Of a stretch of DNA of 64,000 nt, positions 1 to 64,000 are shown in pieces (positions within the stretch are counted from its first letter, which is position 1; every line of letters begins with the position of its first letter). The notes under the pieces were generated by a model. That model was not told the DNA's origin. It searched no databases and worked only from the letters and a program-made list of their open reading frames with translations. The stretch comes from Candidatus Pacebacteria bacterium UBA6180 (GTDB lineage: Bacteria; Patescibacteriota; Microgenomatia; UBA1400; PJMF01). The stretch is taken from positions 71,919-135,918 of the forward strand of contig DITQ01000001.1 of the NCBI GenBank assembly GCA_002422165.1, given 5' to 3'. The translations under genes were made by a program, and so were the position numbers.

Positions 1-9
1 ATCGAAGAC

Positions 10-774
10 ATGGACTTCAATGACGGAGCCTTTTTCTTAGCTGTCGACGAGCGCATTCCACATGCATCTTCTTGTGATGATCTGCGCATTACTCGTGGTA
101 ATAATTCTCGTGTACCAGCCAAGCTAACCTTTGTCGCCAAAGCTAGTGATAATTTGGGGTCAATCAAGGCCTACCGCTTCACTTTTGGCGATGGCGCGAC
201 GGTTGAGACCACTCACTCCGAAATTGATCACACTTACGAAAGTTCAGGTAGCTTCGATGCTTTTGTCGAAGTCAAAGATAGCAAAGATAATTGGCTCAAG
301 AGTGACAAATGCCAAGTGGTTGCCAAGGTCGCTCCGACCTCAATCGAAAGTCACAAGAGCGCATGTTCTTACTTGCAGATTGTCTCTGGCCAGAATAGTC
401 AAGCTCCGGCGTTAGTTAAGTTCAAGGTAGCAGGTTACGATAACAAAGGTGATATCAAGGCCTATCGCATCGATTACGGTGATGGTAACAAGGTCGAATC
501 TACGACTAATAATTTCGAATACAACTACGCTAAGCCAGGCACCTACAAAGTCAAAGCCGAGGTCAAAGACTCGACAGACACCTGGCGCAGTGACAGTAAA
601 TGCGAGCAAACTGTTTACGTCAGCACCGAGCCAATTAAAGAGCAGCCTTCAACCGGTACGCCAACTTGGATGTCGATAGTGGGATTAACTGGCGGCGCTT
701 TGGCTTTTGCCTATCCTTTCATCGAGGGGACCAAGAACATGAATAAGTCTCTAAGGAAAAAAGGCAAACGCTAG
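10..774 (+). CDS. Surface protein, 5'-truncated at the window edge, with two tandem PKD-like repeats and a C-terminal sorting-signal-like tail
   Basis: Two internal repeats of about 100 aa match the PKD fold pattern (KAYRF/IDYGDG...F.Y...G.Y.V...VKDS.D.W.SD.KC). The C-terminus is PSTGT followed by a hydrophobic helix and a K/R-rich tail. It lies immediately upstream of a sortase. Confidence 0.6.
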   Translation: MDFNDGAFFLAVDERIPHASSCDDLRITRGNNSRVPAKLTFVAKASDNLGSIKAYRFTFGDGATVETTHSEIDHTYESSGSFDAFVEVKDSKDNWLKSDKCQVVAKVAPTSIESHKSACSYLQIVSGQNSQAPALVKFKVAGYDNKGDIKAYRIDYGDGNKVESTTNNFEYNYAKPGTYKVKAEVKDSTDTWRSDSKCEQTVYVSTEPIKEQPSTGTPTWMSIVGLTGGALAFAYPFIEGTKNMNKSLRKKGKR

Positions 775-810
775 TGTTGCAAGGATTTTGCCAACAAGGA
801 GCCTACTAAA

Positions 811-1449
811 TTGAAAATTCGTCAATTGTTTCCTGCCCTGGTTTTAGTTGGATTTATAGCTTTTTTAGCATGGTTGTTTTTGGTTGTTTTGCCAGTTGTT
901 TTCGTGGAGGCGAAGTATCAGTTCAAAACTTTTTTTAGCTCACTGGGCTTTAGTAGTCCTAGTGCTTTGTTTCGCCCGAACTTCGAAAATTTTACTATTG
1001 TAGGTAACGCTTCCAAAAACAAAGATTACGGCATCATCATTCCCAAGCTCGGTCTGGATGAGCGAGTGGTGTTCAACGTCGATCCCAATGACACACAGCA
1101 GTACACGGCTGCTTTGAAAAAGGGTATTGCTCACGCCTCCAGCACCAGTTATCCAGATAGCAATGGACTCGGCTACTATTTCGCTCACTCTTCGAGTCCA
1201 GGTCTGCAAGTGCAGTACAACGCGGTGTTTTACTTGCTCAACAAGTTAGAAGCTGGTGACGAAATCTATATTTGGCACGAAGAGAAACGCTATCGCTACC
1301 TCGTGGAAAGCAAGCAAATCAACCAGCCAAGCGATGTTTCTTTTCTCTACGAAAATTATGACGGCGAGATGATTGTCTTGCAGACTTGCTGGCCGCCTGG
1401 CACTACTAAGGAAAGATTATTGGTGTTCGCCAGGCGGGCCAAAAAGTAA
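811..1449 (+). CDS. Sortase family transpeptidase
   Basis: N-terminal TM helix, an AHSS..G block, and the sortase TLxTC active-site motif (VLQTCWPPG) followed by an R-containing C-terminus. Adjacent to the candidate substrate. Confidence 0.75.
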   Translation: MKIRQLFPALVLVGFIAFLAWLFLVVLPVVFVEAKYQFKTFFSSLGFSSPSALFRPNFENFTIVGNASKNKDYGIIIPKLGLDERVVFNVDPNDTQQYTAALKKGIAHASSTSYPDSNGLGYYFAHSSSPGLQVQYNAVFYLLNKLEAGDEIYIWHEEKRYRYLVESKQINQPSDVSFLYENYDGEMIVLQTCWPPGTTKERLLVFARRAKK

Positions 1450-1522
1450 AAAAGTAATTGCAATTGTCGGTTTTTTTGCTAAGATGAAACTGAGTACAAA
1501 TTGATCTCATTTAGGAATTTTT

Positions 1523-2122
1523 ATGGCAGATTTAAACGACCTCATTGTTTCCAAAGTTAGAGTCAAGATGTTGACGCTTTTCTTCGAGAAGCCAAGTGAA
1601 ATGTTTTATGTGCGAGAAATCACTCGCTTGATCAAGGAGGAAATCAACGCCGTTCGTCGCGAACTCGACCGGATGCTCGAAACTGGCTTGCTCAAAAGCG
1701 AGCAGCGCGCCAACCGCCTTTACTATCAGCTCAACAAAAAATACCTCTACTTCCAGGAATTACAGCGCATCGTCATCAAGACCAGTGGTCTTGGCAAGAA
1801 GATCCGAAAGCTGCGGCGCAAACTTGGCGAACTAGACTACGTAGTTTTCACTGGCGCTTTCACTAACCAAGCCAAAGTTAATCGAGATGAGCTCGATGTC
1901 CTGGTGGTCGGAGCGGTAGTGTTGCCAGAACTGGAAGCTTTGATTAAGGCAGAAGAAAAAGTTTTTGGCCGTGAGATTAATTACGCAGTCATCGAAAAAG
2001 AAGAGTTTGAGTTCCGCAAGGCGCGCCGTGACCCCTTCATCATGGAGGTGATGTATGGTGTGCGAGTAATGGTGATTGGAGATGAGATTGAATTTTGTCA
2101 CAGAGAATTGCCTGGAGTTTAA
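1523..2122 (+). CDS. Winged-helix DNA-binding domain protein with a C-terminal nucleotidyltransferase-like region (hypothetical regulator)
   Basis: N-terminal wHTH-like segment (LTLFFEKPSEMFYVREITRLI...) followed by a small alpha/beta region. No catalytic motif could be verified. Confidence 0.4.
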   Translation: MADLNDLIVSKVRVKMLTLFFEKPSEMFYVREITRLIKEEINAVRRELDRMLETGLLKSEQRANRLYYQLNKKYLYFQELQRIVIKTSGLGKKIRKLRRKLGELDYVVFTGAFTNQAKVNRDELDVLVVGAVVLPELEALIKAEEKVFGREINYAVIEKEEFEFRKARRDPFIMEVMYGVRVMVIGDEIEFCHRELPGV

Positions 2123-2128
2123 GAAAAT

Positions 2129-3496
2129 ATGCACAAGAGATCTTTAGCGAAATCTTTATTTTTAGTTTTTTTCCTGACTCTGGTCGCGGGTTTTATCGCT
2201 TTGCCAAATCGGATTTTCAACTTCGACAAGCCAGCCATCGATTTCTATTTCCTCGGCAAACACGTCTACAAAGACTATCAACTGCGCCAAGGTCTCGACA
2301 TCCAGGGGGGAATGCAAGTGACTCTCGAAGCAGAAATGGAGACGATCGAGCCAGCTGACCGTTTGACGGCGCTTGAAGCTGCTCGGGAAATTATTGCTCG
2401 TCGAGTCGATCTTTATGGAATTAGTGAAGCCGTTATTCAAACGGCTCAGAAAGACAATAGTTACCGTTTACGAGTTGAATTACCAGGAATATCTGATCCA
2501 GCACAAGCCTTGGCGCTAGTAGGCCAGACTGCTGAGCTGGAATTCAAATTGCAGCAAGAGCTAAGTGAGGAGCAGTTCGCCGAAGCGACGATGTCACCTC
2601 AGATTTGGTTGGATTCCTTTGCTGTGACTGGTTTGACCGGTCAGCAACTTAAGCGAGCTCAAGCGCAGCTTGATCAACAATCTGGTCGTCCCGTTATTGC
2701 CCTGGAGATGAACGAGGCTGGTCGGGAGCTGTTTGCGACGATCACCAAGGAAAACGTTAATGAAGTTTTGGCGATTTTTGTTGACGGTTTCCCCATCATG
2801 AGTCCAGTGATTTCTACACCAATTCTAGATGGACGAGCGGTTATTAGTGGTGATTTCAGCATTGAAGAAGCCAAAAACTTAGCCATCCAGCTTAACGCTG
2901 GAGCGCTGCCGGTCAACATCAAAGTTTTGGAGCAAAAAAATATCGGTGCTAGTTTGGGCGAAGAATCAATCAGAAAAAGTGTTCAGGCAGGGGTAGTTGG
3001 TTTGGGCTTGGTCTTGCTGTTCATGATTCTTTACTATGGTTTCTTGGGCAGCGTGGCTAGCATCTCACTCTTGATCTATGCGACTTTGACCATTGCGCTC
3101 TACAAGGTGCTAGGCGTGGTGCTGACCTTGCCTGGGATTGCGGGCATGATTTTGACCATTGGCATGGCTGTGGATGCCAACATTTTAATTTTCGAAAGAA
3201 TGAAAGAAGAATTGCGCGCGGGTCATTTGCCAGAGCGAGCGATGGAGCTTGGGTTCGGGCGAGCTTGGGACAGCATCAAAGACGCCAACTTGGCGTCAAT
3301 TATTACCGCTCTAGTGCTGATCAATCCTTTGAATTTCAATTTCCTCAATACTAGCGGCGCAGTCAAAGGTTTTGGTCTGACTTTCTTGCTAGGGACTTTG
3401 CTTAGTTTATTTACGGGAGTGGTTATCAGTCGCTTGCTACTTAGGGCATTTTTGCCACTTTTCGCCAAGCGGTTGACGAGAGGAATCAAACCATGA
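2129..3496 (+). CDS. secD: Protein translocase subunit SecD
   Basis: N-terminal TM helix, a periplasmic domain containing GLDIQGG, and a C-terminal 6-TM SecD/SecF core. Its stop overlaps the secF start (ATGA). Confidence 0.9.
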   Translation: MHKRSLAKSLFLVFFLTLVAGFIALPNRIFNFDKPAIDFYFLGKHVYKDYQLRQGLDIQGGMQVTLEAEMETIEPADRLTALEAAREIIARRVDLYGISEAVIQTAQKDNSYRLRVELPGISDPAQALALVGQTAELEFKLQQELSEEQFAEATMSPQIWLDSFAVTGLTGQQLKRAQAQLDQQSGRPVIALEMNEAGRELFATITKENVNEVLAIFVDGFPIMSPVISTPILDGRAVISGDFSIEEAKNLAIQLNAGALPVNIKVLEQKNIGASLGEESIRKSVQAGVVGLGLVLLFMILYYGFLGSVASISLLIYATLTIALYKVLGVVLTLPGIAGMILTIGMAVDANILIFERMKEELRAGHLPERAMELGFGRAWDSIKDANLASIITALVLINPLNFNFLNTSGAVKGFGLTFLLGTLLSLFTGVVISRLLLRAFLPLFAKRLTRGIKP

Positions 3497-4365
3497 ATCT
3501 AATGCGCTATCGCAATCTTTACTTTGGCATTTCTCTGTTTTTCTTGATCCCTGGTCTGTTGTCTTTGTTGTTTTTTGGTTTGCGTCCGGCGATTGATTTC
3601 ACTGGCGGGTCGTCTTTGGAATTGTCATTTGTCGGACTCGGTGAAAACACCGAGCTGGCGCAGGATGAAGAGTTTCAGACGACTCTCGCGGCAAATTATG
3701 AATACAGTGTCCTGCAAAGTGCGGGTGAAAACAGAGTGCTAATCAAGGGTAAGGAAATTGACAATCAGGCGAAAGACGAACTAGTGCTGACCTTGGAGAA
3801 AAATTACGGTGCGATCGAAGTCTTGCAATTTGAGACGATTGGGCCGACGCTTGGCAGCGAGTTGCTTACCAAAACTCTGGTTGCTTTGCTTATCGTCGCT
3901 TCTGTGATCACTATTTATGTCTGGCGCCAATTCGATGAACTCAAGTATGGGGTTTGTGCGATTTTGGCGATGCTGCATGATTCTTTAATTTTGCTTGGCG
4001 TTTTTAGTTTGCTGGGGTATTTTTTCGCGGTAGAAGTAGATTTGCTCTTTGTCACTGCTCTGCTGACCACGATGTCATTTTCGGTCCACGACACGATTGT
4101 CGTCTATGACAGGATTCGTGAACTTAAGCGCAAGAATCCACGCATTGCTTTCGCTGATATCGCCAATGCGGCAGTGGTAGAGACTCTCAGTCGTTCGATC
4201 AATAATTCGATGACGATTATTATTATGCTGCTGAGCTTGGTAGTGTTGGGTGGCGAAAGCATTCGCTTATTTGCAGTGGCTTTATTGGTCGGCGCGGTGA
4301 CGGGGACCTACTCGAGCACTTTCACGGCGGTGCCACTGTTGCTGCTGTTTGAGAAGAAGAAGTAA
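3493..4365 (+). CDS. secF: Protein translocase subunit SecF
   Basis: SecF-type TM core. Translationally coupled to secD. Confidence 0.88.
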   Translation: MNLMRYRNLYFGISLFFLIPGLLSLLFFGLRPAIDFTGGSSLELSFVGLGENTELAQDEEFQTTLAANYEYSVLQSAGENRVLIKGKEIDNQAKDELVLTLEKNYGAIEVLQFETIGPTLGSELLTKTLVALLIVASVITIYVWRQFDELKYGVCAILAMLHDSLILLGVFSLLGYFFAVEVDLLFVTALLTTMSFSVHDTIVVYDRIRELKRKNPRIAFADIANAAVVETLSRSINNSMTIIIMLLSLVVLGGESIRLFAVALLVGAVTGTYSSTFTAVPLLLLFEKKK

Positions 4366-4368
4366 AAC

Positions 4369-5970
4369 TTAGCGGAACTGTTCAGAGATCTTCTTCGCTT
4401 CCTCCAGCAACTGACTTCTCTTATTCAACTCCGGTTTTTCCAGCACCAACTCCAAAAGTTTATCGAGAATTTGACCAAGCATGGGTCCTGGCTTTAGTTG
4501 CAATTCCTGCATTAGGTCATGACCATTGATATTGAGGTCATCTAGACCCATCGGTTGATTGAGTTGCTCGATGATGCGCTGCTTCATTTCTTCCAGGCGC
4601 CAACTGGTTTTACGGGCGCCACTGCCTAGGCGGTCGCCTTCGCGCAGGTCGAGAATGTCGTCGATGTTGTCGAAGCCAACTCGCCGAATGAAACGGCGAA
4701 TCGAGGCATCTGAGTGCTCTGGTTGGTAGTAAAACATGTGATAGCGCACGAGGATGAAGATGCGCTGGACGTCTTTTTTGGGTAGGCGCAGTCGGTTGGC
4801 GATTTTACTGGCGATGCGGGAACCCAAGATATCGTGACTGTAAAAAGTGATTTCCCCCTTTTCTTCCTTGTAAGTTAGAGGCTTACCGATGTCATGGAGC
4901 AAAGTCGCCAGGCGCACCACTGGATCTGGCGAAGGGCAGTGACGTAGGGCATCGAGACTGTGAGTCCAGACATCGCTGACGTGGTGGCCGCGTTGCTGCA
5001 TGCCGATTCCTTGGTAGAGTTCGGGAATGATGGCAGGCAAGAGGCCAGTTTGATCGAGTAGCTCGATGCCTCTGGCAGGATTAGCGCTGGCAAGAATTTT
5101 CAGCAGCTCATCACGAATCCGTTCGAAACTGACGAACTTGAGTGAATCCTTATGATACTTGATGGCGTAGTAAGTGTCAGTGTCGATATCCATGTCGAGT
5201 TGCACCGCCAAGCGGACGGCCCGGAGCATGCGCAGGGCATCCTCAGTGAAGCGTTGATCAGCTTTACCCACGGTGCGAATAATTTTTTTGTTTAAGTCTG
5301 CTTGCCCTTGATGTAGATCTATCAGCTTGAAATCTCGCTCTGTCAACTCATAAATGGCTTGCAGCTTTTTGTCAGCGAAGATTTTATGGAGAACTTCAGG
5401 CTCCACGCTGATCGCTAGGGCGTTGATGGTGAAGTCGCGTCGCTCTAGGTCGTCTGCCAGGCTTTGGCCAAAAGTGACGCTTTCTGGGCGGCGGTGATCG
5501 GTGTAATCACCATCGCTACGGTAAGTGGTAATTTCAAAAGGTGGAAATTGAACTAAATTTGTTACTCTGTCTTTGGTGCTTGCTTCACTCTGGATAGCTT
5601 TATCTTGCAGTGAAATGTGAATTTTCGAAGCATTTTTGAGATCGATAATGCGTTCAAGAGCAGGCTTTGTTTTTTTGGTCAAAGTGCCCAGATTGTCTGC
5701 TGGTGATTGATAATTTTTTGCCAGCTCTTCCAGTAGATTCTCAAGGGTGACGCTGACAGTGCCAAATTTGTTTTCGTAGAAGCTCTCAGGGAAAAGTGCC
5801 TGAATTTCCGCCGGACTAGCATCGCTAGTGAAATCATAATCCTCAATTTCCTGGAGTTTTTTACCCATGACTAGATCACGAACGGCTCCGCCTACTAAGA
5901 AAATTTGGTAATTTTGCTTGGTGAAGCGCTCTAAAATGTAACAAACCTCAACTGGTAAACTTAATTTCAT
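4369..5970 (-). CDS. cca: CCA-adding tRNA nucleotidyltransferase with a C-terminal HD domain
   Basis: Pol-beta NTase head motif FLVGGAVRDLVMGK, RxxR/DFT motifs, and an HD motif LLHDIGKP. Confidence 0.8.
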   Translation of the reverse strand: MKLSLPVEVCYILERFTKQNYQIFLVGGAVRDLVMGKKLQEIEDYDFTSDASPAEIQALFPESFYENKFGTVSVTLENLLEELAKNYQSPADNLGTLTKKTKPALERIIDLKNASKIHISLQDKAIQSEASTKDRVTNLVQFPPFEITTYRSDGDYTDHRRPESVTFGQSLADDLERRDFTINALAISVEPEVLHKIFADKKLQAIYELTERDFKLIDLHQGQADLNKKIIRTVGKADQRFTEDALRMLRAVRLAVQLDMDIDTDTYYAIKYHKDSLKFVSFERIRDELLKILASANPARGIELLDQTGLLPAIIPELYQGIGMQQRGHHVSDVWTHSLDALRHCPSPDPVVRLATLLHDIGKPLTYKEEKGEITFYSHDILGSRIASKIANRLRLPKKDVQRIFILVRYHMFYYQPEHSDASIRRFIRRVGFDNIDDILDLREGDRLGSGARKTSWRLEEMKQRIIEQLNQPMGLDDLNINGHDLMQELQLKPGPMLGQILDKLLELVLEKPELNKRSQLLEEAKKISEQFR

Positions 5971-6025
5971 ATTAAACTTGCGCGCTAGCGTGCCAAATAG
6001 CTAAATCTATTATAAGATAAGTCTC

Positions 6026-7690
6026 ATGAAATGGCACATTCAATCCAAGCTGCGGCCGAGTAATTTGTCAGAGTTGCGCGGGCTTTTGCTTGCGAATCGC
6101 CAAATTACAGACGAAGAGGCTTTTTTTAAGGGTGGCTCGCCACTGAATTTTTCACTTGAGGAATTGGGTTTTGATTTGCGCTCTTTGGCCAAAATCAAAG
6201 AGCGCCTCGCCAAGGCCAAGCAACATGAAGAAGAAATCGTCGTTTTTGGCGATTATGACGCTGACGGCATTTGTGCCACGGCGGTCTTGTGGCAAGTTTT
6301 GCACCAGGAGGGTTATAAGGTTTGGCCTTTTATTCCCCATCGTCTCAAGCATGGCTATGGCTTGTCAGTCAAAGCCCTCGAAGATTTGCTAGCGAAGCGA
6401 CCAGCGACCAGCCTAATTATCACAGTTGACAACGGTATCGTTGCCCACAAGGCTCTTTCTTACCTTGCGAAGAAAAAAATTGACGCGATCGTGACTGACC
6501 ATCACCAGCCTGATGGTAAGCCAATCAAAGCCCTGGCAGTTTTTCATTCTACGCAAATTTGTGGTTGCAGTGTGGCTTGGTTTTTGGCCCGGGAAATTTC
6601 TGCCGACCAGAGGCTTTTGACGGAGACCTTGGCTTTGGCAGCGATTGCGACGGTAACCGACCTCATGCCTTTGCTTGATTTTAATCGCTCAATCGTGCTT
6701 TATGGTTTGTTGATTTTGCGTTCGACTAAGCAAATTGGTCTGCGGACTTTGTTTGATTTGGTCAAAATTAATCAGGCCAAAATCGACACTTATACGCTCG
6801 GATTCCAGATCGGTCCGCGCCTCAACGCTATGGGTCGCTTGGCTGACGGCATGGATGCTTTGCGCTTGCTTTGTACTAGAGATCAGGCCAAAGCCAAGAG
6901 TTTAGCTGATCTTCTTGTGCAAACCAACCAAGATCGCCAGAATTTGACTTTTGACCTGAGCAATGCAGCTGAGGAGGTGGTCACAAGTGAGGCTGATGAA
7001 GCCTTGATTTTCCTCAGTTCTCCTGAATATCACGAGGGGATTATTGGTTTGATTGCGGGCAAAATGACTGAGAAGTTCAATAAGCCGAGTATCGTTATCA
7101 GCATTGGCCAGGAAGTCAGTAAAGCTTCAGCTCGTTCTCTACCTGGTTTCAATATTACCGAGTTTATCCGCTCTTTTCAGGATGATCTTTTGGAAATGGG
7201 CGGTCACCCTTTGGCGGCAGGTTTTGCCGTAGCGACTGACAAGATTGAGTTGGTCAAGCAAAAAATGCAAGCTAAGGCCAAGCAAATGCTTCATGGTCAA
7301 AGCCTTGAGAAAACTTTGGAAATTGACGCGGTTCTGCCTCTTGAGTTGCTTAATTTAGAAAGCAAAGCCATGATTGATGAGTTTGCGCCTTTTGGCCTGG
7401 CAAACCAAAAGCCTGCATTTGTCGTCGAGGGAGTCAAGCTTAAGAATTACCGCCTGATTGGTCAAGCAAGTGAACATCTTAAGCTTTTCGTGTCACTTGG
7501 CGACCAAGAATTTGAAGTTTTGGCTTGGGGTCAAGCAGCTCTTCTAGAGAAATTTGCACTGGGTGATCAGCTAGATTTGGCTTTTACTTTTGACGCTAAT
7601 TATTATCAGGGTCGTGATCGATTGCAGTTGATTTGCAAAGACATTAGACTTCTTAAGAAGAAGTCTATCAAAAAATCCCCCGACCGCTAG
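6026..7690 (+). CDS. recJ: Single-stranded-DNA-specific exonuclease RecJ
   Basis: DHH motifs (VFGDYDADGI, DHH at VTDHHQP) and a DHHA1 motif GGHPLAAGF. Confidence 0.85.
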   Translation: MKWHIQSKLRPSNLSELRGLLLANRQITDEEAFFKGGSPLNFSLEELGFDLRSLAKIKERLAKAKQHEEEIVVFGDYDADGICATAVLWQVLHQEGYKVWPFIPHRLKHGYGLSVKALEDLLAKRPATSLIITVDNGIVAHKALSYLAKKKIDAIVTDHHQPDGKPIKALAVFHSTQICGCSVAWFLAREISADQRLLTETLALAAIATVTDLMPLLDFNRSIVLYGLLILRSTKQIGLRTLFDLVKINQAKIDTYTLGFQIGPRLNAMGRLADGMDALRLLCTRDQAKAKSLADLLVQTNQDRQNLTFDLSNAAEEVVTSEADEALIFLSSPEYHEGIIGLIAGKMTEKFNKPSIVISIGQEVSKASARSLPGFNITEFIRSFQDDLLEMGGHPLAAGFAVATDKIELVKQKMQAKAKQMLHGQSLEKTLEIDAVLPLELLNLESKAMIDEFAPFGLANQKPAFVVEGVKLKNYRLIGQASEHLKLFVSLGDQEFEVLAWGQAALLEKFALGDQLDLAFTFDANYYQGRDRLQLICKDIRLLKKKSIKKSPDR

Positions 7691-7722
7691 GTCGAGGGAT
7701 TAATTTGCTAAATGAAGGGTTT

Positions 7723-8553
7723 TTAGAGGTGGTTGGCCAACATGACCTCAACTTGTTCGAAAGGCAAAGCGCCAGGGACTAGATCGAAGCCGCCTTTTTT
7801 ACTGACGATGATAGTGCCTGGAGTGCCGGTCACTCCAGCTTTGGTGCCGCCAGCTTGCGAGTCTTTGACTTTTTGACTCATTTCTTTGCTGTCGAGACAA
7901 GCTTTGACTTTTTGACCATTTGCTCCAGCCGCTTGAGCGATGGAAACCATCATGTCAACAGTAACTGTTTTGTTGGTAGAGTCTGTGCCATAAATGCTTC
8001 CGTCAGCCATTTTCTCGTAGACTTCGTCGCTAAATTTCCAGAAAGCATCACTACTTCCATAAGTGGCCACACATTCGCTGGCTTCAGCTAGTGGAGTAGC
8101 GTTGGGATGGAAAGACAGTGGGAAGTGGCGATAGACCCAGGCTACTTGATCGCCGTATTTTTCCATGACCTCTAACATGGTGGGATGGAATCTGTTACAG
8201 AAAGGACATTCAAAGTCTGAATATTCAATCATGACCACTTTGGCGTCTTTATTGCCGCGGTAGTGATCTTTGCTTGGATCAAAAACTGGAACTTCTTCTA
8301 GTTTTTTCTTTGCAGCCGCTGCGGCTGCAGCATCTGCCGCGCTAGTGTCAGCTGCAGCTAAATTGCCGCCTCCCAGGCCGCTGCGCAGCATCCTGTTTTC
8401 AGTCCAGAGTGATCCACCGAAAAAACCCAAGGCGAAAGCCAACACTAAAACGATGATGAGAGAAAAATTAGCATTGACGAATTCACTAAAAGTTTGAAAA
8501 GAGAACCTATTGTCGACTGGCATCGCTGCCTTAGTCGTTACTTTTTTTGCCAT
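7723..8553 (-). CDS. DsbA-like thiol:disulfide oxidoreductase, membrane-anchored
   Basis: N-terminal TM helix, an Ala-rich linker and a thioredoxin-fold CPFC active site (FECPFCNRFHP). Confidence 0.75.
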   Translation of the reverse strand: MAKKVTTKAAMPVDNRFSFQTFSEFVNANFSLIIVLVLAFALGFFGGSLWTENRMLRSGLGGGNLAAADTSAADAAAAAAAKKKLEEVPVFDPSKDHYRGNKDAKVVMIEYSDFECPFCNRFHPTMLEVMEKYGDQVAWVYRHFPLSFHPNATPLAEASECVATYGSSDAFWKFSDEVYEKMADGSIYGTDSTNKTVTVDMMVSIAQAAGANGQKVKACLDSKEMSQKVKDSQAGGTKAGVTGTPGTIIVSKKGGFDLVPGALPFEQVEVMLANHL

Positions 8554-8633
8554 AAAACCTTTCTGATGTTATTTATTTTAATTGACGCTTTATAATATGC
8601 CTGATTGTTTGTCATTTAGCAAGCTCAAATTTT

Positions 8634-9410
8634 ATGTCCGCACCTAGGAAATTGACCATTTACGAGCGCAACCAGTTACTTAAGTATAGCTTGAAAGAGA
8701 GCGACTTGCTTACCAAAGGTAACTTGCCGGTCGAATACCTAACTGGCTACGTGAATTTTTGCGGACTTGATGTGGCAGTCGATGCGAATGTGTTGATTCC
8801 GCGTGTTGAAACTGAAGAGTTGGTTGGTTACGTTTTGGACTTTGTTAAAAAGTTGGACAAGCCGCTGCGCTATTTGGAAGTTGGTACCGGCAGCGGAGCG
8901 ATTAGTTTGGCTGTTTTTGCTGCTTTGCAAAAAACTCGCAAGTCGCAGCCTGAAAAATTTATAGTGAGTGACGTTTCACCAGTGGCTTTGGAATTAGCCA
9001 AAAAAAATTTTCAATCGTTGTTTGATCTAGCGTCACTTCGTGAAATTGATTTCATAGTGAGCGATCTGTTGACAGAAATCACCCCACAAGCTTTCGATGT
9101 GATTGTGGCCAACTTGCCCTACATCCCATCTGGCGCTATGGAGAGTTTAGACGCTAGTGTCAAGGATTATGAGCCAGCCTTAGCACTTGATGGCGGGGAG
9201 ACTGGTTTCGAGCTGATCGCGCGAATGTTGAGGCAAATTATGGCGAGTGATTTTTTGGCCTTTGGTGGCAAAATTTTCTTGGAGGTGCATGAAACTCACA
9301 CCAAGGAGTTCGTGGAGCAGCACTTCGCAGACATTAATGCGAAGTTTACGCTTGAGGAGATCAAGGATCAGTTCGCCAGACAGCGTTTTTTAGTTTTGCA
9401 GAGCTTGTAG
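8634..9410 (+). CDS. prmC: HemK/PrmC-family (N5-glutamine) methyltransferase
   Basis: SAM motif I (LEVGTGSGAISL) and an NPPY-like motif (ANLPYIP). Confidence 0.6.
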   Translation: MSAPRKLTIYERNQLLKYSLKESDLLTKGNLPVEYLTGYVNFCGLDVAVDANVLIPRVETEELVGYVLDFVKKLDKPLRYLEVGTGSGAISLAVFAALQKTRKSQPEKFIVSDVSPVALELAKKNFQSLFDLASLREIDFIVSDLLTEITPQAFDVIVANLPYIPSGAMESLDASVKDYEPALALDGGETGFELIARMLRQIMASDFLAFGGKIFLEVHETHTKEFVEQHFADINAKFTLEEIKDQFARQRFLVLQSL

Positions 9411-10514
9411 GTAATTTTTGGCGACAGCGCCAATTTCGAATCGAGTGAGAAAATCAGCGCGAGCTTGCTTACCAAGCCTCTTTTGCAATTTGGAATCACA
9501 TAGCAGAAGGTCGATTTTGTGAGCCAGGTCAGCAATGTCTCGATCTTTGGCTAGGAGAGCGTTGCGCTCATTTGCTATGAGTTCATTGTAAGGTGCGCGG
9601 TCAAAAGCGATGATTGGTTTAGCCATGGCCATAGCTTCTGTCACTACTAGGCCGAAACCTTCTAGTTCCCAGACAGAGGGGCACAGGATGATGGCGCTTT
9701 CTGCCACTATTTCTGTGGTGTCTGTCACGTAGTCAATTAGCTCGATGCTTTTATCGCCCCTAGCCAGTTTTTGGAGAGTTGGATAGAAGTTGCCTCGACC
9801 AATGATTCGTAGGCGTGCGTCAGTAGGCTTGTCTTTGAGCAGCTGCCAAGCTTGGATAGCCAGGTCTTGACCCTTTCCCTTTTCCAAACGAGAGACAATA
9901 GTCACGGTGTGTTTTTTTATAGTTGGTTTGATTTGAGGCAAGCGGTCACGACTGCCACAGCGCACTAGTGTCAGTTGTTGTTTGGGAAAAACACTGCTCA
10001 GTGCTTCTTTAGTTTTTTCTGAAGAGACGATAATTTTCTTGGCAAATTGTTTGGCGAAGAAATATAGTTTCTTGGGTAAGCCAGCGAATTTAGCAAAGAG
10101 CGGTTCAAGCGGTCCGTATTCGATGAAGATGATGGGGATTTGGCAAAGGTGAGCGAGCGGAGCGAGCAATATTTTTTCGGAGAAGCCCGAACAGAGAATT
10201 ACCTGTGAAGATTTGCGATTTTTGATTTTTAGCAGGGTGCGCCAGTAGTAGACTGAAGCGAGCGGAGTCAGCAGTAGACTTTTGAGTAAGCCGCGGCGAT
10301 TACCGACGAAATCCAGGTGCAGTGGTAATCGCCGCACTTTTGGTTGTTGCTTGGCTGATAGCTCCTGCAGCAAAATAGGATTGTTGGTGTAGAGATATGT
10401 GTTTTCGCCAGTGCGCGCCAACTCAGTCAGCAAATCCAAAGCAAATTTTTCGGCACCGCCGAAATCTCGGCTTTGGAGAAAAAAATTAATCGTGAGCTGG
10501 CTATCTTTTGTCAT
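9390..10514 (-). CDS. Glycosyltransferase, GT4 (family 1) fold
   Basis: C-terminal EX7E-type motif EGFGLVVTEAMAMAKPIIA. Confidence 0.75.
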   Translation of the reverse strand: MTKDSQLTINFFLQSRDFGGAEKFALDLLTELARTGENTYLYTNNPILLQELSAKQQPKVRRLPLHLDFVGNRRGLLKSLLLTPLASVYYWRTLLKIKNRKSSQVILCSGFSEKILLAPLAHLCQIPIIFIEYGPLEPLFAKFAGLPKKLYFFAKQFAKKIIVSSEKTKEALSSVFPKQQLTLVRCGSRDRLPQIKPTIKKHTVTIVSRLEKGKGQDLAIQAWQLLKDKPTDARLRIIGRGNFYPTLQKLARGDKSIELIDYVTDTTEIVAESAIILCPSVWELEGFGLVVTEAMAMAKPIIAFDRAPYNELIANERNALLAKDRDIADLAHKIDLLLCDSKLQKRLGKQARADFLTRFEIGAVAKNYLQALQN

Positions 10515-10540
10515 TTTTTTTCGTTACAATTGGTTAGTAA

Positions 10541-12634
10541 ATGAGTTTAACTGCCCTCTTCTACCCGAGCTCGGTGGCTGTAATTGGCGCTTCTAGCGTT
10601 GAGAAGTCTGTGGGTAATGATATCGCTGAAAACTTGGTTAAGCAAGGTTTCGCTGGGCCAATTTACCTGATCAATCCCAAAATTACGGAACTGCATGGTC
10701 AGGCCACCTTTGCAAGTATTACCGATGTTCCTGGTGATGTTGACTTGTTAATTTTGGCAATTCCGGCGGCGGCAGTCAGTGCTGAAATTAGGAAAGCCGC
10801 TGCCAAAAAACCCAAGGCGGCCGTAGTCATTTCTGCCGGTTTCAAGGAAGTCGGTCAGAAAAAATTGGAAGAAGACTTGACTACCACCTGCGAGGAACTC
10901 GGCATCACCTTAGTGGGGCCCAACTGCTTGGGTGTCATTAATCCAGAGATCAAGATGAATGCTTCTTTTGCCAAGCTTATGCCGCCAGCTGGTGAAGTGG
11001 CTTTCATTTCTCAGAGTGGGGCGTTGTGCACGGCAATTCTCGATTACGCGATTGACCTGGGGATTGGCTTTTCCAAATTTTTGAGCATTGGCAATAAAGC
11101 CATGCTTGGTGAGCTGGAGCTGATTAAATACTTGCACGCCGACGAGCGTACTAAGGTAATTTGTATTTACGCTGAGTCGCTTCACGATGCGCCGACCATG
11201 ATTGCCACTTTACGCCAGCTCAATCTGTCTGGCAAGCCTAAACCAATTATCATTCTCAAATCTGGCAAAACGCAGGCTGGCATGGGTGCGGTTGCTTCTC
11301 ATACCGGTTCACTTAGTAGTAGCGACAGCGCTTATGAAGCTCTGTTTGCGCAGGCGGGTATGATTCGAGCGGCTAGCATTAATGAGCTGTTTGATTTAGT
11401 GCAGATTTTTACCAGCAACCAATTGCAGGCGGTGGAGCGGGTGGCGATTCTGACCAACGCTGGTGGTCCAGGAGTCTTGACGACCGACAGCGTGATTGAA
11501 AATGGCCTAAAACTAGCCGAGTTGGCAGCAGATATTAAACAGAAGCTTCAGGAAATTTTGCCCAAAGCAGCCAGCACCAAAAATCCAATTGATATTTTGG
11601 GCGATGCTAGTGGCGAGACTTATGAGCAAGCGCTACAACTAGTGGTCGCTGATGAGCAGGTTGATGCAGTCTTGGTCTTGTTGACGCCACAGTCGATGAC
11701 TGAACCAACTCAAGTCGCTCAAGCAGTTGTCAAAATTCGCCAACAAACCACCAAACCGCTAGTAGTCAGCCTGATGGGCAAGGCTTTGGTGGCAGAGGGG
11801 GTGGAAATTTTGCGCCATGGCAGCGTGGCGACCCTGGCTTTTCCAGAAGCTTCAGCCAAGGCTTTGGCTAAATTAGCTGAGTTTGCTAGTTGGTTGCAGG
11901 TAGCCGCAAAACCCAGTCGAATTCTATCTTATGACGATGTCGATCGCGATCGCGTGCGAGCAATTTTTGATCGTGCTAAAAAGCGCGGACAAACCAAATT
12001 TCCTGAAGCAGAAGCCCTAGAAATAATGCGTGCTTATGGTTTACCAACGCTTCAAAACTTTTTGGCACGCAACGCCAGCCAGTTGCTTGAGGGTATGAAA
12101 AGTTTTTCTAATCAAGTGGCTTTGAAAATTGTTTCGGCTGATATTTTACATAAGAGTGACATTGGTGGGGTGCGACTCAAGGTAGACTCTAATAATGTTT
12201 TGATGGAGAGCAAAGCCATGCTGGAGCAAGTCAAAAAATTGCGCCCAACCGCTGTAGTGGATGGCATTTTGTTGATGGAGATGGCTGGACCAGGTCAAGA
12301 ATTGATTTTAGGCATTAGTCGCAATCCCCTGGGCAGTCTAATTATGTGCGGACTGGGTGGTGTTTACGTAGAGGTTTTGGCGGATGTAAGTTTTGGTTTC
12401 GCCCCGCTTTCAGAGAGCGAAGCACAAAAGATGCTACAGAGTTTGCACAGTTACAAATTGCTGAAGGGGGTTCGTGGTCAAATTGGTGTCGATGAAGCAG
12501 CGATCATCGAAGCGCTGGGGCGTTTGTCACAGTTAGCTATGGATTTTCCAGAGATTGTAGAGCTTGACATCAATCCACTTCTATCGACTGCTGAGGGGGT
12601 TAAAGTCTTGGACGCGAGATTAGTGATAGAATAA
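10541..12634 (+). CDS. ADP-forming acetyl-CoA synthetase / acyl-CoA synthetase (NDP-forming), fused alpha-beta
   Basis: CoA-binding N-terminus (SVAVIGAS...GNDI), succinyl-CoA-synthetase-like ligase domain, and a C-terminal ATP-grasp domain. Confidence 0.8.
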   Translation: MSLTALFYPSSVAVIGASSVEKSVGNDIAENLVKQGFAGPIYLINPKITELHGQATFASITDVPGDVDLLILAIPAAAVSAEIRKAAAKKPKAAVVISAGFKEVGQKKLEEDLTTTCEELGITLVGPNCLGVINPEIKMNASFAKLMPPAGEVAFISQSGALCTAILDYAIDLGIGFSKFLSIGNKAMLGELELIKYLHADERTKVICIYAESLHDAPTMIATLRQLNLSGKPKPIIILKSGKTQAGMGAVASHTGSLSSSDSAYEALFAQAGMIRAASINELFDLVQIFTSNQLQAVERVAILTNAGGPGVLTTDSVIENGLKLAELAADIKQKLQEILPKAASTKNPIDILGDASGETYEQALQLVVADEQVDAVLVLLTPQSMTEPTQVAQAVVKIRQQTTKPLVVSLMGKALVAEGVEILRHGSVATLAFPEASAKALAKLAEFASWLQVAAKPSRILSYDDVDRDRVRAIFDRAKKRGQTKFPEAEALEIMRAYGLPTLQNFLARNASQLLEGMKSFSNQVALKIVSADILHKSDIGGVRLKVDSNNVLMESKAMLEQVKKLRPTAVVDGILLMEMAGPGQELILGISRNPLGSLIMCGLGGVYVEVLADVSFGFAPLSESEAQKMLQSLHSYKLLKGVRGQIGVDEAAIIEALGRLSQLAMDFPEIVELDINPLLSTAEGVKVLDARLVIE

Positions 12635-12638
12635 CGCC

Positions 12639-13787
12639 ATGAAATCAGCCATTTATGCCTTTTCTGGCGACCCGATTACCTTCGGACACTTGGACATTAT
12701 TGAGCGCAGTGCTGCGGTTTTTGATCGAGTGGTGGTGGCGATTGGCGTCAATCCAGCCAAAAAATACCTTTTTTCCCTTGAGGAGCGCACAGAAATGGCT
12801 CGCAGGTCGCTGCTTGCCTTTCAAAACGTCGAAGTCAAATCTTTTACTGGCATGCTGGTTGATTTTGCCTACGAAAATAACATCGATGTGATCGTCAAAG
12901 GGGTGCGTTCCAGTAAGGATTTCGAGTATGAGCAGAGTTTGCATAGTTTGGGTGACAGTCAGCGTTTAGGAATCGACACTTTTGTTTTATTTACCAAGCC
13001 TAGTTTGGCTCACATTAGCTCGAGCGCGGTCAAAGATATCCAGAAGGAGCAAGGTCTCATTCAGGACTATGTGCCGCCTTACGTCAAGCAGTGTCTGGAA
13101 GCAAAGCTCAGTGGTCAGTATATAGTCGGTTTAACTGGCGAGATTGGTTCAGGCAAATCTTACGTGGGCGAACAGCTGGTTGCATTGGCTCATAAAAGTG
13201 GCTTGAAGGCGCACAATGTTGAACTCGATCGCTTATCTTGGCAAATTCAAGAAGATTTGCAGGAAGAGAAATACGCTCTGGTGCGCCGACAAATCACTGA
13301 TGCTTTTGGAGCTGAAGTTGCTAATGCTGACGGCAGCATCAACCGCAAAGTCTTGGGGGAAATTGTTTTTGCTGATTCTGCCAAGTTGGCGCGCCTCAAC
13401 GAAATTATGGCCACGCCGATTCTGGTGCGCTTACGCCGCGAGCTGCAGGGCAAACAAGGTCTGATTTTACTCAATGCTGCTTTGCTGGTTGAAGCAGAAA
13501 TGAGTCAACTTGCTAATTACAACATGATTCTTTTGTCAGTAAGTGAAAAAGTGCAGCAGGCACGCTTGCTCGACAGAGGCCTTAGTCTAGAACAAATCAA
13601 ACGCCGGCTGGCAAGTCAGTATGATTTCGCTCACAAGAAAAAACATTTGGAGGCAGCAATTGCCAAGCACGGTCAAGGTCAACTGTGGGTGGTGAACAAT
13701 GATCAAGCTAGTGAGGCAGAGCTCGCCAAGCTTTTGCGAGATGTCACATCAACTCTCGGCCTCAAAAATGCAATTCAAGCGAAATAG
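12639..13787 (+). CDS. Bifunctional phosphopantetheine adenylyltransferase (CoaD) / dephospho-CoA kinase (CoaE) fusion
   Basis: N-terminal PPAT motif AIYAFSGDPITFGHLDII. Second half has the CoaE P-loop IVGLTGEIGSGKSYV. Confidence 0.8.
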   Translation: MKSAIYAFSGDPITFGHLDIIERSAAVFDRVVVAIGVNPAKKYLFSLEERTEMARRSLLAFQNVEVKSFTGMLVDFAYENNIDVIVKGVRSSKDFEYEQSLHSLGDSQRLGIDTFVLFTKPSLAHISSSAVKDIQKEQGLIQDYVPPYVKQCLEAKLSGQYIVGLTGEIGSGKSYVGEQLVALAHKSGLKAHNVELDRLSWQIQEDLQEEKYALVRRQITDAFGAEVANADGSINRKVLGEIVFADSAKLARLNEIMATPILVRLRRELQGKQGLILLNAALLVEAEMSQLANYNMILLSVSEKVQQARLLDRGLSLEQIKRRLASQYDFAHKKKHLEAAIAKHGQGQLWVVNNDQASEAELAKLLRDVTSTLGLKNAIQAK

Positions 13788-14529
13788 GGCAGTGATCGGA
13801 ACCCAAGACTTCAGGGTGAACGTCAGCTGCTTTTAGCTTGCTAAGTAAATTTTGACTGACGAAAAAGTAGTCAATCCTCCAGCCGACGTTACGTGCTCTG
13901 GCACCTGAGCGCTGACTCCACCAAGTGTATTGGTCTTTTACATCTGGATGAAAATGACGGAAACTGTCGATGAAGCCGGTTTTGAGCAGGGCATCGATCC
14001 AGGCGCGTTCTTCCTGCAGGAATCCAGAAATCTGCTCATTTTCTTTGGGTCTAGCTAGATCAATTGGCTGGTGGGCGGTGTTGACGTCGCCGCAAATGAT
14101 GAGGTTTTGTTCCGTCTTAAGCAATTTTTGGAGATATTCAAGCAAAAAAGCGTAGTACTCCATCTTATAGGCCAAGCGTTCTGGCGAGGCTTTGCCGTTT
14201 GGAAAATAGATGTTGAAGAGAGTGAAGTGCTCGTAGCGACTAATGATAGTGCGCCCTTCGCGATCAAATTTGCTCTCTCCCAAGCCAACTTGAGTGTTGA
14301 TCGGTTTAATTTTGCTGTAGGTAGCGACACCGCTGTAACCTTTTTTTTCAGCACTGGCGAAAATACTTTCGTAAGGTTCGATTTCAGTTAAATCAAAACC
14401 CAGTTGGTCAGGCGAAGCTTTGGTCTCTTGCAGACATAAGATGTCAGCTTCAGCCTGTTTGACGAAGTCGTGGAAACCTTTTTTGGCGACCGCGCGAATA
14501 CCATTTACGTTCCAAGAATAAATCTTCAT
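13762..14529 (-). CDS. xth: Exodeoxyribonuclease III (AP endonuclease, Xth family)
   Basis: N-terminus MKIYSWNVNGIRA, an EEP-fold catalytic pattern, and a C-terminal SDHCP motif. Confidence 0.85.
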   Translation of the reverse strand: MKIYSWNVNGIRAVAKKGFHDFVKQAEADILCLQETKASPDQLGFDLTEIEPYESIFASAEKKGYSGVATYSKIKPINTQVGLGESKFDREGRTIISRYEHFTLFNIYFPNGKASPERLAYKMEYYAFLLEYLQKLLKTEQNLIICGDVNTAHQPIDLARPKENEQISGFLQEERAWIDALLKTGFIDSFRHFHPDVKDQYTWWSQRSGARARNVGWRIDYFFVSQNLLSKLKAADVHPEVLGSDHCPISLELHF

Positions 14530-14564
14530 AATCTAGTAATTATAGCGTATATTGCTAGCTAGCA

Positions 14565-15434
14565 ATGACAACTTCTAAGCTTAGTGAATTGGATTTTTTA
14601 GTGCTGCAAACTCTTGCTTACAGTAGTTGCTTCAATTTTGCGCTGACTGCTGAGGAGGTTATTAAGCGTTTACCCTATTCGGAAAAATTCAAATTTTCGC
14701 GTCAAAAAATCAGAAATTCGCTCAAAAAATTGCTGCAGCAATCTTTGCTGCAAAGTGATAATCAGTATTTTTATTTGGCCAAGCGCGACTTACAAAATCG
14801 CCAGCAAAAAAGCAAGCATTTTGAACTCAAGCATGCAGAGGTGGCGAAGTTTGTCGCCTTGGCCAAGCAAATTCCCTTCATCAGAGCGGTAGTTTTGACT
14901 GGTTCGACAGCGGTCAATAATGCCGGGCGCAGTGATGATTTAGATTTTATGATCATTACACGCCGCAACACTCTCTGGTTGACTCGCATGCTCCTAATCG
15001 TACTGACCAAACTTAAAGGCAAAAGACCGCTTCGACATGCCAGTAATGCTTGGTGTTTCAATCTTTTACTTGATGAAGGTGATTTATCTTTGACCAGAGA
15101 GCGGCATAGTCTTTATGAGGCCTACGAGATTTTACAAATGCAATTCGTTTTGGATCGCGGTGAGCTGGAGCGAGCATTTCTCGATGCCAATTCTTGGTTG
15201 CGAGGGCAGTTGTTCTTTTATGCTAGCTATAAGTTTGGCCGTTACCAGAGTAAAAAGTCTTTCTCGCTACTTAATTACTTGCTTTTTATGTTGCAAAAAA
15301 CCTATAGACATCTAGTTTTTGGCCGAGAGAATTTTGCTTTAAATTTGACCCAAGCTTTTTTCAATGAGCTGGCATTTCGCGAGCAAATTTTCGCTAAATT
15401 GGAGAGGAAAATGAAAGGAATTTTGCCTTCCTAA
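14565..15434 (+). CDS. Hypothetical protein with a Pol-beta-type nucleotidyltransferase motif
   Basis: LTGSTAVNNAGRSDDLDFMII fits the GS...DxD minimal NTase motif. Confidence 0.4.
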   Translation: MTTSKLSELDFLVLQTLAYSSCFNFALTAEEVIKRLPYSEKFKFSRQKIRNSLKKLLQQSLLQSDNQYFYLAKRDLQNRQQKSKHFELKHAEVAKFVALAKQIPFIRAVVLTGSTAVNNAGRSDDLDFMIITRRNTLWLTRMLLIVLTKLKGKRPLRHASNAWCFNLLLDEGDLSLTRERHSLYEAYEILQMQFVLDRGELERAFLDANSWLRGQLFFYASYKFGRYQSKKSFSLLNYLLFMLQKTYRHLVFGRENFALNLTQAFFNELAFREQIFAKLERKMKGILPS

Positions 15435-15471
15435 AATTTATTTTTTTATATTCTCCTCGACAAATAGACTA

Positions 15472-16839
15472 ATGAATTTGATATGTAAGGTTTTACATTT
15501 TGAACAAGCCTGGTCAGAAGATAAGAAGAGAAAGAGCTATCTTTTAAACTTTATCAACTTTTCGCTCTTAGTCTTTCTATTATTTGTGATCGGAATTAGC
15601 ATATTTGGCAATTTCTCATCTGATATCAACGACAATCAAGAAAATCTTTGGTTTTTGTTAGCCATCGTTGTAGTATTATTACTTTTCATATTTTTGGTCA
15701 GAAAAGGTTTGGTACGTTTAGTTGCCTTAACTCTAATTTCCTTGCTTTTATTATCTTTACTCAAATGCAGCTTAACTTGGGGAATTGATTTATGCACTGT
15801 CGACATCATGTATTCTTTTATCATTTTGCTTAGTGCGATTTTAATTAACTCGCGCTTTTCTATGGTTATCTTGTTGGTGATTTGTCTATCTCTATCGGCA
15901 ATTTTTTTCTTGCATGAAAGCGAAATAATCATTCGAGATTCTGTTTGGCAAGCTTCTTTGCCAAGTTCAACAAATTTACTGATAGTTATTGTTATCTACA
16001 CTTTGATGACGGCACTTTCTTGGCTGTCTTCTTGTGAAATTGAAAAGTCTTTGCAAAAATCTAAAAAATTGGCTAAGCGGCTCCGTTTACAAAATGAAAA
16101 TCTCGAGAAAATTGTCGAGCAAAGAACCAAGGAGCTCAAAACTTTACAACTTAACCAATTAACCAGAATTGCTCCTCTGCTTGATTTGGGGAAACTGGCT
16201 GCCGGTTTAGTTCATGACGTTAGGCAGCCCTTGTCAGTACTTAATATGATTTTGGAGGAAGCCAAAAATAATAACAACAAGTTTGCTGATATCGACTTGG
16301 CTTTTGCTGCTATCAGACAAATTGACGATCTTTCCAACATTAGTGTTACTAAATTTTTTTGTCAGACGCAGCCAGAAATTTTTAGCTTAAACAAAGAAAT
16401 TACTAAACTTTTAAGCCTTTTTAAATACAAGGCTAGCAAGAAAAAAGTTCGCCTAATTTTTCAACCAAATTGCAAACTTGATCTGCATGCAGATCGTAAG
16501 AAACTTTTACAAGTTGTGGCTAATTTGATTATCAATGCCATCGAAGCTTATGAAGGTCTTGGCAAGATAGAGCAAAATGTTTTCATCAAGTTGCAGCGCA
16601 ACTCTCGTCACCTAGTTGTTACAGTCAAAGATTATGGGGTTGGGATTAGCAGACAAAATCTTACTTCAATTTTTAATCCCATTTTTTCACTTAAAAATCC
16701 TGAAAACTCACTAGGCTTAGGCCTTTATGTTAGTCAGGAAATAATGCAGAAATTTTTTGAAACGAATATCAAAGTAGGAAGTTCTCCCAAAGGCGGCACT
16801 AGTTTTAGTCTGCTTATCAAAAATAAATTTATTTTGTAA
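15472..16839 (+). CDS. Sensor histidine kinase (multi-TM sensor, HisKA plus HATPase_c); no cognate response regulator nearby
   Basis: About 6 N-terminal TM helices, a coiled coil, an H-box LAAGLVHDVRQPLS, and N/G boxes (NLIINAIEA, DYGVGIS, LGLGL). Confidence 0.7.
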   Translation: MNLICKVLHFEQAWSEDKKRKSYLLNFINFSLLVFLLFVIGISIFGNFSSDINDNQENLWFLLAIVVVLLLFIFLVRKGLVRLVALTLISLLLLSLLKCSLTWGIDLCTVDIMYSFIILLSAILINSRFSMVILLVICLSLSAIFFLHESEIIIRDSVWQASLPSSTNLLIVIVIYTLMTALSWLSSCEIEKSLQKSKKLAKRLRLQNENLEKIVEQRTKELKTLQLNQLTRIAPLLDLGKLAAGLVHDVRQPLSVLNMILEEAKNNNNKFADIDLAFAAIRQIDDLSNISVTKFFCQTQPEIFSLNKEITKLLSLFKYKASKKKVRLIFQPNCKLDLHADRKKLLQVVANLIINAIEAYEGLGKIEQNVFIKLQRNSRHLVVTVKDYGVGISRQNLTSIFNPIFSLKNPENSLGLGLYVSQEIMQKFFETNIKVGSSPKGGTSFSLLIKNKFIL

Positions 16840-17051
16840 AAAATTTCCCTTGACTCGGCTACAAAATTACCGCTTGCAATTGACTTTGATTCTTGTTAGT
16901 TTGGTCTTTGCTGTGGAACGCAGTGAAAATCTGCGACTGTGCCGCAACGGTGATTTCCTTTTTGGATCAAGTCCGATCTTCAGCAAAATTGCTAATCTTG
17001 ACGAGCATCGAGTAAGAATTTTTCTGTAGAGAAAAAATTTTGCCAGACGAT

Positions 17052-17074
17052 GCTCCCTCATAGGGAGCTTTTTT
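17052..17074 (+). terminator. Rho-independent terminator-like hairpin
   Basis: GCTCCCT-CATA-GGGAGC followed by TTTTTT, 210 nt downstream of the kinase stop. Confidence 0.5.
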
Positions 17075-17143
17075 GATCACCTGAAGAAACCACGGCAGTT
17101 AATTGATAGCTCAGGTTCATTAATTGAGCCAAGAAAGGTCGAT

Positions 17144-17887
17144 ATGTCAAGTAAAGAAACAGGAGGATCAGGAGCAAGACAAAAGAAACGCACGGCTGTG
17201 GAGATGGCTGCTAGTGTGGGGTCGTCCGTAGTTTTGCCAGATCAATTCTGGCAAGATTTCAGTCGTCTGGATCTGTCCACCGTCTTGCGTGATTTGGGCA
17301 AGGAGCTGGGCTTTAGTTGGCTTGAGTGGGCAGCGATCATCAATGGAGCGGGGATGTGGTTGGTGGAGAGTTTGGACAAAGCAGCTGCTAACTTGCAGGC
17401 GCAAGTCGTCGAGCAACAAACAGCCATCGAGCTGCGGCAAACCTTTGGTGTACCCCACAGTGATTTGGCACTGCCAGTTTTCATGGAGTTGGCAGTGATG
17501 GAAGCTGATGCTAGGCAGGCCCTGCAGCAAGGGGCAGCTTCGGTCGAAGCGATGTGGGCGCGGCTTAGAGAGCAAGTTTTTTATACCATACAGTTGTTTT
17601 TGGCTAATCGGATCAATCAAGTCGAGGAGGAAGAGCGGGCGAATAAGCAAGCTTTGATGGTGGCCAAGGAGCACGCCAAAGGTCACGAGCAGGTGTTGGC
17701 GCCGGAACGGACCGCGGTCGACGCTAGATTTAAGCAAACCCTGCGAGACTTGTCAACCAAGAAGGACGAGTTGATGCAGGCTTTTCGGCAATTAACTGGC
17801 GGTGCAGTCAGAGGAGTCGAGCGAGCGTTGGAGGCGACGGTTTTTCAGGCAAGTCGACAGTCGCTAGCGGTGACGCAGGTGGGGTGA
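17144..17887 (+). CDS. Hypothetical protein in a GC-elevated segment
   Basis: The + strand ORF is protein-like (helical, Q/A/E-rich) and has an AAAGG RBS. An antisense 189-aa ORF is a GC-driven shadow. Local GC is visibly higher than the flanks. Confidence 0.5.
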   Translation: MSSKETGGSGARQKKRTAVEMAASVGSSVVLPDQFWQDFSRLDLSTVLRDLGKELGFSWLEWAAIINGAGMWLVESLDKAAANLQAQVVEQQTAIELRQTFGVPHSDLALPVFMELAVMEADARQALQQGAASVEAMWARLREQVFYTIQLFLANRINQVEEEERANKQALMVAKEHAKGHEQVLAPERTAVDARFKQTLRDLSTKKDELMQAFRQLTGGAVRGVERALEATVFQASRQSLAVTQVG

Positions 17888-17979
17888 GGAGGGAAAGTCA
17901 AATTAAACACATTGCAATTCTATAAGTCTGGTGGTAACCTATCAGTTATCAATTTAAGCTTGCCCGTGGATTAACCATA

Positions 17980-19350
17980 ATGAGAGCAGAGTTTAGGCAG
18001 CGCAAATCAAACCTTTTCGATCAAAAATCTTTGCCGCCAATTGATGGAGATGAGGCAAAAATACATATTCCTTGGAGTTTTCGCGCGTTCAAACCTGATT
18101 TGTCCAGGCGACTTAGAAAACTTTATTCCCCCATTAGATTTCACAGTGCAGAATTTCCTAGCGGAATGCCATTGATATTGACAGGTAAAGCTAATCGTGT
18201 GGTGGCTCCCTTGGTTATGGATGGAGAAAATGTGACCGATGCGACTCAGGACTTATTTGAAATGGCTGCATTTACTCAGGTTCGAAAAAATTTGGGTCCA
18301 AATGTGGAAAGCCTAAGTGTTTTGGGTGTATTTAACGATGAAAGACAAGATAATCCATCGGTCAAGGAATTACCAGGCGAAATGATTGCGGCTATTTTGT
18401 CAGATATGGCTGAAGTAAGAGAAGAATTTATGCCGGTATCCTTAGTTTCAGCTCAAAGTAGTTGGACGTTATCCACGGTTGATTTAATGAAGATAGCTGG
18501 GGTAAAAACATACGTTGCCGTAGACAGGCACAGTTATAAAGCTGCTGAACAATATGAAGCTGCAGGTATCGAGACAGTCAATCTCACGACAGCCAAATTA
18601 ATGGTTGAGAATCTTCGTAAAAATCTTTTCTTAAAAGAAAACTTGAAAACAGTGATTGCTGGAGTGGATTTTGGCAATCTAGCTTTGGCAAAAAAGTTGA
18701 GCGAAGAAGAAGGCTTTGACTTAGCCATAATTCGCAAGCACAGAATTGCCACTCTTGACGGGACACCTTCTAAGACAGTTCACGAGTTAGTTTATGGTGA
18801 TGTTAGAGGAAAAAGAGTGCTTTTGATGGACGATATGATTGGTAGTGGAGGCACAATTTTTAATACGGTCGATGAATTATTGAAAAATGGTGCCGCGGAA
18901 GTTATTGTTTGCGCCTCGCAAGCCGTATTTGCTGGTAAAGAGTATTACGCTAAACTTCAGGAAATTTTGAAAAATGATAAAGTCAAACTAGTAATGACAA
19001 GCGATACCCTGCCTTTGGAAAGACCAACTAGAGGTAAGGACAGATCTTTGCCCTACATTCTCGTACCAGGCGGAAATGGCAGGCTTCAAAAGCGCGAAGT
19101 GGCTATGTTGGAGGTTGATGATTTCATCGCGTATATCGTCGGTGTGATGCTGCTTAACCCAACTGCTGATGGAGTTGCCAAAGCAATGGGTGAGCATGTT
19201 TTAGAGTTGAGTGATCCTTACGATTTATATTATCAAATTACTGGCAAAAAAGTGCCAAGACCGGTAATAACGCACGAATATTTGGAGGGCGGAAGGCATG
19301 CGCCTATAGAAAAAGTGCTAGCTGATTTGAAAAAGCCAAAACCTCGCTAA
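17980..19350 (+). CDS. Phosphoribosyltransferase-domain protein (Prs-like PRPP-binding motif) with an atypical N-terminal extension
   Basis: Type I PRTase PRPP loop VLLMDDMIGSGGTIFNTV. The N-terminal 130 aa do not resemble the Prs N-domain, so the start is uncertain. Confidence 0.55.
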   Translation: MRAEFRQRKSNLFDQKSLPPIDGDEAKIHIPWSFRAFKPDLSRRLRKLYSPIRFHSAEFPSGMPLILTGKANRVVAPLVMDGENVTDATQDLFEMAAFTQVRKNLGPNVESLSVLGVFNDERQDNPSVKELPGEMIAAILSDMAEVREEFMPVSLVSAQSSWTLSTVDLMKIAGVKTYVAVDRHSYKAAEQYEAAGIETVNLTTAKLMVENLRKNLFLKENLKTVIAGVDFGNLALAKKLSEEEGFDLAIIRKHRIATLDGTPSKTVHELVYGDVRGKRVLLMDDMIGSGGTIFNTVDELLKNGAAEVIVCASQAVFAGKEYYAKLQEILKNDKVKLVMTSDTLPLERPTRGKDRSLPYILVPGGNGRLQKREVAMLEVDDFIAYIVGVMLLNPTADGVAKAMGEHVLELSDPYDLYYQITGKKVPRPVITHEYLEGGRHAPIEKVLADLKKPKPR

Positions 19351-19439
19351 TGCATCTTTCGTACCAAGCGTCCGAAATTCGCTTTGCATCTTTCGTACCA
19401 AGTGTCCGAAATTCGCTCTGCATCTTTCGTACCAGCTGC
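19351..19439. repeat. Tandem direct repeat, 34-bp unit, about 2.6 copies
   Basis: TGCATCTTTCGTACCAAGCGTCCGAAATTCGCTT, then TGCATCTTTCGTACCAAGTGTCCGAAATTCGCTC, then TGCATCTTTCGTACCAGCTGC. Each unit contains an internal TTTCG...CGAAA inverted repeat. Confidence 0.85.
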
Positions 19440-19499
19440 TTTTTACAACGCATTATCATGCATTGTAAAAAGACAGGGTCCGAAATACAATCAAAGCAG

Positions 19500-19778
19500 A
19501 TGACCCAAACCAAAATTGTCGCAGGAGTAGTTCACGAAGTACCAGCAGATTTGCAGGTGGTTCTGCAAGCAAACGAAGACTTACTAGACAAGTGGGAGAA
19601 GCTCACCCCTCTAGCTCGCAACGAGTGGATTTGCTGGCTAACCATCGTCAAAAAAGCTGAAACGAGAGCAGAGCACCTAGTGCGCTTACAGGAAGAATTA
19701 CTTGAGGGGCAGCGTCGGCCTTGCTGTTGGCCAGGTTGCCCACACCGGCGCACAAGCGCCAAGAAGTGGTTTAAGTAA
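19500..19778 (+). CDS. YdeI/OmdA-domain small protein
   Basis: C-terminal ...LTPLARNEWICWLTIVKKAETRAEHLVRL matches the OmdA/YdeI pattern. The ORF-track start at 19350 would read through the tandem repeat, so the ATG at 19500 was chosen. Confidence 0.55.
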   Translation: MTQTKIVAGVVHEVPADLQVVLQANEDLLDKWEKLTPLARNEWICWLTIVKKAETRAEHLVRLQEELLEGQRRPCCWPGCPHRRTSAKKWFK

Positions 19779-19905
19779 TTTTATGAGGGTTTTTGCTATT
19801 CTTTGTTTGAGCAATTAATCATCCAGCAAATGCCAAATTTGTCCACGAAGAAGCCGAAGTAGCCGCCCTAGAACATGTCTTGCATCGCCATTTCGACTTT
19901 GCCAC

Positions 19906-20835
19906 CTAGAGAAGCTCGCCAAAAAGACGATCTGCCTCTGATATTTCTGACTGGTCCTCTGGGTGTGGAACCAAGTTATCATCACTAGGTTTTGTACCAA
20001 CAATGACAAACTCATAACCTAGCCACCTATTAGCGAGTCTTCTTTTATCATCAGGTAGAACCTTCATCAAACTTTCCACATTTTTACCGAGTGCTCTCAA
20101 AATTGGTAAATAAAAAGGGTGCTTAACTTTACCAGTTTTTAGATCAAATAAGTAAAATGAATCTAAAAAATACCCCGGTCTCCAACCGGCAAATTGTAAA
20201 TTTGTTAAGCCTATTTTTTTGTACTCTTTTGCCAAAGATCCAGTCATATCTGGGTAGAAAGGTTTTTCTGGATAATATCTAAAATTTCTACCTTGCAAAG
20301 CTAAAGCTATAGTTTGAGGAAGGTTTAGTAAATTTGGGACAGCTGTTGCGAGCTTACCGCCTGGCTTCAAGATTCTATTTGCTTCACTCAAAATCTCTCT
20401 CCAATTATAAAAATGTTCGATAACCCCCTCGCTCATGACGAGATCAAACGACTCTTCCCTAAATGGTTGATTAAACATATCTCCCTGGATAAAAGGCATC
20501 TTTTTTTCATTCAATTTATTTAATTTCAAAACTTCAAAAGAAATATCTAACCCCACACATAACTTAGCAATCATCCCAATTTCTTTTAAAACTCTTGCTT
20601 TGCCGCTGCCAAACTCCAAAACGCTGTCACCTTTTTTTACCATAAGTAGTGACTTTAATATTTCCATTTGCTCTCTCTCAAATTTAAGCCTTGCCTCAGT
20701 GGGAGCCACATCATGGTCTTCTTTAGCACCAAGTGCTTTGTAAAGCTCTTGTTTCCACCGTTCATTAAATGGATTTATTCTTTCTTTCATAAAATTATTT
20801 TGTTGCATCACAAACATGCAATTAAAAAGTTGCAT
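19906..20835 (-). CDS. Class I SAM-dependent methyltransferase (small-molecule type)
   Basis: Motif I VLEFGSGKARVL, an acidic residue after beta-2 (GLDIS), and motif post-I MSEGVIEHF. No DNA-MTase (D/N)PPY motif. AT-rich. Confidence 0.65.
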   Translation of the reverse strand: MQLFNCMFVMQQNNFMKERINPFNERWKQELYKALGAKEDHDVAPTEARLKFEREQMEILKSLLMVKKGDSVLEFGSGKARVLKEIGMIAKLCVGLDISFEVLKLNKLNEKKMPFIQGDMFNQPFREESFDLVMSEGVIEHFYNWREILSEANRILKPGGKLATAVPNLLNLPQTIALALQGRNFRYYPEKPFYPDMTGSLAKEYKKIGLTNLQFAGWRPGYFLDSFYLFDLKTGKVKHPFYLPILRALGKNVESLMKVLPDDKRRLANRWLGYEFVIVGTKPSDDNLVPHPEDQSEISEADRLFGELL

Positions 20836-20864
20836 TTACTATGGAAATACTGCGTCTGGCACAC

Positions 20865-20940
20865 GCTTCGACTCTCACAGCTAGTGCTTTAGCTAGCTCG
20901 CTTGACGGCGAAAAGCATGGGACGAAGTTGTAACTTTTTG
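20865..20940 (+). repeat. Intergenic repeat element, copy 1 (about 76 nt)
   Basis: GCTTCGACTCTCACAGCTAGTGCTTTAGCTAGCTCGCTTGACGGCGAAAAGCATGGGACGAAGTTGTAACTTTTTG. About 90% identical to copy 2 at 46564..46640. Confidence 0.8.
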
Positions 20941-20970
20941 CCACAATAAATAAAATTTATGGGATAAATT

Positions 20971-21321
20971 TTATCCAATTAATTGTATAAGTTCAGCAAC
21001 ATTTCTGTTAATTAAATCTGAATTATATCCAGTAGTTGAAGGATTTTGGCTTGCAATTTCGCTCAATAATTTAACTATTTGCTCTTTTTGACCACCAAAG
21101 TCTTCATTGCCAATAAGTGAATCATTTTCTTCAGCACCTATTATTTCTCCAATTTTCAACCTCATGCCTTTCAACCCATAGCCATCGTGTATTATAGAAC
21201 CTCCAGGTGCGTTTACAGAAATTATATTTTCGTTGGCTCTTTTTATATAGTCAATAACATCTAATAGTTGTTGTTTTAGAGCTTCTTTTCGAGATTCTTC
21301 ACCTGAACGATTTTCAATCAT
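20971..21321 (-). CDS. Hypothetical protein (116 aa)
   Basis: ORF only. AT-rich. No recognisable motif. Confidence 0.4.
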   Translation of the reverse strand: MIENRSGEESRKEALKQQLLDVIDYIKRANENIISVNAPGGSIIHDGYGLKGMRLKIGEIIGAEENDSLIGNEDFGGQKEQIVKLLSEIASQNPSTTGYNSDLINRNVAELIQLIG

Positions 21322-21467
21322 AGTTTTCCTTGATTATATTATTTTAATTAAATACTACCATATAAAATTAGATAAAAACAATTATTAGAGGCACTGTACT
21401 TTTCGAGTATACTCCTAAAGAGTACTTGCCACGCAAACTTCGTTTGCTTGGCGGGCGTTAGCCAGGC

Positions 21468-21540
21468 GCTTCGACCCTCGTAATTTGTGCTTTGGCTGGA
21501 TCGCTTGGCGGCAGGATTCTCACCTGGGTTCTCATGCTCC
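21468..21540 (+). repeat. Intergenic repeat element, diverged copy 3
   Basis: GCTTCGACCCTCGTAATTTGTGCTTTGGCTGGATCGCTTGGCGGCAGG... shares about 75% of the first 46 nt with copies 1 and 2, in the same orientation. Confidence 0.5.
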
Positions 21541-21592
21541 TTGCAAAGCCGCAACGCTAGCCAACTCTAGCTGCGCTAGGCTGTCTACCGTT

Positions 21593-21677
21593 GCGGAGGC
21601 ACTGGGATTCGAACCCAGGAACCGGAAAACCGGTCAGGTTTAGCAAACCTGTGCAATTGGCCACTATGCGATGCCTC
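21593..21677 (-). tRNA. tRNA-Ser (anticodon GCT)
   Basis: The minus-strand sequence is GGAGGCATCGCATAGTGGCCAATTGCACAGGTTTGCTAAACCTGACCGGTTTTCCGGTTCCTGGGTTCGAATCCCAGTGCCTCCG. It has a 7-bp acceptor stem, anticodon loop TTGCTAA, a long variable arm, and T-loop TTCGAAT. CCA is not encoded. Confidence 0.9.
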
Positions 21678-21756
21678 CTTGTTAAAAATACTCTTGGATT
21701 ATACCAGAAAACCAGATCTAGCAACTAGCTAAGGTTCAAGCCAGGCTAGATAGCTG

Positions 21757-23541
21757 CTAGTGCATCTCACTACTTCGCTCCTTGAGGAAGTTGCGCCAGT
21801 CTTCGACGATGGTGATGAAAGTGGAGAAAGGCAGATCGACCACGGCTGTGAAGAGAGCAGCGAAGACATTGTATTTTTTCCACTTGTTGGCGAACCACTG
21901 ACCAATTTTGGCCAAAGGTATGGAAAAAAGCTCTAATAAGAACTCCATGAAATTGCCGCGATCTTCGATGGTAATTTCTTTAGATTTTTGCTTAACAGCC
22001 ATAGCGGCAAAGACGACCATCGCTACGTTGACAGTGTCGATGTAGACGGAAGTCCAGGGGACGTGAGCGACCTCGAAAACCCAGAAGATAAAACGCATGC
22101 TGATCAGGCCACAAAAGATGGAAATACCAAGGAAAATGGTGTTCATGACCTTGTTCTTTTTGCGACTGAAGTCGATTTCGTAGACGTCTTCACTTTCTTG
22201 CTTGTGAATAATTTTGGCAATTTCTTTCTGTACGACCTTGAGATTAGCGTCTTTGGGCGGGCGAATGACGATAACTAGCAAGAACATCACTAAGCTTGGA
22301 ATAAGTAGATCGATAAACAGCGAGAACAAACTAAACTCCAGGCCAGCCAGACGGGCCACTGGACCTTCGAAAATGATGAAACTAGCAATTCCGGCCACGA
22401 AAATCGATAAAGTTGAGTAAATAGCGCTGCGCCAGAGACGACCTTTGAGGCTGGCCTTGCGACGGAAGTAAACTTCGCTGACTCGGCGCTTCAGTTCTTC
22501 AGGATTGGCGAGTTTTTCTCTGACCACTGTTGGAGTATTGTTGATACCGTCGAGGACGTCGCCGATGATGCGGTAGGCGGCGTCATATTTGCCAGCTAGT
22601 TTGTAGAAATGTTTACCCTCTTCACTGTTCAGGTCTTCTTCGATTTGCTGGCGAATTTCGTGAACTTGCTTGGTTACCTCGACTATGCTTTCTTCAGTTT
22701 CCTCGACCCAGAAAGGATAGCGAATCTTGATGACGTTGTAGGAGGTAATGGGGTCATCGAAGTTGTAGAGGTTGCGCATGTTGGCTATATAAATCTGAAC
22801 CATGCGATCTAGGTCGCTTAGTTGACTGCTGGGAATAATGCGGTTGCGTTGATAAATGACATTGGTCATTAGGTTTAGTAGGGCATTTTCCTTGAAAGCT
22901 GGAGCTAGAACTTCTTCAATTTCACAAGCAGCGATCTCTAGCATCCAGGTGTAAAACTCCATTTTGTTTTTGACGTGCTTCTTGGTGGGCGAAGAAGGTA
23001 GCTTGGAGTCACCAAGAATACGAATGTATTTACCAAGGATGTTTTCGACTTCCTTGATTTGCTTCTTGGCAATTTTACCGTTGTCGAAATAACCACTACG
23101 CATCAACTCTAGAATCATTGGTTCAGCCATTTCTCGAGCGTTGAGGTTGGGGAGAATGCTAATGCCGTAGAGTTCAGAAATGAGGCGCCTCTTGAGTATG
23201 CGCTCGATCGCACCTCGGCGCAGCAAATTCTCCTCTTTCCAGTCGATGACCTTGCGGACTTTCTCGTAAGCACCAGCGATTTTGGAGGCCAATTCATCAA
23301 CCTCGAGTGGAGCGATGATATTGCGGTGGTGATATTCCCAGTCTAGCTGGTACTGCTTAGTATATTCCTTGGCGTAAGTCGAGAGCTCCTTGAGCTCGAC
23401 AGCCTTTTCTGGTTCAGCTGGCGGCGCGTCAGTGGCAGTGGGGGCAGCAGCGACAGGCTTTTCTTCAGCTTTTGGAGTGGGAGGAGCAGGAGGTGTCGCG
23501 CCGACCAGTTGGTAGAGTTGATTCTTGTCGATAATATCCAT
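21757..23541 (-). CDS. Hypothetical membrane protein with a Pro/Ala-rich N-terminus and a C-terminal multi-TM region
   Basis: PAPPTPKAEEKPVAAAPTATDAPPAEP low-complexity N-terminus. At least 4 hydrophobic helices in the C-terminal third. Confidence 0.5.
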   Translation of the reverse strand: MDIIDKNQLYQLVGATPPAPPTPKAEEKPVAAAPTATDAPPAEPEKAVELKELSTYAKEYTKQYQLDWEYHHRNIIAPLEVDELASKIAGAYEKVRKVIDWKEENLLRRGAIERILKRRLISELYGISILPNLNAREMAEPMILELMRSGYFDNGKIAKKQIKEVENILGKYIRILGDSKLPSSPTKKHVKNKMEFYTWMLEIAACEIEEVLAPAFKENALLNLMTNVIYQRNRIIPSSQLSDLDRMVQIYIANMRNLYNFDDPITSYNVIKIRYPFWVEETEESIVEVTKQVHEIRQQIEEDLNSEEGKHFYKLAGKYDAAYRIIGDVLDGINNTPTVVREKLANPEELKRRVSEVYFRRKASLKGRLWRSAIYSTLSIFVAGIASFIIFEGPVARLAGLEFSLFSLFIDLLIPSLVMFLLVIVIRPPKDANLKVVQKEIAKIIHKQESEDVYEIDFSRKKNKVMNTIFLGISIFCGLISMRFIFWVFEVAHVPWTSVYIDTVNVAMVVFAAMAVKQKSKEITIEDRGNFMEFLLELFSIPLAKIGQWFANKWKKYNVFAALFTAVVDLPFSTFITIVEDWRNFLKERSSEMH

Positions 23542-23641
23542 ATTTTTTAAAAGAGATTTCTGTATTTTGCTTCAGTCCATTGAGCGAACGTAACAATTAT
23601 AGCAAATTTCCCACATAAAATATGTTAGACTTAAACCCATC

Positions 23642-24514
23642 ATGCCAGACAAATACACCGCCGTGTGGGTTTCTCACACTTCGATTAGCGATTTTCTACA
23701 ATGCCCAAGGGCTTATTACCTCAAGAATGTTTATAAAGATCCAAAAACCAAACATAAAATTCAATTAATGTCGCCACCCTTGGCCCTAGGGCAGGTGGTG
23801 CATGGTGTCCTCGAGTCGCTATCTGTTTTGCCTGGGCCAGAGCGCTTCAAAGAATCATTGATCGCCAAGTTTGAACGAGATTGGCAAGCTGTCTCTGGCA
23901 AACGAGGTGGTTTTTTTGACGAGCGGACGGAAAGTCAGTACAAAGAGCGTGGGCGAGAAATGCTCCAGAAAGTCATGGATAATCCAGGACCACTAACTGG
24001 CTTAGCAGTCAAAATCAAGGAAGAGCTGCCTCAATACTGGCTCTCTGAAGCCGACAACATCATTTTGTGCGGCAAAATCGATTGGCTCGAATATTTGCCA
24101 GAGGACGACAGCGTCAATATTATCGACTTTAAGACTAGCAAAAGTGAAGAAAATGAGAGCTCCCTACAGTTGCCCATTTATCATCTCCTGGTACACAACT
24201 GTCAGCACCGCCAAGTCAGCAAAGCCAGCTATTGGTATCTGGGGCTAGATAAAATCGTTGTCAAAGACTTACCGGATTTGGAAGCTGCTCACGAACAGAT
24301 TCTTAAAATTGCTAAAGAGATGAAGCTGGCTCGCCAGCTAGAGCGCTTCAAATGTCCGCATGGCGAGACTGGCTGTTTTGCCTGCAAGCCTTTTGAGAGA
24401 ATTCTGCAGGGTGAGGCTGAGTTTGTCGGTGAGAACGAGTATCGCAACGACGTCTACGTGCTAGAGCGCTCGGCCAAAGAATTGTCCAAGGAAGAGAAGA
24501 GTGAACTAATTTAA
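23642..24514 (+). CDS. PD-(D/E)xK nuclease, Cas4/RecB-like with a predicted Fe-S Cys cluster
   Basis: N-terminal Cys (LQCPRAYYL), a D...D/ExK core (GKIDWLE...IIDFKTSK), and a C-terminal Cys cluster FKCPHGETGCFACKPF. Confidence 0.6.
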   Translation: MPDKYTAVWVSHTSISDFLQCPRAYYLKNVYKDPKTKHKIQLMSPPLALGQVVHGVLESLSVLPGPERFKESLIAKFERDWQAVSGKRGGFFDERTESQYKERGREMLQKVMDNPGPLTGLAVKIKEELPQYWLSEADNIILCGKIDWLEYLPEDDSVNIIDFKTSKSEENESSLQLPIYHLLVHNCQHRQVSKASYWYLGLDKIVVKDLPDLEAAHEQILKIAKEMKLARQLERFKCPHGETGCFACKPFERILQGEAEFVGENEYRNDVYVLERSAKELSKEEKSELI

Positions 24515-24814
24515 TTATTTTTCAGGATCTAGTACTAATTCTTTGAAACGATCATCTTTAAGCAATAAGGCAATAATGCCGTAAACCGCGATATCTTGCC
24601 AGTTGTCTTTCATGCTTTCGTTGAGTGGGTCGCCAGCTTTGCCCATTAGATTTTGAATTCTACGCAACTTATCATTGACGCGAAAAACTATTCCTAACTC
24701 TCCATTGTCCAAAATGTTGTCTTTTCCGTAATCTTTGTGTTTTTTGATGAAAATTTGCAGTAGCTTACGCAGCTCATCGTCAAAAGCTTGGTCAAGATAT
24801 TTTTGTTTAGACAT
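24515..24814 (-). CDS. Hypothetical small helical protein (99 aa)
   Basis: ORF only. Convergent with the Cas4-like gene. Confidence 0.4.
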   Translation of the reverse strand: MSKQKYLDQAFDDELRKLLQIFIKKHKDYGKDNILDNGELGIVFRVNDKLRRIQNLMGKAGDPLNESMKDNWQDIAVYGIIALLLKDDRFKELVLDPEK

Positions 24815-24839
24815 ATAATTTTTAACTATAAATTAATTT

Positions 24840-26072
24840 TTATTTTAAGTGCCAGTAAATACTCATGTAATCTTCTTTATGAAAAATAAAAACACCATTG
24901 CCTCCATCGTTTAAACAGTTGCGACAGAAGTAAGCTTCACCATCTTCGACTGCTTTGACTGAAATATTACCGATTCCAACAATGTCTAGGGCTGGATGAG
25001 CTTTGCCTCCATACATCCAGTTATAACAGGTGTTGCTGCCATAATTTTGAGTGATACGCACGCTATCCATTGGCCATTGCCAGCTACCGTTACCACTGTT
25101 TTGTTGGCCACTTGGGTCATTGGCGCAGCCAGTGGACCAGGTTACTAATTTGTTTTCTAATTTATCTAGAGGATTGACGGTGTTGCTGTAATACCAGCCC
25201 CAACTGCCGGTTTTACTAAAGTCTTGTCTGGAATACTTATAGACGCCAAAGTGCAAGTGCGCCCCAGTTGAGAAGCCGGTGCTGCCCATGGTGCCAATTA
25301 CTTCGCCTTTTTTGACTATAACTCCATTACCTTCACGAATGACTGTGTTGGCGGCGCTGGAAATCTGACTCAATTCTTTGAGTGCTTCAGCCAGTTTTTG
25401 CTGATAAATAGATTCATTACTTTTGGTTTGTTTAAGTAAGTCATCCTTGTTGGCACGTTGTGAATCGAGGATGTTTTTTTGACTCTGAAGCTCCGAGCGC
25501 AACTTTTCTACTTCAGCTTGTTTGGTTTCCTTGAGTTCTTTTTGCTGGTTGTAGGTTAAGCGCTGTAACTCAGTTTTTTTCATCAAATCTAGGGTTTGAG
25601 CTTGAGCTAGATTGACATAGCGGTATTGACTGACGAAGTTGTTAAAAGATTCGGCAGCGAAGAGGTTATTTTTGTAGGGTAGGCGACTCTGTTTGTAGCT
25701 TTCACGAATTCTGGTGATCAGAGTACCGCTGAGACGATCGAGTGAGATCCCCAGGCCTTCAATGCGTTCCGAAAGGTTGGTGATATCTTTTTCTAACTGT
25801 TCGATTTCGGCGATGGTCTGAGAAATACGCAAGCTTTGGATGCGAATCTGTCCATTAATGATGTCGATGGCTGACTGGAGGGTGTTGGCTTCGGACCGAG
25901 TTTGATCGATCTGGCTCTGCCAACAATTTTTAAGATTATTAAGACAAGTAGAATAATTTTCATCGTCACTTTTGCATTTGTATTTTTCGTCACAACTCTG
26001 AGCTTTAGCCAAACCGATAAACAGCAACATTCCAAGTGGCAGCAACAAAAAGCTAAGTAGGATTTTTCTCAT
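24840..26072 (-). CDS. EnvC-like coiled-coil / M23 (LytM) domain murein hydrolase activator
   Basis: Signal peptide, long coiled coil, an M23 GSTGFSTGAHLHFGVY block, and a Cys-rich C-terminal extension. Immediately upstream of ftsX-ftsE. Confidence 0.7.
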   Translation of the reverse strand: MRKILLSFLLLPLGMLLFIGLAKAQSCDEKYKCKSDDENYSTCLNNLKNCWQSQIDQTRSEANTLQSAIDIINGQIRIQSLRISQTIAEIEQLEKDITNLSERIEGLGISLDRLSGTLITRIRESYKQSRLPYKNNLFAAESFNNFVSQYRYVNLAQAQTLDLMKKTELQRLTYNQQKELKETKQAEVEKLRSELQSQKNILDSQRANKDDLLKQTKSNESIYQQKLAEALKELSQISSAANTVIREGNGVIVKKGEVIGTMGSTGFSTGAHLHFGVYKYSRQDFSKTGSWGWYYSNTVNPLDKLENKLVTWSTGCANDPSGQQNSGNGSWQWPMDSVRITQNYGSNTCYNWMYGGKAHPALDIVGIGNISVKAVEDGEAYFCRNCLNDGGNGVFIFHKEDYMSIYWHLK

Positions 26073-26082
26073 GATTTCAAAA

Positions 26083-26952
26083 CTATCTTTTGAGCATACG
26101 TGAGACTGCGCTTTGGCTGGCCAAGATACCCAGGATTATAGCCAGGCCTAGTCCAGCGGCAAACTGGTAGGCAAAAAATTGCCAGGGGATCGGCATGGTG
26201 ACGATGCCATGAAGGAAGCTCTCTATCCAGGGATGAAGGTAAAGAATCATGGCGTAATAAAAGGCAAAGCCAAGCATACTGGACACCACGCTAACCACTA
26301 GCGCTTCAAATAAATAAGGTCGAGAGATGTAGGCATTGCTGGCACCGACAAATTTCATAATTTGGATGTTTTTGCGTTTGGCAGAAATTTTCATCGAGAT
26401 GGTGGTCATTACCATGAGGAAGGAAGTAACCAGGAGAGTGATGAGTAAAAACAAGCCAACCACGCGCATGGCGCCAGTCCAGCGGACTAGATTGTCGACG
26501 ACGTCCTCTTGTAAGACGACCTCTTCGACAGAATTTTCTGTCTCTAGATCTTTCTTGATGGCTTCGAGGCTTGTAGCTGTGTCGGCAGCAACTTCGACGC
26601 TGGCAGGCAAGATCTCTTCAGTGACTAATTCGAGCAAGAGAGGATCATTTTGGTTTTCCCTTTGGTAAATCTGCAGAGCTTCTTTTTGGGTAACGATTTT
26701 GACATCCTTGACGTAATCTTTGTCGCGCATCTTTTGACTGATTCTTTCCAAGTCGCTTTCTTGTGCCTCTAATTTGAGAAAAGCGATGACTTGCGGCTGA
26801 GTCTCAAAAAAAGAGAGAACTTTTTCGCTACCGATAGTAAGCAGGGAAAAACAATAGGCTATAAACAGAGTGATAGAAAGGATAAAAATGGTTAGAACAC
26901 TTTGATAAGGCGAACGACGAATCGCCACCAGGGCAGAGTTGAGTGCTTTCAT
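26083..26952 (-). CDS. ftsX: Cell-division ABC transporter permease FtsX
   Basis: TM1, a large extracellular loop, and 3 C-terminal TM helices. Overlaps ftsE. Confidence 0.8.
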   Translation of the reverse strand: MKALNSALVAIRRSPYQSVLTIFILSITLFIAYCFSLLTIGSEKVLSFFETQPQVIAFLKLEAQESDLERISQKMRDKDYVKDVKIVTQKEALQIYQRENQNDPLLLELVTEEILPASVEVAADTATSLEAIKKDLETENSVEEVVLQEDVVDNLVRWTGAMRVVGLFLLITLLVTSFLMVMTTISMKISAKRKNIQIMKFVGASNAYISRPYLFEALVVSVVSSMLGFAFYYAMILYLHPWIESFLHGIVTMPIPWQFFAYQFAAGLGLAIILGILASQSAVSRMLKR

Positions 26953-27746
26953 TTGTGTAAATCCTTTTTGTCTTTGTTTTTTTTGTCGATTGGTTTTTTT
27001 TCAGTTTGTTTTTTGTCAGTTATTTCTTTGGTTGGTTTGTCTTGTTTGACCTTGATCTTTTGATTGGCTTCGTCGCCTTGCTTGTCTGCTTGGGTTTGGT
27101 GTTTTTCCAGGTGGACGGTTTTAGCTTCTGCCAACTCCTTGAGCACTTCTTCGTCATGAGTGGCGAAGAGCAGGGTGGTACCAAGCTCGTTAATTTTCTT
27201 GAGCAACCTAGTTATCTTGAGGCTGGCTTCGCTGTCAAGATTGCCAGTGGGCTCATCAGCGAAGATTACTTTGGGGCCAGTAGCCAGGGCGCGAGCAATG
27301 CTGACGCGTTGAGCCTCTCCCCCAGAGAGTTGGCGGGGGAAATGTAGGGCCTTGTCGGCCAGGCCGATGAGGTTGAGAAGATCAGTGACTCTTGATTCGA
27401 TCTCTGCCTCCTTAGTGCCAGCGATGTAAAGGGGGAGAGCGATGTTCTCCCAGGCGTTCATTTCTTCGATAAGCTTATAATCTTGGAAAACTACTCCAAT
27501 TTGGCGGCGCAGCTTGGGAATTTCAGATTTTTTGAATTGTTCCAGAGGGCGATTGTCAAAAGTAATGCTCCCCTGACTGGGCGAGTACTCACGAATCAAG
27601 AGTTTCATCAAGGTGGTCTTGCCTGCTCCAGAGGGGCCAGTAATTACCACCAGATCACCTTCATTGACTTCTAAATTCAAATCGACGATGGCAGTTGGCT
27701 GATCGGCAAAAGATTTGCTGACAGATGAAAAAATTATCATGGACAC
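26949..27746 (-). CDS. ftsE: Cell-division ATP-binding protein FtsE with a Lys-rich C-terminal tail
   Basis: Walker A GPSGAGKTTL, ABC signature LSGGEAQRVSIARAL, and Walker B IFADEPTGNLD. Confidence 0.88.
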   Translation of the reverse strand: MSMIIFSSVSKSFADQPTAIVDLNLEVNEGDLVVITGPSGAGKTTLMKLLIREYSPSQGSITFDNRPLEQFKKSEIPKLRRQIGVVFQDYKLIEEMNAWENIALPLYIAGTKEAEIESRVTDLLNLIGLADKALHFPRQLSGGEAQRVSIARALATGPKVIFADEPTGNLDSEASLKITRLLKKINELGTTLLFATHDEEVLKELAEAKTVHLEKHQTQADKQGDEANQKIKVKQDKPTKEITDKKQTEKKPIDKKNKDKKDLHK

Positions 27747-27766
27747 TGCTGATTATTTAAGCACGT

Positions 27767-28339
27767 TTAGTCCAAAGTTTGAAGGGGAGCTTGAGCATTA
27801 ATCTCAACGACTTCAATTCGACCAACGTCCATGAACCAACCAGCTTTTTCAGCCTTGAAAGTTTCGCCGTAAATTTTGACTTCTGCTCCAACTAATTTAT
27901 CGAGATCGACAACGGACGAAGTCAAAGCGATAGTTTGAGTAACACCTCCTTCGCGGAGAAGTTTGTGAGAGCCTTCTCCTTCAACGCCTCCCCTCTCGAT
28001 GTAACCAATAGCTGAGTCAGAGAAAGTGTCTTTATCTTGCACCCCGAAGACATCGCCATTTTTTATTTTACTAGCGTCATCAATGGTTACATTCTCAACT
28101 GTTGCGACTGGACTACCATTTTTGAGCTTGAGCTTGTAGGCACCAAAGCCAGTCAAAGTGCCAGCTAGAACAGCGGCGACACAAATGAAGAGGAAAACTT
28201 TTTTGGACTTTTTGCTCATAAGGCTTTGATTTTGCCCCATTGGTGCAGATTCGTCAAGTTTGAATCCTCTATTGCTTGGGTTTTGAACTATATTTGGGTC
28301 GATTTGATTTTCCTGATCTTTAAGTTGGAGTTTGTACAT
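27767..28339 (-). CDS. Hypothetical membrane-anchored protein (190 aa)
   Basis: Single TM helix after a polar N-terminus. No motif. Confidence 0.4.
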   Translation of the reverse strand: MYKLQLKDQENQIDPNIVQNPSNRGFKLDESAPMGQNQSLMSKKSKKVFLFICVAAVLAGTLTGFGAYKLKLKNGSPVATVENVTIDDASKIKNGDVFGVQDKDTFSDSAIGYIERGGVEGEGSHKLLREGGVTQTIALTSSVVDLDKLVGAEVKIYGETFKAEKAGWFMDVGRIEVVEINAQAPLQTLD

Positions 28340-28346
28340 AATTAGT

Positions 28347-29396
28347 CTATTGTAGCCTATTAAAAGCCATGATGAAAGCGTCTAAGTCTCCGTCTAAAAC
28401 ATCACCACTTTGGCTAGTTTCGACTTGAGTGCGAGTGTCTTTGACCAGTTGGTAAGGGTGAAGGACGTAATTGCGAATTTGTGTTCCAAAACTAGCACTT
28501 TGGTGTTGACCCTTAGCCTGTTTGAGCTCTTGGCTAGAGCGCTCCTCCTCTATTTTGGCTAGCTTAGCCTTGAGCATTTTGAGAGCTCGTTCGCGATTTT
28601 GAATCTGACTGCGTTCTTCACGACATTTAACAGTAATTTGACTAGGCTCATGGGTGAGTTCGACAGCTGAGCTGGTTTTGTTAACTGATTGACCACCTGC
28701 TCCACCTGCTCTGGTGAAGTTCCAGGTCAAGTCGCTGTCTTTGATGACGATATCATTGTGTTGGTCTAAGATGGGCAAGACTTCAACCAAAGCAAAAGAA
28801 GTTTGGCGCAAATTGTCCGCGTTGAAGGGGCTTAATCTGACGAGGCGGTGAGTGCCTTGTTCACTCTTGAGGAAGCCGTAGGCGTAGTCTTCTTCAATTT
28901 CAAAGACGGCTTCTTTGATGCCGGCGTCTTCTCCCCTAATCTCGGAAACGAATTTGTAGCGCCAGCCCTTGCGCTCGAAATAGCGCTGATACATCCGCTT
29001 AACCATCTCGGCCCAATCCATCGCTTCAGTGCCGCCCTGACCAGAATGGACGGATAAAATTGCCTGACAGCGGTCGTATTTGCCGCTTAGATATTGTTTG
29101 AGTTCAGCTTCTTTGAAAAGTTTTTCTAGAATTTTGCCAATGGTTTCGACTTCTTCAGTTATGTTTAAGTCGAGGGCAGCCTGCAAATCTTGGCTGATTT
29201 GCTTGATTTTTTCAAGGGCTTTGACTTCTTTTTGTAGTCGGGAGAGGAGCTGCATGGTGGCTTGCGAGTTATCTCGCTGCCAGAAGTCAGCCGCTTCACT
29301 TTCTTTTTCGATAGTGGCGATTTGCTGTTTTTTGGCTGGCATGCCAGAATCTTTGAGTAGTTGCTGACAGTCTCTAATTAATTGCCTGTAGTCCAT
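28347..29396 (-). CDS. prfB: Peptide chain release factor 2
   Basis: GGQ motif (GGAGGQSVNKTSSA) and the RF2-specific SPF motif (RLSPFNA). The ORF is continuous, with no programmed frameshift. Confidence 0.9.
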   Translation of the reverse strand: MDYRQLIRDCQQLLKDSGMPAKKQQIATIEKESEAADFWQRDNSQATMQLLSRLQKEVKALEKIKQISQDLQAALDLNITEEVETIGKILEKLFKEAELKQYLSGKYDRCQAILSVHSGQGGTEAMDWAEMVKRMYQRYFERKGWRYKFVSEIRGEDAGIKEAVFEIEEDYAYGFLKSEQGTHRLVRLSPFNADNLRQTSFALVEVLPILDQHNDIVIKDSDLTWNFTRAGGAGGQSVNKTSSAVELTHEPSQITVKCREERSQIQNRERALKMLKAKLAKIEEERSSQELKQAKGQHQSASFGTQIRNYVLHPYQLVKDTRTQVETSQSGDVLDGDLDAFIMAFNRLQ

Positions 29397-29405
29397 AGGG
29401 GTATT

Positions 29406-30845
29406 CTAATCTAAGTCGAGAGATAGATCACTAAGCAGTTGCAGGTCTTGATTTTGACCTGCAAAAGTTAGCTGGTAGTCGACGGCGCTAAGGCCCGATT
29501 GTTTGTAGAGTACGAGGTGTTTTTTTTCTTCCATAGTAAGTTGGCTAGCTAGTTGAATTTCTAGTTGAGCTTGGTTCTGACTAAGCACGGGAGCCAAGAA
29601 GCCTAGCTCTAGCCAGTCTTGATTGTTGATCGTGACTAGGCGTTGGTCGAAATTTTCAAGTGTTTTGCCATTTAATTTGACGGACAGGAGCTTAGTTTCT
29701 GGATTGGTGTAGAGACGCTGGTAATTGACGTAAGCGAAGGGGTTGAAATTTTGCCAGTTGATGGTGATGAGCTCTTGCTGCTCCCTGATTTCTAGATTGA
29801 CTTGTCGTTCTACTAGGCGATTGGCTTTGTTGATGCCGACGTTACTTTCGACCAGGTAATAGGCGAGTCCCCTCTCGATTGGCATCATTTGTCCATCTAT
29901 TTGGTAGCGCTTAGCTATCTCTGTCAGTTCGCTGTCGCGACTATAAATTTGCAAATCTTTGCGCTTGGCGGCCTCAGCGATGAGCGCGAGCATTTCTTTG
30001 GGTTTGTCGGCGACAACTTTTTGTAGTTCGATTTTAAAAATGGTCAAGAAATGATTAAGAAAATTGATTTTTTCCTGGCTCCCTGGAAAGAATTCATCGC
30101 GATCTGCCCTAGCTAACTTAGCAAAATTGTCGTGATTGACGCTTTGTTGGTAATCTGGCAAGTAAACTTCTCCTGTTAGTCTAAGTAAATCTTCGATTAA
30201 GTGGAGATTGAGAGCGATGACTCCTTGGTAGTTTTGGTTTTCGACTTTTTCGATGAAAAAGAGAATTTGCTTGGCTGAGTCAGGGAAATTTGGCCACCAG
30301 TTGGCATCTGGGAGGCGCCAGCCTTTACCGGCGCTTAGATAATCATGTAGGCCGGCTGGCGCCTCTACCAAGCCTTGAAATTGACCATCTGGAACATAGA
30401 TGTCTTGAACTTGTGGGTTTTGCAATAGTCCATCTCGTGTCTCTAAGATAAAAAACGAACCCATGAAGCCGCCGGTGGCGCGCAGCTCATCACTGTTTTG
30501 TAAAATGACTAGATATTTTTGATCATTCTCTAGAAATTTTTTGGCGACAATTAGACCGTCGCTGCTAGCCTGCTGCAGAGGTTTTAAGCGCTTGAGATCA
30601 ATTTTATTTAATTTTCGATTAATTTTTGTCAAATCTTTTAGAATTTTTTCTGGCAGTTTGTCATCAATTTCTTGACCAGCGATGCTTTGAGTCAAGTAAC
30701 TTTGCAAGCTTCTTTGTAAATTGCGGGCGAGGAGGTAGTTTTGCAAAACCAAGAAAACAGCCAAAAAAGAAATTAGGGAAAGACTGATGCTAAAAAAAAG
30801 CATTTTTTTCATTTTTGTTTTTGAGTTGTATTGGTTTGAATACAT
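29406..30845 (-). CDS. Hypothetical membrane-anchored extracytoplasmic protein (possibly DUF4012-like)
   Basis: N-terminal TM helix and a large soluble domain. Lies next to glycosyltransferases. Family assignment is from memory only. Confidence 0.4.
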   Translation of the reverse strand: MYSNQYNSKTKMKKMLFFSISLSLISFLAVFLVLQNYLLARNLQRSLQSYLTQSIAGQEIDDKLPEKILKDLTKINRKLNKIDLKRLKPLQQASSDGLIVAKKFLENDQKYLVILQNSDELRATGGFMGSFFILETRDGLLQNPQVQDIYVPDGQFQGLVEAPAGLHDYLSAGKGWRLPDANWWPNFPDSAKQILFFIEKVENQNYQGVIALNLHLIEDLLRLTGEVYLPDYQQSVNHDNFAKLARADRDEFFPGSQEKINFLNHFLTIFKIELQKVVADKPKEMLALIAEAAKRKDLQIYSRDSELTEIAKRYQIDGQMMPIERGLAYYLVESNVGINKANRLVERQVNLEIREQQELITINWQNFNPFAYVNYQRLYTNPETKLLSVKLNGKTLENFDQRLVTINNQDWLELGFLAPVLSQNQAQLEIQLASQLTMEEKKHLVLYKQSGLSAVDYQLTFAGQNQDLQLLSDLSLDLD

Positions 30846-31810
30846 TGCAAATAAAGATCGGCTAGTTTTTGAAAATTATGCTCTTTGGCTAGTTGCAAAT
30901 TTTCAGAGAGTAGCTGTGGGCGAGCGCGCAACTTCTGCCACGCTTGATAGAGTTCTACTCCATTACCAGCGCTAGCGATCCTTGAGCCAAAGGGACTGTT
31001 AAGCAAATAATCCTTTTTGAGAGGGTTGTTGTAAGCACTTAGGACGAAGTTGCGAGCCGCCATCGCTTCCAGGATGCTTAGGTAGCCGCCGGCGAAGCAG
31101 TTTTCACTGCGCCTCAAATGCGACTGTGGATTGACGAAACCAAGTGTTTCGCCATAGGTGCTGCAAATTTTTCTGAGTTCGCCATCGCCACAAAAAGTTG
31201 CAGAAAAATCAACTTTTTTGGTCTTTAAAATTTCCAAGAACTCTAGAAAAATTGTCAGGCCAGTGTCTTTTTCTAAGCGCCCCAAAAAGAGAAAGGAGTT
31301 TTTTGTTTTTTGCGTCGATTTTTTAGCATCTGAGTTCAACTCAACTGCTCCATAACTAATGAAATTATTTTTGTCACTCAACTGATAGTACTTATTGATG
31401 TAGCTGCCAATGCTGATGGTACAAGCAGAAAATTTTTGAGCGAGCTGTTTGTAAAAAATGTTTTTGCGAGGGATAGGAAAAACTTTTTCATAACCATGAA
31501 AAGTGGTAATGATTTTTTTGTGGGGAAAAAGTAAGGCGAAGGGCCAGTAATAAATAAAAACATCGTGAACGAGAATGACTTCCGCAGCAGCGATCGACTT
31601 AATTTTTTTGGCTAACTGCCACCAAATTTGCAACAAAGTCAGATATTTGATTTGGTTTTTTTGTTTGAGTAAAGTTTTTCTACTAATAATTTCGACAGTT
31701 ACACCAGCTTTTTCAAGCCTCGGCAAAATTCCGGAGATATGCTTCTCCACACCACCTAGCCAAGGTAAATAAGACTCTGTGAGGAGTAGTGCGCGCATTT
31801 TGCTCATCAT
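30809..31810 (-). CDS. Glycosyltransferase, GT4 fold
   Basis: N-terminal GG..KH motif (LGGVEKHISG) and a C-terminal E..E motif. Confidence 0.65.
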   Translation of the reverse strand: MMSKMRALLLTESYLPWLGGVEKHISGILPRLEKAGVTVEIISRKTLLKQKNQIKYLTLLQIWWQLAKKIKSIAAAEVILVHDVFIYYWPFALLFPHKKIITTFHGYEKVFPIPRKNIFYKQLAQKFSACTISIGSYINKYYQLSDKNNFISYGAVELNSDAKKSTQKTKNSFLFLGRLEKDTGLTIFLEFLEILKTKKVDFSATFCGDGELRKICSTYGETLGFVNPQSHLRRSENCFAGGYLSILEAMAARNFVLSAYNNPLKKDYLLNSPFGSRIASAGNGVELYQAWQKLRARPQLLSENLQLAKEHNFQKLADLYLQCIQTNTTQKQK

Positions 31811-31834
31811 AACTTATAATTAAAGATTAGATAT

Positions 31835-32788
31835 ATGGTCAAACAATCTATTAAGTCTACTAATTATAAGAAACTCTCGGTGTCTTTGATAGCGACAGTT
31901 CTAAATGAATTGCAGAGCATCGAAGCTTTTCTGGATAGCTACAAACAACAAACTTTGCTAGCTTCGCAATTCATTATCGTTGACGCCGGCTCAACCGACG
32001 GCACGGCGCAACTGATAGAGAAGTTTGCTAAGAAAAATCGCTTACTCAAAATAGAGTTAGTTGTCCTCGAAAATTCCACTCGTGGACAGGCGCGCAATGC
32101 TGCTGTTGCTAAAGCAAAAGGTGAGTGGCTTGCTTTCACCGATGCTGGTTGTGTACTGGAATCTGATTGGCTTGAGCAATTAGTAATGGAGCAGGTGCAC
32201 AGTCAGCAGCAGGTAGTTGGAGGTTGGTTTAGGGGTTTAGCACAAAGCCGTCTGCAAGAGGCGATGGTCCCCTATTTTTTACAACTCCCCCGCCAGCTTA
32301 GTACCAAAAACTTTATTCCTACCTCCCGTTCGTTATTGATCTCTAAAAAAGCATTTGACACAGTCAGAGGATTCAAGGAGGAGCTTATCTTGAGCGAAGA
32401 CTATGATCTCATGCTGCGCCTTAGAGCAGAAAAAATTTCTTGGGCTTTGGCAAGGCGAGCAATTGTTAATTGGTTTCCGCCAAAGAATTACCGAACATTT
32501 TTGTGGAAAATTGCTGCTTTTGCAGCAAGTGATATCGAGGCCGGGATTGTGCGACCCAAAGTGCTGTCTATTTATGGCCGTTATCTAGTTTTTTTGACTG
32601 TTTCAATCTGGTCAATAAGTCTTGCTGTATTATTATTGTTACTCTATTTTTCCTGGAGTATTATCAAAAATTACCACAATTGTCCTGATGCTTGGTACTA
32701 CTTGCCATTTTTGCAATTTAGCACTGATATGGCGATCATGGTAGCGAGCTTATTTGCTATCAGAAACTTCAACTCAAGAGTTGCTTGA
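31835..32788 (+). CDS. Glycosyltransferase family 2 with a C-terminal TM segment
   Basis: VSLIATVLNE...IIVDAGSTDGT, a DAG/DxD-type GT2 signature. Confidence 0.7.
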   Translation: MVKQSIKSTNYKKLSVSLIATVLNELQSIEAFLDSYKQQTLLASQFIIVDAGSTDGTAQLIEKFAKKNRLLKIELVVLENSTRGQARNAAVAKAKGEWLAFTDAGCVLESDWLEQLVMEQVHSQQQVVGGWFRGLAQSRLQEAMVPYFLQLPRQLSTKNFIPTSRSLLISKKAFDTVRGFKEELILSEDYDLMLRLRAEKISWALARRAIVNWFPPKNYRTFLWKIAAFAASDIEAGIVRPKVLSIYGRYLVFLTVSIWSISLAVLLLLLYFSWSIIKNYHNCPDAWYYLPFLQFSTDMAIMVASLFAIRNFNSRVA

Positions 32789-33584
32789 TTGCGCTTAAAT
32801 TTTCAAGAGTGACTGCTTCACCAGTACTAATAACGCCTCTTTTGTTGATGAAGCCGGTAAAAGGATCAGAGAAAGATTTATTTTCAGTGATGTCTGGCTC
32901 GAGTGTAAAATCAGCTTCTTGACAGCTGTGTCTAGCCAAGTGGTACATCATTATTTGTGTGGTTTTGAGAATCGATTTAAAAGAACTCATTTTTTCAGCT
33001 TTGATGGGGAAGATGTTTTTATAGAGGTTGACGGCGATGACAACGTCGACCCCCATCTGACGGGCAGTTTTGACAGGAATAGGCACGGCACAGCCACCGT
33101 CAATTACTCGATGATCATTGTAACGCACAGGTTCGAAGACGAAAGGAATTGAGGTGCTGGCGCGAATAGCGGTGGCCAGATCACCTTCGCCAATTTCCAC
33201 CACTTCCCCACTTAGCAAATCCGTGCTGATGGCGCGAAAGGGAATACTCAGATTCTCAATTAAGTGTTTGCCAGCTAAATCTTCAAAAACTTTAGTGACT
33301 TTTTCACCTCGAAACATCCCCCAACTTGGCCAAGGGTCGGAAAAAGCGTAGAGTAAGCTTCGTTTGTTGATTTTTTCCCGGAAAGATTTTTCTAGCAACT
33401 CAATATCGCCAAGAGCGCAATAAGCACCGCCAACCATGGCCCCCGAACTGGTTCCAGCAATAGCGTCGATGCGAATACCATTATTAACCAGGGCTTTAAT
33501 CACTCCGATGTGAGCTTGGCCACGCCAGCCACCACTACCAAGTGCTAGCCCAAGTTTTTTAGTTTGTACGAATTTTTTAGTCAT
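32769..33584 (-). CDS. Patatin-like phospholipase
   Basis: GxGxxG oxyanion motif (GSGGWRG), GxSxG lipase motif (GTSSGA), and the catalytic-dyad DGG motif (VIDGG). Confidence 0.8.
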   Translation of the reverse strand: MTKKFVQTKKLGLALGSGGWRGQAHIGVIKALVNNGIRIDAIAGTSSGAMVGGAYCALGDIELLEKSFREKINKRSLLYAFSDPWPSWGMFRGEKVTKVFEDLAGKHLIENLSIPFRAISTDLLSGEVVEIGEGDLATAIRASTSIPFVFEPVRYNDHRVIDGGCAVPIPVKTARQMGVDVVIAVNLYKNIFPIKAEKMSSFKSILKTTQIMMYHLARHSCQEADFTLEPDITENKSFSDPFTGFINKRGVISTGEAVTLENLSAIKQLLS

Positions 33585-34833
33585 ATTTTTCTAGAGCCCC
33601 ACCATGATACTTGCTCTGTAGTTTGAAAGCGATTGGCAATAAAAAAATCACGCTGCAGGCACTCATGATCAGTAAAATGCTGCGGATCGCATCGCTGGAG
33701 TAGTGGTTGAGTAAAGCAAAAACACCCAAGCTGCCTAGATAGATTAGGCTGATTAGCATGCTGAGACTTGAGATAGCAGTAGCGCGATTTTTGGAACTGT
33801 AGCACTGGTTGCTGAGTTTGCCGAGGACGTTCCAGCGCATTGAGGAGCTCAGAAAGACCACGAAAATAATCGCTATTATAACGGGCACATTGTAAAAGTA
33901 GCTCAAGGGGAGAAAGACGCTTAACAAAATTGCTGGGAGCAGAAAAACCACTCGTAGATTTTTGAAGATTTTCTTTCTGATCAAGACGTGCAAAAGCTGT
34001 ACAGCAGCAAGCGACAAAATGGCAAAAATGAAACCCATGTTTTTTTCGCTAACACCCAGATCAACCAAAGCAAAATTTTTAAAACTAATTACAATTGGCC
34101 AAGTCAGGGCGCCGACTAAAATGTAAAACAAAGAGATGTCACGGGCTTGATGATTTTTCCATAACTCACGGAAACCCAAACGAGTTTGTAGTAAATAGTT
34201 GTGCAAAGTAAATTTCTCGCTGTCGATATCTGGCTCGATGAAGCGAGTGGAAATAAATCCTGCGATAGTAAAGGACAGGGCAGTCAGCAGCGAAGGTAAG
34301 TGATAGGAATAAGCAAATAGCAGGCCGCCAACCACAATAGCAAAGACAATGCTGTAATTAAAAATGAGCTGATTGCGGTTGTTAATTTCGGTAAATTCTT
34401 CTTCTCTACCGCTTTGTTTGAGGGTGTCAAAAACTAGTGCTTCCAAAGCGCCACTCAATAAAGCATCAGCTAAGCCAAAACCAAGGCCAGCGACCAAAAA
34501 CCACCAAAAACTATTTGCAAAGGCAAATAAAGTGTAAGTGGCGGCATAAACAAAAAAGGCAATGGCAATACTTTTTTTGCGGCCAATCAAGTCAGCCAAA
34601 GCCCCTGTGGGCAATTCTAGCAGCAGGCTGCTGCCAAGAATCACCATTTCGGTCAAGGCAATTTCGGTCAGACTGATGTATCTTAACTCCATCGACACCC
34701 AGACTGGGATGATGAAGAAAAGCGAGCGAAAAACACTCAAAAAGCGCAGCCAGTAGATATTGTTATGGTATAAATCTTGATCATGATCCCCAGTCTTCTC
34801 TGGTGGACGGATAACCTTACAGAAACTAAACAT
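33577..34833 (-). CDS. MFS transporter
   Basis: About 12 TM helices, a G(x)3D(R/K)xGRK-like loop (ADLIGRKKS). Confidence 0.7.
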   Translation of the reverse strand: MFSFCKVIRPPEKTGDHDQDLYHNNIYWLRFLSVFRSLFFIIPVWVSMELRYISLTEIALTEMVILGSSLLLELPTGALADLIGRKKSIAIAFFVYAATYTLFAFANSFWWFLVAGLGFGLADALLSGALEALVFDTLKQSGREEEFTEINNRNQLIFNYSIVFAIVVGGLLFAYSYHLPSLLTALSFTIAGFISTRFIEPDIDSEKFTLHNYLLQTRLGFRELWKNHQARDISLFYILVGALTWPIVISFKNFALVDLGVSEKNMGFIFAILSLAAVQLLHVLIRKKIFKNLRVVFLLPAILLSVFLPLSYFYNVPVIIAIIFVVFLSSSMRWNVLGKLSNQCYSSKNRATAISSLSMLISLIYLGSLGVFALLNHYSSDAIRSILLIMSACSVIFLLPIAFKLQSKYHGGALEKYD

Positions 34834-34874
34834 CCGATAATTTTAACAGATTTGCTATGATGTATGATGACTAA

Positions 34875-35264
34875 ATGTTAAAAAAATTTAAGCAAGATTT
34901 TCAGTTAAAAGGTAAAGTAATTAAGGGTTTGGGTAATGGCAGCACTCAAGCTTTTGCCACTATCAATCTCGATCCAGCAATTTGGCCTGCTAAGTTGGAG
35001 AGAGGCATTTACGCAGCCTGGGTGTTTGTTGGAGGGCAAAGATATCTGGGTGCTTTGTTTTTCGGACCACGCGTGGTCATCGATGAAGAAACCGACGTTT
35101 TGGAAATTCACTTATTAGACTTCACAGGCAATATCTACGGTCAAGAAATTGCCTTTAGTGTCGAGGACTATATTCGTCCGGTTAGACCCTTTACCTCTTT
35201 TGCTGATCTCAAACAGCAGATCGCAGCCGACATTGCTGAAGTTAGGCAGCGTTTAACCGACTAA
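34875..35264 (+). CDS. Riboflavin kinase (monofunctional, RibF C-terminal-domain type)
   Basis: GxGxG, LEIHLLDFTGNIYGQEI...F...E.L..QI..D pattern. Confidence 0.7.
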   Translation: MLKKFKQDFQLKGKVIKGLGNGSTQAFATINLDPAIWPAKLERGIYAAWVFVGGQRYLGALFFGPRVVIDEETDVLEIHLLDFTGNIYGQEIAFSVEDYIRPVRPFTSFADLKQQIAADIAEVRQRLTD

Positions 35265-36129
35265 CTCGATACATGGCGTACAAAAGCACCAAGCCAGCTA
35301 GGTATTGACTACCAGTTAAGAAGTGCTGATAGAGGAACATGTCGACCACAATCGCCAAGAGCGGCAAGGTCATTTCCATAATTGTTGCTACTTTAGCCTC
35401 GGTTTTCTTGAGCCCCTTGTAGTAAATAATCATCGCCAAAAGACCGGTGCTAAGGGCAATATAGACCAGACCGAGGAAATCTCTTTCAACCAAAGTATCG
35501 AGGCTATTTTGTGAGCCTAGCAGGAAAACGGCCACAAAAGCCAAAACTGTCGATAGGTAGAAGCGCAGAATGGTGGCGCTGGTGCTGCTTTTGACTTGAT
35601 TGAGCAGTAATTTGGACAAAGTCGTGCCAAGTCCCCAACAAGCCGCTGCCCCCAAGGCGTATAAGGCAGCTAAGATCGTTTCAGTGCCAGTGTCTAGATT
35701 GACGCTACCATTTGGGAAAGTCACGAAAAAAACGGCAACGATCGCTAAAGCAGCCCAACGCAGATATTTTTTGTTGATTTTTTCACCGAGCAAAAAGCCA
35801 GCACTGACGATGGCGAAGAGCGGCTGAATCTTCTGAATCAAGAAAATGACACTAAAGGAAATGTAATTGACCTTCAAAAGGGCGGTGGTGATAAAAAGCG
35901 TACCGAGTAGGCCGCCAAATAAAGCCACTACTAGCGCGGTTAGCAGCAGACGGCTCGTGAAAACCTCTTGTTTGAGAGTGCGAAGAACGATTGGCAAAAG
36001 AATCAGTGAGCCGATCAAGTGTTCGTAAAAAACGATTGTCACCGGTGGCAAGTGATAGAGTCCGCGGCGGACGACGCCATCCAGAGCCCAGAGAGCAGCT
36101 GCTAGCGCAATGAGTAAGGGACCAGACAT
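35242..36129 (-). CDS. EamA/DMT-family transporter
   Basis: 10 TM helices in a two-repeat arrangement. Confidence 0.65.
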   Translation of the reverse strand: MSGPLLIALAAALWALDGVVRRGLYHLPPVTIVFYEHLIGSLILLPIVLRTLKQEVFTSRLLLTALVVALFGGLLGTLFITTALLKVNYISFSVIFLIQKIQPLFAIVSAGFLLGEKINKKYLRWAALAIVAVFFVTFPNGSVNLDTGTETILAALYALGAAACWGLGTTLSKLLLNQVKSSTSATILRFYLSTVLAFVAVFLLGSQNSLDTLVERDFLGLVYIALSTGLLAMIIYYKGLKKTEAKVATIMEMTLPLLAIVVDMFLYQHFLTGSQYLAGLVLLYAMYRVSRLNAA

Positions 36130-36152
36130 AAGACCTTTCTGCTCGTTTTATA

Positions 36153-36935
36153 TCACAGAAGTGTCAGGAGGATAAGCCCTAGCGCCAAGCGGTAGTAGCC
36201 AAAAATTGTTAGGCTGTTGGTTTGTAAGTAGCGAATTAACCAGCGTAGAACAATCAAGGCGACAGCGAAGGAAACGGCAAAGCCCACTCCAACTAAAAGT
36301 ATTTCTTGCGAAGAAATTTGGAGATCTGCTTGAGTTTTGAGCAGGTCAAATCCGGCTGTGCCTAAAATAGTGGGTACAGCTAGCAAAAAGGAATATTTAG
36401 CAGCTTCAGTTCGTTTTTGCCCAAGCATCATCATAGCGAGGATGACGACGCCCGCCCTAGAAACTCCAGGTAAAACTGCCAGAGCTTGTGCCAAGCCAAT
36501 CAATAAACTTTGTTGCCAACTCAGACTGGCAATATCTTGAGTTTGTACTTGCTTGTTTTTTTGTAGTAGCCACTCGTAGATAATGAAAATTAAGCCAAAA
36601 ATCATGAAAACTGCTAGCATTAATAAGTTATTTTCAAAGAAAAATCCTTTAATTAGTTTGTAGAATGCAAACCCAAAAATAGCGGTAGGGATGAAGGAGA
36701 GTAAAACTTTTTTTGTCAGATGGCGGTTGGTCCACAACTCACGACCATAAAGTGATAAGACTGCCAAAATGCCTCCAGCCTGAATAAAAACAGTGAAGAA
36801 CTTGAGGAACTCCGTCTGCTCAAGACCGAGAATTTGTTCAGCGAAGATTAAGTGAAAAGTTGAAGAGATAGGTAAAAATTCAGTAATACCTTCAATAATG
36901 CCAAGTAAGACTGCTTGATAAATTTCCATAAACAA
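36153..36935 (-). CDS. uppP: Undecaprenyl-diphosphatase
   Basis: GIIEGITEFLPISSTFHL and PGVSRAG motifs. Confidence 0.85.
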   Translation of the reverse strand: MFMEIYQAVLLGIIEGITEFLPISSTFHLIFAEQILGLEQTEFLKFFTVFIQAGGILAVLSLYGRELWTNRHLTKKVLLSFIPTAIFGFAFYKLIKGFFFENNLLMLAVFMIFGLIFIIYEWLLQKNKQVQTQDIASLSWQQSLLIGLAQALAVLPGVSRAGVVILAMMMLGQKRTEAAKYSFLLAVPTILGTAGFDLLKTQADLQISSQEILLVGVGFAVSFAVALIVLRWLIRYLQTNSLTIFGYYRLALGLILLTLL

Positions 36936-36995
36936 TAGTATAGCAATATGCTTGATTTAATACGCAATCAAAAAAAATTCTGTTTTCACAAAAAG

Positions 36996-37067
36996 TGCCT
37001 CCGGAGGGAATCGAACCCTCATTTTAAGTTCCGGAAACTCATGTCCTATCCATTGAACGACAGAGGC
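36996..37067 (-). tRNA. tRNA-Arg (anticodon CCG)
   Basis: The minus-strand sequence is GCCTCTGTCGTTCAATGGATAGGACATGAGTTTCCGGAACTTAAAATGAGGGTTCGATTCCCTCCGGAGGCA. Anticodon loop TTCCGGA, T-loop TTCGATT. Confidence 0.85.
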
Positions 37068-37175
37068 GTTTTGAGTGCATTATAAATCAATCTCAACCGC
37101 TTGTTTCTATAATTTTGTTTTAGTACGCGAACATTGGCGATTTAGTGATATTTTGATATAATTTGACATCTTGTT

Positions 37176-40100
37176 ATGGTAGAGAAAAGTTCTATTAAGA
37201 AAAAATTTCTCGAGACCGAGCATGCTCTTGCTCAGCCTGAACGTTGGCGAGCCAACCAGTTGTTTCAATTAGTTGAAAATAACCTGAGAAAATCAGAAAA
37301 AATTGATAGAAAAATCAAGATAATTTCTGGTGCTGCGGCAAATTCTTTTGCCACGCGTATCCTCAGAAATCATCGAGAGCAATTCCAGAGAGAAGGCAGT
37401 AAAGAGCTTGCTTCTCCTATTCCAGAAAAACAGGCTGATGAAGAAGTCTTCAGTGAAGTTTTAGTAGTCGATGAGAAATATTTGATAGAAATCTCGCTAA
37501 ATGTGAGGAGAAAAGGAAGCTATACAGATGAGAAAAATATTTCCTTGCCTGTTTTTTTAAATGACAAAGTTTACGTTATGAGGACGGCCACTGGCCAGCT
37601 ATACGTAGCTTTTGATCATGAAGATTCTTTTTTAGCTCATAAGGAAACTTACCAAACTATTGAGAAAGAAGAAGTTGATCCATATAGTGCATTTATTCAG
37701 GTTTTAAAATATTTTTCTTGTTCTGGTAAAAATAGTCAGCAATTTTTGATGGAGCATCAAAAAATGGCAGAATCAGTTGGTTTGGATTTGGGAATCAATT
37801 CAAATCACTACGGCTATCACGGTCAAGCACGCCTACACATTTACCTAGCTGGGCACCAACCTCCTTCAGATAGTTTTGCAGATGATTTGTTGGTTGGAGC
37901 AGCACTGCGGAAGGGATTTCATTTAAATGAAAAACATGAAAATGTTCAAGAAGAAGCTGCTCTTAATAATCAATTGTGGGAACAGTTTTGGGAGGGTTTG
38001 CAAGGAGATGTTGTCTTGAAGTCTTTAATGAGAATGGACGTCAACTATTTACCAGGTTTGTATGATTCAAAAAGTGTGAAGCAATTAGTTGCTAAAGTGG
38101 CGATTGCGCAAGTTTATGGTCGTACCAGTGACCTACAAGAAATAATTCCCGTGCCTAGAAAACTTGTTTTTTCACTAAAAGCAATTGCTGAATATGTTGT
38201 ACGCCTTTTGTACTTGGAGAGTTGGGAAAAAGCTGAAGGTTTGGATGAGTTATTTTTTAGTAAGCCGACATCGTATCGTGTTAAACAAATTGCATTTGGA
38301 TTATTTTCCATATATGACAAAATTGGTTTTTCAAGCATCGACGAGGCTTTAAATTTCCTTTTTCAGTATCATCAAATTACTGAATTAGAGAGAGATGAGC
38401 TGAAAAATTGCTTGGACTTAGAACAGCAAGTCGCCAGTCTTCCTCGTTTAAAAGAAGATCAGGCCTTATCTAGAGAAGCGGCTGATTTTTTAGGTATATA
38501 CGGTGTTAATGAAAATTTATTCAACTCAACTTCATTGCTTGCTTTTCAGTTAGATGCAGATGCTTTGGGTGCACCCAGAACATATTTATCAGTAAAAAGA
38601 GATAGCTCTCTTACTGGGTTTGGTTTGCGCTTAGAGCATTTATCTCAATCTATAACAAATCACTTTCCTAGTTATAAATTTCGTGTCAAGAACGATCGCT
38701 CTTTTCTTAGAGATAGACGAGCTCCATTTTGGTCAGTTCTTTTTGGTCATGAACTGGGGCTATATAGGCATGATGAGTTTGATTTGAAACAAATGCTGAT
38801 TGAATTTCAAACTGCTTTGCAAGTTTTGAAGAGTTATGAATTGATTCCCCATGAGATGGCTTTGACGATTATTAGTTTTTGGAAAAATATTGTAGATAGA
38901 TTAAACATATCTTCAGAGACAGAGATAGATTCTGGAAATAGTGCCAAAGAATTACTTTACAAATTAGAAAAAAGAATAACTAAAACCCATTTAGCTCATC
39001 ATGCACATGCTGGTGAACATCTGAAATTTTGGCTTTCTTCTTCAGTTTTCCTAGAAAGAATGCGTTACTTTTGGCAAAAAATTAGAGCTAATGGATATCC
39101 TTTGGCGGCTCACCTAGAGCAAGCTCCAGCTCATGGTGGTCTAGAATCTAGTGCTAAAAATTTACCACTTCACCTGGTAACTGACAGAACTACTCGTTTT
39201 GATAAGGAACTCATTAATCTTAAATTTTATATGAAAAAAGCCAAAGAATTAGATAAAAATTCTTCTGCTCATATTGCGGTGCGCATGGCAGCCATTCGTC
39301 AATATCCAAGTCGGGTGCATTGTCGAGACCATCGCTATGAAGATAATTATTCTAGAACAGTGTGGTTTGAATGGGAAGTTTCAGCATTTACCAAAAGATG
39401 GATTGCAGAACATTGGCAAGAAATAGTTGGAGAAGAAGAAGTTTCTTATTTTAAAAATGCAACTGAAATTGGAGAGAGAATTTATGGAATTATCAATCAG
39501 GAAATTGAAGATTTGCTGGCACAGGCTTTTCAAGAAAACAATCAAGCTCGTCGAACTCGCATTTTGCTTCATGCTTATCGTTTGGCAACGACAATTTATG
39601 AATTTGACAGAATTTGGGAGAAACCAAGGGTTGATGAGCGCGTTAATTTAAATATTTGTGCGTGGAGTGACAACTATAATCAAATCAGAGATAGTTTACG
39701 AAAAATGATTGACATTGCCAGTAAAGAAAGAGTTAAGCCTCCAGGGGAAATTAAAATTAAGCCTGGGCAAGTTCACTGTTTGTTGGGACCCAATATGGGT
39801 GGCAAAAGCACTGTTATGCGACAACTTGGCTTTGGAATTTTAGCTCACAACCAAGGTCTGCCTCAAGTTGGAGGAGGGTTTAGCGCTGCAGATGATATTT
39901 TTTTGAGTAGTCCTGTGGGTAGTGAACGGCAAATGGCTGGTGAAAGCTTGTTTACACAGGGAGCCAAAGAATTGGGAGACATTATTGAAGCAAAGCAAAT
40001 AGGGAGGCACAAGTATTTGTGGATGCTTGATGAATTTGGTCGCCGGACCAATGCTCGTTATGGACAGGCAAACATGATGACAGCAAGCATAGTTGCTGCA

Positions 40101-41768
40101 GCTTATGAAGAGACCCCCAAAGATATGGCTCTTATGGCAACTCATTATCAATCAATGGTTCGTTATCAACCCTTTTTTCAAGCTCTGGGTTTGGAATTGG
40201 TTTTTTGGAAAGTGGAAGACTTTAAACTCAAGAGGCTTGAACCTGATGAAGAGGTAAAAAGTTTAGCTATTCAAGCGATTGCTAAGCATCTGCCACTGAG
40301 TGAATATGAAGATTGGCCTGATAAGGAAGATGCTCAGCATGCAAAAAATTCTATTGGAACAAAAGAAAAACCAGTTTTAAAATCTTTGAGTCGAGAACAA
40401 ATTGCAGCTGCGACAAGAGATGATCTAATGGGAGCCAGCATGCGGGAAAAAATTGAGTTTCTATCAAATCGTTATAACATGACAGTTGTGGAAGCTAAAA
40501 TTTTTCTAGCTCGCTATTTGGTTCCAAAAGAGGTAGAAGAGAAACAAAAAATTGTCGCTGCTGTACTTGCTCATCCGCAACTAACTGAACACTTAAAAAT
40601 CTTAAAAGAAATTCAAGAAATTACCTCTTTTCATAAAAGACTGCTAGAAGTTGATTGGAAACAGCGTACGGCAATGAGAAGGAATTTTTATAAACACTTT
40701 GATTTAAAAAAGATTGATTATAACGCCAATATAGATGTTTTTAATAAACAAGTAGAGGTTTTTTTGAATCAGCTAGTAAAAAAAGCCAACAAAACCATGC
40801 GTTTTGGAAAAAAACTCATTAATGACGTTGTTCCTAACTGGCTTGATGGTAAAGGAACTACCTATACTATTGTAAATGATATTTTAAGCGGAAATCTTAA
40901 CAGAGGAATTTATGAGTTAGGAGCAGTTTTTTCTTATGCTTCTCAAATCAAAAGCAAACGAGAAAATGGCTTTGGTTATGCTCAAGCTGAATTTAGAGAT
41001 GAGGCAGTTTTTGCGGCAGAAGAGGCGTGGAACCCAAATTTGCGTGAGGAAAAAATCGTTACCAATTCATTTAATTATGATTTTAGAGATGGGAGAGCAG
41101 GAGTGGTTACTACTGGTGAAAATGGTTCTGGAAAGAGCAATCATCAAATTACTGTTGGTCAAATAGGTATAGAGGCAACATGCTTGGGTTTTGGTCCTGC
41201 AACAAAAATTATCGCCCCAAAGAATTTACAAGTACTTGCTCTCACTCAGCCAGTTAGTGATACTCTCAAAGAGAGCTCAATGGGTCAAGAAGTAGTTCGT
41301 CGGATAAGTAAAGCAGTGGCAGTAGCGAAACATAGTAAAAACCCAACTCTAGTTCTGCTTGACGAGCCTGGCGCTCCCACCTCAGAGACTGATGCACACA
41401 AAATCATTGTGTGGCTATTTCATAAATTTTTGAAAAACACTAACACTAAATTGGAAGTGTCCACGCATTGCGATGGTTTGGTGGATGCTCTAAAAGATAA
41501 AGTCTACTTCCAAGCGTTTCGCTTGTTGAGTGATCAGCCGTTTAAAGCCTTTGTGGGAACAGCAGACAGCAACGCTTTGGAGGTTGCCAAGTTTTATGGT
41601 ATGGATGAGACATTTTATGACATTGCCAAAATTGTGCACGAGTTTATTGTTTTTACTCAGTCAGACAAAAATTTAATAAAGCTTCATGCACAAGTTTTTG
41701 CAGATAGAATTAAAGAAATATTGGTGAAGAGAGTGTTTGTGGCTGAAGCGCAAGCCCAGGTTGTTTAG
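37176..41768 (+). CDS. Giant protein (1530 aa) with two tandem MutS-family ABC ATPase domains and a large unknown N-terminal region
   Basis: Domain 1 at about aa 865 to 1030: GPNMGGKSTVMRQLGFGILAHNQGLPQ...SLFTQG...LWMLDEFGRRTNARYGQANMMTASIVAA. Domain 2 at about aa 1320 to 1470: TGENGSGKSNHQITVGQIGIEATCLGFGPA...SSMGQE...LVLLDEPGAPTSETDAHKII...STHCDGL. Confidence 0.6.
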   Translation: MVEKSSIKKKFLETEHALAQPERWRANQLFQLVENNLRKSEKIDRKIKIISGAAANSFATRILRNHREQFQREGSKELASPIPEKQADEEVFSEVLVVDEKYLIEISLNVRRKGSYTDEKNISLPVFLNDKVYVMRTATGQLYVAFDHEDSFLAHKETYQTIEKEEVDPYSAFIQVLKYFSCSGKNSQQFLMEHQKMAESVGLDLGINSNHYGYHGQARLHIYLAGHQPPSDSFADDLLVGAALRKGFHLNEKHENVQEEAALNNQLWEQFWEGLQGDVVLKSLMRMDVNYLPGLYDSKSVKQLVAKVAIAQVYGRTSDLQEIIPVPRKLVFSLKAIAEYVVRLLYLESWEKAEGLDELFFSKPTSYRVKQIAFGLFSIYDKIGFSSIDEALNFLFQYHQITELERDELKNCLDLEQQVASLPRLKEDQALSREAADFLGIYGVNENLFNSTSLLAFQLDADALGAPRTYLSVKRDSSLTGFGLRLEHLSQSITNHFPSYKFRVKNDRSFLRDRRAPFWSVLFGHELGLYRHDEFDLKQMLIEFQTALQVLKSYELIPHEMALTIISFWKNIVDRLNISSETEIDSGNSAKELLYKLEKRITKTHLAHHAHAGEHLKFWLSSSVFLERMRYFWQKIRANGYPLAAHLEQAPAHGGLESSAKNLPLHLVTDRTTRFDKELINLKFYMKKAKELDKNSSAHIAVRMAAIRQYPSRVHCRDHRYEDNYSRTVWFEWEVSAFTKRWIAEHWQEIVGEEEVSYFKNATEIGERIYGIINQEIEDLLAQAFQENNQARRTRILLHAYRLATTIYEFDRIWEKPRVDERVNLNICAWSDNYNQIRDSLRKMIDIASKERVKPPGEIKIKPGQVHCLLGPNMGGKSTVMRQLGFGILAHNQGLPQVGGGFSAADDIFLSSPVGSERQMAGESLFTQGAKELGDIIEAKQIGRHKYLWMLDEFGRRTNARYGQANMMTASIVAAAYEETPKDMALMATHYQSMVRYQPFFQALGLELVFWKVEDFKLKRLEPDEEVKSLAIQAIAKHLPLSEYEDWPDKEDAQHAKNSIGTKEKPVLKSLSREQIAAATRDDLMGASMREKIEFLSNRYNMTVVEAKIFLARYLVPKEVEEKQKIVAAVLAHPQLTEHLKILKEIQEITSFHKRLLEVDWKQRTAMRRNFYKHFDLKKIDYNANIDVFNKQVEVFLNQLVKKANKTMRFGKKLINDVVPNWLDGKGTTYTIVNDILSGNLNRGIYELGAVFSYASQIKSKRENGFGYAQAEFRDEAVFAAEEAWNPNLREEKIVTNSFNYDFRDGRAGVVTTGENGSGKSNHQITVGQIGIEATCLGFGPATKIIAPKNLQVLALTQPVSDTLKESSMGQEVVRRISKAVAVAKHSKNPTLVLLDEPGAPTSETDAHKIIVWLFHKFLKNTNTKLEVSTHCDGLVDALKDKVYFQAFRLLSDQPFKAFVGTADSNALEVAKFYGMDETFYDIAKIVHEFIVFTQSDKNLIKLHAQVFADRIKEILVKRVFVAEAQAQVV

Positions 41769-41785
41769 AAGGTTGACTCTATCTC

Positions 41786-42832
41786 TTACAAAACCTGCAC
41801 AATGTTGAAAGCTAAGTAAATGACGTAGAGGCCGATTAGTCCTAGCCCAGCGCGGCGGCCAATTGTCCAGTGCCTGGCGATCAAGATGAAAAGAATGGCC
41901 AAGACAGTGGCGAAGAGCAAAAAGACGCTGCTCATCAAGTTTTCCGTGTTAACCTCGATCGTGCCTTTGTTCCAGAGTAAGACGATTAGCCAAGGAAAAC
42001 CCAACCCAAAGAGAATGTCAAAAATGTTGGAGCCGACAGCGTTGCTGACCGCCATGTCGCCTCGGCCTTGTTTGGCGACGATGATTGAAGACAAGAGGTC
42101 AGGGATGGAGGTGCCGGCAGCTAAGACAGTCAAAGCAATGATGGTGGGGTTGATGTGCAAAATGTGACCGATGTTGACAGCCGATTCAACCAAGACATAA
42201 CTGAGGCCAGCGATTAGCACAATTGCCACCACGAAAGTGTAGACGAATTGGTTGTTTTTCTCGAGCGGTTTGGGGATCAGTAAATTGAGGATTTTGCGGG
42301 AAGCTTTAGCCAGTTTATTGCGTTTAGTTTCTGTGACCACGATGTCTAGTGGATCGATGTCTTTGTAAGGCAAAATTTTCTTCCACTGCGTGACCAGAAT
42401 GATGTAGACCACGTATAGGCCGATAAAAAGCAGGGCTTCATGGAGCACTACTTGACCATCGCGAAAAGTGAAAAGTAAGGCGATGATGGTGAGTACGTAG
42501 AAAATTAGATCACGGAAAACTGGCTGCCAAGTGAGTTTGGCTTGGCGAAAAGTTGCCGCCGCGCCAGTGATGACTAAAATGTTGAAAATGGCTGAGCCAA
42601 CGATGGTGCCGGCGCCGATATTTGAGTGGCTGCCAGCGCGCAGCACTGCGAAGAGTGAAGTGAAAAGCTCTGGCGCGCTGGAGCCAACCGCCATCAGGGT
42701 GGCGCCGGCCACGTCAGAGGGTAGTTTGAGGCGGCTAGAAATTTTGTCCAAAGCGACCACGAAATAGTCTTCGCAGATCACAGCCAAGAGGTAAAAGGAG
42801 GCGAGCAGTAGGAGGATGGAGAAAATTAACAT
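41786..42832 (-). CDS. Na+/Ca2+ exchanger (CaCA family, YrbG-like)
   Basis: Two alpha-repeats with GSSAPELFTS and GTSIPDLLSS motifs. Confidence 0.8.
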   Translation of the reverse strand: MLIFSILLLLASFYLLAVICEDYFVVALDKISSRLKLPSDVAGATLMAVGSSAPELFTSLFAVLRAGSHSNIGAGTIVGSAIFNILVITGAAATFRQAKLTWQPVFRDLIFYVLTIIALLFTFRDGQVVLHEALLFIGLYVVYIILVTQWKKILPYKDIDPLDIVVTETKRNKLAKASRKILNLLIPKPLEKNNQFVYTFVVAIVLIAGLSYVLVESAVNIGHILHINPTIIALTVLAAGTSIPDLLSSIIVAKQGRGDMAVSNAVGSNIFDILFGLGFPWLIVLLWNKGTIEVNTENLMSSVFLLFATVLAILFILIARHWTIGRRAGLGLIGLYVIYLAFNIVQVL

Positions 42833-42902
42833 GAAAGTAGTGTAAAAGTTGAGGAGGTCGAGCGCAAGTTAAGTTTTTTGGTGGATATGCTATATTTTAA
42901 AC

Positions 42903-44627
42903 ATGCCTCACTTCTTGACCAATAAGCTCAATTGGCTTCTGCTTCTCATTTTTTGTTTAGCTTTGGTTTTGCGGCTCTGGCAACTAGAAACCCTACCGGC
43001 TACTTTTTTTGTCGATGAAGTTTTGAGTGGCTATCTTGGTCGCTACCTTTGGGTCAATGGAGTCGACCTGTACGGGAACACTTGGCCGCTGCTTTATTTC
43101 AACAAATTTGGTGATTATTACATTATTTTACCGATGTATCTGGATGGTTTAAGCACTTTTCTTTTCGGGGTGACTCGTTTCGCTACTCGCTTTCCCACAG
43201 CCTTGATTGGAGCGCTGGCGGTTTTTCCTCTTTATGGCATCACGCGCTTTGTCTTTCAAGCCAAAAGAGTTGCTTACCTGAGCGCGTTGCTTTTGGCGAT
43301 TGCCCCTTGGCACATTGTCTTGGCCAGAGCGACCACCGAAAGCGTTTTAGAAATGACGGTGCTTTTAATTGCAGTTTGGCTGTTGCTTAGCTCGGTGAAA
43401 AATAAATCTCCAAGACGAATGTTTTTAGCCATGGTTGTTTCGGCCTTTAGCTATCTGATTTATCACACGGCGCGAATCATCACTCCACTTATTTGGCTCG
43501 GTTTCGTGATTATTTTTTTCAAACAGCTGCAGTTAAATAAAAAATTGTTCAGCGCAGCAGTTTTAGGTTTGGTGTTGCTGTTTACCATGACTTTCACAAT
43601 TAGTCAGACGCCGTGGGGCAAAGGTCGTTTCGAACAGACTTCAATTTTTTCAGTTCAATCTGGTGTTTCAATTCGCATGCAGGAGATGACTTACAACTTG
43701 GGAAACAGTAGTGTGTTGATGGCCAGAATTTTTCACAACAAAGTAGTTGGTTATGGTCGGGAATTTATCAACCAATACTTGAGCTACTTTTCACCGTTAT
43801 TTTTATTTGCCGACGACGCTTGGTCGCATTCCAGATATTTTGTTCCTGAGTTTGGCCCACTTTATCTTGCTGTTTTACTGATGTTGCTTTCATATTTGCT
43901 GTCTGCCGTGACAGCACGGAAAGCAAATAATCAATATTTACTTTTTATTTTATGGTTACTTTTGATCGTTCCTGTTCCTAGTTCTCTGACCGTGATCGAA
44001 TCGCCAAGCGTCAGGCGAAGCCTCTTCATGCTGGTGCCCTTGGTGATTCTGGCTGCAGGTGGTTGGAAGCGAGCCTTTTCAGTTTCCTGGAAAAAAATCA
44101 CCCTTGGTCACGGCATTGCTCTTTTACTAGCGATTGAGCTGATTTTCTTTTCTTACTTGTATGTGAAGCAAAGCGATGCTCAAGATGCACTTTACAGATC
44201 AGATGGTTTGCCTGAAATTGCTGAATACATTGTGAGTCGTGAAGCTGAAAATAGGGATTTTATGGTGTTTGATGCTTATGATTTTCCACTTTACTACCTT
44301 TTTGCTAAGCAAGATTTTGGAGCAGAGTGGAGTCAGCAGTTCCAAGAAAAACTTACCATAGAATCTATGTACGGTGTCAAGCCAACACTTACCAAATGTG
44401 CTAGAGAATTACTGTCTGACTCGCTAGTTCTTGATTCAGCAGACACTCTCTACATTGAGCCCTCACGTTGTAAAGTCAACAGCTGTTTATTTGAGGAAGT
44501 TGATCAGATTTATGGTGTTAATAAACTTATCTATTTTAGAGTTTTAAAGCGGAAGCAGCTTCCGCCAACTGAACCGGAGTGTTTGTCGCTGTTGCCGTTT
44601 GAGGGTGGAGAGCAAGGGAGGTTTTAA
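42903..44627 (+). CDS. PMT/ArnT-like (GT-C, family 39/83) membrane glycosyltransferase
   Basis: Multi-TM protein with an N-terminal DE motif (FFVDEVLSGY) in the first loop. Confidence 0.65.
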   Translation: MPHFLTNKLNWLLLLIFCLALVLRLWQLETLPATFFVDEVLSGYLGRYLWVNGVDLYGNTWPLLYFNKFGDYYIILPMYLDGLSTFLFGVTRFATRFPTALIGALAVFPLYGITRFVFQAKRVAYLSALLLAIAPWHIVLARATTESVLEMTVLLIAVWLLLSSVKNKSPRRMFLAMVVSAFSYLIYHTARIITPLIWLGFVIIFFKQLQLNKKLFSAAVLGLVLLFTMTFTISQTPWGKGRFEQTSIFSVQSGVSIRMQEMTYNLGNSSVLMARIFHNKVVGYGREFINQYLSYFSPLFLFADDAWSHSRYFVPEFGPLYLAVLLMLLSYLLSAVTARKANNQYLLFILWLLLIVPVPSSLTVIESPSVRRSLFMLVPLVILAAGGWKRAFSVSWKKITLGHGIALLLAIELIFFSYLYVKQSDAQDALYRSDGLPEIAEYIVSREAENRDFMVFDAYDFPLYYLFAKQDFGAEWSQQFQEKLTIESMYGVKPTLTKCARELLSDSLVLDSADTLYIEPSRCKVNSCLFEEVDQIYGVNKLIYFRVLKRKQLPPTEPECLSLLPFEGGEQGRF

Positions 44628-44700
44628 TTCAATTTTTTTAGTTGCGAAGCTCCGCTTTTTCTAACTCCAGCTTGAACCAGTGAGTTCGTGGGTGTAATAT

Positions 44701-45021
44701 ATGAATATGAATTCATATAACTGTTGCTCAAGTTCCACTAGTGAAAGTCAGCAAGTGGCCGCCCTTTCTGCTCTGCTCAAAGTCGTCGCGGAGCCTTCCC
44801 GTCTCAAGCTGCTCTGCGTTTTGGGTCAGGGTGAGCATTGCGTTTGTGAAATCATGGAGCATGTCGATTTTTCCCAAAGCCTAGTTTCTCATCACCTCAG
44901 AGATCTACGCGAAATCGGTGTGGTTAGTGATGAAAAAAGAGGTCAGCGAGTCTACTACTCCCTATCTAAAAAAGGTCGACATATTACTGAAAACTTATTT
45001 CAAATTATCAGAGAAAGGTAA
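44701..45021 (+). CDS. ArsR-family transcriptional regulator
   Basis: HTH ...CVCEIMEHVDFSQSLVSHHLRDLREIGVV. Confidence 0.8.
   Translation: MNMNSYNCCSSSTSESQQVAALSALLKVVAEPSRLKLLCVLGQGEHCVCEIMEHVDFSQSLVSHHLRDLREIGVVSDEKRGQRVYYSLSKKGRHITENLFQIIRER
44705..44718. promoter_or_regulatory. Perfect 14-bp palindrome ATATGAATTCATAT overlapping the arsR start codon (candidate ArsR operator)
   Basis: Seen directly. ArsR-family repressors commonly autoregulate through inverted repeats. Confidence 0.35.
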
Positions 45022-45027
45022 ACAATT

Positions 45028-45273
45028 ATGAAAATTCAAGTACTGGGTTCCGGTTGTCCCACCTGTCAGAAATTACACCAAGTAGTGCTTCAGGCCGCCA
45101 AAGAACTCCAGCTCGACAAACAGGTGGAGTACTTATCTGGCAGCGAGGGTATTAGTAAAATTATGGAGTTAGGGGCGATGAGTAGCCCCGTGTTAGCGAT
45201 TGACGACCAGGTCGTGATGACTGGTTTCAGCGGCGACGTGAATAAAATTAAAACTCTGCTGAGCAAAATATGA
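45028..45273 (+). CDS. Thioredoxin-fold redox-active disulfide protein 2
   Basis: MKIQVLGSGCPTCQKL, a CxxC small thioredoxin-like protein. Confidence 0.75.
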   Translation: MKIQVLGSGCPTCQKLHQVVLQAAKELQLDKQVEYLSGSEGISKIMELGAMSSPVLAIDDQVVMTGFSGDVNKIKTLLSKI

Positions 45274-46160
45274 ATATTTTTACGCCAATTCAACAGTTCG
45301 CCGACCTAGTGACCTACCAGTGGCTAGACATTGCCCTACACACTTATTTGGGTGACAGCGTTAATTTTTTCATTTACGACGTGATCAAAATTGGCTTGCT
45401 GATGTTGATCATCAACACTGTGGTCACAATAACCGAATATTATTTCCCGATGGAAAAAGTGCGCGATATTCTCACCAAAAGGCGATTGTATGGTCTGGAT
45501 TATTTAGTTGCTGCTTTGCTTGGCGTGATTACCCCCTTTTGTTCTTGTTCGTCGATACCGCTTTTCATCGGTTTCATCTCTGCCAAAATTCCATTGGGAG
45601 TGACTTTTGCTTTTTTGATTAGTTCGCCACTGGTCAATGAGGCTTCGCTTTATCTTTTTCCGAGTATTTTTGGTCTGCAAGTGACTTTGCTCTACAACGG
45701 TGTGGGAATTTTGATTGCTATGTTGGGCGGCCTGTTGATTCAAAAAATGAAAATGGACAAATACATTCGTCCAGAATTTTTGAGGTTTAAATCGAGAAAG
45801 CAAATGCAAGCGGAATATGCAGGTGCCAAAGTGCCTTTAAAGGATTTGGTGCAATTATGGCGTTCTCAGGTGTGGGCAATCACTCAAAAAATTTTCCCCT
45901 ATGTTTTGCTTGGCGTAGGCGTAGGCGCTTTGATTCATGGTTTCGTGCCAGAATCTTTGGTGGCCAACTATTTGACGAGCAAAGCTTGGTGGGCGGTGCC
46001 GACGGCGGTGCTTCTCGGTACCCCTCTCTACACTAACTCCATCGGCGTGGTGCCAGTGGTCGAGGCGATTATCAATAAGGGTGTGCCAAATGGGTACGGC
46101 GCTGGCTTTCATGACGGCTGCGACTACTCTGTCCATTCCTTCTGGTTTAATGTTGGCTAA
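45270..46160 (+). CDS. Permease (DUF318/ArsP-like), C-terminus probably frameshifted
   Basis: Multi-TM with a CSCSSIP motif. The +1 frame continues as a conserved-looking C-terminus to 46250 (see findings). Confidence 0.65.
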   Translation: MNIFTPIQQFADLVTYQWLDIALHTYLGDSVNFFIYDVIKIGLLMLIINTVVTITEYYFPMEKVRDILTKRRLYGLDYLVAALLGVITPFCSCSSIPLFIGFISAKIPLGVTFAFLISSPLVNEASLYLFPSIFGLQVTLLYNGVGILIAMLGGLLIQKMKMDKYIRPEFLRFKSRKQMQAEYAGAKVPLKDLVQLWRSQVWAITQKIFPYVLLGVGVGALIHGFVPESLVANYLTSKAWWAVPTAVLLGTPLYTNSIGVVPVVEAIINKGVPNGYGAGFHDGCDYSVHSFWFNVG

Positions 46161-46308
46161 GTTGATGAAAAAAGAATTACTGCTCGCCTTCTTTGGCATT
46201 ACCGTGGCAGGGATAATTCTAATGGGGTATTTGTTTAATGCGGTTTTGTAGGAAGAAATATGACGAGCGTTTGTGGCAGTTTTGCCGTGCAGTACGCTGG
46301 ACACTTCG

Positions 46309-46497
46309 CTAAAATTTGACGAAACGATTGACTAGCCAAACCAAGATTGCGAAAAAACTAAAGGCTAGGAGTGCGGCTTGTAGGCTTAGTTTGATTGGCA
46401 TCTTTTTAGAAGTGTAGTGATGTTCATATTCACCATAAGTAATGAGAAAAGCAGCCAATCCAGCAATTGAGGCAAAGATAATTCCAATGATGAACAT
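46309..46497 (-). CDS. Hypothetical small membrane protein (62 aa, 2 TM)
   Basis: ORF only. Confidence 0.3.
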   Translation of the reverse strand: MFIIGIIFASIAGLAAFLITYGEYEHHYTSKKMPIKLSLQAALLAFSFFAILVWLVNRFVKF

Positions 46498-46563
46498 GAG
46501 GCTATTTTAGCTCCTTTTTTAGGTTGGTGCGAAGGCGCCTCGCCCTTCGGGCATTACCCAGGA

Positions 46564-46640
46564 GCTTCGATTCTCACAGCTAGTGCTTGAGTTAACTCGC
46601 TTGACGGCGGGGAGCATGGGATGAAGTTGGAACTTTTTTC
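46564..46640 (+). repeat. Intergenic repeat element, copy 2 (about 76 nt)
   Basis: GCTTCGATTCTCACAGCTAGTGCTTGAGTTAACTCGCTTGACGGCGGGGAGCATGGGATGAAGTTGGAACTTTTTT. Confidence 0.8.
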
Positions 46641-46671
46641 GCTCGATAAATTAAGGCTTATAAATTAGTAA

Positions 46672-46992
46672 TTAGCTTATTTCGATATTGTTAACTTCCT
46701 CAGGATAGAAATCAGTGCGCCCATCTTCATGTTTGAGAATTAATACTCCACATGGCCTTCCATATTCTATACGAGTTACTCTTAGATAATTATCATCATT
46801 AATTTTCACAGTTATTTCTTTCCCTTGAGAAGGAGCATATTGCAGGTAATGACTGCTTTTAAAATTTTCTGGCCACTCACCACCTATGAGAAGACCTTTT
46901 TTCATAGCAGTTAAAATTTCTCTTCTAATGCGATTCACTCCTAATTTAGCTGCTTCTAAGTTTTCCTCAGAAAAGTATTCATTTTCATTCAT
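46672..46992 (-). CDS. Hypothetical protein (106 aa)
   Basis: ORF only. The first gene inside the AT-rich segment. Confidence 0.4.
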   Translation of the reverse strand: MNENEYFSEENLEAAKLGVNRIRREILTAMKKGLLIGGEWPENFKSSHYLQYAPSQGKEITVKINDDNYLRVTRIEYGRPCGVLILKHEDGRTDFYPEEVNNIEIS

Positions 46993-47226
46993 AAAACTAT
47001 AATATCACTACTATCAATTAAAGTTAGATTTGAAGATATCAGAAGTGCTTTAATCATCCCTATGGTTTCTTTTGCGGAGCACCTGGGTCTGGAACCCGTG
47101 CGTCGTTATAACTGTCCCATTCCAGAATCGAGATTCCAGGGTAATTTTAGCAAAAATGGGACAAATGGGACACTATAAAAAGGGTGTGTCTTGTTTTTGT
47201 TAATGATGTATTTTGATATATTAATA

Positions 47227-48777
47227 TCAAATCCAACCTTGAGCACTACTGTACATGATAAGAGAGAACATTCTTGCTATTATCTCTCCCGAGAGATTAA
47301 AAATATTGTGATTTTGAAACTCAAAATTATGGCCTGTAAAGTTTCTAACACATGTAGTAATTCTAGCGTTAGCGAAATTCACATCTGTGGTATTAGATAC
47401 AGCGCTGTTAATTTTTGTTTCTAATTCAGTTAAACTGCTTGCAGCCGTATATTCACCTCTAGTTGAATTAATTGGTGTACTAAAAAGTGTTTGCAGCATA
47501 TCGCCAAGAGTCCCACTTAGACTTGAATTCTTTCTTTTCAGCTCATCTTCATACCACAGCGCAAGTTCAGATAGAGATCTTAAAATTTCACCTCTGTTCA
47601 CAGGATTACTCAGCTCAGAATTCAAGCTATAGGAAAAAGAAAACCGATAGAGAGTTATGAATAAAAGAATTTTCTTTTCAGGCGAAAGTGATAAAACATA
47701 TGATTTAAAATCACCTTCTGATAAAGTCGTTGAAAAAACTTGAATATTCTTACTAAGAATGTCTTGGAAGAAGTTCGATATCTGTATATTTTCAAATTGG
47801 GTATATAGATCACTGGTTGGCAAATCTTTCTCTGGATCTATGGTGACTCCAGATAAATGGGCTAAACAACTCCTATCATTATCGTAAGCCTTATAAAGAT
47901 TAAATAACCCTTCTATCACTTTCCCCTGGGCTAGTTGGGAAACACCTAAATTTGCCAGTGAAATGCCTCTGTTTACATTTTTATTATCAGTTTTATTAAA
48001 GTTAACAATCTCACTATCAATATTTGCCCAATAACTTTCTGACACACCATATAATCCACGATTTAGTAGCCAAGTTCCCATCATCTGAGTGTAGCCATCA
48101 ATCGGCTTATTCTTGTCCTCATAAGTATTAATTTCGAAGTCCGATACCTTCATTTGACTTAAACGTTCTCTAAGGCCGATTCTTCCGAGCTCAACCAGGT
48201 AGGCGATATCTCGATGAACTCTGTCAACAATATCACCGCCATTTCCAGGAGTTGTTGCTAATAAGTCATACTTTGAGTCAAATTCAGTAGTGTCAGTTGG
48301 GAGTTCAGACAACTTCTTCACAGCCACTTCAGAATCTGAAATCAACTTTTTTATTTCATCTAAACTACTTTGAAATTTGCCTTCTAATGCAGATGCATTA
48401 AATAGTAGCGGAACAGTAAAAATTAAATCGAAACTTCCCAAAATGCCACTTGGCATTACTTTGAATAGATAATCATTCTGCACTGATAAAGAAGTTGGTT
48501 TCGTGTTGAATAAAAAGTAGTAGGCTAAGACAACATTTGGAATAGGATCTCTATCAGGAATTAAATTTCTGCATCTTTTTGCTAAAAATAGGAATTCACT
48601 TCTTAAAAAATCTGCTTTCCTTAATCCCTCTTTGATCCAGTTCGTATATTGCTCAGAGTTGTTATCTGTAAACCCTTGCTGTGGGATACCAAATCTGTGT
48701 CTATATTCTCGCACTAACAAAATAAACATTGGGTGATTTACAAGGCTCTCAAAAGAGAGATTTATTTTGTCGTACAT
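47227..48777 (-). CDS. Hypothetical protein (516 aa), 4th gene of an AT-rich four-gene operon
   Basis: Overlaps the upstream gene by 16 nt. No recognisable motif. Very AT-rich. Confidence 0.5.
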   Translation of the reverse strand: MYDKINLSFESLVNHPMFILLVREYRHRFGIPQQGFTDNNSEQYTNWIKEGLRKADFLRSEFLFLAKRCRNLIPDRDPIPNVVLAYYFLFNTKPTSLSVQNDYLFKVMPSGILGSFDLIFTVPLLFNASALEGKFQSSLDEIKKLISDSEVAVKKLSELPTDTTEFDSKYDLLATTPGNGGDIVDRVHRDIAYLVELGRIGLRERLSQMKVSDFEINTYEDKNKPIDGYTQMMGTWLLNRGLYGVSESYWANIDSEIVNFNKTDNKNVNRGISLANLGVSQLAQGKVIEGLFNLYKAYDNDRSCLAHLSGVTIDPEKDLPTSDLYTQFENIQISNFFQDILSKNIQVFSTTLSEGDFKSYVLSLSPEKKILLFITLYRFSFSYSLNSELSNPVNRGEILRSLSELALWYEDELKRKNSSLSGTLGDMLQTLFSTPINSTRGEYTAASSLTELETKINSAVSNTTDVNFANARITTCVRNFTGHNFEFQNHNIFNLSGEIIARMFSLIMYSSAQGWI

Positions 48778-49961
48778 ATTCTTATCCTTATCATTTTTCT
48801 CCCCATCACATCTGGGTTCTTAGGTAAAATAGTGGCCTCTACTATATTTTCAATAGAAATCTTGTATTCTTTGGCAAAATGTTTCTTTAAGTTTTGAATA
48901 AGTTTGGTTTTATTTGTTTCTATAGTGTGATAATACAGTTGATTTCTAAATGTAGATCCAAATTGGTCAATCTCATAAACCTCAATTAATGATCCTTCGG
49001 TTCTGTTTTCCTCTGGGTCAAAGACCTCAATGGTGTACACACTTTTCTTATACTTATAATATTTCAGCAGGATACTTGGAGATACATTGTCAAAAGAAGC
49101 TCCTGTGTACCAAGTATTGCCTGGTAAAGGGAATTGGTTGGGATAAGTCTCCGATCGGTCAAAATTAGCTGGATGAGCTACATCACCAAAAGTCGATCTT
49201 TCATCCCAAAATCTTTTTATAACATTTTTTTCATCATCATCTATTTCAATTTTGGAAGCAACCTCTTCAAGTCTATCTTTGAACTTAGGTTTATTCGATA
49301 GAGAGTTCACAATAATTTCTATCGATTTGAAGTGGTCAAGAGCTCTTTTCTCATCACTATCAAAAATTAAGTATCCCATTGATGCTCTGTAAAGATATTT
49401 CAAAGCTCTTTCAAATATTGCATCACGAAATTCTAGTGAATCATTCAAAAAAGTTTCTGTTAGTTCACTCATCCATTGATTTCTTTCGGGACGATCAGGT
49501 AAATATATATGACCACTCTCCAGTTTGAAATCGACTTCTGATTCATTTCCTTCCTCATCTAAAGAATAAATCTTATTAACTTGATAAATGTATGGTTGAA
49601 AACTACCTCTGTTTTCACCGTGTTTCAGTTTCAGATCTTTAAGATTTGCCAGAGATAAAAACCGTGCCACTCTATCGATTGCACGAATTGCTCCACCTAC
49701 GGCTGATCTAGTATTTTCTTCTTCAATGTCATAGTAAATGACATACTCAGATTTAATTTTTATGGGGTCAAAATATGGTAAAGATGTAACATAAGTCTTG
49801 TGAAAGTTGTTTACATCAGAATCGGAAAACACACTTTTGATTGGGGCGAAGTTCCTTTTTTCTTGCTCTTCAAAAGTCATTTTCCTTATAAAGCACTTTT
49901 CAATCTCTCTTTCTGAGAGAGTCTGACCATGGATTAGTGCATAAATTCTATATTTACTCAT
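48762..49961 (-). CDS. Hypothetical protein (399 aa), 3rd gene of the operon
   Basis: Overlaps neighbours on both sides. Contains RFWDERSTFGDVAH, which is HEPN-like (R-x7-H) but not canonical. Confidence 0.5.
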   Translation of the reverse strand: MSKYRIYALIHGQTLSEREIEKCFIRKMTFEEQEKRNFAPIKSVFSDSDVNNFHKTYVTSLPYFDPIKIKSEYVIYYDIEEENTRSAVGGAIRAIDRVARFLSLANLKDLKLKHGENRGSFQPYIYQVNKIYSLDEEGNESEVDFKLESGHIYLPDRPERNQWMSELTETFLNDSLEFRDAIFERALKYLYRASMGYLIFDSDEKRALDHFKSIEIIVNSLSNKPKFKDRLEEVASKIEIDDDEKNVIKRFWDERSTFGDVAHPANFDRSETYPNQFPLPGNTWYTGASFDNVSPSILLKYYKYKKSVYTIEVFDPEENRTEGSLIEVYEIDQFGSTFRNQLYYHTIETNKTKLIQNLKKHFAKEYKISIENIVEATILPKNPDVMGRKMIRIRICTTK

Positions 49962-51747
49962 GATTTTTAAAATAGGCTGTAAATTTTTCTACTAGTAATT
50001 TGTATAAAAAATCAAATAAAGGAGTATCTGAATATATCAAGTCACATTCTCCTTCAGTCCAGGTACTAACTTTATATTTATTTCCTCGCAACTCAACCTG
50101 ATTAAAATTAGAGTTTTTCAAAAGCAACTTTTCATCTTCTGTAAGCTCCACAACTCTCGTTGTTTTTGTATGATTTATTCCCTCCAAATAGAAAGTGTGT
50201 AGTTTAGGAATATCAAATCCTTTATATACATCTTTGGTTTCGATTGAAAATGCTATGACTTCTGGAAGACTTAATTCTTTTGCTAAAGATGGAAAATTAT
50301 TAAGTACAACTTGGTTGTAAGCTTCAACAAGTGATGATTGAAAGACATGGAAGTTGTTAGCAACATCCTCTTTTGAGAGGGTATTCCAGATTAAGTTAGA
50401 TTCTAACTTTGAAAGTCTCTCAAAACTTTTTCTAATATATGGTCTTTTAATCTCACCTGTTTGATTTTTAAGGTAAGTTAGTAGCTCAACGAAAATACCA
50501 AAAGGAAATTTTTCATTACCAACTAGTATCCTTGGTAGAGATTTGTCTTTCTTTGAGAGTGTAGTTATTGTTAGCCTATTTACCTTAGCTAGTTCTTCAG
50601 TATTTAATGAAGATAATACATCTGGATCAAGGTAACTCCTATTAGGAATATCGTTCTTCTTTATTAAGACCTTATATGCGTTTATTGTCCACCATGGTAG
50701 GAAATTATAAAAAGCAAACTCCACCTCTTCTAACGAATATTTATCTTTTTTATCTAAACCAAGCTGAATCTTGAACTTATCGACAAAGGCAAAAATGAAT
50801 TCTTTTGCTAGATCTTTGTTCCCAGCATGATTTAGCAACTTTTTATATAGAACATTTAATACTTTCTCACGAATAATATCTCTAGAATACTTTTTATGAT
50901 CTTTGAGTATTGGGTTTTGCGTACTAAAGCCTCTAAACTCCAAACCCTCATTTCTTAATTGCTCATGCAATGCTTTTGTTGCTTCTTTAATCTGGACGTC
51001 GTTTTTTGTGAGTGAAATTGGATATAGTGCATAAGATAAGTTATTTTGAGAAAACTCATAGTAAGTCAACCCAATTTTCCAAGCATCAGGATAATATATC
51101 CTTTTTACCAACTTAAACTCATTTTCCAATAGGCTATTTAGCTCATCTAAGAACAAATGAATAAATTCATACCTTTCGTCAATTGCTCCCAATGCCGGTG
51201 TAATTGTTTCAGAAATAAGTGCATATGCATTCTTATATTTTTCAAACTCTTCAGCTTTATACCTATACAAATCAATTATTTTCGACCATTCATCAATAAA
51301 TTCTTTGCTACCATTTTTTATAACTTTTAATTTATCAAAATGAATTGTTTTACTAGTTCCTAGATTATCTACAAAACTTTTATCAATCTGAATCCAATAA
51401 GCCTCTTTTGGATCATCAAGTCTGACCCCAATGAGAATTTTCGGTATCCAATTATTGGAGTCTTTACAATAAGACAAAAATTTATCATCGTTAAAGCTAT
51501 ATTTGGGGGGATTAATATTTTTTGAAGGCAACTTTTTGATCTGAACTTCAAGCTTCCCAATTGGAAAGCCTTCTTTGTCAGTTACCTCAATATAACCATC
51601 AATATTAGGCCAAGTATCATTTGATTTAATATCTGGCATTGCTCTTTGAGTTTCTGACAGCCAGGCACTAACATAACTTACAGCTTGTTGGTCAAAAAAA
51701 CTTGTTTTGAAATGTTTTGCTGATTTTGACTTTTTTCCTTTAGACAT
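49954..51747 (-). CDS. Hypothetical protein (597 aa) with an N-terminal DUF4365-like PD-(D/E)xK motif, 2nd gene of the operon
   Basis: WPNIDGYIEVTDKEGFPIGKLEVQIKK gives a D-G-x-I-E...V-Q-I-K pattern typical of DUF4365/REase-like folds. Family assignment is from memory. Confidence 0.5.
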   Translation of the reverse strand: MSKGKKSKSAKHFKTSFFDQQAVSYVSAWLSETQRAMPDIKSNDTWPNIDGYIEVTDKEGFPIGKLEVQIKKLPSKNINPPKYSFNDDKFLSYCKDSNNWIPKILIGVRLDDPKEAYWIQIDKSFVDNLGTSKTIHFDKLKVIKNGSKEFIDEWSKIIDLYRYKAEEFEKYKNAYALISETITPALGAIDERYEFIHLFLDELNSLLENEFKLVKRIYYPDAWKIGLTYYEFSQNNLSYALYPISLTKNDVQIKEATKALHEQLRNEGLEFRGFSTQNPILKDHKKYSRDIIREKVLNVLYKKLLNHAGNKDLAKEFIFAFVDKFKIQLGLDKKDKYSLEEVEFAFYNFLPWWTINAYKVLIKKNDIPNRSYLDPDVLSSLNTEELAKVNRLTITTLSKKDKSLPRILVGNEKFPFGIFVELLTYLKNQTGEIKRPYIRKSFERLSKLESNLIWNTLSKEDVANNFHVFQSSLVEAYNQVVLNNFPSLAKELSLPEVIAFSIETKDVYKGFDIPKLHTFYLEGINHTKTTRVVELTEDEKLLLKNSNFNQVELRGNKYKVSTWTEGECDLIYSDTPLFDFLYKLLVEKFTAYFKNHE

Positions 51748-51776
51748 ATTTGTTCATATTAATTATAGCTTTGATT

Positions 51777-53387
51777 TTATTGTATATTTCCTGAAAACCC
51801 CTCATTCTCACTCACCAAAAAAATCGTCCAGTAAACATACCCGCTGGCATCTTTTAAATCTCTTCCAGTCAGAACACCTTCCCGTCTCAATTTTTTGATC
51901 GATGATGGTTTTACGCCTCGTTTTTCAACGTCATATTTATCAAAATGTTCTTTCTCCCACCACTCCTTATCCAGATCAAGCACAGGGACCACACCTTCCT
52001 GGATATTTCTCCAGCAATCACGGCATCTCAAGCCATCTGGCCGCCACCAAATGTCCTCACCGTTGTGGGATCTTCTGCAAATTCCACAAGTGTAACCTCT
52101 ACCACCATCATTGAGAAAGAAACCATTTGGTTCATCTTTTAGCCTGCGAGTCCTAATACGTTTGGTTGCAATGTATTCAGCGTCCATTCTGGCTAGCTGT
52201 ACGAGGTTGTGGTGTTCATATTTAGCTCTGAAATCTGGATCAAGCTTGGATTTAGGCTTCTTTGGTTCTTCTTTACCAAACAGCTTAAGCAAGTCGTCTT
52301 CTGATTCATATCCTTTGAGCTTGCCACTGAGAAATCCCAACCGATAACTCATCAGGTCTTTCGGTGCTCGCCAGTTGGTGTCCTTGAGTGTTGTTTTCAG
52401 TAAGTCGTATAAATCAGAGATGCTTTCTCGGTCACGTCGCTTAGGCTTAGTTTCTTGAAGAGTAAATGGCACTAATACGTGACGATCCATATTAGGCTCA
52501 CCAATAGATAGGCGGGTAAAACCACTTTCTTCAAGTGCTTTATTGATCAAAGTTTCTAGGTCTGTGATGGCGATTTTATTTACCGATAACAGCTTTTCAT
52601 GAGCTGGCGTATCGAGTTCAGCGAGAACTTCCTCTTTTACTTCATGAGCAACCTCCAGAGCTTCAAGCGTTTCTACATATTCTTTGCCTTTTTCATCAGA
52701 TAAACAAAACTCTGCTCGATACTTCACCAATAGTTGTTTGTCTTCTAGCTCTTCTTTTGCATGTTCTTCCTGCCACTTTTTATGCTCCTCATCGCTTTTC
52801 TTCAGATCCCAAATCTCTTTATTTGAGTAGCCACAGTTTTTGCACTTGTAGCGGGTGGTAATGACCTCATCTTTCTTACTACTTTTTCTCTCTAGCTTTT
52901 GTTTGCAGTCAGGACAAAAGTCAGACTTAGAAACATAGATCTCGCCATCGTCATACGCACCTTGTCGCTTTTTACATTTTGGACAGTTGAAGGTGAATAG
53001 CACCCTCATGGGTTTACCATCATCCCAATCAACTAAGTGGTGAGAACCATCGTCAGTCATAGCACTCCCACATTCAGGGCAATTGGCTCTGGGAGCTGGA
53101 GTATTGTCTTGCTTGTCCTGTTTAAGGCGATCAGACTCAAGCCACTCAGCGATAGTTGAAGCTCTGTGTTTGTGTCTTTGAGCTTGGATGAGAAAGAGCA
53201 TCCTGCCTCTGAGCAATCCCATGTTTCGTTCTTGTTCAGATTCTGGGTAATTTTGGAACTTTGGTTCCTGTTTCATTTTCTCGCCAATAGAATTGACCAT
53301 CTCCAAAGTCTTCAGACACTCTCTGATAGTGCCAACATCGTAGCGATCTTCATACTCTTGTTGTGGTTTTAGGTATTGAAACGACAT
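51777..53387 (-). CDS. Multi-zinc-ribbon protein (536 aa), 1st gene of the operon
   Basis: Three CxxC...CxxC pairs: CPECGS...CPKCKK, CPDCKQ...CKNCGY, CGICRR...CRDCWR. No NTPase motif. Somewhat higher GC than the downstream genes. Confidence 0.5.
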   Translation of the reverse strand: MSFQYLKPQQEYEDRYDVGTIRECLKTLEMVNSIGEKMKQEPKFQNYPESEQERNMGLLRGRMLFLIQAQRHKHRASTIAEWLESDRLKQDKQDNTPAPRANCPECGSAMTDDGSHHLVDWDDGKPMRVLFTFNCPKCKKRQGAYDDGEIYVSKSDFCPDCKQKLERKSSKKDEVITTRYKCKNCGYSNKEIWDLKKSDEEHKKWQEEHAKEELEDKQLLVKYRAEFCLSDEKGKEYVETLEALEVAHEVKEEVLAELDTPAHEKLLSVNKIAITDLETLINKALEESGFTRLSIGEPNMDRHVLVPFTLQETKPKRRDRESISDLYDLLKTTLKDTNWRAPKDLMSYRLGFLSGKLKGYESEDDLLKLFGKEEPKKPKSKLDPDFRAKYEHHNLVQLARMDAEYIATKRIRTRRLKDEPNGFFLNDGGRGYTCGICRRSHNGEDIWWRPDGLRCRDCWRNIQEGVVPVLDLDKEWWEKEHFDKYDVEKRGVKPSSIKKLRREGVLTGRDLKDASGYVYWTIFLVSENEGFSGNIQ

Positions 53388-53458
53388 AACTCCTTTCGCT
53401 AACTATCACTTAGCAATAGTATATTCGTTTTCTGAGAAGTTACCTATATAATAGAAAG

Positions 53459-55312
53459 TTGATGAAACAAGCAAATAAGACAAAAACTAACTCTGATAAA
53501 AGAAAATCTTTTTTAAGACATAAGTTTACCTTAAAATCAGCGACAATCTTTTTTGGATCTCTATGGTTAATGACGATGCTGTTTTTCTTGGCAATAGTGA
53601 TAGTAGGAACAAATTTCTTTCAAACGACTGTTGATAAGGGCCCACTGCAGGGAGATATCTGGGGCATTGTGATGGTGCTGGATATACTTGGTGGAATCGG
53701 ATTCTTTTTAATTTTTTCTATGCTTCTGACTGCATTATCTATGAGATCAAATGACCCTGATAAAAAGAAGTCTTCATTCCTAAGGAAGTTAATCAATTTT
53801 TTCCTCTTTTTCATTTATCTGGGAATTCTTCCTTTGTATTTATTACTCAGAGTATGGCAACCAAAAAAATGGTTCGTCTGGTTAACAAATATCAAGAACA
53901 GTTCCAATAAAATCGCACTCAAATCCCTTGGTAAAAAATTAGCAATATCTTTACCGATACTACTGTTTTTACTTCCAGTTTGGGCAGTCGGATATTTTTC
54001 TGTGGGAACAATCGTTGCTGACGAACTTGGTTTAGTTCCATACCAAATGGATATTGTTGGCACAGGATCAATGCACCCGACTTTTCCAAAGGGAGATGGT
54101 AAAGATCCAAAAGAACTTGCGAAACAAGTTGTTGGCCGTCAAAACATGTTTAATTATCCAAATGGCTTCGTGTTTTCAGGAAAACGATATTTTGGTCACA
54201 CCATAACTCGTGGTGACATTATCACAGTAGAAGATGAAAAGACGAGAAAAGCTACTGAGGAAACATATGGAGATCCATCAGGTTGGCTGAAACGAGTTGT
54301 GGCAGTTGCTGGAGACACTTTGGAGTTGAGAGATGGTATTTTCTACCTCAATGGCGAACCCCAAAAGGAGCCATATGTAGCTAGAGCACGATCAACATTC
54401 GGTCAGTCATTTCTGCAGGAATGTCAGCAAGTAACCGTTCCAGATAATTCTATATTTATCATGGGAGACAACCGCACTGGGAGTCGAGACTCCAGAGACG
54501 TAGGTTTCTTTAGCATAAATGATATTAAGTCAGTTTATCCGTTCACCAAACAAGCAGAAAACCTCAGTAAAAACTGGCATGACACGACAAATGATCTAGA
54601 AGAATCTGCCAGAATTAAACTCAATAAAGAAGAATACGTTGAAAAACTCAATCAGAAACGTGAAGAAGAAGGTCTAAAACCGCTCAAATATAATGAAAAA
54701 TTAGAGCTTTCTGCAGAAAAAAGAGGTGCCAAAATTCTTGAACACAATGACTTCTCTTTTGAGGCAACTGCAAGTGGTTATACGATGGAGAAAGCTATCA
54801 GAGAGGTCGGTTATTATAATACTTTTTGGGGAGAGGCACCAAGCAATGGTTATTACGAAGCAAGTGAACTGCTAGATTATCAGCTTGAGTTTCCTGAATC
54901 TAAAACATTCGTTTTCGACAAGCGTTTTCAAGAAATCGGTATTGCTGAAGTACAAGGTGAGATCAATGGTTGTCCAGCACATGTGATTGTGCAACATTTT
55001 GGAGGCTATGTGCCACCAAACTATTCTGCATCAGACATTCAATCATGGGAAGATGCACTAGGATCATTAAGAAACATTCAACCTAGTTGGAATAACTTAA
55101 AGAATTCCGGTGATTTTTATAATCGTCATAAGGAGAAAGTTGATCGGTTAAATCAAATTATCGATATTAGAATTAACAGAATGACTGATATTGTTGGGAC
55201 AATGAAAGCAAATAGATGGCTAAATGCTGAACAAAATGCATTTGCTAATTCAGGTGACATGGCTTTGTATAAAGAACAGGAAGAACTCGCTACGTTCCTT
55301 AACAGCCAATGA
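53459..55312 (+). CDS. Multi-TM signal peptidase I (S26) domain fused to a C-terminal CAP/SCP (YkwD-like) domain
   Basis: About 5 N-terminal TM helices. SPase I Ser box GTGSMHPTFP, Lys box KRVVAVAGD, and GDNRTGSRDSRDVGFF. The C-terminus matches the CAP pattern LKPLKYNEKLELSAEKRGAKILEHNDFSF...GY...GE. Confidence 0.55.
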   Translation: MMKQANKTKTNSDKRKSFLRHKFTLKSATIFFGSLWLMTMLFFLAIVIVGTNFFQTTVDKGPLQGDIWGIVMVLDILGGIGFFLIFSMLLTALSMRSNDPDKKKSSFLRKLINFFLFFIYLGILPLYLLLRVWQPKKWFVWLTNIKNSSNKIALKSLGKKLAISLPILLFLLPVWAVGYFSVGTIVADELGLVPYQMDIVGTGSMHPTFPKGDGKDPKELAKQVVGRQNMFNYPNGFVFSGKRYFGHTITRGDIITVEDEKTRKATEETYGDPSGWLKRVVAVAGDTLELRDGIFYLNGEPQKEPYVARARSTFGQSFLQECQQVTVPDNSIFIMGDNRTGSRDSRDVGFFSINDIKSVYPFTKQAENLSKNWHDTTNDLEESARIKLNKEEYVEKLNQKREEEGLKPLKYNEKLELSAEKRGAKILEHNDFSFEATASGYTMEKAIREVGYYNTFWGEAPSNGYYEASELLDYQLEFPESKTFVFDKRFQEIGIAEVQGEINGCPAHVIVQHFGGYVPPNYSASDIQSWEDALGSLRNIQPSWNNLKNSGDFYNRHKEKVDRLNQIIDIRINRMTDIVGTMKANRWLNAEQNAFANSGDMALYKEQEELATFLNSQ

Positions 55313-56733
55313 AACTAACAAAATCACTCTTCTTAAGCTATCTGGAATCACCACTGCACATGTGGTTGTCAGTTCATAGTGATACTCCACCAAAACCACC
55401 ATCCTTGTACGACCAACATACGATGAAGCAAGGGTACAGTGTTGAAAAATTAGCGAAAGATTTTTTACAGCGGAAAGTCGCTACACAGTATCCTACTGGC
55501 ACGACACTCACCTTTGAAGCCACTCTAACTGATGGCAATTATGAGTCGCGCATTGACGCTCTCGTTCATAACACTGTGAACAACACCTATGATCTGTATG
55601 AAATCAAAAGTAGCACCACTATTCATACTGAGCATAAATATGACGTGACGTTCCAGTATCTAGTGGGTAAAGCCACACTGCCTATCAACAAAGTCTACTT
55701 AGTGCGAGTCAACAGTGACTATCAACGAGCTGGGGAGATTGATATCAATGAACTCTTCATCGTGGAAGACATGACTGACCACATCGCCAAAAAAGAAGAT
55801 GAGGTGTATCAATTGAGATCTGAAGCATGGGGAGTGATGCGACTTGAACAAGAACCAAGTGACGAGCATTGTTTTAATCCTGGTACCTGTACCTATCCTG
55901 ACCACTGTTTCCCCAATCTACCCGATGGTTCGATCTATGAACTAGGCAGAGCCAGCAAAAAACAATATGGTGAGTTGCTTGATATGGGGATAGAGCACGT
56001 CAAAGACATTCCTGACACTTTCACCAGCAACTATAAGCAGAGACTGCAAATTCAATCAGCCAGACAAAACCAGCCAATAATTGATCACGAATCCATTGCT
56101 CAGGAATTGAGTCAACTGAAATACCCAGTCTACTTCTTAGACTACGAAACCTATGGTGAGGCACTGCCCATGTACGATGGCTACAAGCCGTATCAACAGG
56201 CAGTCACACAGTTTTCCATCCACGTTGCCAGAAATCCTGAAAGTGATGAGTTCGAACATTATGAATGTCTAGCAACGGAAGCTGGTGATCCAGCTCGGCA
56301 TCTTGCTACAGAGCTATGCAAGGTCATTGGTGAAACAGGCTCAGTTATTGTCTGGAACAAAGGTTTTGAGTGTGGCAGAAATGATGAATTGGCTGTTTTA
56401 TGTACTGATTTAGCTCTGCAACTGCAAAGCATCAATGAACGAGTCTATGACTTGATGGATGTGTTCAAAAATGGTTTGTATGTTGACCACCGTTTTCATG
56501 GCAGTGCTTCAATCAAAAAAGTCTTGCCCGTCTTATGCCCAGAGCTGAGCTACAAAGAACTAGAAATTGGTGAGGGAACCAAAGCTATGCTTGCTTGGCA
56601 TGAGATGGTCTATGGAGCTATAACTGCGGAAGAAAAAGAACAAATTAAACAAAACCTACTGACTTACTGCAAGCTGGATACTTGGGCGATGGTGGAGATT
56701 TGGAAATTTCTCATAGACATAATAAAAAGGTAA
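55309..56733 (+). CDS. DUF2779-like protein: Cas4-type PD-(D/E)xK nuclease with a DnaQ/RNase-H-like C-terminal half
   Basis: YDLYEIKSST (D..EIK), a Cys cluster CFNPGTCTYPDHCF, and an FLDYETYGE (DxE) exonuclease-like motif. Start overlaps the upstream stop (ATGA). Family name is from memory. Confidence 0.45.
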   Translation: MKLTKSLFLSYLESPLHMWLSVHSDTPPKPPSLYDQHTMKQGYSVEKLAKDFLQRKVATQYPTGTTLTFEATLTDGNYESRIDALVHNTVNNTYDLYEIKSSTTIHTEHKYDVTFQYLVGKATLPINKVYLVRVNSDYQRAGEIDINELFIVEDMTDHIAKKEDEVYQLRSEAWGVMRLEQEPSDEHCFNPGTCTYPDHCFPNLPDGSIYELGRASKKQYGELLDMGIEHVKDIPDTFTSNYKQRLQIQSARQNQPIIDHESIAQELSQLKYPVYFLDYETYGEALPMYDGYKPYQQAVTQFSIHVARNPESDEFEHYECLATEAGDPARHLATELCKVIGETGSVIVWNKGFECGRNDELAVLCTDLALQLQSINERVYDLMDVFKNGLYVDHRFHGSASIKKVLPVLCPELSYKELEIGEGTKAMLAWHEMVYGAITAEEKEQIKQNLLTYCKLDTWAMVEIWKFLIDIIKR

Positions 56734-56735
56734 AG

Positions 56736-57482
56736 ATGAATCTTTTCAATTTATTTAAACAAAAAAAGCCTGATTTTTTTGCAAAAAACCAACTTGTCAA
56801 TCAAACTGAATGTCCATACTGCAAAAGCCAATTGGATAAAGTCCCGTCTAGAAAAACAAAATGTACTAATTGTAACGAATACATCTATGTAAGGACTAGA
56901 CCTTCAGATAGGGCAAAAATATTAGTCACAAAACAACAAGCAGAGAAAATAGAGGAACAATGGAATGAGTATCATGAGAAAAAACAACTCGATGAAATTG
57001 ACCCAAGCGTTTTTGAAAAAGAAAGAGAACAGCTCAGATCTGATTTTCATGGGCAAGAGCCGTCAGAATATGATATTAGATGGAGATTGCTTGCCAAAGA
57101 ATCTTTGGAACATGCAAAAAATAATAATTGGGGGTTGTACAGAAATACCCAACTCAAAAAAGCTGTTCAGTTAAAAGTTGAGAAGAAATATTTAGATGCC
57201 TTGGATTTTTATCTTGACCTTTGTTATCTAGATTTGAATGGTCCAAACAATGGAGGTAAGATTGGAACTGAATACTTGCCTTTTGATCCAAGAAATGGGA
57301 ATGGTTTTCTAGCTCCGGGAATAATTGAAGAAATTAAACAAATTATCTCCAAGCTTAGTTTAAAGCAAAGTGCAGTTGAAACGAGGTTTTTGAAACGCAC
57401 TCAGATTATTTTTAAATCAATGAAGTTGCCTCTTGATCCAGAAGAATGTTGGATAAAGCTTAAACAAGCTATTTTGAGGTAA
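56736..57482 (+). CDS. Hypothetical protein with an N-terminal zinc ribbon
   Basis: CPYCKS...CTNCNE. The ATG at 56736 is 2 nt after the upstream stop. The ORF-track start at 56682 is rejected as overlapping. Confidence 0.45.
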   Translation: MNLFNLFKQKKPDFFAKNQLVNQTECPYCKSQLDKVPSRKTKCTNCNEYIYVRTRPSDRAKILVTKQQAEKIEEQWNEYHEKKQLDEIDPSVFEKEREQLRSDFHGQEPSEYDIRWRLLAKESLEHAKNNNWGLYRNTQLKKAVQLKVEKKYLDALDFYLDLCYLDLNGPNNGGKIGTEYLPFDPRNGNGFLAPGIIEEIKQIISKLSLKQSAVETRFLKRTQIIFKSMKLPLDPEECWIKLKQAILR

Positions 57483-57493
57483 GAACTTACAAT

Positions 57494-58129
57494 TTAAAAC
57501 TGTCCATCTAGAATATTTTCAACGCAGAGCTCATGCAGGTATGCCTCATCATTCTTCTCGATGAGCTGATAATAGATTCTTGCTTTGTGTGCTTCGTAAC
57601 CATTAATAACTATTTCAGAGACAGAATTACCTTTTATTGAATCAAGATATCTTTGATTATCTGATTTAGGGTTCAGAACGAGTAGATTGCTATTCAAATT
57701 AAATGACAAACCTTCACTAACTTGATGATCTATTGATGGTTCGTATATAACAATGCCACCTGAGATTGCATCAACAATAGCAAATCCCTGACATTCGGTA
57801 CCACATCCCCAAGTTGCTACAGTGTAATGTCCTGCAAAGTTTGGACCATCAGCTGATTGGTGCATTATGGTAGTGCTAAATAACTTCGCTTCAGGAAATG
57901 AATCAAAATTAACTGAGGCTGGTTTTTCTGAGAAAATCTCAACAGCTGAACTGTCTACTTTTGAGAGTACTTCGTCGCAAACAGAAATAGAACTTAATTT
58001 TGAAGATACAATCTGACTTTCGATTCCAACAAATTTTGAATATTTTGCTCCAAAATAAAATGATATTATTGTGGCTAAAATTAATAATAAGCAACTTCTA
58101 ATAATTTTCATAATAAGTAATAGAAACAT
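57494..58129 (-). CDS. Hypothetical secreted/membrane-anchored protein (211 aa)
   Basis: N-terminal hydrophobic signal or anchor. Its ATG immediately follows the stop of the WYL gene. Confidence 0.45.
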   Translation of the reverse strand: MFLLLIMKIIRSCLLLILATIISFYFGAKYSKFVGIESQIVSSKLSSISVCDEVLSKVDSSAVEIFSEKPASVNFDSFPEAKLFSTTIMHQSADGPNFAGHYTVATWGCGTECQGFAIVDAISGGIVIYEPSIDHQVSEGLSFNLNSNLLVLNPKSDNQRYLDSIKGNSVSEIVINGYEAHKARIYYQLIEKNDEAYLHELCVENILDGQF

Positions 58130-58789
58130 TTAGTAATATTTTCTAAAATTCTTAGCATTTTCTATTTGTGAATCTGACTTATTTATGTAATCATAATTAA
58201 CAGAAAAATTTTCACCCAACTTAATGTTCTTCATTCTATCTAACCTAAACGTTCTCAAGTCATTTCTATAGGTACAATAGGCAACACAATAAGTGCTGTT
58301 TACGTTATATGGATGAATTGTTCTGCTAAAGCCCTTGTAGTTGATTGTGGCTTCCCTGTGCTCTTTGACAGCTATTGCAATGATTTCCTGATTTGTTTGA
58401 CCACTGACTTTAGTGGAATTCTTTTCCTTTATTTTTTCGTCTCTAAGTCTCCAAAGAAAAGTACTATCAATTTCGCACTGATCCTTTAAAGATCCATATA
58501 AAAGACTGTTTACAATAGATCTCTCTAAGCCAAGTTTAGATGCTATATCTTTGGCTTTAATACCATCACTTTCCTCAATTATTTTCAAAACCCTTGTCTT
58601 CAATGAAACTTTTGTCTTGTTAGCCAGACCACTTTGGCTTAATGGGTGCCACCCATAATTTTCATCCTTGTAACAACGTCCTTTGAGTTTTTCAATTAAG
58701 ATGTTGTAAGTAATTAAGTAATTTTGAAAAGCCTTTTTCGCAATTTCTTGACCAGTTAGTCCAGGATAGTTGCTTACTATTTCAAGCAC
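58130..58789 (-). CDS. wHTH-WYL domain regulator module; GTG start with an open upstream frame through a Zn ribbon (possible C-terminal module of the helicase)
   Basis: Two HTH-like segments and a WYL-domain signature ...IHPYNVNSTYCVAYCTYRNDLRTFRLDRMKNIKL. There is no ATG start, and the frame is stop-free for 116 codons upstream. Confidence 0.55.
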   Translation of the reverse strand: MLEIVSNYPGLTGQEIAKKAFQNYLITYNILIEKLKGRCYKDENYGWHPLSQSGLANKTKVSLKTRVLKIIEESDGIKAKDIASKLGLERSIVNSLLYGSLKDQCEIDSTFLWRLRDEKIKEKNSTKVSGQTNQEIIAIAVKEHREATINYKGFSRTIHPYNVNSTYCVAYCTYRNDLRTFRLDRMKNIKLGENFSVNYDYINKSDSQIENAKNFRKYY

Positions 58790-59088
58790 AACCTCCTCTG
58801 GAGTTTTTGAATACTCAGTGCCTTTGTTGTTTTTTACACCTGATTTTCCATCTGAATTAGCTATTGGTTCTTGTCTCTTAAAATACTTATTTCTGTATTT
58901 ATTTAATTCGTCAAAGCTGAGACTAGATCTAAATTTATGAAGCCTCGTGTGTCTGTCTTCTTCATAACAAAATAAGCAAAAGTCTATATTCTTGAATGGG
59001 AAAGCATAACTTGCATAAATATTTTCACATTTTTCACAAGTTCTATCTTCTTTATTAATCAGTTTTTCTATCTGTCTATGGAAATCTT

Positions 59089-62000
59089 CTAAAACATCAG
59101 GGTTTTTGACTTTTTTTTTACGATGTTGGTTAATCGTTCATCAAGAGTTTGGATAGGATCTTTGCCAATATTAAACTTATTAATCCTTAAGAATTTATAA
59201 CCATAACCTTCAAGAACCTTCTGCCTATAAATGTCGTTTTCATTCATGTAATACTCATAATTATATTGATCAACGTCGGATATATTTTCGCTAAAGTGTT
59301 CTTTGAAACCATCGTATTCAATAATAATCTTCTCGTCTTTATACATTAATAAAAAGTCAACTTTATATTTAGGATGAATATAGTTGCCATCAAGTTGCTG
59401 GAGATAATCACCTAATGGAAACTGAGGTTTGAGCTCAATGAATTCTTTGTTTTGTTTGTAAAAATTTGTTTGTTCAAAATAATGTTTTATTTTATCTTCC
59501 ATCGGGGAGTTTGGATCAGTTTGTCCAAGAGTTTTACCTCTTCCAACTTCTAATTCATTTTTATAGTGAAGAAGTGCATTCTTAATCTCTCCTTTAAATT
59601 CTTCTGGTTGTTTACTCAAAATGAAGTGCATGCAATTTTTTGCACGACTAAAACCAACATTAAGTCTTTGAGATTTAACTGTTCCGTCAACCTCATCACT
59701 CAGTTTTGCTAAATCGATGGGAAAAATCCAATTAAGCCTGTCCTTTTCTTTAGTGGCAACCATTGAATAGAAAATACAATCTCTTTCTTCTCCCTGACAT
59801 GTGTCAAATGTCATGATTTTTAGTTTACATTTGCCAAAAAGCCAATCTCTTTCTTGAAGTTCGTTAATTTTGTCAAATAAGAGAGTCACTTGCTCACGAT
59901 GTGGAGTAATTATTCCAAGAGTCTGTTCTGTGCCAGCATCATGAAACTTCTTTAATTGTTTGATAATATGATTTACTTCCATCTCGTTTGTATTTTTTAA
60001 TTCATCAAATTTACCATCATGATCAATAACATCAAACTTTATAACATCATCAATGGGAACACCCCTTACTTTCATGCATTGGAGCGAATCAGCGTAGAAA
60101 TATTTATCTGAAAATGAAATAATTTCTGGATAGCATCTAAAATGTTTTTTTAATTGGCATTCATAGTTTCTTATGAATCTCATGAACTTTAAAATTGAAT
60201 TTTTAACATCAAAGTTTTCTTGTACTTTGGTTAACCAACCATAGTTTGATTCTTCTTTACCTTTCTCCAATAGAAAAGCTTCTTGAACTTTCTTCTTCAG
60301 TTCTTGATTCGTAACTTTGCTAGCATTATTAGCTTTAACATTGGAAAACTGCTTATCATCACCTAAAACAACGATTTGTTTTCCTCTTATTAGTGCAGGT
60401 AAAGATTGAGCAATGCTTACTTGTGAAGCCTCATCAATGATAATTAAGTCAAACAAATCTTTCTCAAGTGGAATATACTCAGCATAATCTCTAATTCCAG
60501 CCAATATGCAGGGAAAAGCTTTTTTTAGATTTCTGAATAATTCTTTAGGGAATTTCTGTTTTTTTCTTAATATATTTTTGAGAGTATTGACGTCACCAGC
60601 AAAGCTACTTGTGTACTCGATGATTCGTTTATCTAAGAAGTAAGTCATTTGAGCAGTAACAAGATGTTCAATTGTTGTAACTCCCTCTGAGTAGAAACCA
60701 TTTTCTTGAATTCCGAATTGGTCTTCAAGTTTTCGCTCTATTTCCTTATATTCAAGATAAGTATTAATTTCTTCTTCTGAATGTTTCTCGATCTCACTGT
60801 TAATGTCTTTGAGATAATTAAAATCACTGTGCAATTTAATCTGATCTGACAGTTTAGGATATTTGTTTCTGAAATCTTTAACAAATTGAATATCATCAAA
60901 TAGTTCTAGTACTTTCTTGAAATCTGCAATTATTGTTTCAACTCTTTGAATAGAGGCGTCAAAATTTTGTGTAGTTAACTTTTCTACATCAATTTCAACA
61001 CCAAGAGTATTTAAGAAACTAATTTGCAAGTCGTAGTTATTCACCTCGTTTATAAGGTTCACGACCTCAATTGCTAACTCAGTTTGCCTTAGTTCTTCTA
61101 AATTCTTAATTGCATAGTCAGGATAATCTTCACAAAAACCAATCAGTTTTTTGCTTGACTTAGCCAAACTGGTTGGGAAATTTAGGTCCATATCTTGTTG
61201 TAAACAATTAAATATAAATTTGAATTCTTCGTCCCCTAATGAGTTATTAGCGATTTTTTCGTTTAAAATTTCCAGAACGTTTAGCACTTCCAAGATTCGT
61301 TGAAAGTTTTTATCTGGATTTTCAATGTTGAAATAGTGGAAGCTTTTTTTAATTGATCTTGTTAAATCATTGACTTGGTTTCCACTTAGCAAAAATCCAA
61401 TCAAAGGCTTCTTTAATTTTTGAAGGTTTATGCAATATTGTTTCAGCTCAGAAAGTGACTCTTTAACAGATTGTTCTTTTGGGACCACAAAATTTGCCAA
61501 AAAGTCTTTATCTCGTAAATTACTACTAAGAATACGATCAGATTCGTTATAGATGCCCCTAAGTAATTCATATTTGCTTACATTATCTTGTAGTTTCTGA
61601 ATATTATCTTTATGATCAAATTTTAGTGCTTCCTCATTAATTGTGATCTCTATTAAACTTTGCATCTCTTCTAGAACATCACTTATTGTTTTTGAAAAAT
61701 TAAGTAACCATTTTTTATTTTGATTTTTAAGCTCTGAGTATGAAAACTTAGAAGATAATTTTTCTTTTGAGGTCTTGATTCCGATCAATAAATCATACAA
61801 ATCTTTAAGTTTTTCTAAATTTTCTTCTGATACATTCTCTAGTGAAATTCGAATTTTATAGTTCTCCGTAATTTTTTCAATCGATGTTTTTAGGCTGGGT
61901 AAATCAGTGCTTAGATCAGAGAGATTTTCTGAGGAAATCCAATTGATTTTTTCAAAATTTTCAGCATGATGAAAGTAATATTCAATGTCCTTGATTGAGA

Positions 62001-63771
62001 TGCCTTCAAAATAATTAATATTATCTTTTATATTGTTTTTTAAGTTATTTACAGCTTCAGTTCTGATCTGATCGTACTCATCTTTTCTTGCCTTATAAGC
62101 CTGATAGTGTTCTCGAATTTTTTGAATAGTTTGACCTTGAACAATTTTATAGAATTTATTGCCAGACTTTCCCAGTCTTAAAATTGGATTTTGAAAATCA
62201 TCTTCGTGCCTAATTTTGTTAAGTGTTTGAGAAATCTTATCTTCAACAACATCCAACGCTTCTTTTTTATCAGATAAAACCAATACAGACTTTTCTTCTA
62301 GTAATGCCTTACAAATAACAGCGGTAATTGTATGACTTTTCCCAGTTCCAGGTGGTCCTTCCAATACTAGAAATTTACAGTCTGGCTTTTCAAGAGCCAT
62401 CAGCACTTGTTTCTGTTCGTCGTTAAGTGGAATTGGACTATCAAATACAAGTTTGTTGGGTATTTCTTTTTCTAGCCATTCATCATCTATTTCTAAAGTA
62501 AAATCTTTCGGATTTTCTTCTATGAAACTCTTCAACAGTTCATCAAACTTAGCGAGCAACAATCCTTTATCATTTAATATTTCTTCATAATCATTAATGA
62601 GTGACTCATCAGACTTATCAAATAAATAAAAGTAGGATTTGTTTGATAATGAAGCAATTAAATTAATTCCTTTTTGTGGAGCTGAGTCTTGAATATTAAT
62701 GTTTCTGTTTAATTCAAAGAAGTTCTCAATCTTCTTAATTGTTGACTCTAGTTGTCCTTGAAAGTTTTCGTGCTCATTAAGATATATTATTCTTTCAAAC
62801 TCACCAGCTAAGGTTGCTTGTCTTTTAACTTGTAGGTTGTACTCTTGAACAACGAATTCAACTGCTTTCGTATTGATGAAAATTCTGCTATCAAACTTCA
62901 GGATAAAATTGTTATCTTGTTTTTCGATAGATAGGGGTAGATAAAAAACTGGAAACTTCTCATTGCCAAGCGAAATTTCATAAAAATAAAGATAAAGCTC
63001 AGTTTTGTCTATTAATTTATTATTTCTAAACAACTGATAGAAATCATAAAATGCGTCACTGACTGCAAAATTATGAAAGAAATTTAATAGATTACCTTTT
63101 ATTTCAGATAATATTATTGATTTCTTTAACTCCTTTTTTATATCGAACGACTTAAGATCCTGAGAATAGTTCTGTAATAGATCATGAAGGCTGGCTTCAA
63201 AGGAAGAAAATAACGCATCAACAATGTCAACTTCTAGTTGGTATTTGCTATTTTCATCGGCAAGCTCTAGGTTTTCTAATGGTTTATCTAGCTCATCTAA
63301 AAAAGGAAGAATAAGCTTCTTTGCGACTAACTTCTTTGTCCCTTCTTTCGTCTCCTCAAGAAACTTGTCGTGCTCCTTTTTAAATAGGAGGTAGTTTTCT
63401 TGAACCAATGCTTCAATATCTTGGAATAAATCTTTGAGATCATCTTGTTTTAGTTGATCAATTTTCTTTGAAATAAGTTCAATGAGCGAGCTTGGAATAT
63501 TGGTAGTGTAAGCTCCTTTTTTCAATAAAAATTCCTCTTTTGGAAAACCTTTATTTAGGGAACCTATTAGGAACTTTTTTAATGAGTCATACTTATCTAA
63601 ATCAATAGCTACCTTTAAGCCATTCTGAACCTTTTGAATAGTGTTTCTTTTGGGAATTCTTCTTTTTTTAAAATCAGTTTCCAAGAAATTCATGAAGTAC
63701 TTAGCCACCTCTTTAACAAAAGAGGAGACTTGATGATCTTGTTTATTTTGGTTTTCACCTGAATCACTCAC
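59089..63771 (-). CDS. SF1B (Upf1/AAA_11-AAA_12-like) helicase with a C-terminal DUF559/Vsr-like endonuclease domain (Hhe-like architecture)
   Basis: Walker A LVLEGPPGTGKSH, motif II IIDEASQ, VLGDDKQ, motif VI-like TCQGEERD. C-terminal IIIEYDGFKEH...GYKFLRINKF matches the DUF559/REase pattern. N-terminal 450 aa are unknown. Confidence 0.7.
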   Translation of the reverse strand: MSDSGENQNKQDHQVSSFVKEVAKYFMNFLETDFKKRRIPKRNTIQKVQNGLKVAIDLDKYDSLKKFLIGSLNKGFPKEEFLLKKGAYTTNIPSSLIELISKKIDQLKQDDLKDLFQDIEALVQENYLLFKKEHDKFLEETKEGTKKLVAKKLILPFLDELDKPLENLELADENSKYQLEVDIVDALFSSFEASLHDLLQNYSQDLKSFDIKKELKKSIILSEIKGNLLNFFHNFAVSDAFYDFYQLFRNNKLIDKTELYLYFYEISLGNEKFPVFYLPLSIEKQDNNFILKFDSRIFINTKAVEFVVQEYNLQVKRQATLAGEFERIIYLNEHENFQGQLESTIKKIENFFELNRNINIQDSAPQKGINLIASLSNKSYFYLFDKSDESLINDYEEILNDKGLLLAKFDELLKSFIEENPKDFTLEIDDEWLEKEIPNKLVFDSPIPLNDEQKQVLMALEKPDCKFLVLEGPPGTGKSHTITAVICKALLEEKSVLVLSDKKEALDVVEDKISQTLNKIRHEDDFQNPILRLGKSGNKFYKIVQGQTIQKIREHYQAYKARKDEYDQIRTEAVNNLKNNIKDNINYFEGISIKDIEYYFHHAENFEKINWISSENLSDLSTDLPSLKTSIEKITENYKIRISLENVSEENLEKLKDLYDLLIGIKTSKEKLSSKFSYSELKNQNKKWLLNFSKTISDVLEEMQSLIEITINEEALKFDHKDNIQKLQDNVSKYELLRGIYNESDRILSSNLRDKDFLANFVVPKEQSVKESLSELKQYCINLQKLKKPLIGFLLSGNQVNDLTRSIKKSFHYFNIENPDKNFQRILEVLNVLEILNEKIANNSLGDEEFKFIFNCLQQDMDLNFPTSLAKSSKKLIGFCEDYPDYAIKNLEELRQTELAIEVVNLINEVNNYDLQISFLNTLGVEIDVEKLTTQNFDASIQRVETIIADFKKVLELFDDIQFVKDFRNKYPKLSDQIKLHSDFNYLKDINSEIEKHSEEEINTYLEYKEIERKLEDQFGIQENGFYSEGVTTIEHLVTAQMTYFLDKRIIEYTSSFAGDVNTLKNILRKKQKFPKELFRNLKKAFPCILAGIRDYAEYIPLEKDLFDLIIIDEASQVSIAQSLPALIRGKQIVVLGDDKQFSNVKANNASKVTNQELKKKVQEAFLLEKGKEESNYGWLTKVQENFDVKNSILKFMRFIRNYECQLKKHFRCYPEIISFSDKYFYADSLQCMKVRGVPIDDVIKFDVIDHDGKFDELKNTNEMEVNHIIKQLKKFHDAGTEQTLGIITPHREQVTLLFDKINELQERDWLFGKCKLKIMTFDTCQGEERDCIFYSMVATKEKDRLNWIFPIDLAKLSDEVDGTVKSQRLNVGFSRAKNCMHFILSKQPEEFKGEIKNALLHYKNELEVGRGKTLGQTDPNSPMEDKIKHYFEQTNFYKQNKEFIELKPQFPLGDYLQQLDGNYIHPKYKVDFLLMYKDEKIIIEYDGFKEHFSENISDVDQYNYEYYMNENDIYRQKVLEGYGYKFLRINKFNIGKDPIQTLDERLTNIVKKKSKTLMF

Positions 63772-63866
63772 AAGTATTTACTTTCAATATTATTTGTCTG
63801 ATGTCACTTAATTATAGACCATAAACTCTTACCTTGGATTATCAATATTAGTGAAAGTAACAGTAC

Positions 63867-63920
63867 GTGCTTCTATGTCAACGCATATGCGTTTATATGC
63901 TTCTATGTGTGCATATATAC
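63867..63920. promoter_or_regulatory. Direct repeats TGCTTCTATGT-N4/5-GCATAT (x2, 30-bp spacing) with CATATG palindromes, 100 to 150 bp upstream of the helicase start
   Basis: Seen directly. A candidate operator, for example for the downstream WYL regulator. Confidence 0.3.
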
Positions 63921-64000
63921 ATTGAAATATCAATCTAATTTTCAATTTTGCTAGTTGCAATTACGTAGTAAGGGAGCTAGAGTAAAGCTACTCGCAAGAG

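Follow-up and report, generated by a model that had tools for sequence, protein, structure and literature searches.

A defence-gene swap slot in a Patescibacteria chromosome carrying two candidate immune modules

The window analysed is a stretch of 64,000 nt from Candidatus Pacebacteria bacterium UBA6180 (GCA_002422165.1, DITQ01000001.1:71919-135918), with positions counted from its first letter. An earlier sequence-only reading had described four tightly spaced minus-strand genes within it (here g1 to g4) as one AT-rich operon and a candidate novel defence system. These genes and the features around them are as follows:

47063-47224, minus strand: conserved non-coding element of ~165 nt bounding the cargo slot on the side away from g1, 90% identical in related locus L057
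47227-48777, minus strand: g4, 516 aa
48762-49961, minus strand: g3, 399 aa
49954-51747, minus strand: g2, 597 aa
51777-53387, minus strand: g1, 536 aa
51777-51822, minus strand: recombination breakpoint in the last ~15 codons of g1, where identity to strain L002 jumps (at 51822) from 77-88% to ~100%
53459-55312, plus strand: S26 signal-peptidase/CAP fusion gene, inserted between the DUF2779 gene and g1 in some genomes and absent from others
55309-56733, plus strand: DUF2779 gene (Cas4-like and exonuclease; PF11074, E=8e-39), a recurrent partner of g1
59089-63771: AAA_11/AAA_12 helicase, 1560 aa

The four ORFs have the lengths and spacing originally described: a 29-bp gap separates g1 from g2, g2 and g3 overlap by 8 nt (ATGAGTAA) and g3 and g4 by 16 nt, and no terminator-like site was found between the four genes. 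The helicase and Cas4-like neighbours that had been reported are both present, and a motif scan agreed that Walker A (P-loop) is absent from g1-g4. The claim of an AT-rich region holds for g2, g3 and g4 (GC 0.310, 0.335 and 0.351, compared with 0.443 in the first 36 kb of the window) but not for g1 (0.425), which lies near the core level, as does the DUF2779 gene (0.427).

The three zinc ribbons attributed to g1 are borne out by six CxxC pairs, which form ribbons C103/C135, C158/C182 and C434/C455. Profile searches with g1 returned generic Zn-ribbon matches only and PADLOC gave no match. At least 298 relatives of g1 occur in Patescibacteria (45-90% identity), and its commonest partner is the DUF2779 gene, found at 7 of 17 loci (the window, L057, L065, L067, L068, L069 and L073). 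The S26 signal-peptidase/CAP gene between the two is missing from L002 and L057, while its position in L073 is occupied by a Type I restriction-modification (R-M) system. Contigs listed as 'viral' in IMG/VR that bear g1 are made up of R-M, Shedu, Gabija and CBASS genes.

On the opposite side of g2-g4 lies the non-coding element. In L057, L070, L072 and L073 its core motif (GGGTTCCAGACCC) likewise stands where the cargo downstream of g1 ends. The frame of g1 and element is present in five genomes, the window included, with five different cargos. L057 shares 87% nucleotide identity with the window over g1 and DUF2779, and its downstream genes are different: a LexA-like gene, a CBASS cyclase (PADLOC, 3e-175) and a 420-aa gene, with the element following an unrelated gene. 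The cargo of L070, L072 and L073 consists of DUF4917/MerR, SAVED, or SAVED together with a DncV-like cyclase, and genes adjacent to g1 elsewhere include PDC-M36A (L059) and DUF4238 (L061). The CBASS cyclase, SAVED, DncV-like, PDC-M36A and DUF4238 genes are known defence genes, as is the Type I R-M system that L073 has between DUF2779 and g1. The sequence-only reading had placed the genes in an accessory island, and the region is indeed variable and defence-rich, with conserved flanks and changing cargo that includes known defence systems. g1 is a conserved, core-like flank or anchor of this cargo slot and stands outside both of the modules described below; it has the same direction as the cassette, and its transcription may read through into it.

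An integron-type cassette array was considered and rejected: neither the window nor the related loci examined had an integrase called beside the slot, the element occurs a single time in the window, and it gave no Rfam, tRNA or covariation signal. Nor was a phage backbone seen adjoining the slot.

Strain L002 carries g2-g4 at ~100% identity to the window (2 mismatches in 4.6 kb), as opposed to 77-88% for g1 and everything beyond. The g1 tail of the window copy is atypical (...GFSGNIQ), unlike that of all relatives. In principle, the mosaic in L002 could also have arisen as a chimera of metagenome assembly.

Three sites within the encoded proteins are of particular relevance to function:

51343-51618, minus strand: g2 nuclease core, residues 44-135, with D50, E54, Q69 and K71 (profile matches and residue conservation)
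49044-49463, minus strand: g3 HEPN-like helical core, residues 167-306, with motif R255...H263
47326-47346, minus strand: g4 motif R478-N-F-T-G-H483-N484, with RNFxGHN invariant in 30 of 30 aligned relatives

The DUF4365-type PD-(D/E)xK pattern proposed for g2 (IDGYIEV...EVQIK) is present and its catalytic residues are conserved, D50 in all 26 relatives, Q69 in 24 and K71 in 23 (R in the other three). Residue 109 is R in the window copy and D in 25 of the 26. Pfam hmmscan gave no DUF4365 match on g2 at E<=1; the assignment was made because of a precomputed PF14280 match marked as weak (PF14280 also matches many g2 relatives), the PADLOC Aga_REase model (E=2.3e-5) and matches of the g2 family profile to solved proteins in the PDB (9qbq, DUF4365, E=1.4e-3; 9jsb, DREN-APAZ, E=0.043). 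Q69-x-K71 aligns to the VQvK of solved DUF4365/DREN proteins, and Q-x-K forms the active site in TmuRE (Q62/K64; PMC10810196). The remaining C-terminal domain of ~450 aa has no Pfam or PDB match. Full-length relatives of g2 number ~78 and are found in bacteria and archaea, usually within or beside R-M operons; they lie in or beside Type I R-M (L016-L018, L028) and adjoin Type IIG R-M (L020, L023), ApeA-HEPN (L004) and SIR2-HerA (L005, L014). g2 is a putative stand-alone, single-protein immune module.

Among known systems, the nuclease effectors of short-Argonaute SPARDA (DREN-APAZ; TmuRE) come close: residues 47-135 of g2 align with solved DUF4365/DREN proteins, and the D...Q-x-K signature is common to both (PMC10810196). 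However, the PDB matches of g2 end at around residue 135, its 450-aa C-terminal domain is unrelated, and g2 occurs solo, with no Argonaute gene in ~25 neighbourhoods; its identification as SPARDA was rejected for want of an APAZ domain match and an adjacent short Argonaute gene. Divona is a single-gene DUF4365-fusion defence of Vibrio chromosomal integrons (bioRxiv 10.1101/2024.07.02.601686), and by its description resembles g2 in being exchangeable cargo with an N-terminal DUF4365 fused to a second domain, although that partner domain is crr6-like, in contrast to the unmatched C-terminal region of g2. Type IV (modification-dependent) restriction enzymes of the Mrr type are likewise stand-alone proteins, typically beside R-M operons, in which a PD-(D/E)xK domain is joined to an extra domain; their domain order is reversed relative to g2, which is without a recognised DNA-binding domain.

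The HEPN-like Rx7H segment noted earlier in g3 was confirmed as RSTFGDVAH (49173-49199). Across 22 sequences R255 and H263 never vary; the spacing is Rx6H in most and Rx7H in the window copy and several others, the HEPN motif being Rx4-6H. Beside its putative HEPN-like four-helix core, g3 carries an extra beta-rich domain; it has no Pfam or PDB sequence match, PADLOC gave only PDC-M09A at E=0.01, and no Pfam HEPN match was found in g3 or g4. For g4 the description as a protein without recognisable motif has to be revised in view of RNFTGHN, which spans the end of helix 466-478 and the loop preceding the last helix. The protein is all-helical with a TPR-like repeat region and has no match in PADLOC.

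The g3 family is small (45 representatives among 1.84 billion proteins) and the g3-g4 pair, of which g4 is the constant member, is restricted to Patescibacteria. g3 lies directly upstream of g4, with the 16-nt overlap kept, in 11 other loci, all of them without g2. Neighbours of the pair include Type I R-M (L035), SNF2 with Type IIG R-M (L036), an ABC-ATPase/TOPRIM protein (L040) and CBASS with R-M (L029). The HEPN-based abortive-infection and toxin modules HEPN-MNT, RnlAB, AbiD/F and ApeA may be compared with g3-g4 for the putative HEPN-like core of g3 with its invariant R...H, the invariant RNxxxH of g4 and the form of a coupled two-gene unit within defence islands; they differ in that g3-g4 has no nucleotidyltransferase (NTase) partner, its proteins are large with extra domains, and g3 has Rx6-7H spacing. 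A HEPN-MNT toxin-antitoxin was rejected, as no NTase family match was found in g3, g4 or their relatives. Dallas (ddgA) and ldgA are defences restricted to Patescibacteria that a functional selection brought to light (Cell Host Microbe 2025, PMC12366544). Going by their description they are like g3-g4 in this restriction and in having no detectable homology, and Dallas also in being multi-gene, with an abortive-infection-like phenotype.

The distributions of the four genes split into three units, g1, g2 and g3-g4. Across 22 genome loci and three other places (L004 and L005 among the loci covered), no relative of g2 had g1, g3 or g4 in its neighbourhood; g2 is absent from all of the ~15 g4 loci outside this contig, and g3-g4 from all 11 loci found by a g1 search. 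It is probable that the slot holds two stacked, evolutionarily independent candidate anti-phage modules, one being g2 and the other g3-g4. The original proposal of a defence function is retained for g2-g4, which look like defence cargo by location and domains. No PHROG family matched g2-g4, and tblastn against GenBank phages (g1, g2 and g4) and PLSDB plasmids (g2 and g3) found nothing; an origin as prophage or plasmid genes was rejected on these grounds.

An alternative, which we consider unlikely, is a system of three genes, g1, g3 and g4, in which the g1 protein, binding DNA or RNA, would serve the HEPN pair as sensor or regulator, and g2 would be an unrelated gene inserted between them in this lineage. 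g1 is contiguous with g3-g4 in 6 of ~15 g4 loci, above chance and at 34-57% g1 identity: the order is g1-g3-g4 without g2 and with a 37-nt gap in L034, g3-g4-g1 with a 4-7 nt gap in L029/L039 and L032, and a third arrangement occurs in L045 and L046. Against this, g3-g4 stands without g1 in ~9 of the 15 loci, some with >5 kb of flank, the g1-search loci carry other defence cargo instead, DUF2779 is a more frequent partner of g1, and the recently transferred block leaves g1 out. The adjacency of g1 to g3-g4 is attributed here to the hotspot, and could reflect function.

We assign a comparably low probability to the view that g2 and/or g3-g4 are addiction (toxin-antitoxin-like) or competition modules that would stabilise mobile elements, or accessory genes of other function that simply collect in a recombination-prone region. 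Five g3-g4 loci (L033, L038, L044, L049 and L055) lie beside T4SS-like TraG/VirB4-, PrgI- and M23-type genes, a setting that would also suit a part in maintaining mobile elements; small XRE regulators are adjacent to the pair in seven loci, the family occurs in a single phylum, and HEPN domains are common as toxins. However, plasmid or phage backbones are far rarer as immediate neighbours than operons containing R-M, CBASS, ABC-ATPase/TOPRIM or Shedu, the phage and plasmid collections searched gave no matches, and proteins of 400-600 aa are unlike typical toxin-antitoxin pairs.

That g1-g2-g3-g4 constitute one novel, co-translated and interdependent four-component defence system, as originally proposed, is the least probable reading and is largely refuted by distribution: although the genes share one strand with close spacing and no intervening terminator-like site, g2-g4 travel together between two strains and no named system matches (PADLOC 2.0 agreed with the earlier statement in giving none of Zorya, Druantia, Septu, Gabija, Lamassu, Hachiman, PARIS and others), the four co-occur on this contig family only (the sequence-only reading had itself named a lack of co-occurrence elsewhere as refuting it), g2 relatives are never near the other three genes and g4 loci elsewhere never have g2, and g1 is unlike the cargo in GC and divergence, is left out of the identical L002 block and flanks many other cargos. 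A functional link within this lineage would also be consistent with the tight overlap of g2 with g3 and with the movement of g2-g4 as one block.

With g2 and g3-g4 taken as separate modules, we infer their anti-phage function from location and domain content. The N-terminal head of g2 is a predicted PD-(D/E)xK DNA nuclease (D50, E54, Q69-x-K71), and its C-terminal domain would most likely serve to recognise either modified DNA or a cue from the phage, and to gate the nuclease. In the translationally coupled g3-g4 pair, g3 would provide the HEPN-like domain (Rx6-7H) and g4 the TPR-like region with a second invariant site, RNxxxH; together they would most likely act as a sensor-controlled HEPN-type RNase, arresting the infected cell.

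The interval from g1 to the element is a defence-gene swap hotspot in a Patescibacteria chromosome. Conserved flanks with interchangeable cargo are shared with P2/P4 prophage hotspots and enterobacterial core-gene-flanked islands, and the slot differs from these known defence hotspots in its flanks, a Zn-ribbon gene and a multi-copy non-coding element, and in its Patescibacteria setting. Exchange of cargo probably takes place through recombination within the two conserved flanks, the 3' end of g1 and the ~165-nt element, and the window cargo is a 4.6-kb AT-rich cassette with two evolutionarily independent candidate immune modules.

The locus illustrates that tight spacing and overlapping stop and start codons are no proof of a shared system. 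An ORF check confirmed four minus-strand ORFs, separated by a 29-bp gap and then by 8-nt and 16-nt overlaps:

51777-53387, minus strand: g1, ORF of 536 aa, three-zinc-ribbon protein
49954-51747, minus strand: g2, ORF of 597 aa, candidate DUF4365/DREN-type nuclease
48762-49961, minus strand: g3, ORF of 399 aa, probable HEPN-like protein
47227-48777, minus strand: g4, ORF of 516 aa, TPR-like protein with an RNxxxH motif

No terminator-like site was seen between g1 and g4 on the coding strand, so co-transcription of the four genes is plausible. A motif scan likewise bore out that none of them possesses a Walker A motif, and the six CxxC pairs of g1 do form three ribbons. The sequence-only reading had also described all four genes as AT-rich. 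This holds for g2, g3 and g4 (GC 0.31-0.35, against 0.44 in the first 36 kb of the window) but not for g1 (0.425), which is core-like, as is the nearby DUF2779 gene (0.427).

A second-strain contig from a different sample (L002; L-numbers denote compared loci outside the window) shows 2 mismatches to the window across g2-g3-g4 (window 51821 to 47134), whereas identity over g1 and all beyond is only 77-88%. The switch in identity occurs at window position 51822, within the last ~15 codons of g1, and the window's g1 ends in a tail unlike that of any relative. At the other end, two mismatches fall within a conserved non-coding stretch downstream of g4 (hereafter the element) just before the contig ends. 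The simplest reading of this alignment is that recombination in both conserved flanks would have moved g2-g4 as one block; g1 would therefore be an anchor and not cargo. There is a slight residual chance that the mosaic is a metagenome assembly chimera.

Searches with g1 returned generic zinc-ribbon matches only (Pfam, NCBIfam, PHROGs and PDB), those of the PDB profile search all at E>=0.05. Its relatives number at least 298, many of them 85-90% identical, and all belong to Patescibacteria, including Roizmanbacteria and WWE3. None of the 11 distinct loci retrieved with g1 contains g3-g4, other cargo being present instead, and DUF2779 is encoded near g1 in six of them. DUF2779 is described as Cas4-like plus RNase H-like exonuclease and is quasi-essential in JCVI-syn3 (PMC13621843, PMC3985635). 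The steady pairing with DUF2779 suggests that g1 may function in a DNA transaction. A phage origin for g1 was rejected: five IMG/VR contigs with g1, classed as viral, turned out to be defence islands, in which genes for Type I R-M (with Shedu inside it), Gabija, Eco57I-type R-M, DUF2779 and CBASS follow one another. A 41-aa stretch located ~1 kb upstream of g3-g4 in L030 (1009-1131) and L041 (991-1113) has 49% identity to g1 residues 329-369 and may be the remnant of a g1 gene.

The slot between g1 and the element is a recurrent cargo site, in which known systems (CBASS, SAVED, R-M) alternate with unannotated genes. L057 (GCA_040960375.1) shares 87% nucleotide identity with the window over g1 and DUF2779, and 90% over the 164-nt stretch that directly follows g4 (window 47063-47224). 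The L057 cargo separating g1 from this stretch comprises a LexA-like gene, a CBASS-type cyclase (PADLOC E=3e-175) and two other genes, of 172 and 420 aa. The frame formed by g1 and the element core GGGTTCCAGACCC recurs in L070, L072 and L073, and other cargo adjoins g1 in L059 and L061:

L070: two unannotated genes plus DUF4917 and a MerR-like gene
L072: M78/HTH, SAVED and two more genes
L073: SAVED, a DncV-like cyclase and LexA
L059: PDC-M36A
L061: DUF4238

The slot is therefore a ready-made filter for new immune genes in Patescibacteria. The gap between DUF2779 and g1 looks like a second variable slot, being occupied by an S26/CAP fusion in the window and by Type I R-M in L073, and empty in L002 and L057. 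The S26 signal-peptidase/CAP-domain fusion gene is located at window 53459-55312 on the plus strand and has a GC content of 0.375.

The element is ~120-165 nt long, and in five genomes it marks where the cargo downstream of g1 ends. Copies were located at window 47063-47224 (minus strand), L057 13464-13626, L070 ~14035-14158, L072 ~14716-14838, L073 ~15299, L048 712-828 and 2178-2299, and L030 ~4900-5060. Its sequence features are two hairpins, one of GACAC...GTGTC and a GC-rich one around GGGTTCCAGACCC, besides a CCCATTTGTCCC repeat and an extended -10-like TGnTAAAAT. Neither covariation nor an Rfam family was found for it. Its identification as a tRNA fragment or att site was not supported: ARAGORN and Rfam were negative, no compensatory base changes, 5' acceptor strand or integrase were seen, and the element is multi-copy, since L048 has two copies, one of them beside an Hsp20 gene.

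The putative nuclease g2 was matched by the PADLOC model of an Argonaute-associated REase (E=2.3e-5, residues 48-140), and the match of its family profile to solved DUF4365 and DREN-APAZ proteins is confined to residues 47-135; the remaining ~450 residues gave no match. Family members retain D50 (26/26), E54 (21/26), Q69 (24/26) and K71 (23/26). In TmuRE, a DUF4365 nuclease, mutations define Q-x-K as the active site (PMC10810196). Codon 109 of g2 (window 51421-51423) encodes Arg, the position being the Asp of a G-V-D motif in 25 of 26 relatives. The idea that the nuclease domain is duplicated within g2, with a second copy around NDVQIKE (residues 249-255), was not supported (hhalign probability 0.5%).

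Relatives of g2, drawn from 22 species-representative genomes and additional contigs, occur in bacteria (Patescibacteria, Desulfobacteria, Elusimicrobia, Gammaproteobacteria, Leptospira and Clostridium) and in archaea (Aenigmarchaeota, Halobacteria, Bathyarchaeia and Methanobacteria). In this set, tblastn identified no g1, g3 or g4 near them, and clustering of all neighbouring ORFs gave no universal partner. They are located in or beside Type I R-M operons (L016, L017, L018, L028) or adjoin Type IIG R-M enzymes (L020, L023), an ApeA-HEPN gene (L004) or SIR2-HerA plus DUF2779 (L005, L014). Most likely, g2 would be a self-contained nuclease effector, with a C-terminal domain for cue sensing or target binding, and its association with R-M operons fits Type IV-like restriction or a DREN-like abortive nuclease. 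Divona, a single-gene DUF4365 fusion with defence activity (bioRxiv 10.1101/2024.07.02.601686), offers a precedent for such a solo fusion in defence.

The overlapping pair g3-g4, searched singly or with 22-30 relatives, had no sequence match in Pfam, NCBIfam, PADLOC, PHROG or PDB. The g3 family is small (45 representatives among 1.84 billion clustered proteins), with K212, E215, R255, A262 and H263 invariant and a motif RS(x)GDxAH that reads Rx6H in most members and Rx7H in the window copy. Its AlphaFold model has a helical core between beta-rich parts (pLDDT 78.6, pTM 0.81), and a HEPN-like domain is probable. g4 is strongly conserved, its 66 relatives showing 44-87% identity and all being ~517 aa in length, with an invariant C-terminal motif (R478-N-F-x-G-H483-N484) that would fit the HEPN Rx4-6H signature at sequence level. 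A Foldseek search of the g4 model against PDB gave nothing significant (best E 0.15; Csm6 match E=0.62). Kinship between the g4 C-terminus and the HEPN-like core of g3 was rejected (hhalign probability <1%).

The neighbourhoods of g4 were compared in 25 metagenome loci plus three further contigs. g3 immediately precedes g4, overlapping it by 16 nt as in the window, in 11 loci besides the window and in 12 of the ~15 loci that can be judged; g2 is in none of the g4 loci compared. L042 encodes g4 alone, and in L031 a ~292-aa MerR/HTH_17 protein (9126-10004) takes the place of g3 directly upstream of g4, with a 4-nt overlap. No hidden g3 was detected in L031, L042, L047, L051 or L054 by tblastn with the 45 g3-family proteins, and a scan of viral contigs gave no matches to g4. 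Homologues of the L031 protein pair with DUF4917-like genes in L061 (12538-13419) and L070 (13112-13984); these pairings suggest modular partner swapping.

A trio of g1, g3 and g4 into which g2 was inserted has some support: relatives of g1 adjoin g3-g4 in six of the ~15 g4 loci, in three different orders, and L034 has g1-g3-g4 with a 37-nt gap and without g2. It is weakened because g3-g4 often occurs without g1, and g1 mostly without g3-g4. A role for g3-g4 in mobile-element maintenance is possible, given that in five loci (L033 9557-13038; also L038, L044, L049 and L055) the pair is convergent with a conserved cluster of M23 peptidase, TraG/VirB4-like ATPase, TraC-like and PrgI-like genes, which appears T4SS- or conjugation-like; however, the pair has R-M, CBASS and ATPase-TOPRIM neighbours no less often. 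The sequence-only proposal that g1-g4 constitute one co-translated novel defence system is in conflict with the distribution and composition of the genes and with the transfer breakpoint.

As a two-protein unit, g3-g4 would most likely be a sensor-gated HEPN-type RNase pair. HEPN sites act as dimers, and as both co-translated proteins bear an R...H motif, a composite site formed by the two may be suggested; the TPR-like region of g4 could, speculatively, act as a protein-binding sensor.

Further features were noted in the window and in the compared loci. A WYL/MarR-type regulator (window 58130-58789, minus strand) adjoins a 1560-aa AAA_11/AAA_12 helicase (59089-63771, minus strand) with PADLOC matches to PDC-S37 (7e-47) and Mokosh MkoA (7e-41) and a weak C-terminal MTES_1575 REase match; the two are probably a further defence module of this AT-rich island. 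A 48%-identical counterpart of the helicase is located near the g2 relative in L005. Within a few kb of g1, g2 or g4 relatives in L005, L029, L042, L046, L059, L061, L070 and L073 (e.g. L059 1-4298) there recurs a set of ParB_N-N6_N4 methyltransferase(s), a small HTH_Tnp_1_2 protein, an unannotated ~400-525-aa protein, an XRE regulator and a protein with an OB fold (tRNA_anti-like); the set may represent a mobile element or one of phage origin. A low-GC gene (0.376) beside tRNA-Arg (36995-37067) encodes a 1530-aa protein that has a MutS domain V ATPase (window 37176-41768, plus strand) and may likewise be of accessory or defence type. An AdoCbl (B12) riboswitch at window 16888-17023 (plus strand) scored at the Rfam gathering score (53 bits).

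As families, g2-g4 are absent from PADLOC 2.0, Pfam and PHROGs, and tblastn found nothing in GenBank phages (g1, g2, g4) or PLSDB plasmids (g2, g3). A literature search on the PADLOC label 'PNTD1' gave nothing useful. Patescibacteria (CPR) have tiny genomes in which very few defence systems have been identified, and two Patescibacteria-restricted defences without recognisable homology, Dallas/DdgA and LdgA, were described in 2025 (PMC12366544). Overlap of these two with g1, g3 or g4 is possible. The pieces of the locus are of known kinds, namely a nuclease-fusion single gene, a HEPN-type pair and a flank-defined hotspot. It is unlikely that the following proposal holds in full: that g3-g4 is an undescribed Patescibacteria-restricted two-protein immune module, in which each protein contributes a HEPN-type R...H half-site to a composite RNase under control of the TPR-like part of g4; that the stretch bounded by g1 and the element is an integrase-free locus of cassette exchange throughout the lineage; and that g2 represents a new single-protein DUF4365 nuclease family common to archaea and bacteria. 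If true, the cassette-exchange locus could be mined for further systems in a phylum with very few known defences. With a cross-domain DUF4365 nuclease fusion and a HEPN-like/TPR pair without family annotation, the locus offers two candidate modules open to direct and separate tests, and is a tractable route into CPR immunity.

What the first reader, a model, noticed from the sequence alone, without database searches (positions are those of the whole stretch)
58130..63771. Hhe-like helicase-nuclease whose stop follows an A9 tract, with the +1 frame running open through a Zn ribbon into a wHTH-WYL module
Three observations point to a fused or frameshift-controlled helicase-WYL protein.

- **Helicase-nuclease domains.** The 1560-aa minus-strand ORF has SF1B helicase motifs (GPPGTGKS, DEASQ, VLGDDKQ, QGEERD) and a C-terminal DUF559/Vsr-like PD-(D/E)xK domain (IIIEYDGFKEH...GYKFLRINKF). 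This is the architecture reported for single-gene Hhe-type anti-phage proteins.
- **Frame continuity.** Its TAG at 59089-59091 lies 7 codons after a homopolymer (T9 on the + strand at 59111-59119, A9 on the coding strand). The +1 frame is free of stops from 59137 down to the GTG at 58789, about 116 codons. In AT-rich DNA that is very unlikely by chance (roughly <0.001). This frame encodes a CxxC-x17-CxxC zinc ribbon (CEKCENIYASYAFPFKNIDFCLFC) and then runs into a wHTH-WYL protein (FRLDRM signature) that has no ATG start.
- **Effect of tract length.** One extra A (A10) would fuse helicase, Zn ribbon, wHTH and WYL into a roughly 1.9k-aa protein. One fewer gives immediate termination.

Three readings are possible: (i) a homopolymer sequencing error hiding a natural helicase-WYL fusion; (ii) slippage-mediated phase variation or programmed frameshifting that toggles a ligand-sensing WYL module on a defence helicase-nuclease; (iii) recent decay. 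A WYL domain covalently attached to an Hhe-type effector is not a combination I recognise as described.
Basis: partly seen in the sequence, partly recalled or inferred. Interest (0 to 1): 0.85.

Follow-up and report, generated by a model that had tools for sequence, protein, structure and literature searches.

The report
Conserved A9 frameshift site in helicase-nuclease
A large helicase-nuclease gene of the kind found in anti-phage islands stops just after a run of nine A's, and the same run and frame layout recur in at least 11 distant relatives, so the cell probably slips there on purpose to also make a longer protein carrying a zinc ribbon and a WYL sensor module.

Summary
A 1560-aa minus-strand SF1 helicase-nuclease ORF (59089-63771) ends 7 codons after an A9 run (59111-59119). 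The -1 frame (not "+1") stays open for 335 codons through a Zn ribbon, two winged-helix domains and a WYL domain.

It is not a sequencing error, decay or simple phase variation.
- The motif GT-A9-[G/C], with continuation in the -1 frame, is present in 10 independently assembled lineages. These share only 54-70% protein identity. An eleventh lineage, which reads UGA as Gly, has A12, giving the same frame relation.
- No A8, A10 or A11 allele was seen among these truncated-frame loci.
- The stretch between the run and the first possible start codon has dN/dS of 0.10-0.23.
- That stretch aligns without gaps to homologues that are fused in frame.
- A9/T9 occurs once in the 64-kb window, against about 15 expected.

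Best reading: a conserved programmed recoding site. RNA polymerase adds one A, and/or the ribosome slips -1 on A_AAA_AAA or A_AAA_AAG. This would yield a short (1560 aa) and a long (1880 aa) isoform. No RNA or protein data exist.

The helicase is not a true Hhe member (NCBIfam 102 bits against a cut-off of 2000). In-frame helicase-WYL fusions already exist in databases. I found no paper describing the recoding site.

The parts
59089..63771 (-). Zero-frame ORF, 1560 aa: the short isoform, an SF1 (Upf1/DNA2-like) helicase with a C-terminal PD-(D/E)xK-type nuclease. Its start is the GTG at 63771.
   Evidence: L001 has an ORF of identical length, 93.6% aa identity
61852..62430 (-). Helicase N-core, aa 448-640 (Walker A GPPGTGKS); Pfam AAA_11 / AAA_30 / AAA_19
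   Evidence: AAA_11 2.3e-15
59620..60180 (-). Helicase C-core, aa 1198-1384; Pfam AAA_12
   Evidence: 2.5e-23
59128..59370 (-). Vsr/DUF559/MTES_1575-like nuclease region, aa 1468-1548 (IIIEYDGFKEH ... YGYKFLRINKF). Pfam hits are below the gathering score.
   Evidence: MTES_1575 6.5e-4, DUF559 7e-3. Homologues are named 'very-short-patch-repair endonuclease' by JGI and some carry PF18741. E128, D130 and K161 of the aligned region are invariant.
59111..59119 (-). A9 slippery run, phase GT-A|AAA|AAA|AA-G. It contains the -1 heptamers A_AAA_AAA and A_AAA_AAG. This is the proposed recoding site.
59089..59091 (-). Zero-frame TAG that ends the short isoform. The tail SKTLMF is not conserved among relatives.
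58130..59110 (-). -1-frame extension, 326 codons plus TAA. It is read only after a one-A insertion or a -1 shift. Together with aa 1-1554 of the helicase it gives the 1880-aa long isoform, with junction ...LTNIVKKK|VKNPDVLEDFHR...
58967..59038 (-). Zn ribbon CEKC-x16-CLFC (extension residues 25-48). No start codon lies upstream of it in this frame.
   Evidence: C65, C85 and C88 invariant across trans-frame and in-frame homologues
58643..58801 (-). Winged helix-turn-helix 1 (extension residues about 104-156)
   Evidence: pLDDT about 80
58445..58603 (-). Winged helix-turn-helix 2 (extension residues about 170-222); Pfam MarR/HTH_24
58136..58393 (-). WYL domain plus a C-terminal helix (extension residues about 240-325; FRLDRM)
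   Evidence: Pfam WYL 3.6e-10; PADLOC WYL 7e-12; model pLDDT about 90; Foldseek top hits CapW, PafBC, DriD and BrxR

Best explanation
The A9 run at 59111-59119 is a conserved programmed recoding site inside one gene.

**Mechanism.**
- Read as encoded, the mRNA gives a 1560-aa helicase-nuclease that stops 7 codons after the run.
- In a fraction of expression events the reading frame moves by -1 at the run.
- The most likely cause is RNA polymerase realigning on the nine A:T pairs and adding one extra A to the transcript.
- A -1 ribosomal slip on A_AAA_AAA or A_AAA_AAG may contribute. Both routes give the same protein.
- Translation then continues for 326 more codons, producing an 1880-aa isoform.
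- This isoform carries a Zn ribbon, two winged-helix domains and a WYL domain of the CapW/BrxR/DriD type.
- The locus would therefore make two isoforms in a ratio set by slippage efficiency.

**Shown here.**
- The run, its frame relation and its length class are conserved.
- The trans-frame sequence is under purifying selection.
- The trans-frame sequence is homologous to relatives that are fused in frame.
- It has no conserved start codon of its own.

**Inferred, not shown.**
- That slippage actually occurs, and how efficiently. By analogy, nine A's in this same phase gave 40% in an E. coli reporter (PMC3711429).
- That transcription rather than translation is the main step.
- That the long isoform is the sensing or regulated form of a nuclease-helicase effector. 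WYL domains of CapW and DriD bind ssDNA (PDB 9c5g, 8tp8).
- That the protein acts in phage defence.
For: 1. **Conservation at the DNA level.** GT-A9-[G/C], with a zero-frame stop 1-14 codons later and the -1 frame open into a Zn ribbon, is found in the window, L001, L020, L038/39, L040-42, L043, L045, L046, L047 and L048. L044 has A12 and is from a lineage that reads UGA as Gly. These loci come from different projects and assemblers. They share 54-70% identity in the flanking domain.
2. **Selection on the nucleotides.** Given V-K-K, each gene's own codon usage predicts GTA AAA AAA with P = 0.05-0.31 per lineage. The joint probability is about 1e-9.
3. **Frequency of truncated forms.** About 24 of the 120 best homologues, and 30 of 140 sequences with a complete core, end a few residues after [VIL]KK[KN]. 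These include at least 19 representatives of 50%-identity clusters. They fall into several sub-clusters.
4. **Purifying selection.** Between the run and the first start codon, dN/dS is 0.10-0.23 with dS 0.46-1.16. The wHTH-WYL part gives 0.125-0.15. The other two frames give 0.63-1.54.
5. **Homology across the junction.** The trans-frame products align without gaps to in-frame homologues (P0125, P0012, P0053, P0010). L47, H51, C65, F77, C85 and C88 are invariant.
6. **No conserved start.** The window has no ATG, GTG or TTG in 116 codons. Gene callers chose different starts in different orthologues. The GAGGAGG before GTG 58789 reads GAAGAAA in L001.
7. **Rarity of A9.** A9/T9 occurs once in 64 kb against 15.4 +/- 5.6 expected.
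8. **Consistent run-length class.** All 11 truncated-frame loci need the same +1-nt or -1 shift. None has A8 or A11.
9. **Precedents.** The T. thermophilus dnaX run of nine uses transcriptional slippage (PMC5009743). The Mg-chelatase site A_AAA_AAA_AA (9 A's) gave 40% (PMC3711429).
10. **Slippery junction retained in frame.** In-frame relatives also keep a long A run at the same junction: P0092 has GTT-A9-GAC and P0125 has ATT-A11-T. The slippery junction itself therefore appears to be maintained.
Against: - There is no transcript, read-level or protein evidence. Every locus is a consensus assembly, mostly metagenomic.
- No conserved stimulatory element was found. Downstream folds have z-scores of -1.2 to +1.5, and there is no consistent SD-like motif upstream. 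This is expected for slippage on nine A's but leaves efficiency unknown.
- Close orthologues show no unusual extra nucleotide conservation around the run.
- In-frame relatives with A9 or A11 could instead be read as evolutionary ON/OFF flipping.
- A free 219-aa wHTH-WYL protein initiated at GTG 58789 cannot be excluded as an additional product.
- The anti-phage role of this family is untested. It fails the Hhe and ProA equivalog cut-offs.
Confidence: 0.78

Rival explanations
1. DNA-level phase variation (a contingency locus). Replication slippage toggles the run between A9 (OFF, short protein) and A10 (ON, fused protein) within populations. The assemblies simply caught the commoner OFF state.
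For: - Homopolymers of nine are mutable at replication.
- Defence and restriction-modification genes are known to be phase-variable (background in PMC3711429).
- In-frame relatives with long A runs exist: P0092 with A9 and P0125 with A11.
Against: - All 10 loci have exactly A9, and one has A12. No A10, A8 or A11 variant of the GT-A9-S site was seen, including among close relatives separated by dS 0.5-1.2.
- If OFF were just a null state, A8 and A11 should be about as common as A9 and A12. Getting 11 of 11 in one class has a probability of about 5e-4.
- The two in-frame relatives differ by a substitution or phase change (GTT or ATT before the run), not by a run-length change.
- The extension is under steady purifying selection in lineages that are 'OFF' in DNA.
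Confidence: 0.1
2. Homopolymer sequencing or assembly error. The real DNA is A10 and the gene is an ordinary in-frame fusion of about 1880 aa.
For: - Homologues fused in frame are the majority of the family.
- Some sequencing platforms miscount homopolymers.
- No reads were available to me.
Against: - The same undercount would have to occur in 11 lineages from different studies and assemblers (SPAdes NODE, MEGAHIT k141, JGI, Logan). It would also have to recur identically in replicate samples: L038 = L039, L040 = L041 = L042.
- Runs of A9 and A11 in relatives were assembled in frame.
- Synonymous codon choice is constrained to keep exactly this run.
Confidence: 0.03
3. Two separate genes, or a decaying fusion. 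The helicase-nuclease ends at TAG. A ZnR-wHTH-WYL regulator, like a stand-alone BrxR/CapW, is translated independently by internal initiation or by termination-reinitiation. Alternatively the downstream part is a pseudogene remnant.
For: - Gene callers annotate a separate 219-310-aa WYL protein.
- wHTH-WYL regulators normally stand alone next to defence genes (PMC9122601, PMC9122588).
- GAGGAGG lies just upstream of GTG 58789 in the window.
Against: - There is no ATG, GTG or TTG for 116 codons after the frame opens, yet this part, including the Zn ribbon, has dN/dS 0.10-0.23.
- Homology to in-frame relatives begins immediately after KKK.
- Called starts differ between orthologues: MINKEDR, MLEIV, VSSKTPED, MRCYEK, MSYSDL.
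- The SD-like motif sits 2 nt from the GTG and is absent in L001.
- No stop codon interrupts the -1 frame upstream of the Zn ribbon in any of the 11 loci.
- Decay is excluded by the dN/dS values.
Confidence: 0.06

Closest known systems
Thermus thermophilus dnaX (transcriptional slippage on a run of nine; tau and gamma isoforms) and E. coli dnaX (-1 PRF on A_AAA_AAG)
   Same: A homopolymer of nine, or the A_AAA_AAG heptamer, inside a coding sequence. Two isoforms share an N-terminus and are made in a set ratio (PMC5009743).
   Different: - In dnaX the shift produces the shorter product. Here it produces the longer one.
- E. coli dnaX has an SD-like element and a hairpin as stimulators. None is evident here.
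- The gene family is unrelated.
Mg-chelatase-like -1 frameshift cluster of Antonov et al. 2013 (A_AAA_AAA_AA, 9 A's, 40% in an E. coli reporter)
   Same: - Same run length and the same codon phase.
- Annotated as two adjacent genes.
- In-frame fused homologues exist in other species (PMC3711429).
   Different: - A different protein family.
- That case was tested experimentally. This one has not been.
IS3/IS1-type OrfA-OrfAB and the phage tail chaperone G/GT frameshifts
   Same: The frameshift appends a C-terminal functional module to a fraction of the molecules.
   Different: - Those use heptamers with RNA structures and operate in mobile elements or phages.
- Here there is a bare A9 in a 4.7-kb cellular helicase gene.
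Hhe (Gao et al. 2020: single-gene DUF4011 helicase-Vsr nuclease defence), NCBIfam ProA, and PADLOC candidate PDC-S37
   Same: - A very large single polypeptide with an AAA_11/AAA_12 SF1 core and a C-terminal Vsr/DUF559-type nuclease.
- Located in a low-GC island.
   Different: - Only the helicase core matches. Hhe scores 101.9 bits against 2000 and ProA 149.7 against 1500. PDC-S37 gives a partial match at 7e-47.
- There is no DUF4011 hit.
- This family adds C-terminal Zn-ribbon, Topo-ZnF or WYL modules.
wHTH-WYL(-WCX) regulators CapW, BrxR, DriD and PafBC
   Same: - The extension has wHTH domains followed by a WYL beta-barrel.
- The best structural matches are 7tb5, 9fnd, 9c5g, 8tp8 and 7qfz.
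- It is associated with defence-type genes.
   Different: - It is not a stand-alone repressor. It is attached through recoding to a helicase-nuclease.
- It has two wHTH repeats and a preceding Zn ribbon.
- It has only a single helix after the WYL domain rather than a WCX domain.

Membership tests
Programmed recoding site (transcriptional realignment / -1 PRF at poly-A) | Slip-prone motif: a homopolymer of 8-9 or more A/T, or an X_XXY_YYZ heptamer in the correct phase | tested here: met
   The run is A9 in phase A|AAA|AAA|AA-G. It contains A_AAA_AAA and A_AAA_AAG.
Programmed recoding site (transcriptional realignment / -1 PRF at poly-A) | Motif and frame relation conserved among diverged orthologues, beyond what the amino-acid sequence requires | tested here: met
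   Ten lineages have GT-A9-S and one has A12. The joint codon-usage probability is about 1e-9.
Programmed recoding site (transcriptional realignment / -1 PRF at poly-A) | The downstream frame is protein-coding under purifying selection and lacks its own conserved initiation site | tested here: met
   dN/dS is 0.10-0.23 in the start-less stretch. Called starts are inconsistent between orthologues.
Programmed recoding site (transcriptional realignment / -1 PRF at poly-A) | In-frame fused homologues exist, so the fusion product is meaningful | tested here: met
   About 95 of 140 family members are fused in frame. The alignment across the junction has no gaps.
Programmed recoding site (transcriptional realignment / -1 PRF at poly-A) | cis stimulators (SD-like element, hairpin or pseudoknot). 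These are typical of PRF and not required for slippage on nine A's. | tested here: not met
   No conserved structure was found; z-scores range from -1.2 to +1.5. There is no consistent upstream SD.
Programmed recoding site (transcriptional realignment / -1 PRF at poly-A) | Direct detection of heterogeneous mRNA and/or a trans-frame protein | not testable with these tools
   This needs cDNA amplicon sequencing, a western blot or mass spectrometry.
Phase-variable contingency locus | Run-length polymorphism (ON and OFF alleles) among close relatives | tested here: not met
   The window, L001 and L020 all have A9 despite dS of 0.5-1.2. All 11 truncated-frame loci have a run length of 0 mod 3. Within-population read data were not available.
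Hhe anti-phage protein (NCBIfam NF042953 / PADLOC Hhe) | Full-length match above the equivalog cut-off, including the DUF4011 N-terminal region | tested here: not met
   The score is 101.9 bits against a cut-off of 2000. Only aa 1082-1388 match. The PADLOC Hhe hit is 1e-21 and covers the core only. There is no DUF4011 in Pfam.
Hhe anti-phage protein (NCBIfam NF042953 / PADLOC Hhe) | SF1 helicase core plus a C-terminal Vsr/DUF559-type nuclease in one polypeptide | tested here: inconclusive
   The helicase core is clear. The nuclease hits are below the gathering score: MTES_1575 at 20.2 bits against 38.2, and DUF559 at 16.7 against 20.6. The motif is conserved in the family.
Hhe anti-phage protein (NCBIfam NF042953 / PADLOC Hhe) | Protection against phage | not testable with these tools
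   This needs a phage challenge assay.
wHTH-WYL-WCX regulators (CapW/BrxR/DriD) | wHTH followed by a WYL Sm-like barrel | tested here: met
   Pfam gives MarR 5e-6 and WYL 3.6e-10. The AF2 model has pLDDT 80-90. Foldseek matches CapW at 5e-7.
wHTH-WYL-WCX regulators (CapW/BrxR/DriD) | C-terminal WCX dimerisation domain and stand-alone expression | tested here: not met
   Only one helix (306-325) follows the WYL domain. There is no conserved start codon.

The most novel reading that the evidence does not exclude
The slippery A9 junction acts as a regulated switch rather than a fixed-ratio device. Slippage frequency would change when phage infection perturbs transcription, for example through altered NTP pools, modified or replaced RNA polymerase, or altered elongation rate. 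Infection itself would then shift the balance between the sensor-less helicase-nuclease and the WYL/ZnR-bearing isoform, and so arm or release the nuclease. The arrangement has apparently been kept or re-evolved in several sub-clades and across phyla, including a UGA=Gly lineage. In-frame relatives still keep A9 or A11 at the same junction. Both points would then reflect selection for this sensing property.
Probability: 0.1. Interest if true: 0.9.

Novelty: new variant of a known kind. Interest (0 to 1): 0.68.

Why it matters
Three consequences follow if this is confirmed.

- **Annotation.** A large and widespread family of helicase-nucleases is being split into a truncated helicase plus an orphan 'WYL' or 'hypothetical' gene. 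Roughly a fifth of the closest relatives sampled here are affected, from Pseudomonadales to candidate-phyla bacteria. Their true long products are missing from protein databases.
- **Recoding biology.** It would add a deeply conserved cellular case of poly-A recoding outside mobile elements and dnaX. The case is unusually clean, with a bare A9 and no stimulator.
- **Immune-system biology.** It suggests that a nuclease-helicase effector is made as two isoforms, with and without a nucleic-acid-sensing WYL/Zn-ribbon module. This gives a directly testable handle (locked-short, locked-long and wild-type alleles) on how such single-gene systems are kept in check.

Tried and rejected
- **RNA stimulators.** I looked for a frameshift-stimulating RNA structure or an SD-like element around the run in 10 lineages. 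Nothing was conserved.
- **Extra nucleotide conservation.** I looked for extra conservation around the run in the three close orthologues. It was not exceptional.
- **Finished plasmids and phages (tblastn).** There was one distant in-frame Priestia plasmid homologue and no phage hit.
- **IMG/VR scan.** It returned three in-frame classical members without an A run.
- **Short-type C-terminal domain (L038, L040, L043, L046-48).** Pfam gave no WYL hit. hhalign against the window's WYL gave only P = 4.8e-4 and probability 32%. 'WYL-like' for those loci is therefore a lead. It is helped by P0278, which links the two architectures.
- **Membership in Hhe or ProA.** Rejected on the NCBIfam cut-offs.
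- **Literature.** Six full-text searches found no description of a frameshift in this helicase family. Subscription-only papers are not covered.
- **Single origin of the frameshifted clade.** A rough UPGMA on 140 cores puts most frameshifted members in one cluster but several in others. One origin versus recurrence is unresolved.
- **Failed or empty calls.** One look-up (P0013) found no contig.

Full report
**1. The observation.**

The minus strand of the window carries a 1560-aa ORF (59089..63771). Near its 3' end the coding strand reads ...ACC AAC ATC GTA AAA AAA AAG TCA AAA ACC CTG ATG TTT TAG. The A9 run lies at 59111-59119 and the TAG at 59089-59091.

Translating the three frames shows one alternative frame open from 59137 to the TAA at 58130. 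It has no ATG, GTG or TTG until GTG 58789. This is the -1 frame of the helicase, not +1. Inserting one A gives a single 1880-aa ORF with the junction ...LTNIVKKK|VKNPDVLEDFHRQ.... Removing one A gives a stop after 5 codons.

Pfam results:
- AAA_11 and AAA_12, the SF1 Upf1/DNA2-like core, are confirmed.
- The WYL domain scores 3.6e-10 and the MarR-type wHTH scores 5e-6.
- The nuclease hits (MTES_1575, DUF559) are below threshold.

The region has about 31% GC, against about 45% for most of the window. A9/T9 occurs once in the 64 kb, whereas dinucleotide shuffles give 15.4 +/- 5.6.

**2. Relatives with the same layout.**

I searched a conceptual junction protein against the large protein collection.
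- Most homologues continue in frame from the nuclease domain into a Zn ribbon (PF01396). One of them, P0053, continues into a WYL domain.
- A subset stops at about 37% query coverage. Their C-termini all read ...[VIL]KK[KN] followed by a short, non-conserved tail.

- Ten independent lineages read GT-A9-[G/C]: the window, L001, L020, L038/39, L040-42, L043, L045, L046, L047 and L048.
- In each, the zero-frame stop lies 1-14 codons downstream. The -1 frame runs on into ...L..(I/L/F)H...CxxC...FP(Y/F)K...CxxC(Y/W)E and a further C-terminal domain.
- L044 comes from a lineage that reads UGA as Gly, with 24 in-frame TGA codons. It has A12, which gives the same frame relation, and a complete extension.
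- Replicate samples gave identical sequences (L038 = L039; L040 = L041 = L042).
- No A8, A10 or A11 variant of this site was seen.

**3. Selection.**

Between the window, L001 and L020, the start-less stretch from the run to GTG 58789 has dN/dS of 0.10-0.23 in the -1 frame, with dS 0.46-1.16. This matches the wHTH-WYL part (0.125-0.15). The other two frames give 0.63-1.54.

Trans-frame products of three lineages align without gaps to the in-frame proteins P0125, P0012, P0053 and P0010 across the junction. Invariant residues lie on both sides.

Given V-K-K, each gene's own codon usage predicts GTA AAA AAA with probability 0.05-0.31. The joint probability over ten lineages is about 1e-9. The homopolymer itself is therefore under selection.

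Gene-caller starts for the 'downstream protein' differ among orthologues: MINKEDR, MLEIV, VSSKTPED, MRCYEK and MSYSDL. The GAGGAGG that sits 2 nt before GTG 58789 reads GAAGAAA in L001. There is no conserved independent start.

**4. Size of the phenomenon.**

An exhaustive HMMER search of 1.84 billion cluster representatives found 255 proteins at E <= 1e-30. Among 140 sequences with a complete core:
- 30 are truncated right after KK[KN];
- 95 are fused in frame;
- 4 are in frame with KKK at the same position.

Most truncated members cluster with the window, but several fall in other clusters (rough UPGMA).

Two in-frame relatives were inspected at the DNA level. P0092 has GTT-A9-GAC and P0125 has ATT-A11-T. 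Both keep a long A run at the same junction in a different phase. Classical in-frame members from IMG/VR have no run.

**5. Mechanism.**

The phase A|AAA|AAA|AA-S offers the -1 heptamers A_AAA_AAA and, in the window clade, A_AAA_AAG. The only feature conserved in all lineages, however, is the full nine-A run. Downstream folds are no more stable than shuffles, and there is no consistent SD-like element.

Slippage by bacterial RNA polymerase on runs of nine A's or T's is efficient in vivo. It is used productively in T. thermophilus dnaX (PMC5009743). A nine-A site in exactly this phase gave 40% frameshifted product in an E. coli reporter (PMC3711429).

I therefore favour transcriptional insertion of one A as the main route, with ribosomal -1 slippage as a possible contributor. 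Both give the identical 1880-aa product. This step is an inference; nothing here measures it.

**6. What the extension is.**

An AlphaFold model built on 13 sequences is confident for two winged-helix domains and the WYL barrel (pLDDT 80-90). It is poor for the Zn-ribbon part. The best structural matches are CapW, PafBC, DriD and BrxR. CapW and DriD are deposited as complexes with single-stranded DNA (9c5g, 8tp8).

The extension is modular across the family:
- ZnR-wHTH-wHTH-WYL in the window clade;
- ZnR-ZnR plus a domain of about 70 aa ending FLIDKIRKI in L038, L040, L043, L044 and L046-48;
- ZnR plus a Topo-type Zn finger in L045.

That 70-aa domain has no Pfam hit. hhalign against WYL gives P = 4.8e-4. 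P0278 bridges the two architectures.

**7. What the helicase is.**

PADLOC's best hits are PDC-S37 (7e-47, partial) and MkoA. Hhe reaches only 1e-21 and matches the core alone. In NCBIfam, Hhe scores 101.9 bits against a cut-off of 2000 and ProA scores 149.7 against 1500.

The protein shares the architecture of Hhe-type single-gene helicase-nucleases but is not a member of those families. Its defence role is inferred from its domains and its island context only.

**8. Verdict.**

The finding is real, and more interesting than a single-locus curiosity. The A9 run is a conserved recoding site in a widespread helicase-nuclease family. Phase variation is unlikely. Programmed slippage is the best-supported reading (about 0.8).

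No paper describing it was found in six full-text searches. Direct RNA and protein evidence is the missing piece.

Noticed in passing
window 55309-56733 (+) and 53459-55312 (+); L001 9982-13253; L043 7786-9267: A DUF2779 protein (Pfam 8e-39) overlaps by 4 nt a 617-aa ORF resembling signal peptidase I and YkwD. Both lie next to the helicase in L001 (91-96% aa identity). A DUF2779 gene (33% aa identity) again sits directly downstream of the helicase extension in the distant lineage L043. It may be a partner gene of the system.
   Followed up: partly
window 51777-53387 (-); L001 13325-14917; L020 1348-1712; L055 4193-5245: A 536-aa ORF with no Pfam, NCBIfam or PADLOC hit has homologues beside helicase relatives in three other loci. 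One of these is an IMG/VR contig carrying an in-frame classical family member (35% aa identity).
   Followed up: partly
window about 46000-64000: This is a low-GC island (30-40%, against about 45% elsewhere). It is made mostly of large ORFs without family hits (47227-53387). One ORF, 49954-51747, has a weak PADLOC hit to an Argonaute-associated REase module (2e-5).
   Followed up: no
window 1-64000: A9/T9 runs are strongly avoided. There is 1 observed against 15.4 +/- 5.6 expected. The single instance is the recoding site.
   Followed up: yes
L044 4001-6200: This family member is from a lineage that reads UGA as Gly. It has 24 in-frame TGA codons in the helicase fragment and 6 in the extension. 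It carries A12 instead of A9, with the same frame relation.
   Followed up: yes
L052 about 4290 (P0092); L050 about 7720 (P0125): In-frame relatives keep long A runs at the same nuclease/Zn-ribbon junction: GTT-A9-GAC and ATT-A11-T. In these genes, slippage would truncate a fraction of the product rather than extend it.
   Followed up: partly
window 56682-58129 versus L001 9011-9976: The cargo between the WYL stop and the DUF2779 gene is variable. The window has a 211-aa ORF with a hydrophobic N-terminus (its ATG immediately follows the WYL TAA) and a 266-aa Zn-ribbon ORF. L001 has a single 321-aa ORF.
   Followed up: no
window 58787-58803: GAGGAGG lies 2 nt upstream of GTG 58789, the start chosen by ORF callers for the 219-aa 'WYL protein'. 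The motif encodes Glu-Glu and reads GAAGAAA in L001. It is probably not a conserved ribosome-binding site, but a minor free wHTH-WYL product cannot be excluded.
   Followed up: partly
P0278: In this relative the second wHTH of the extension is replaced by a CPFC...CKSC Zn ribbon like the one in L038 and L048. This links the window-type and short-type extensions.
   Followed up: no
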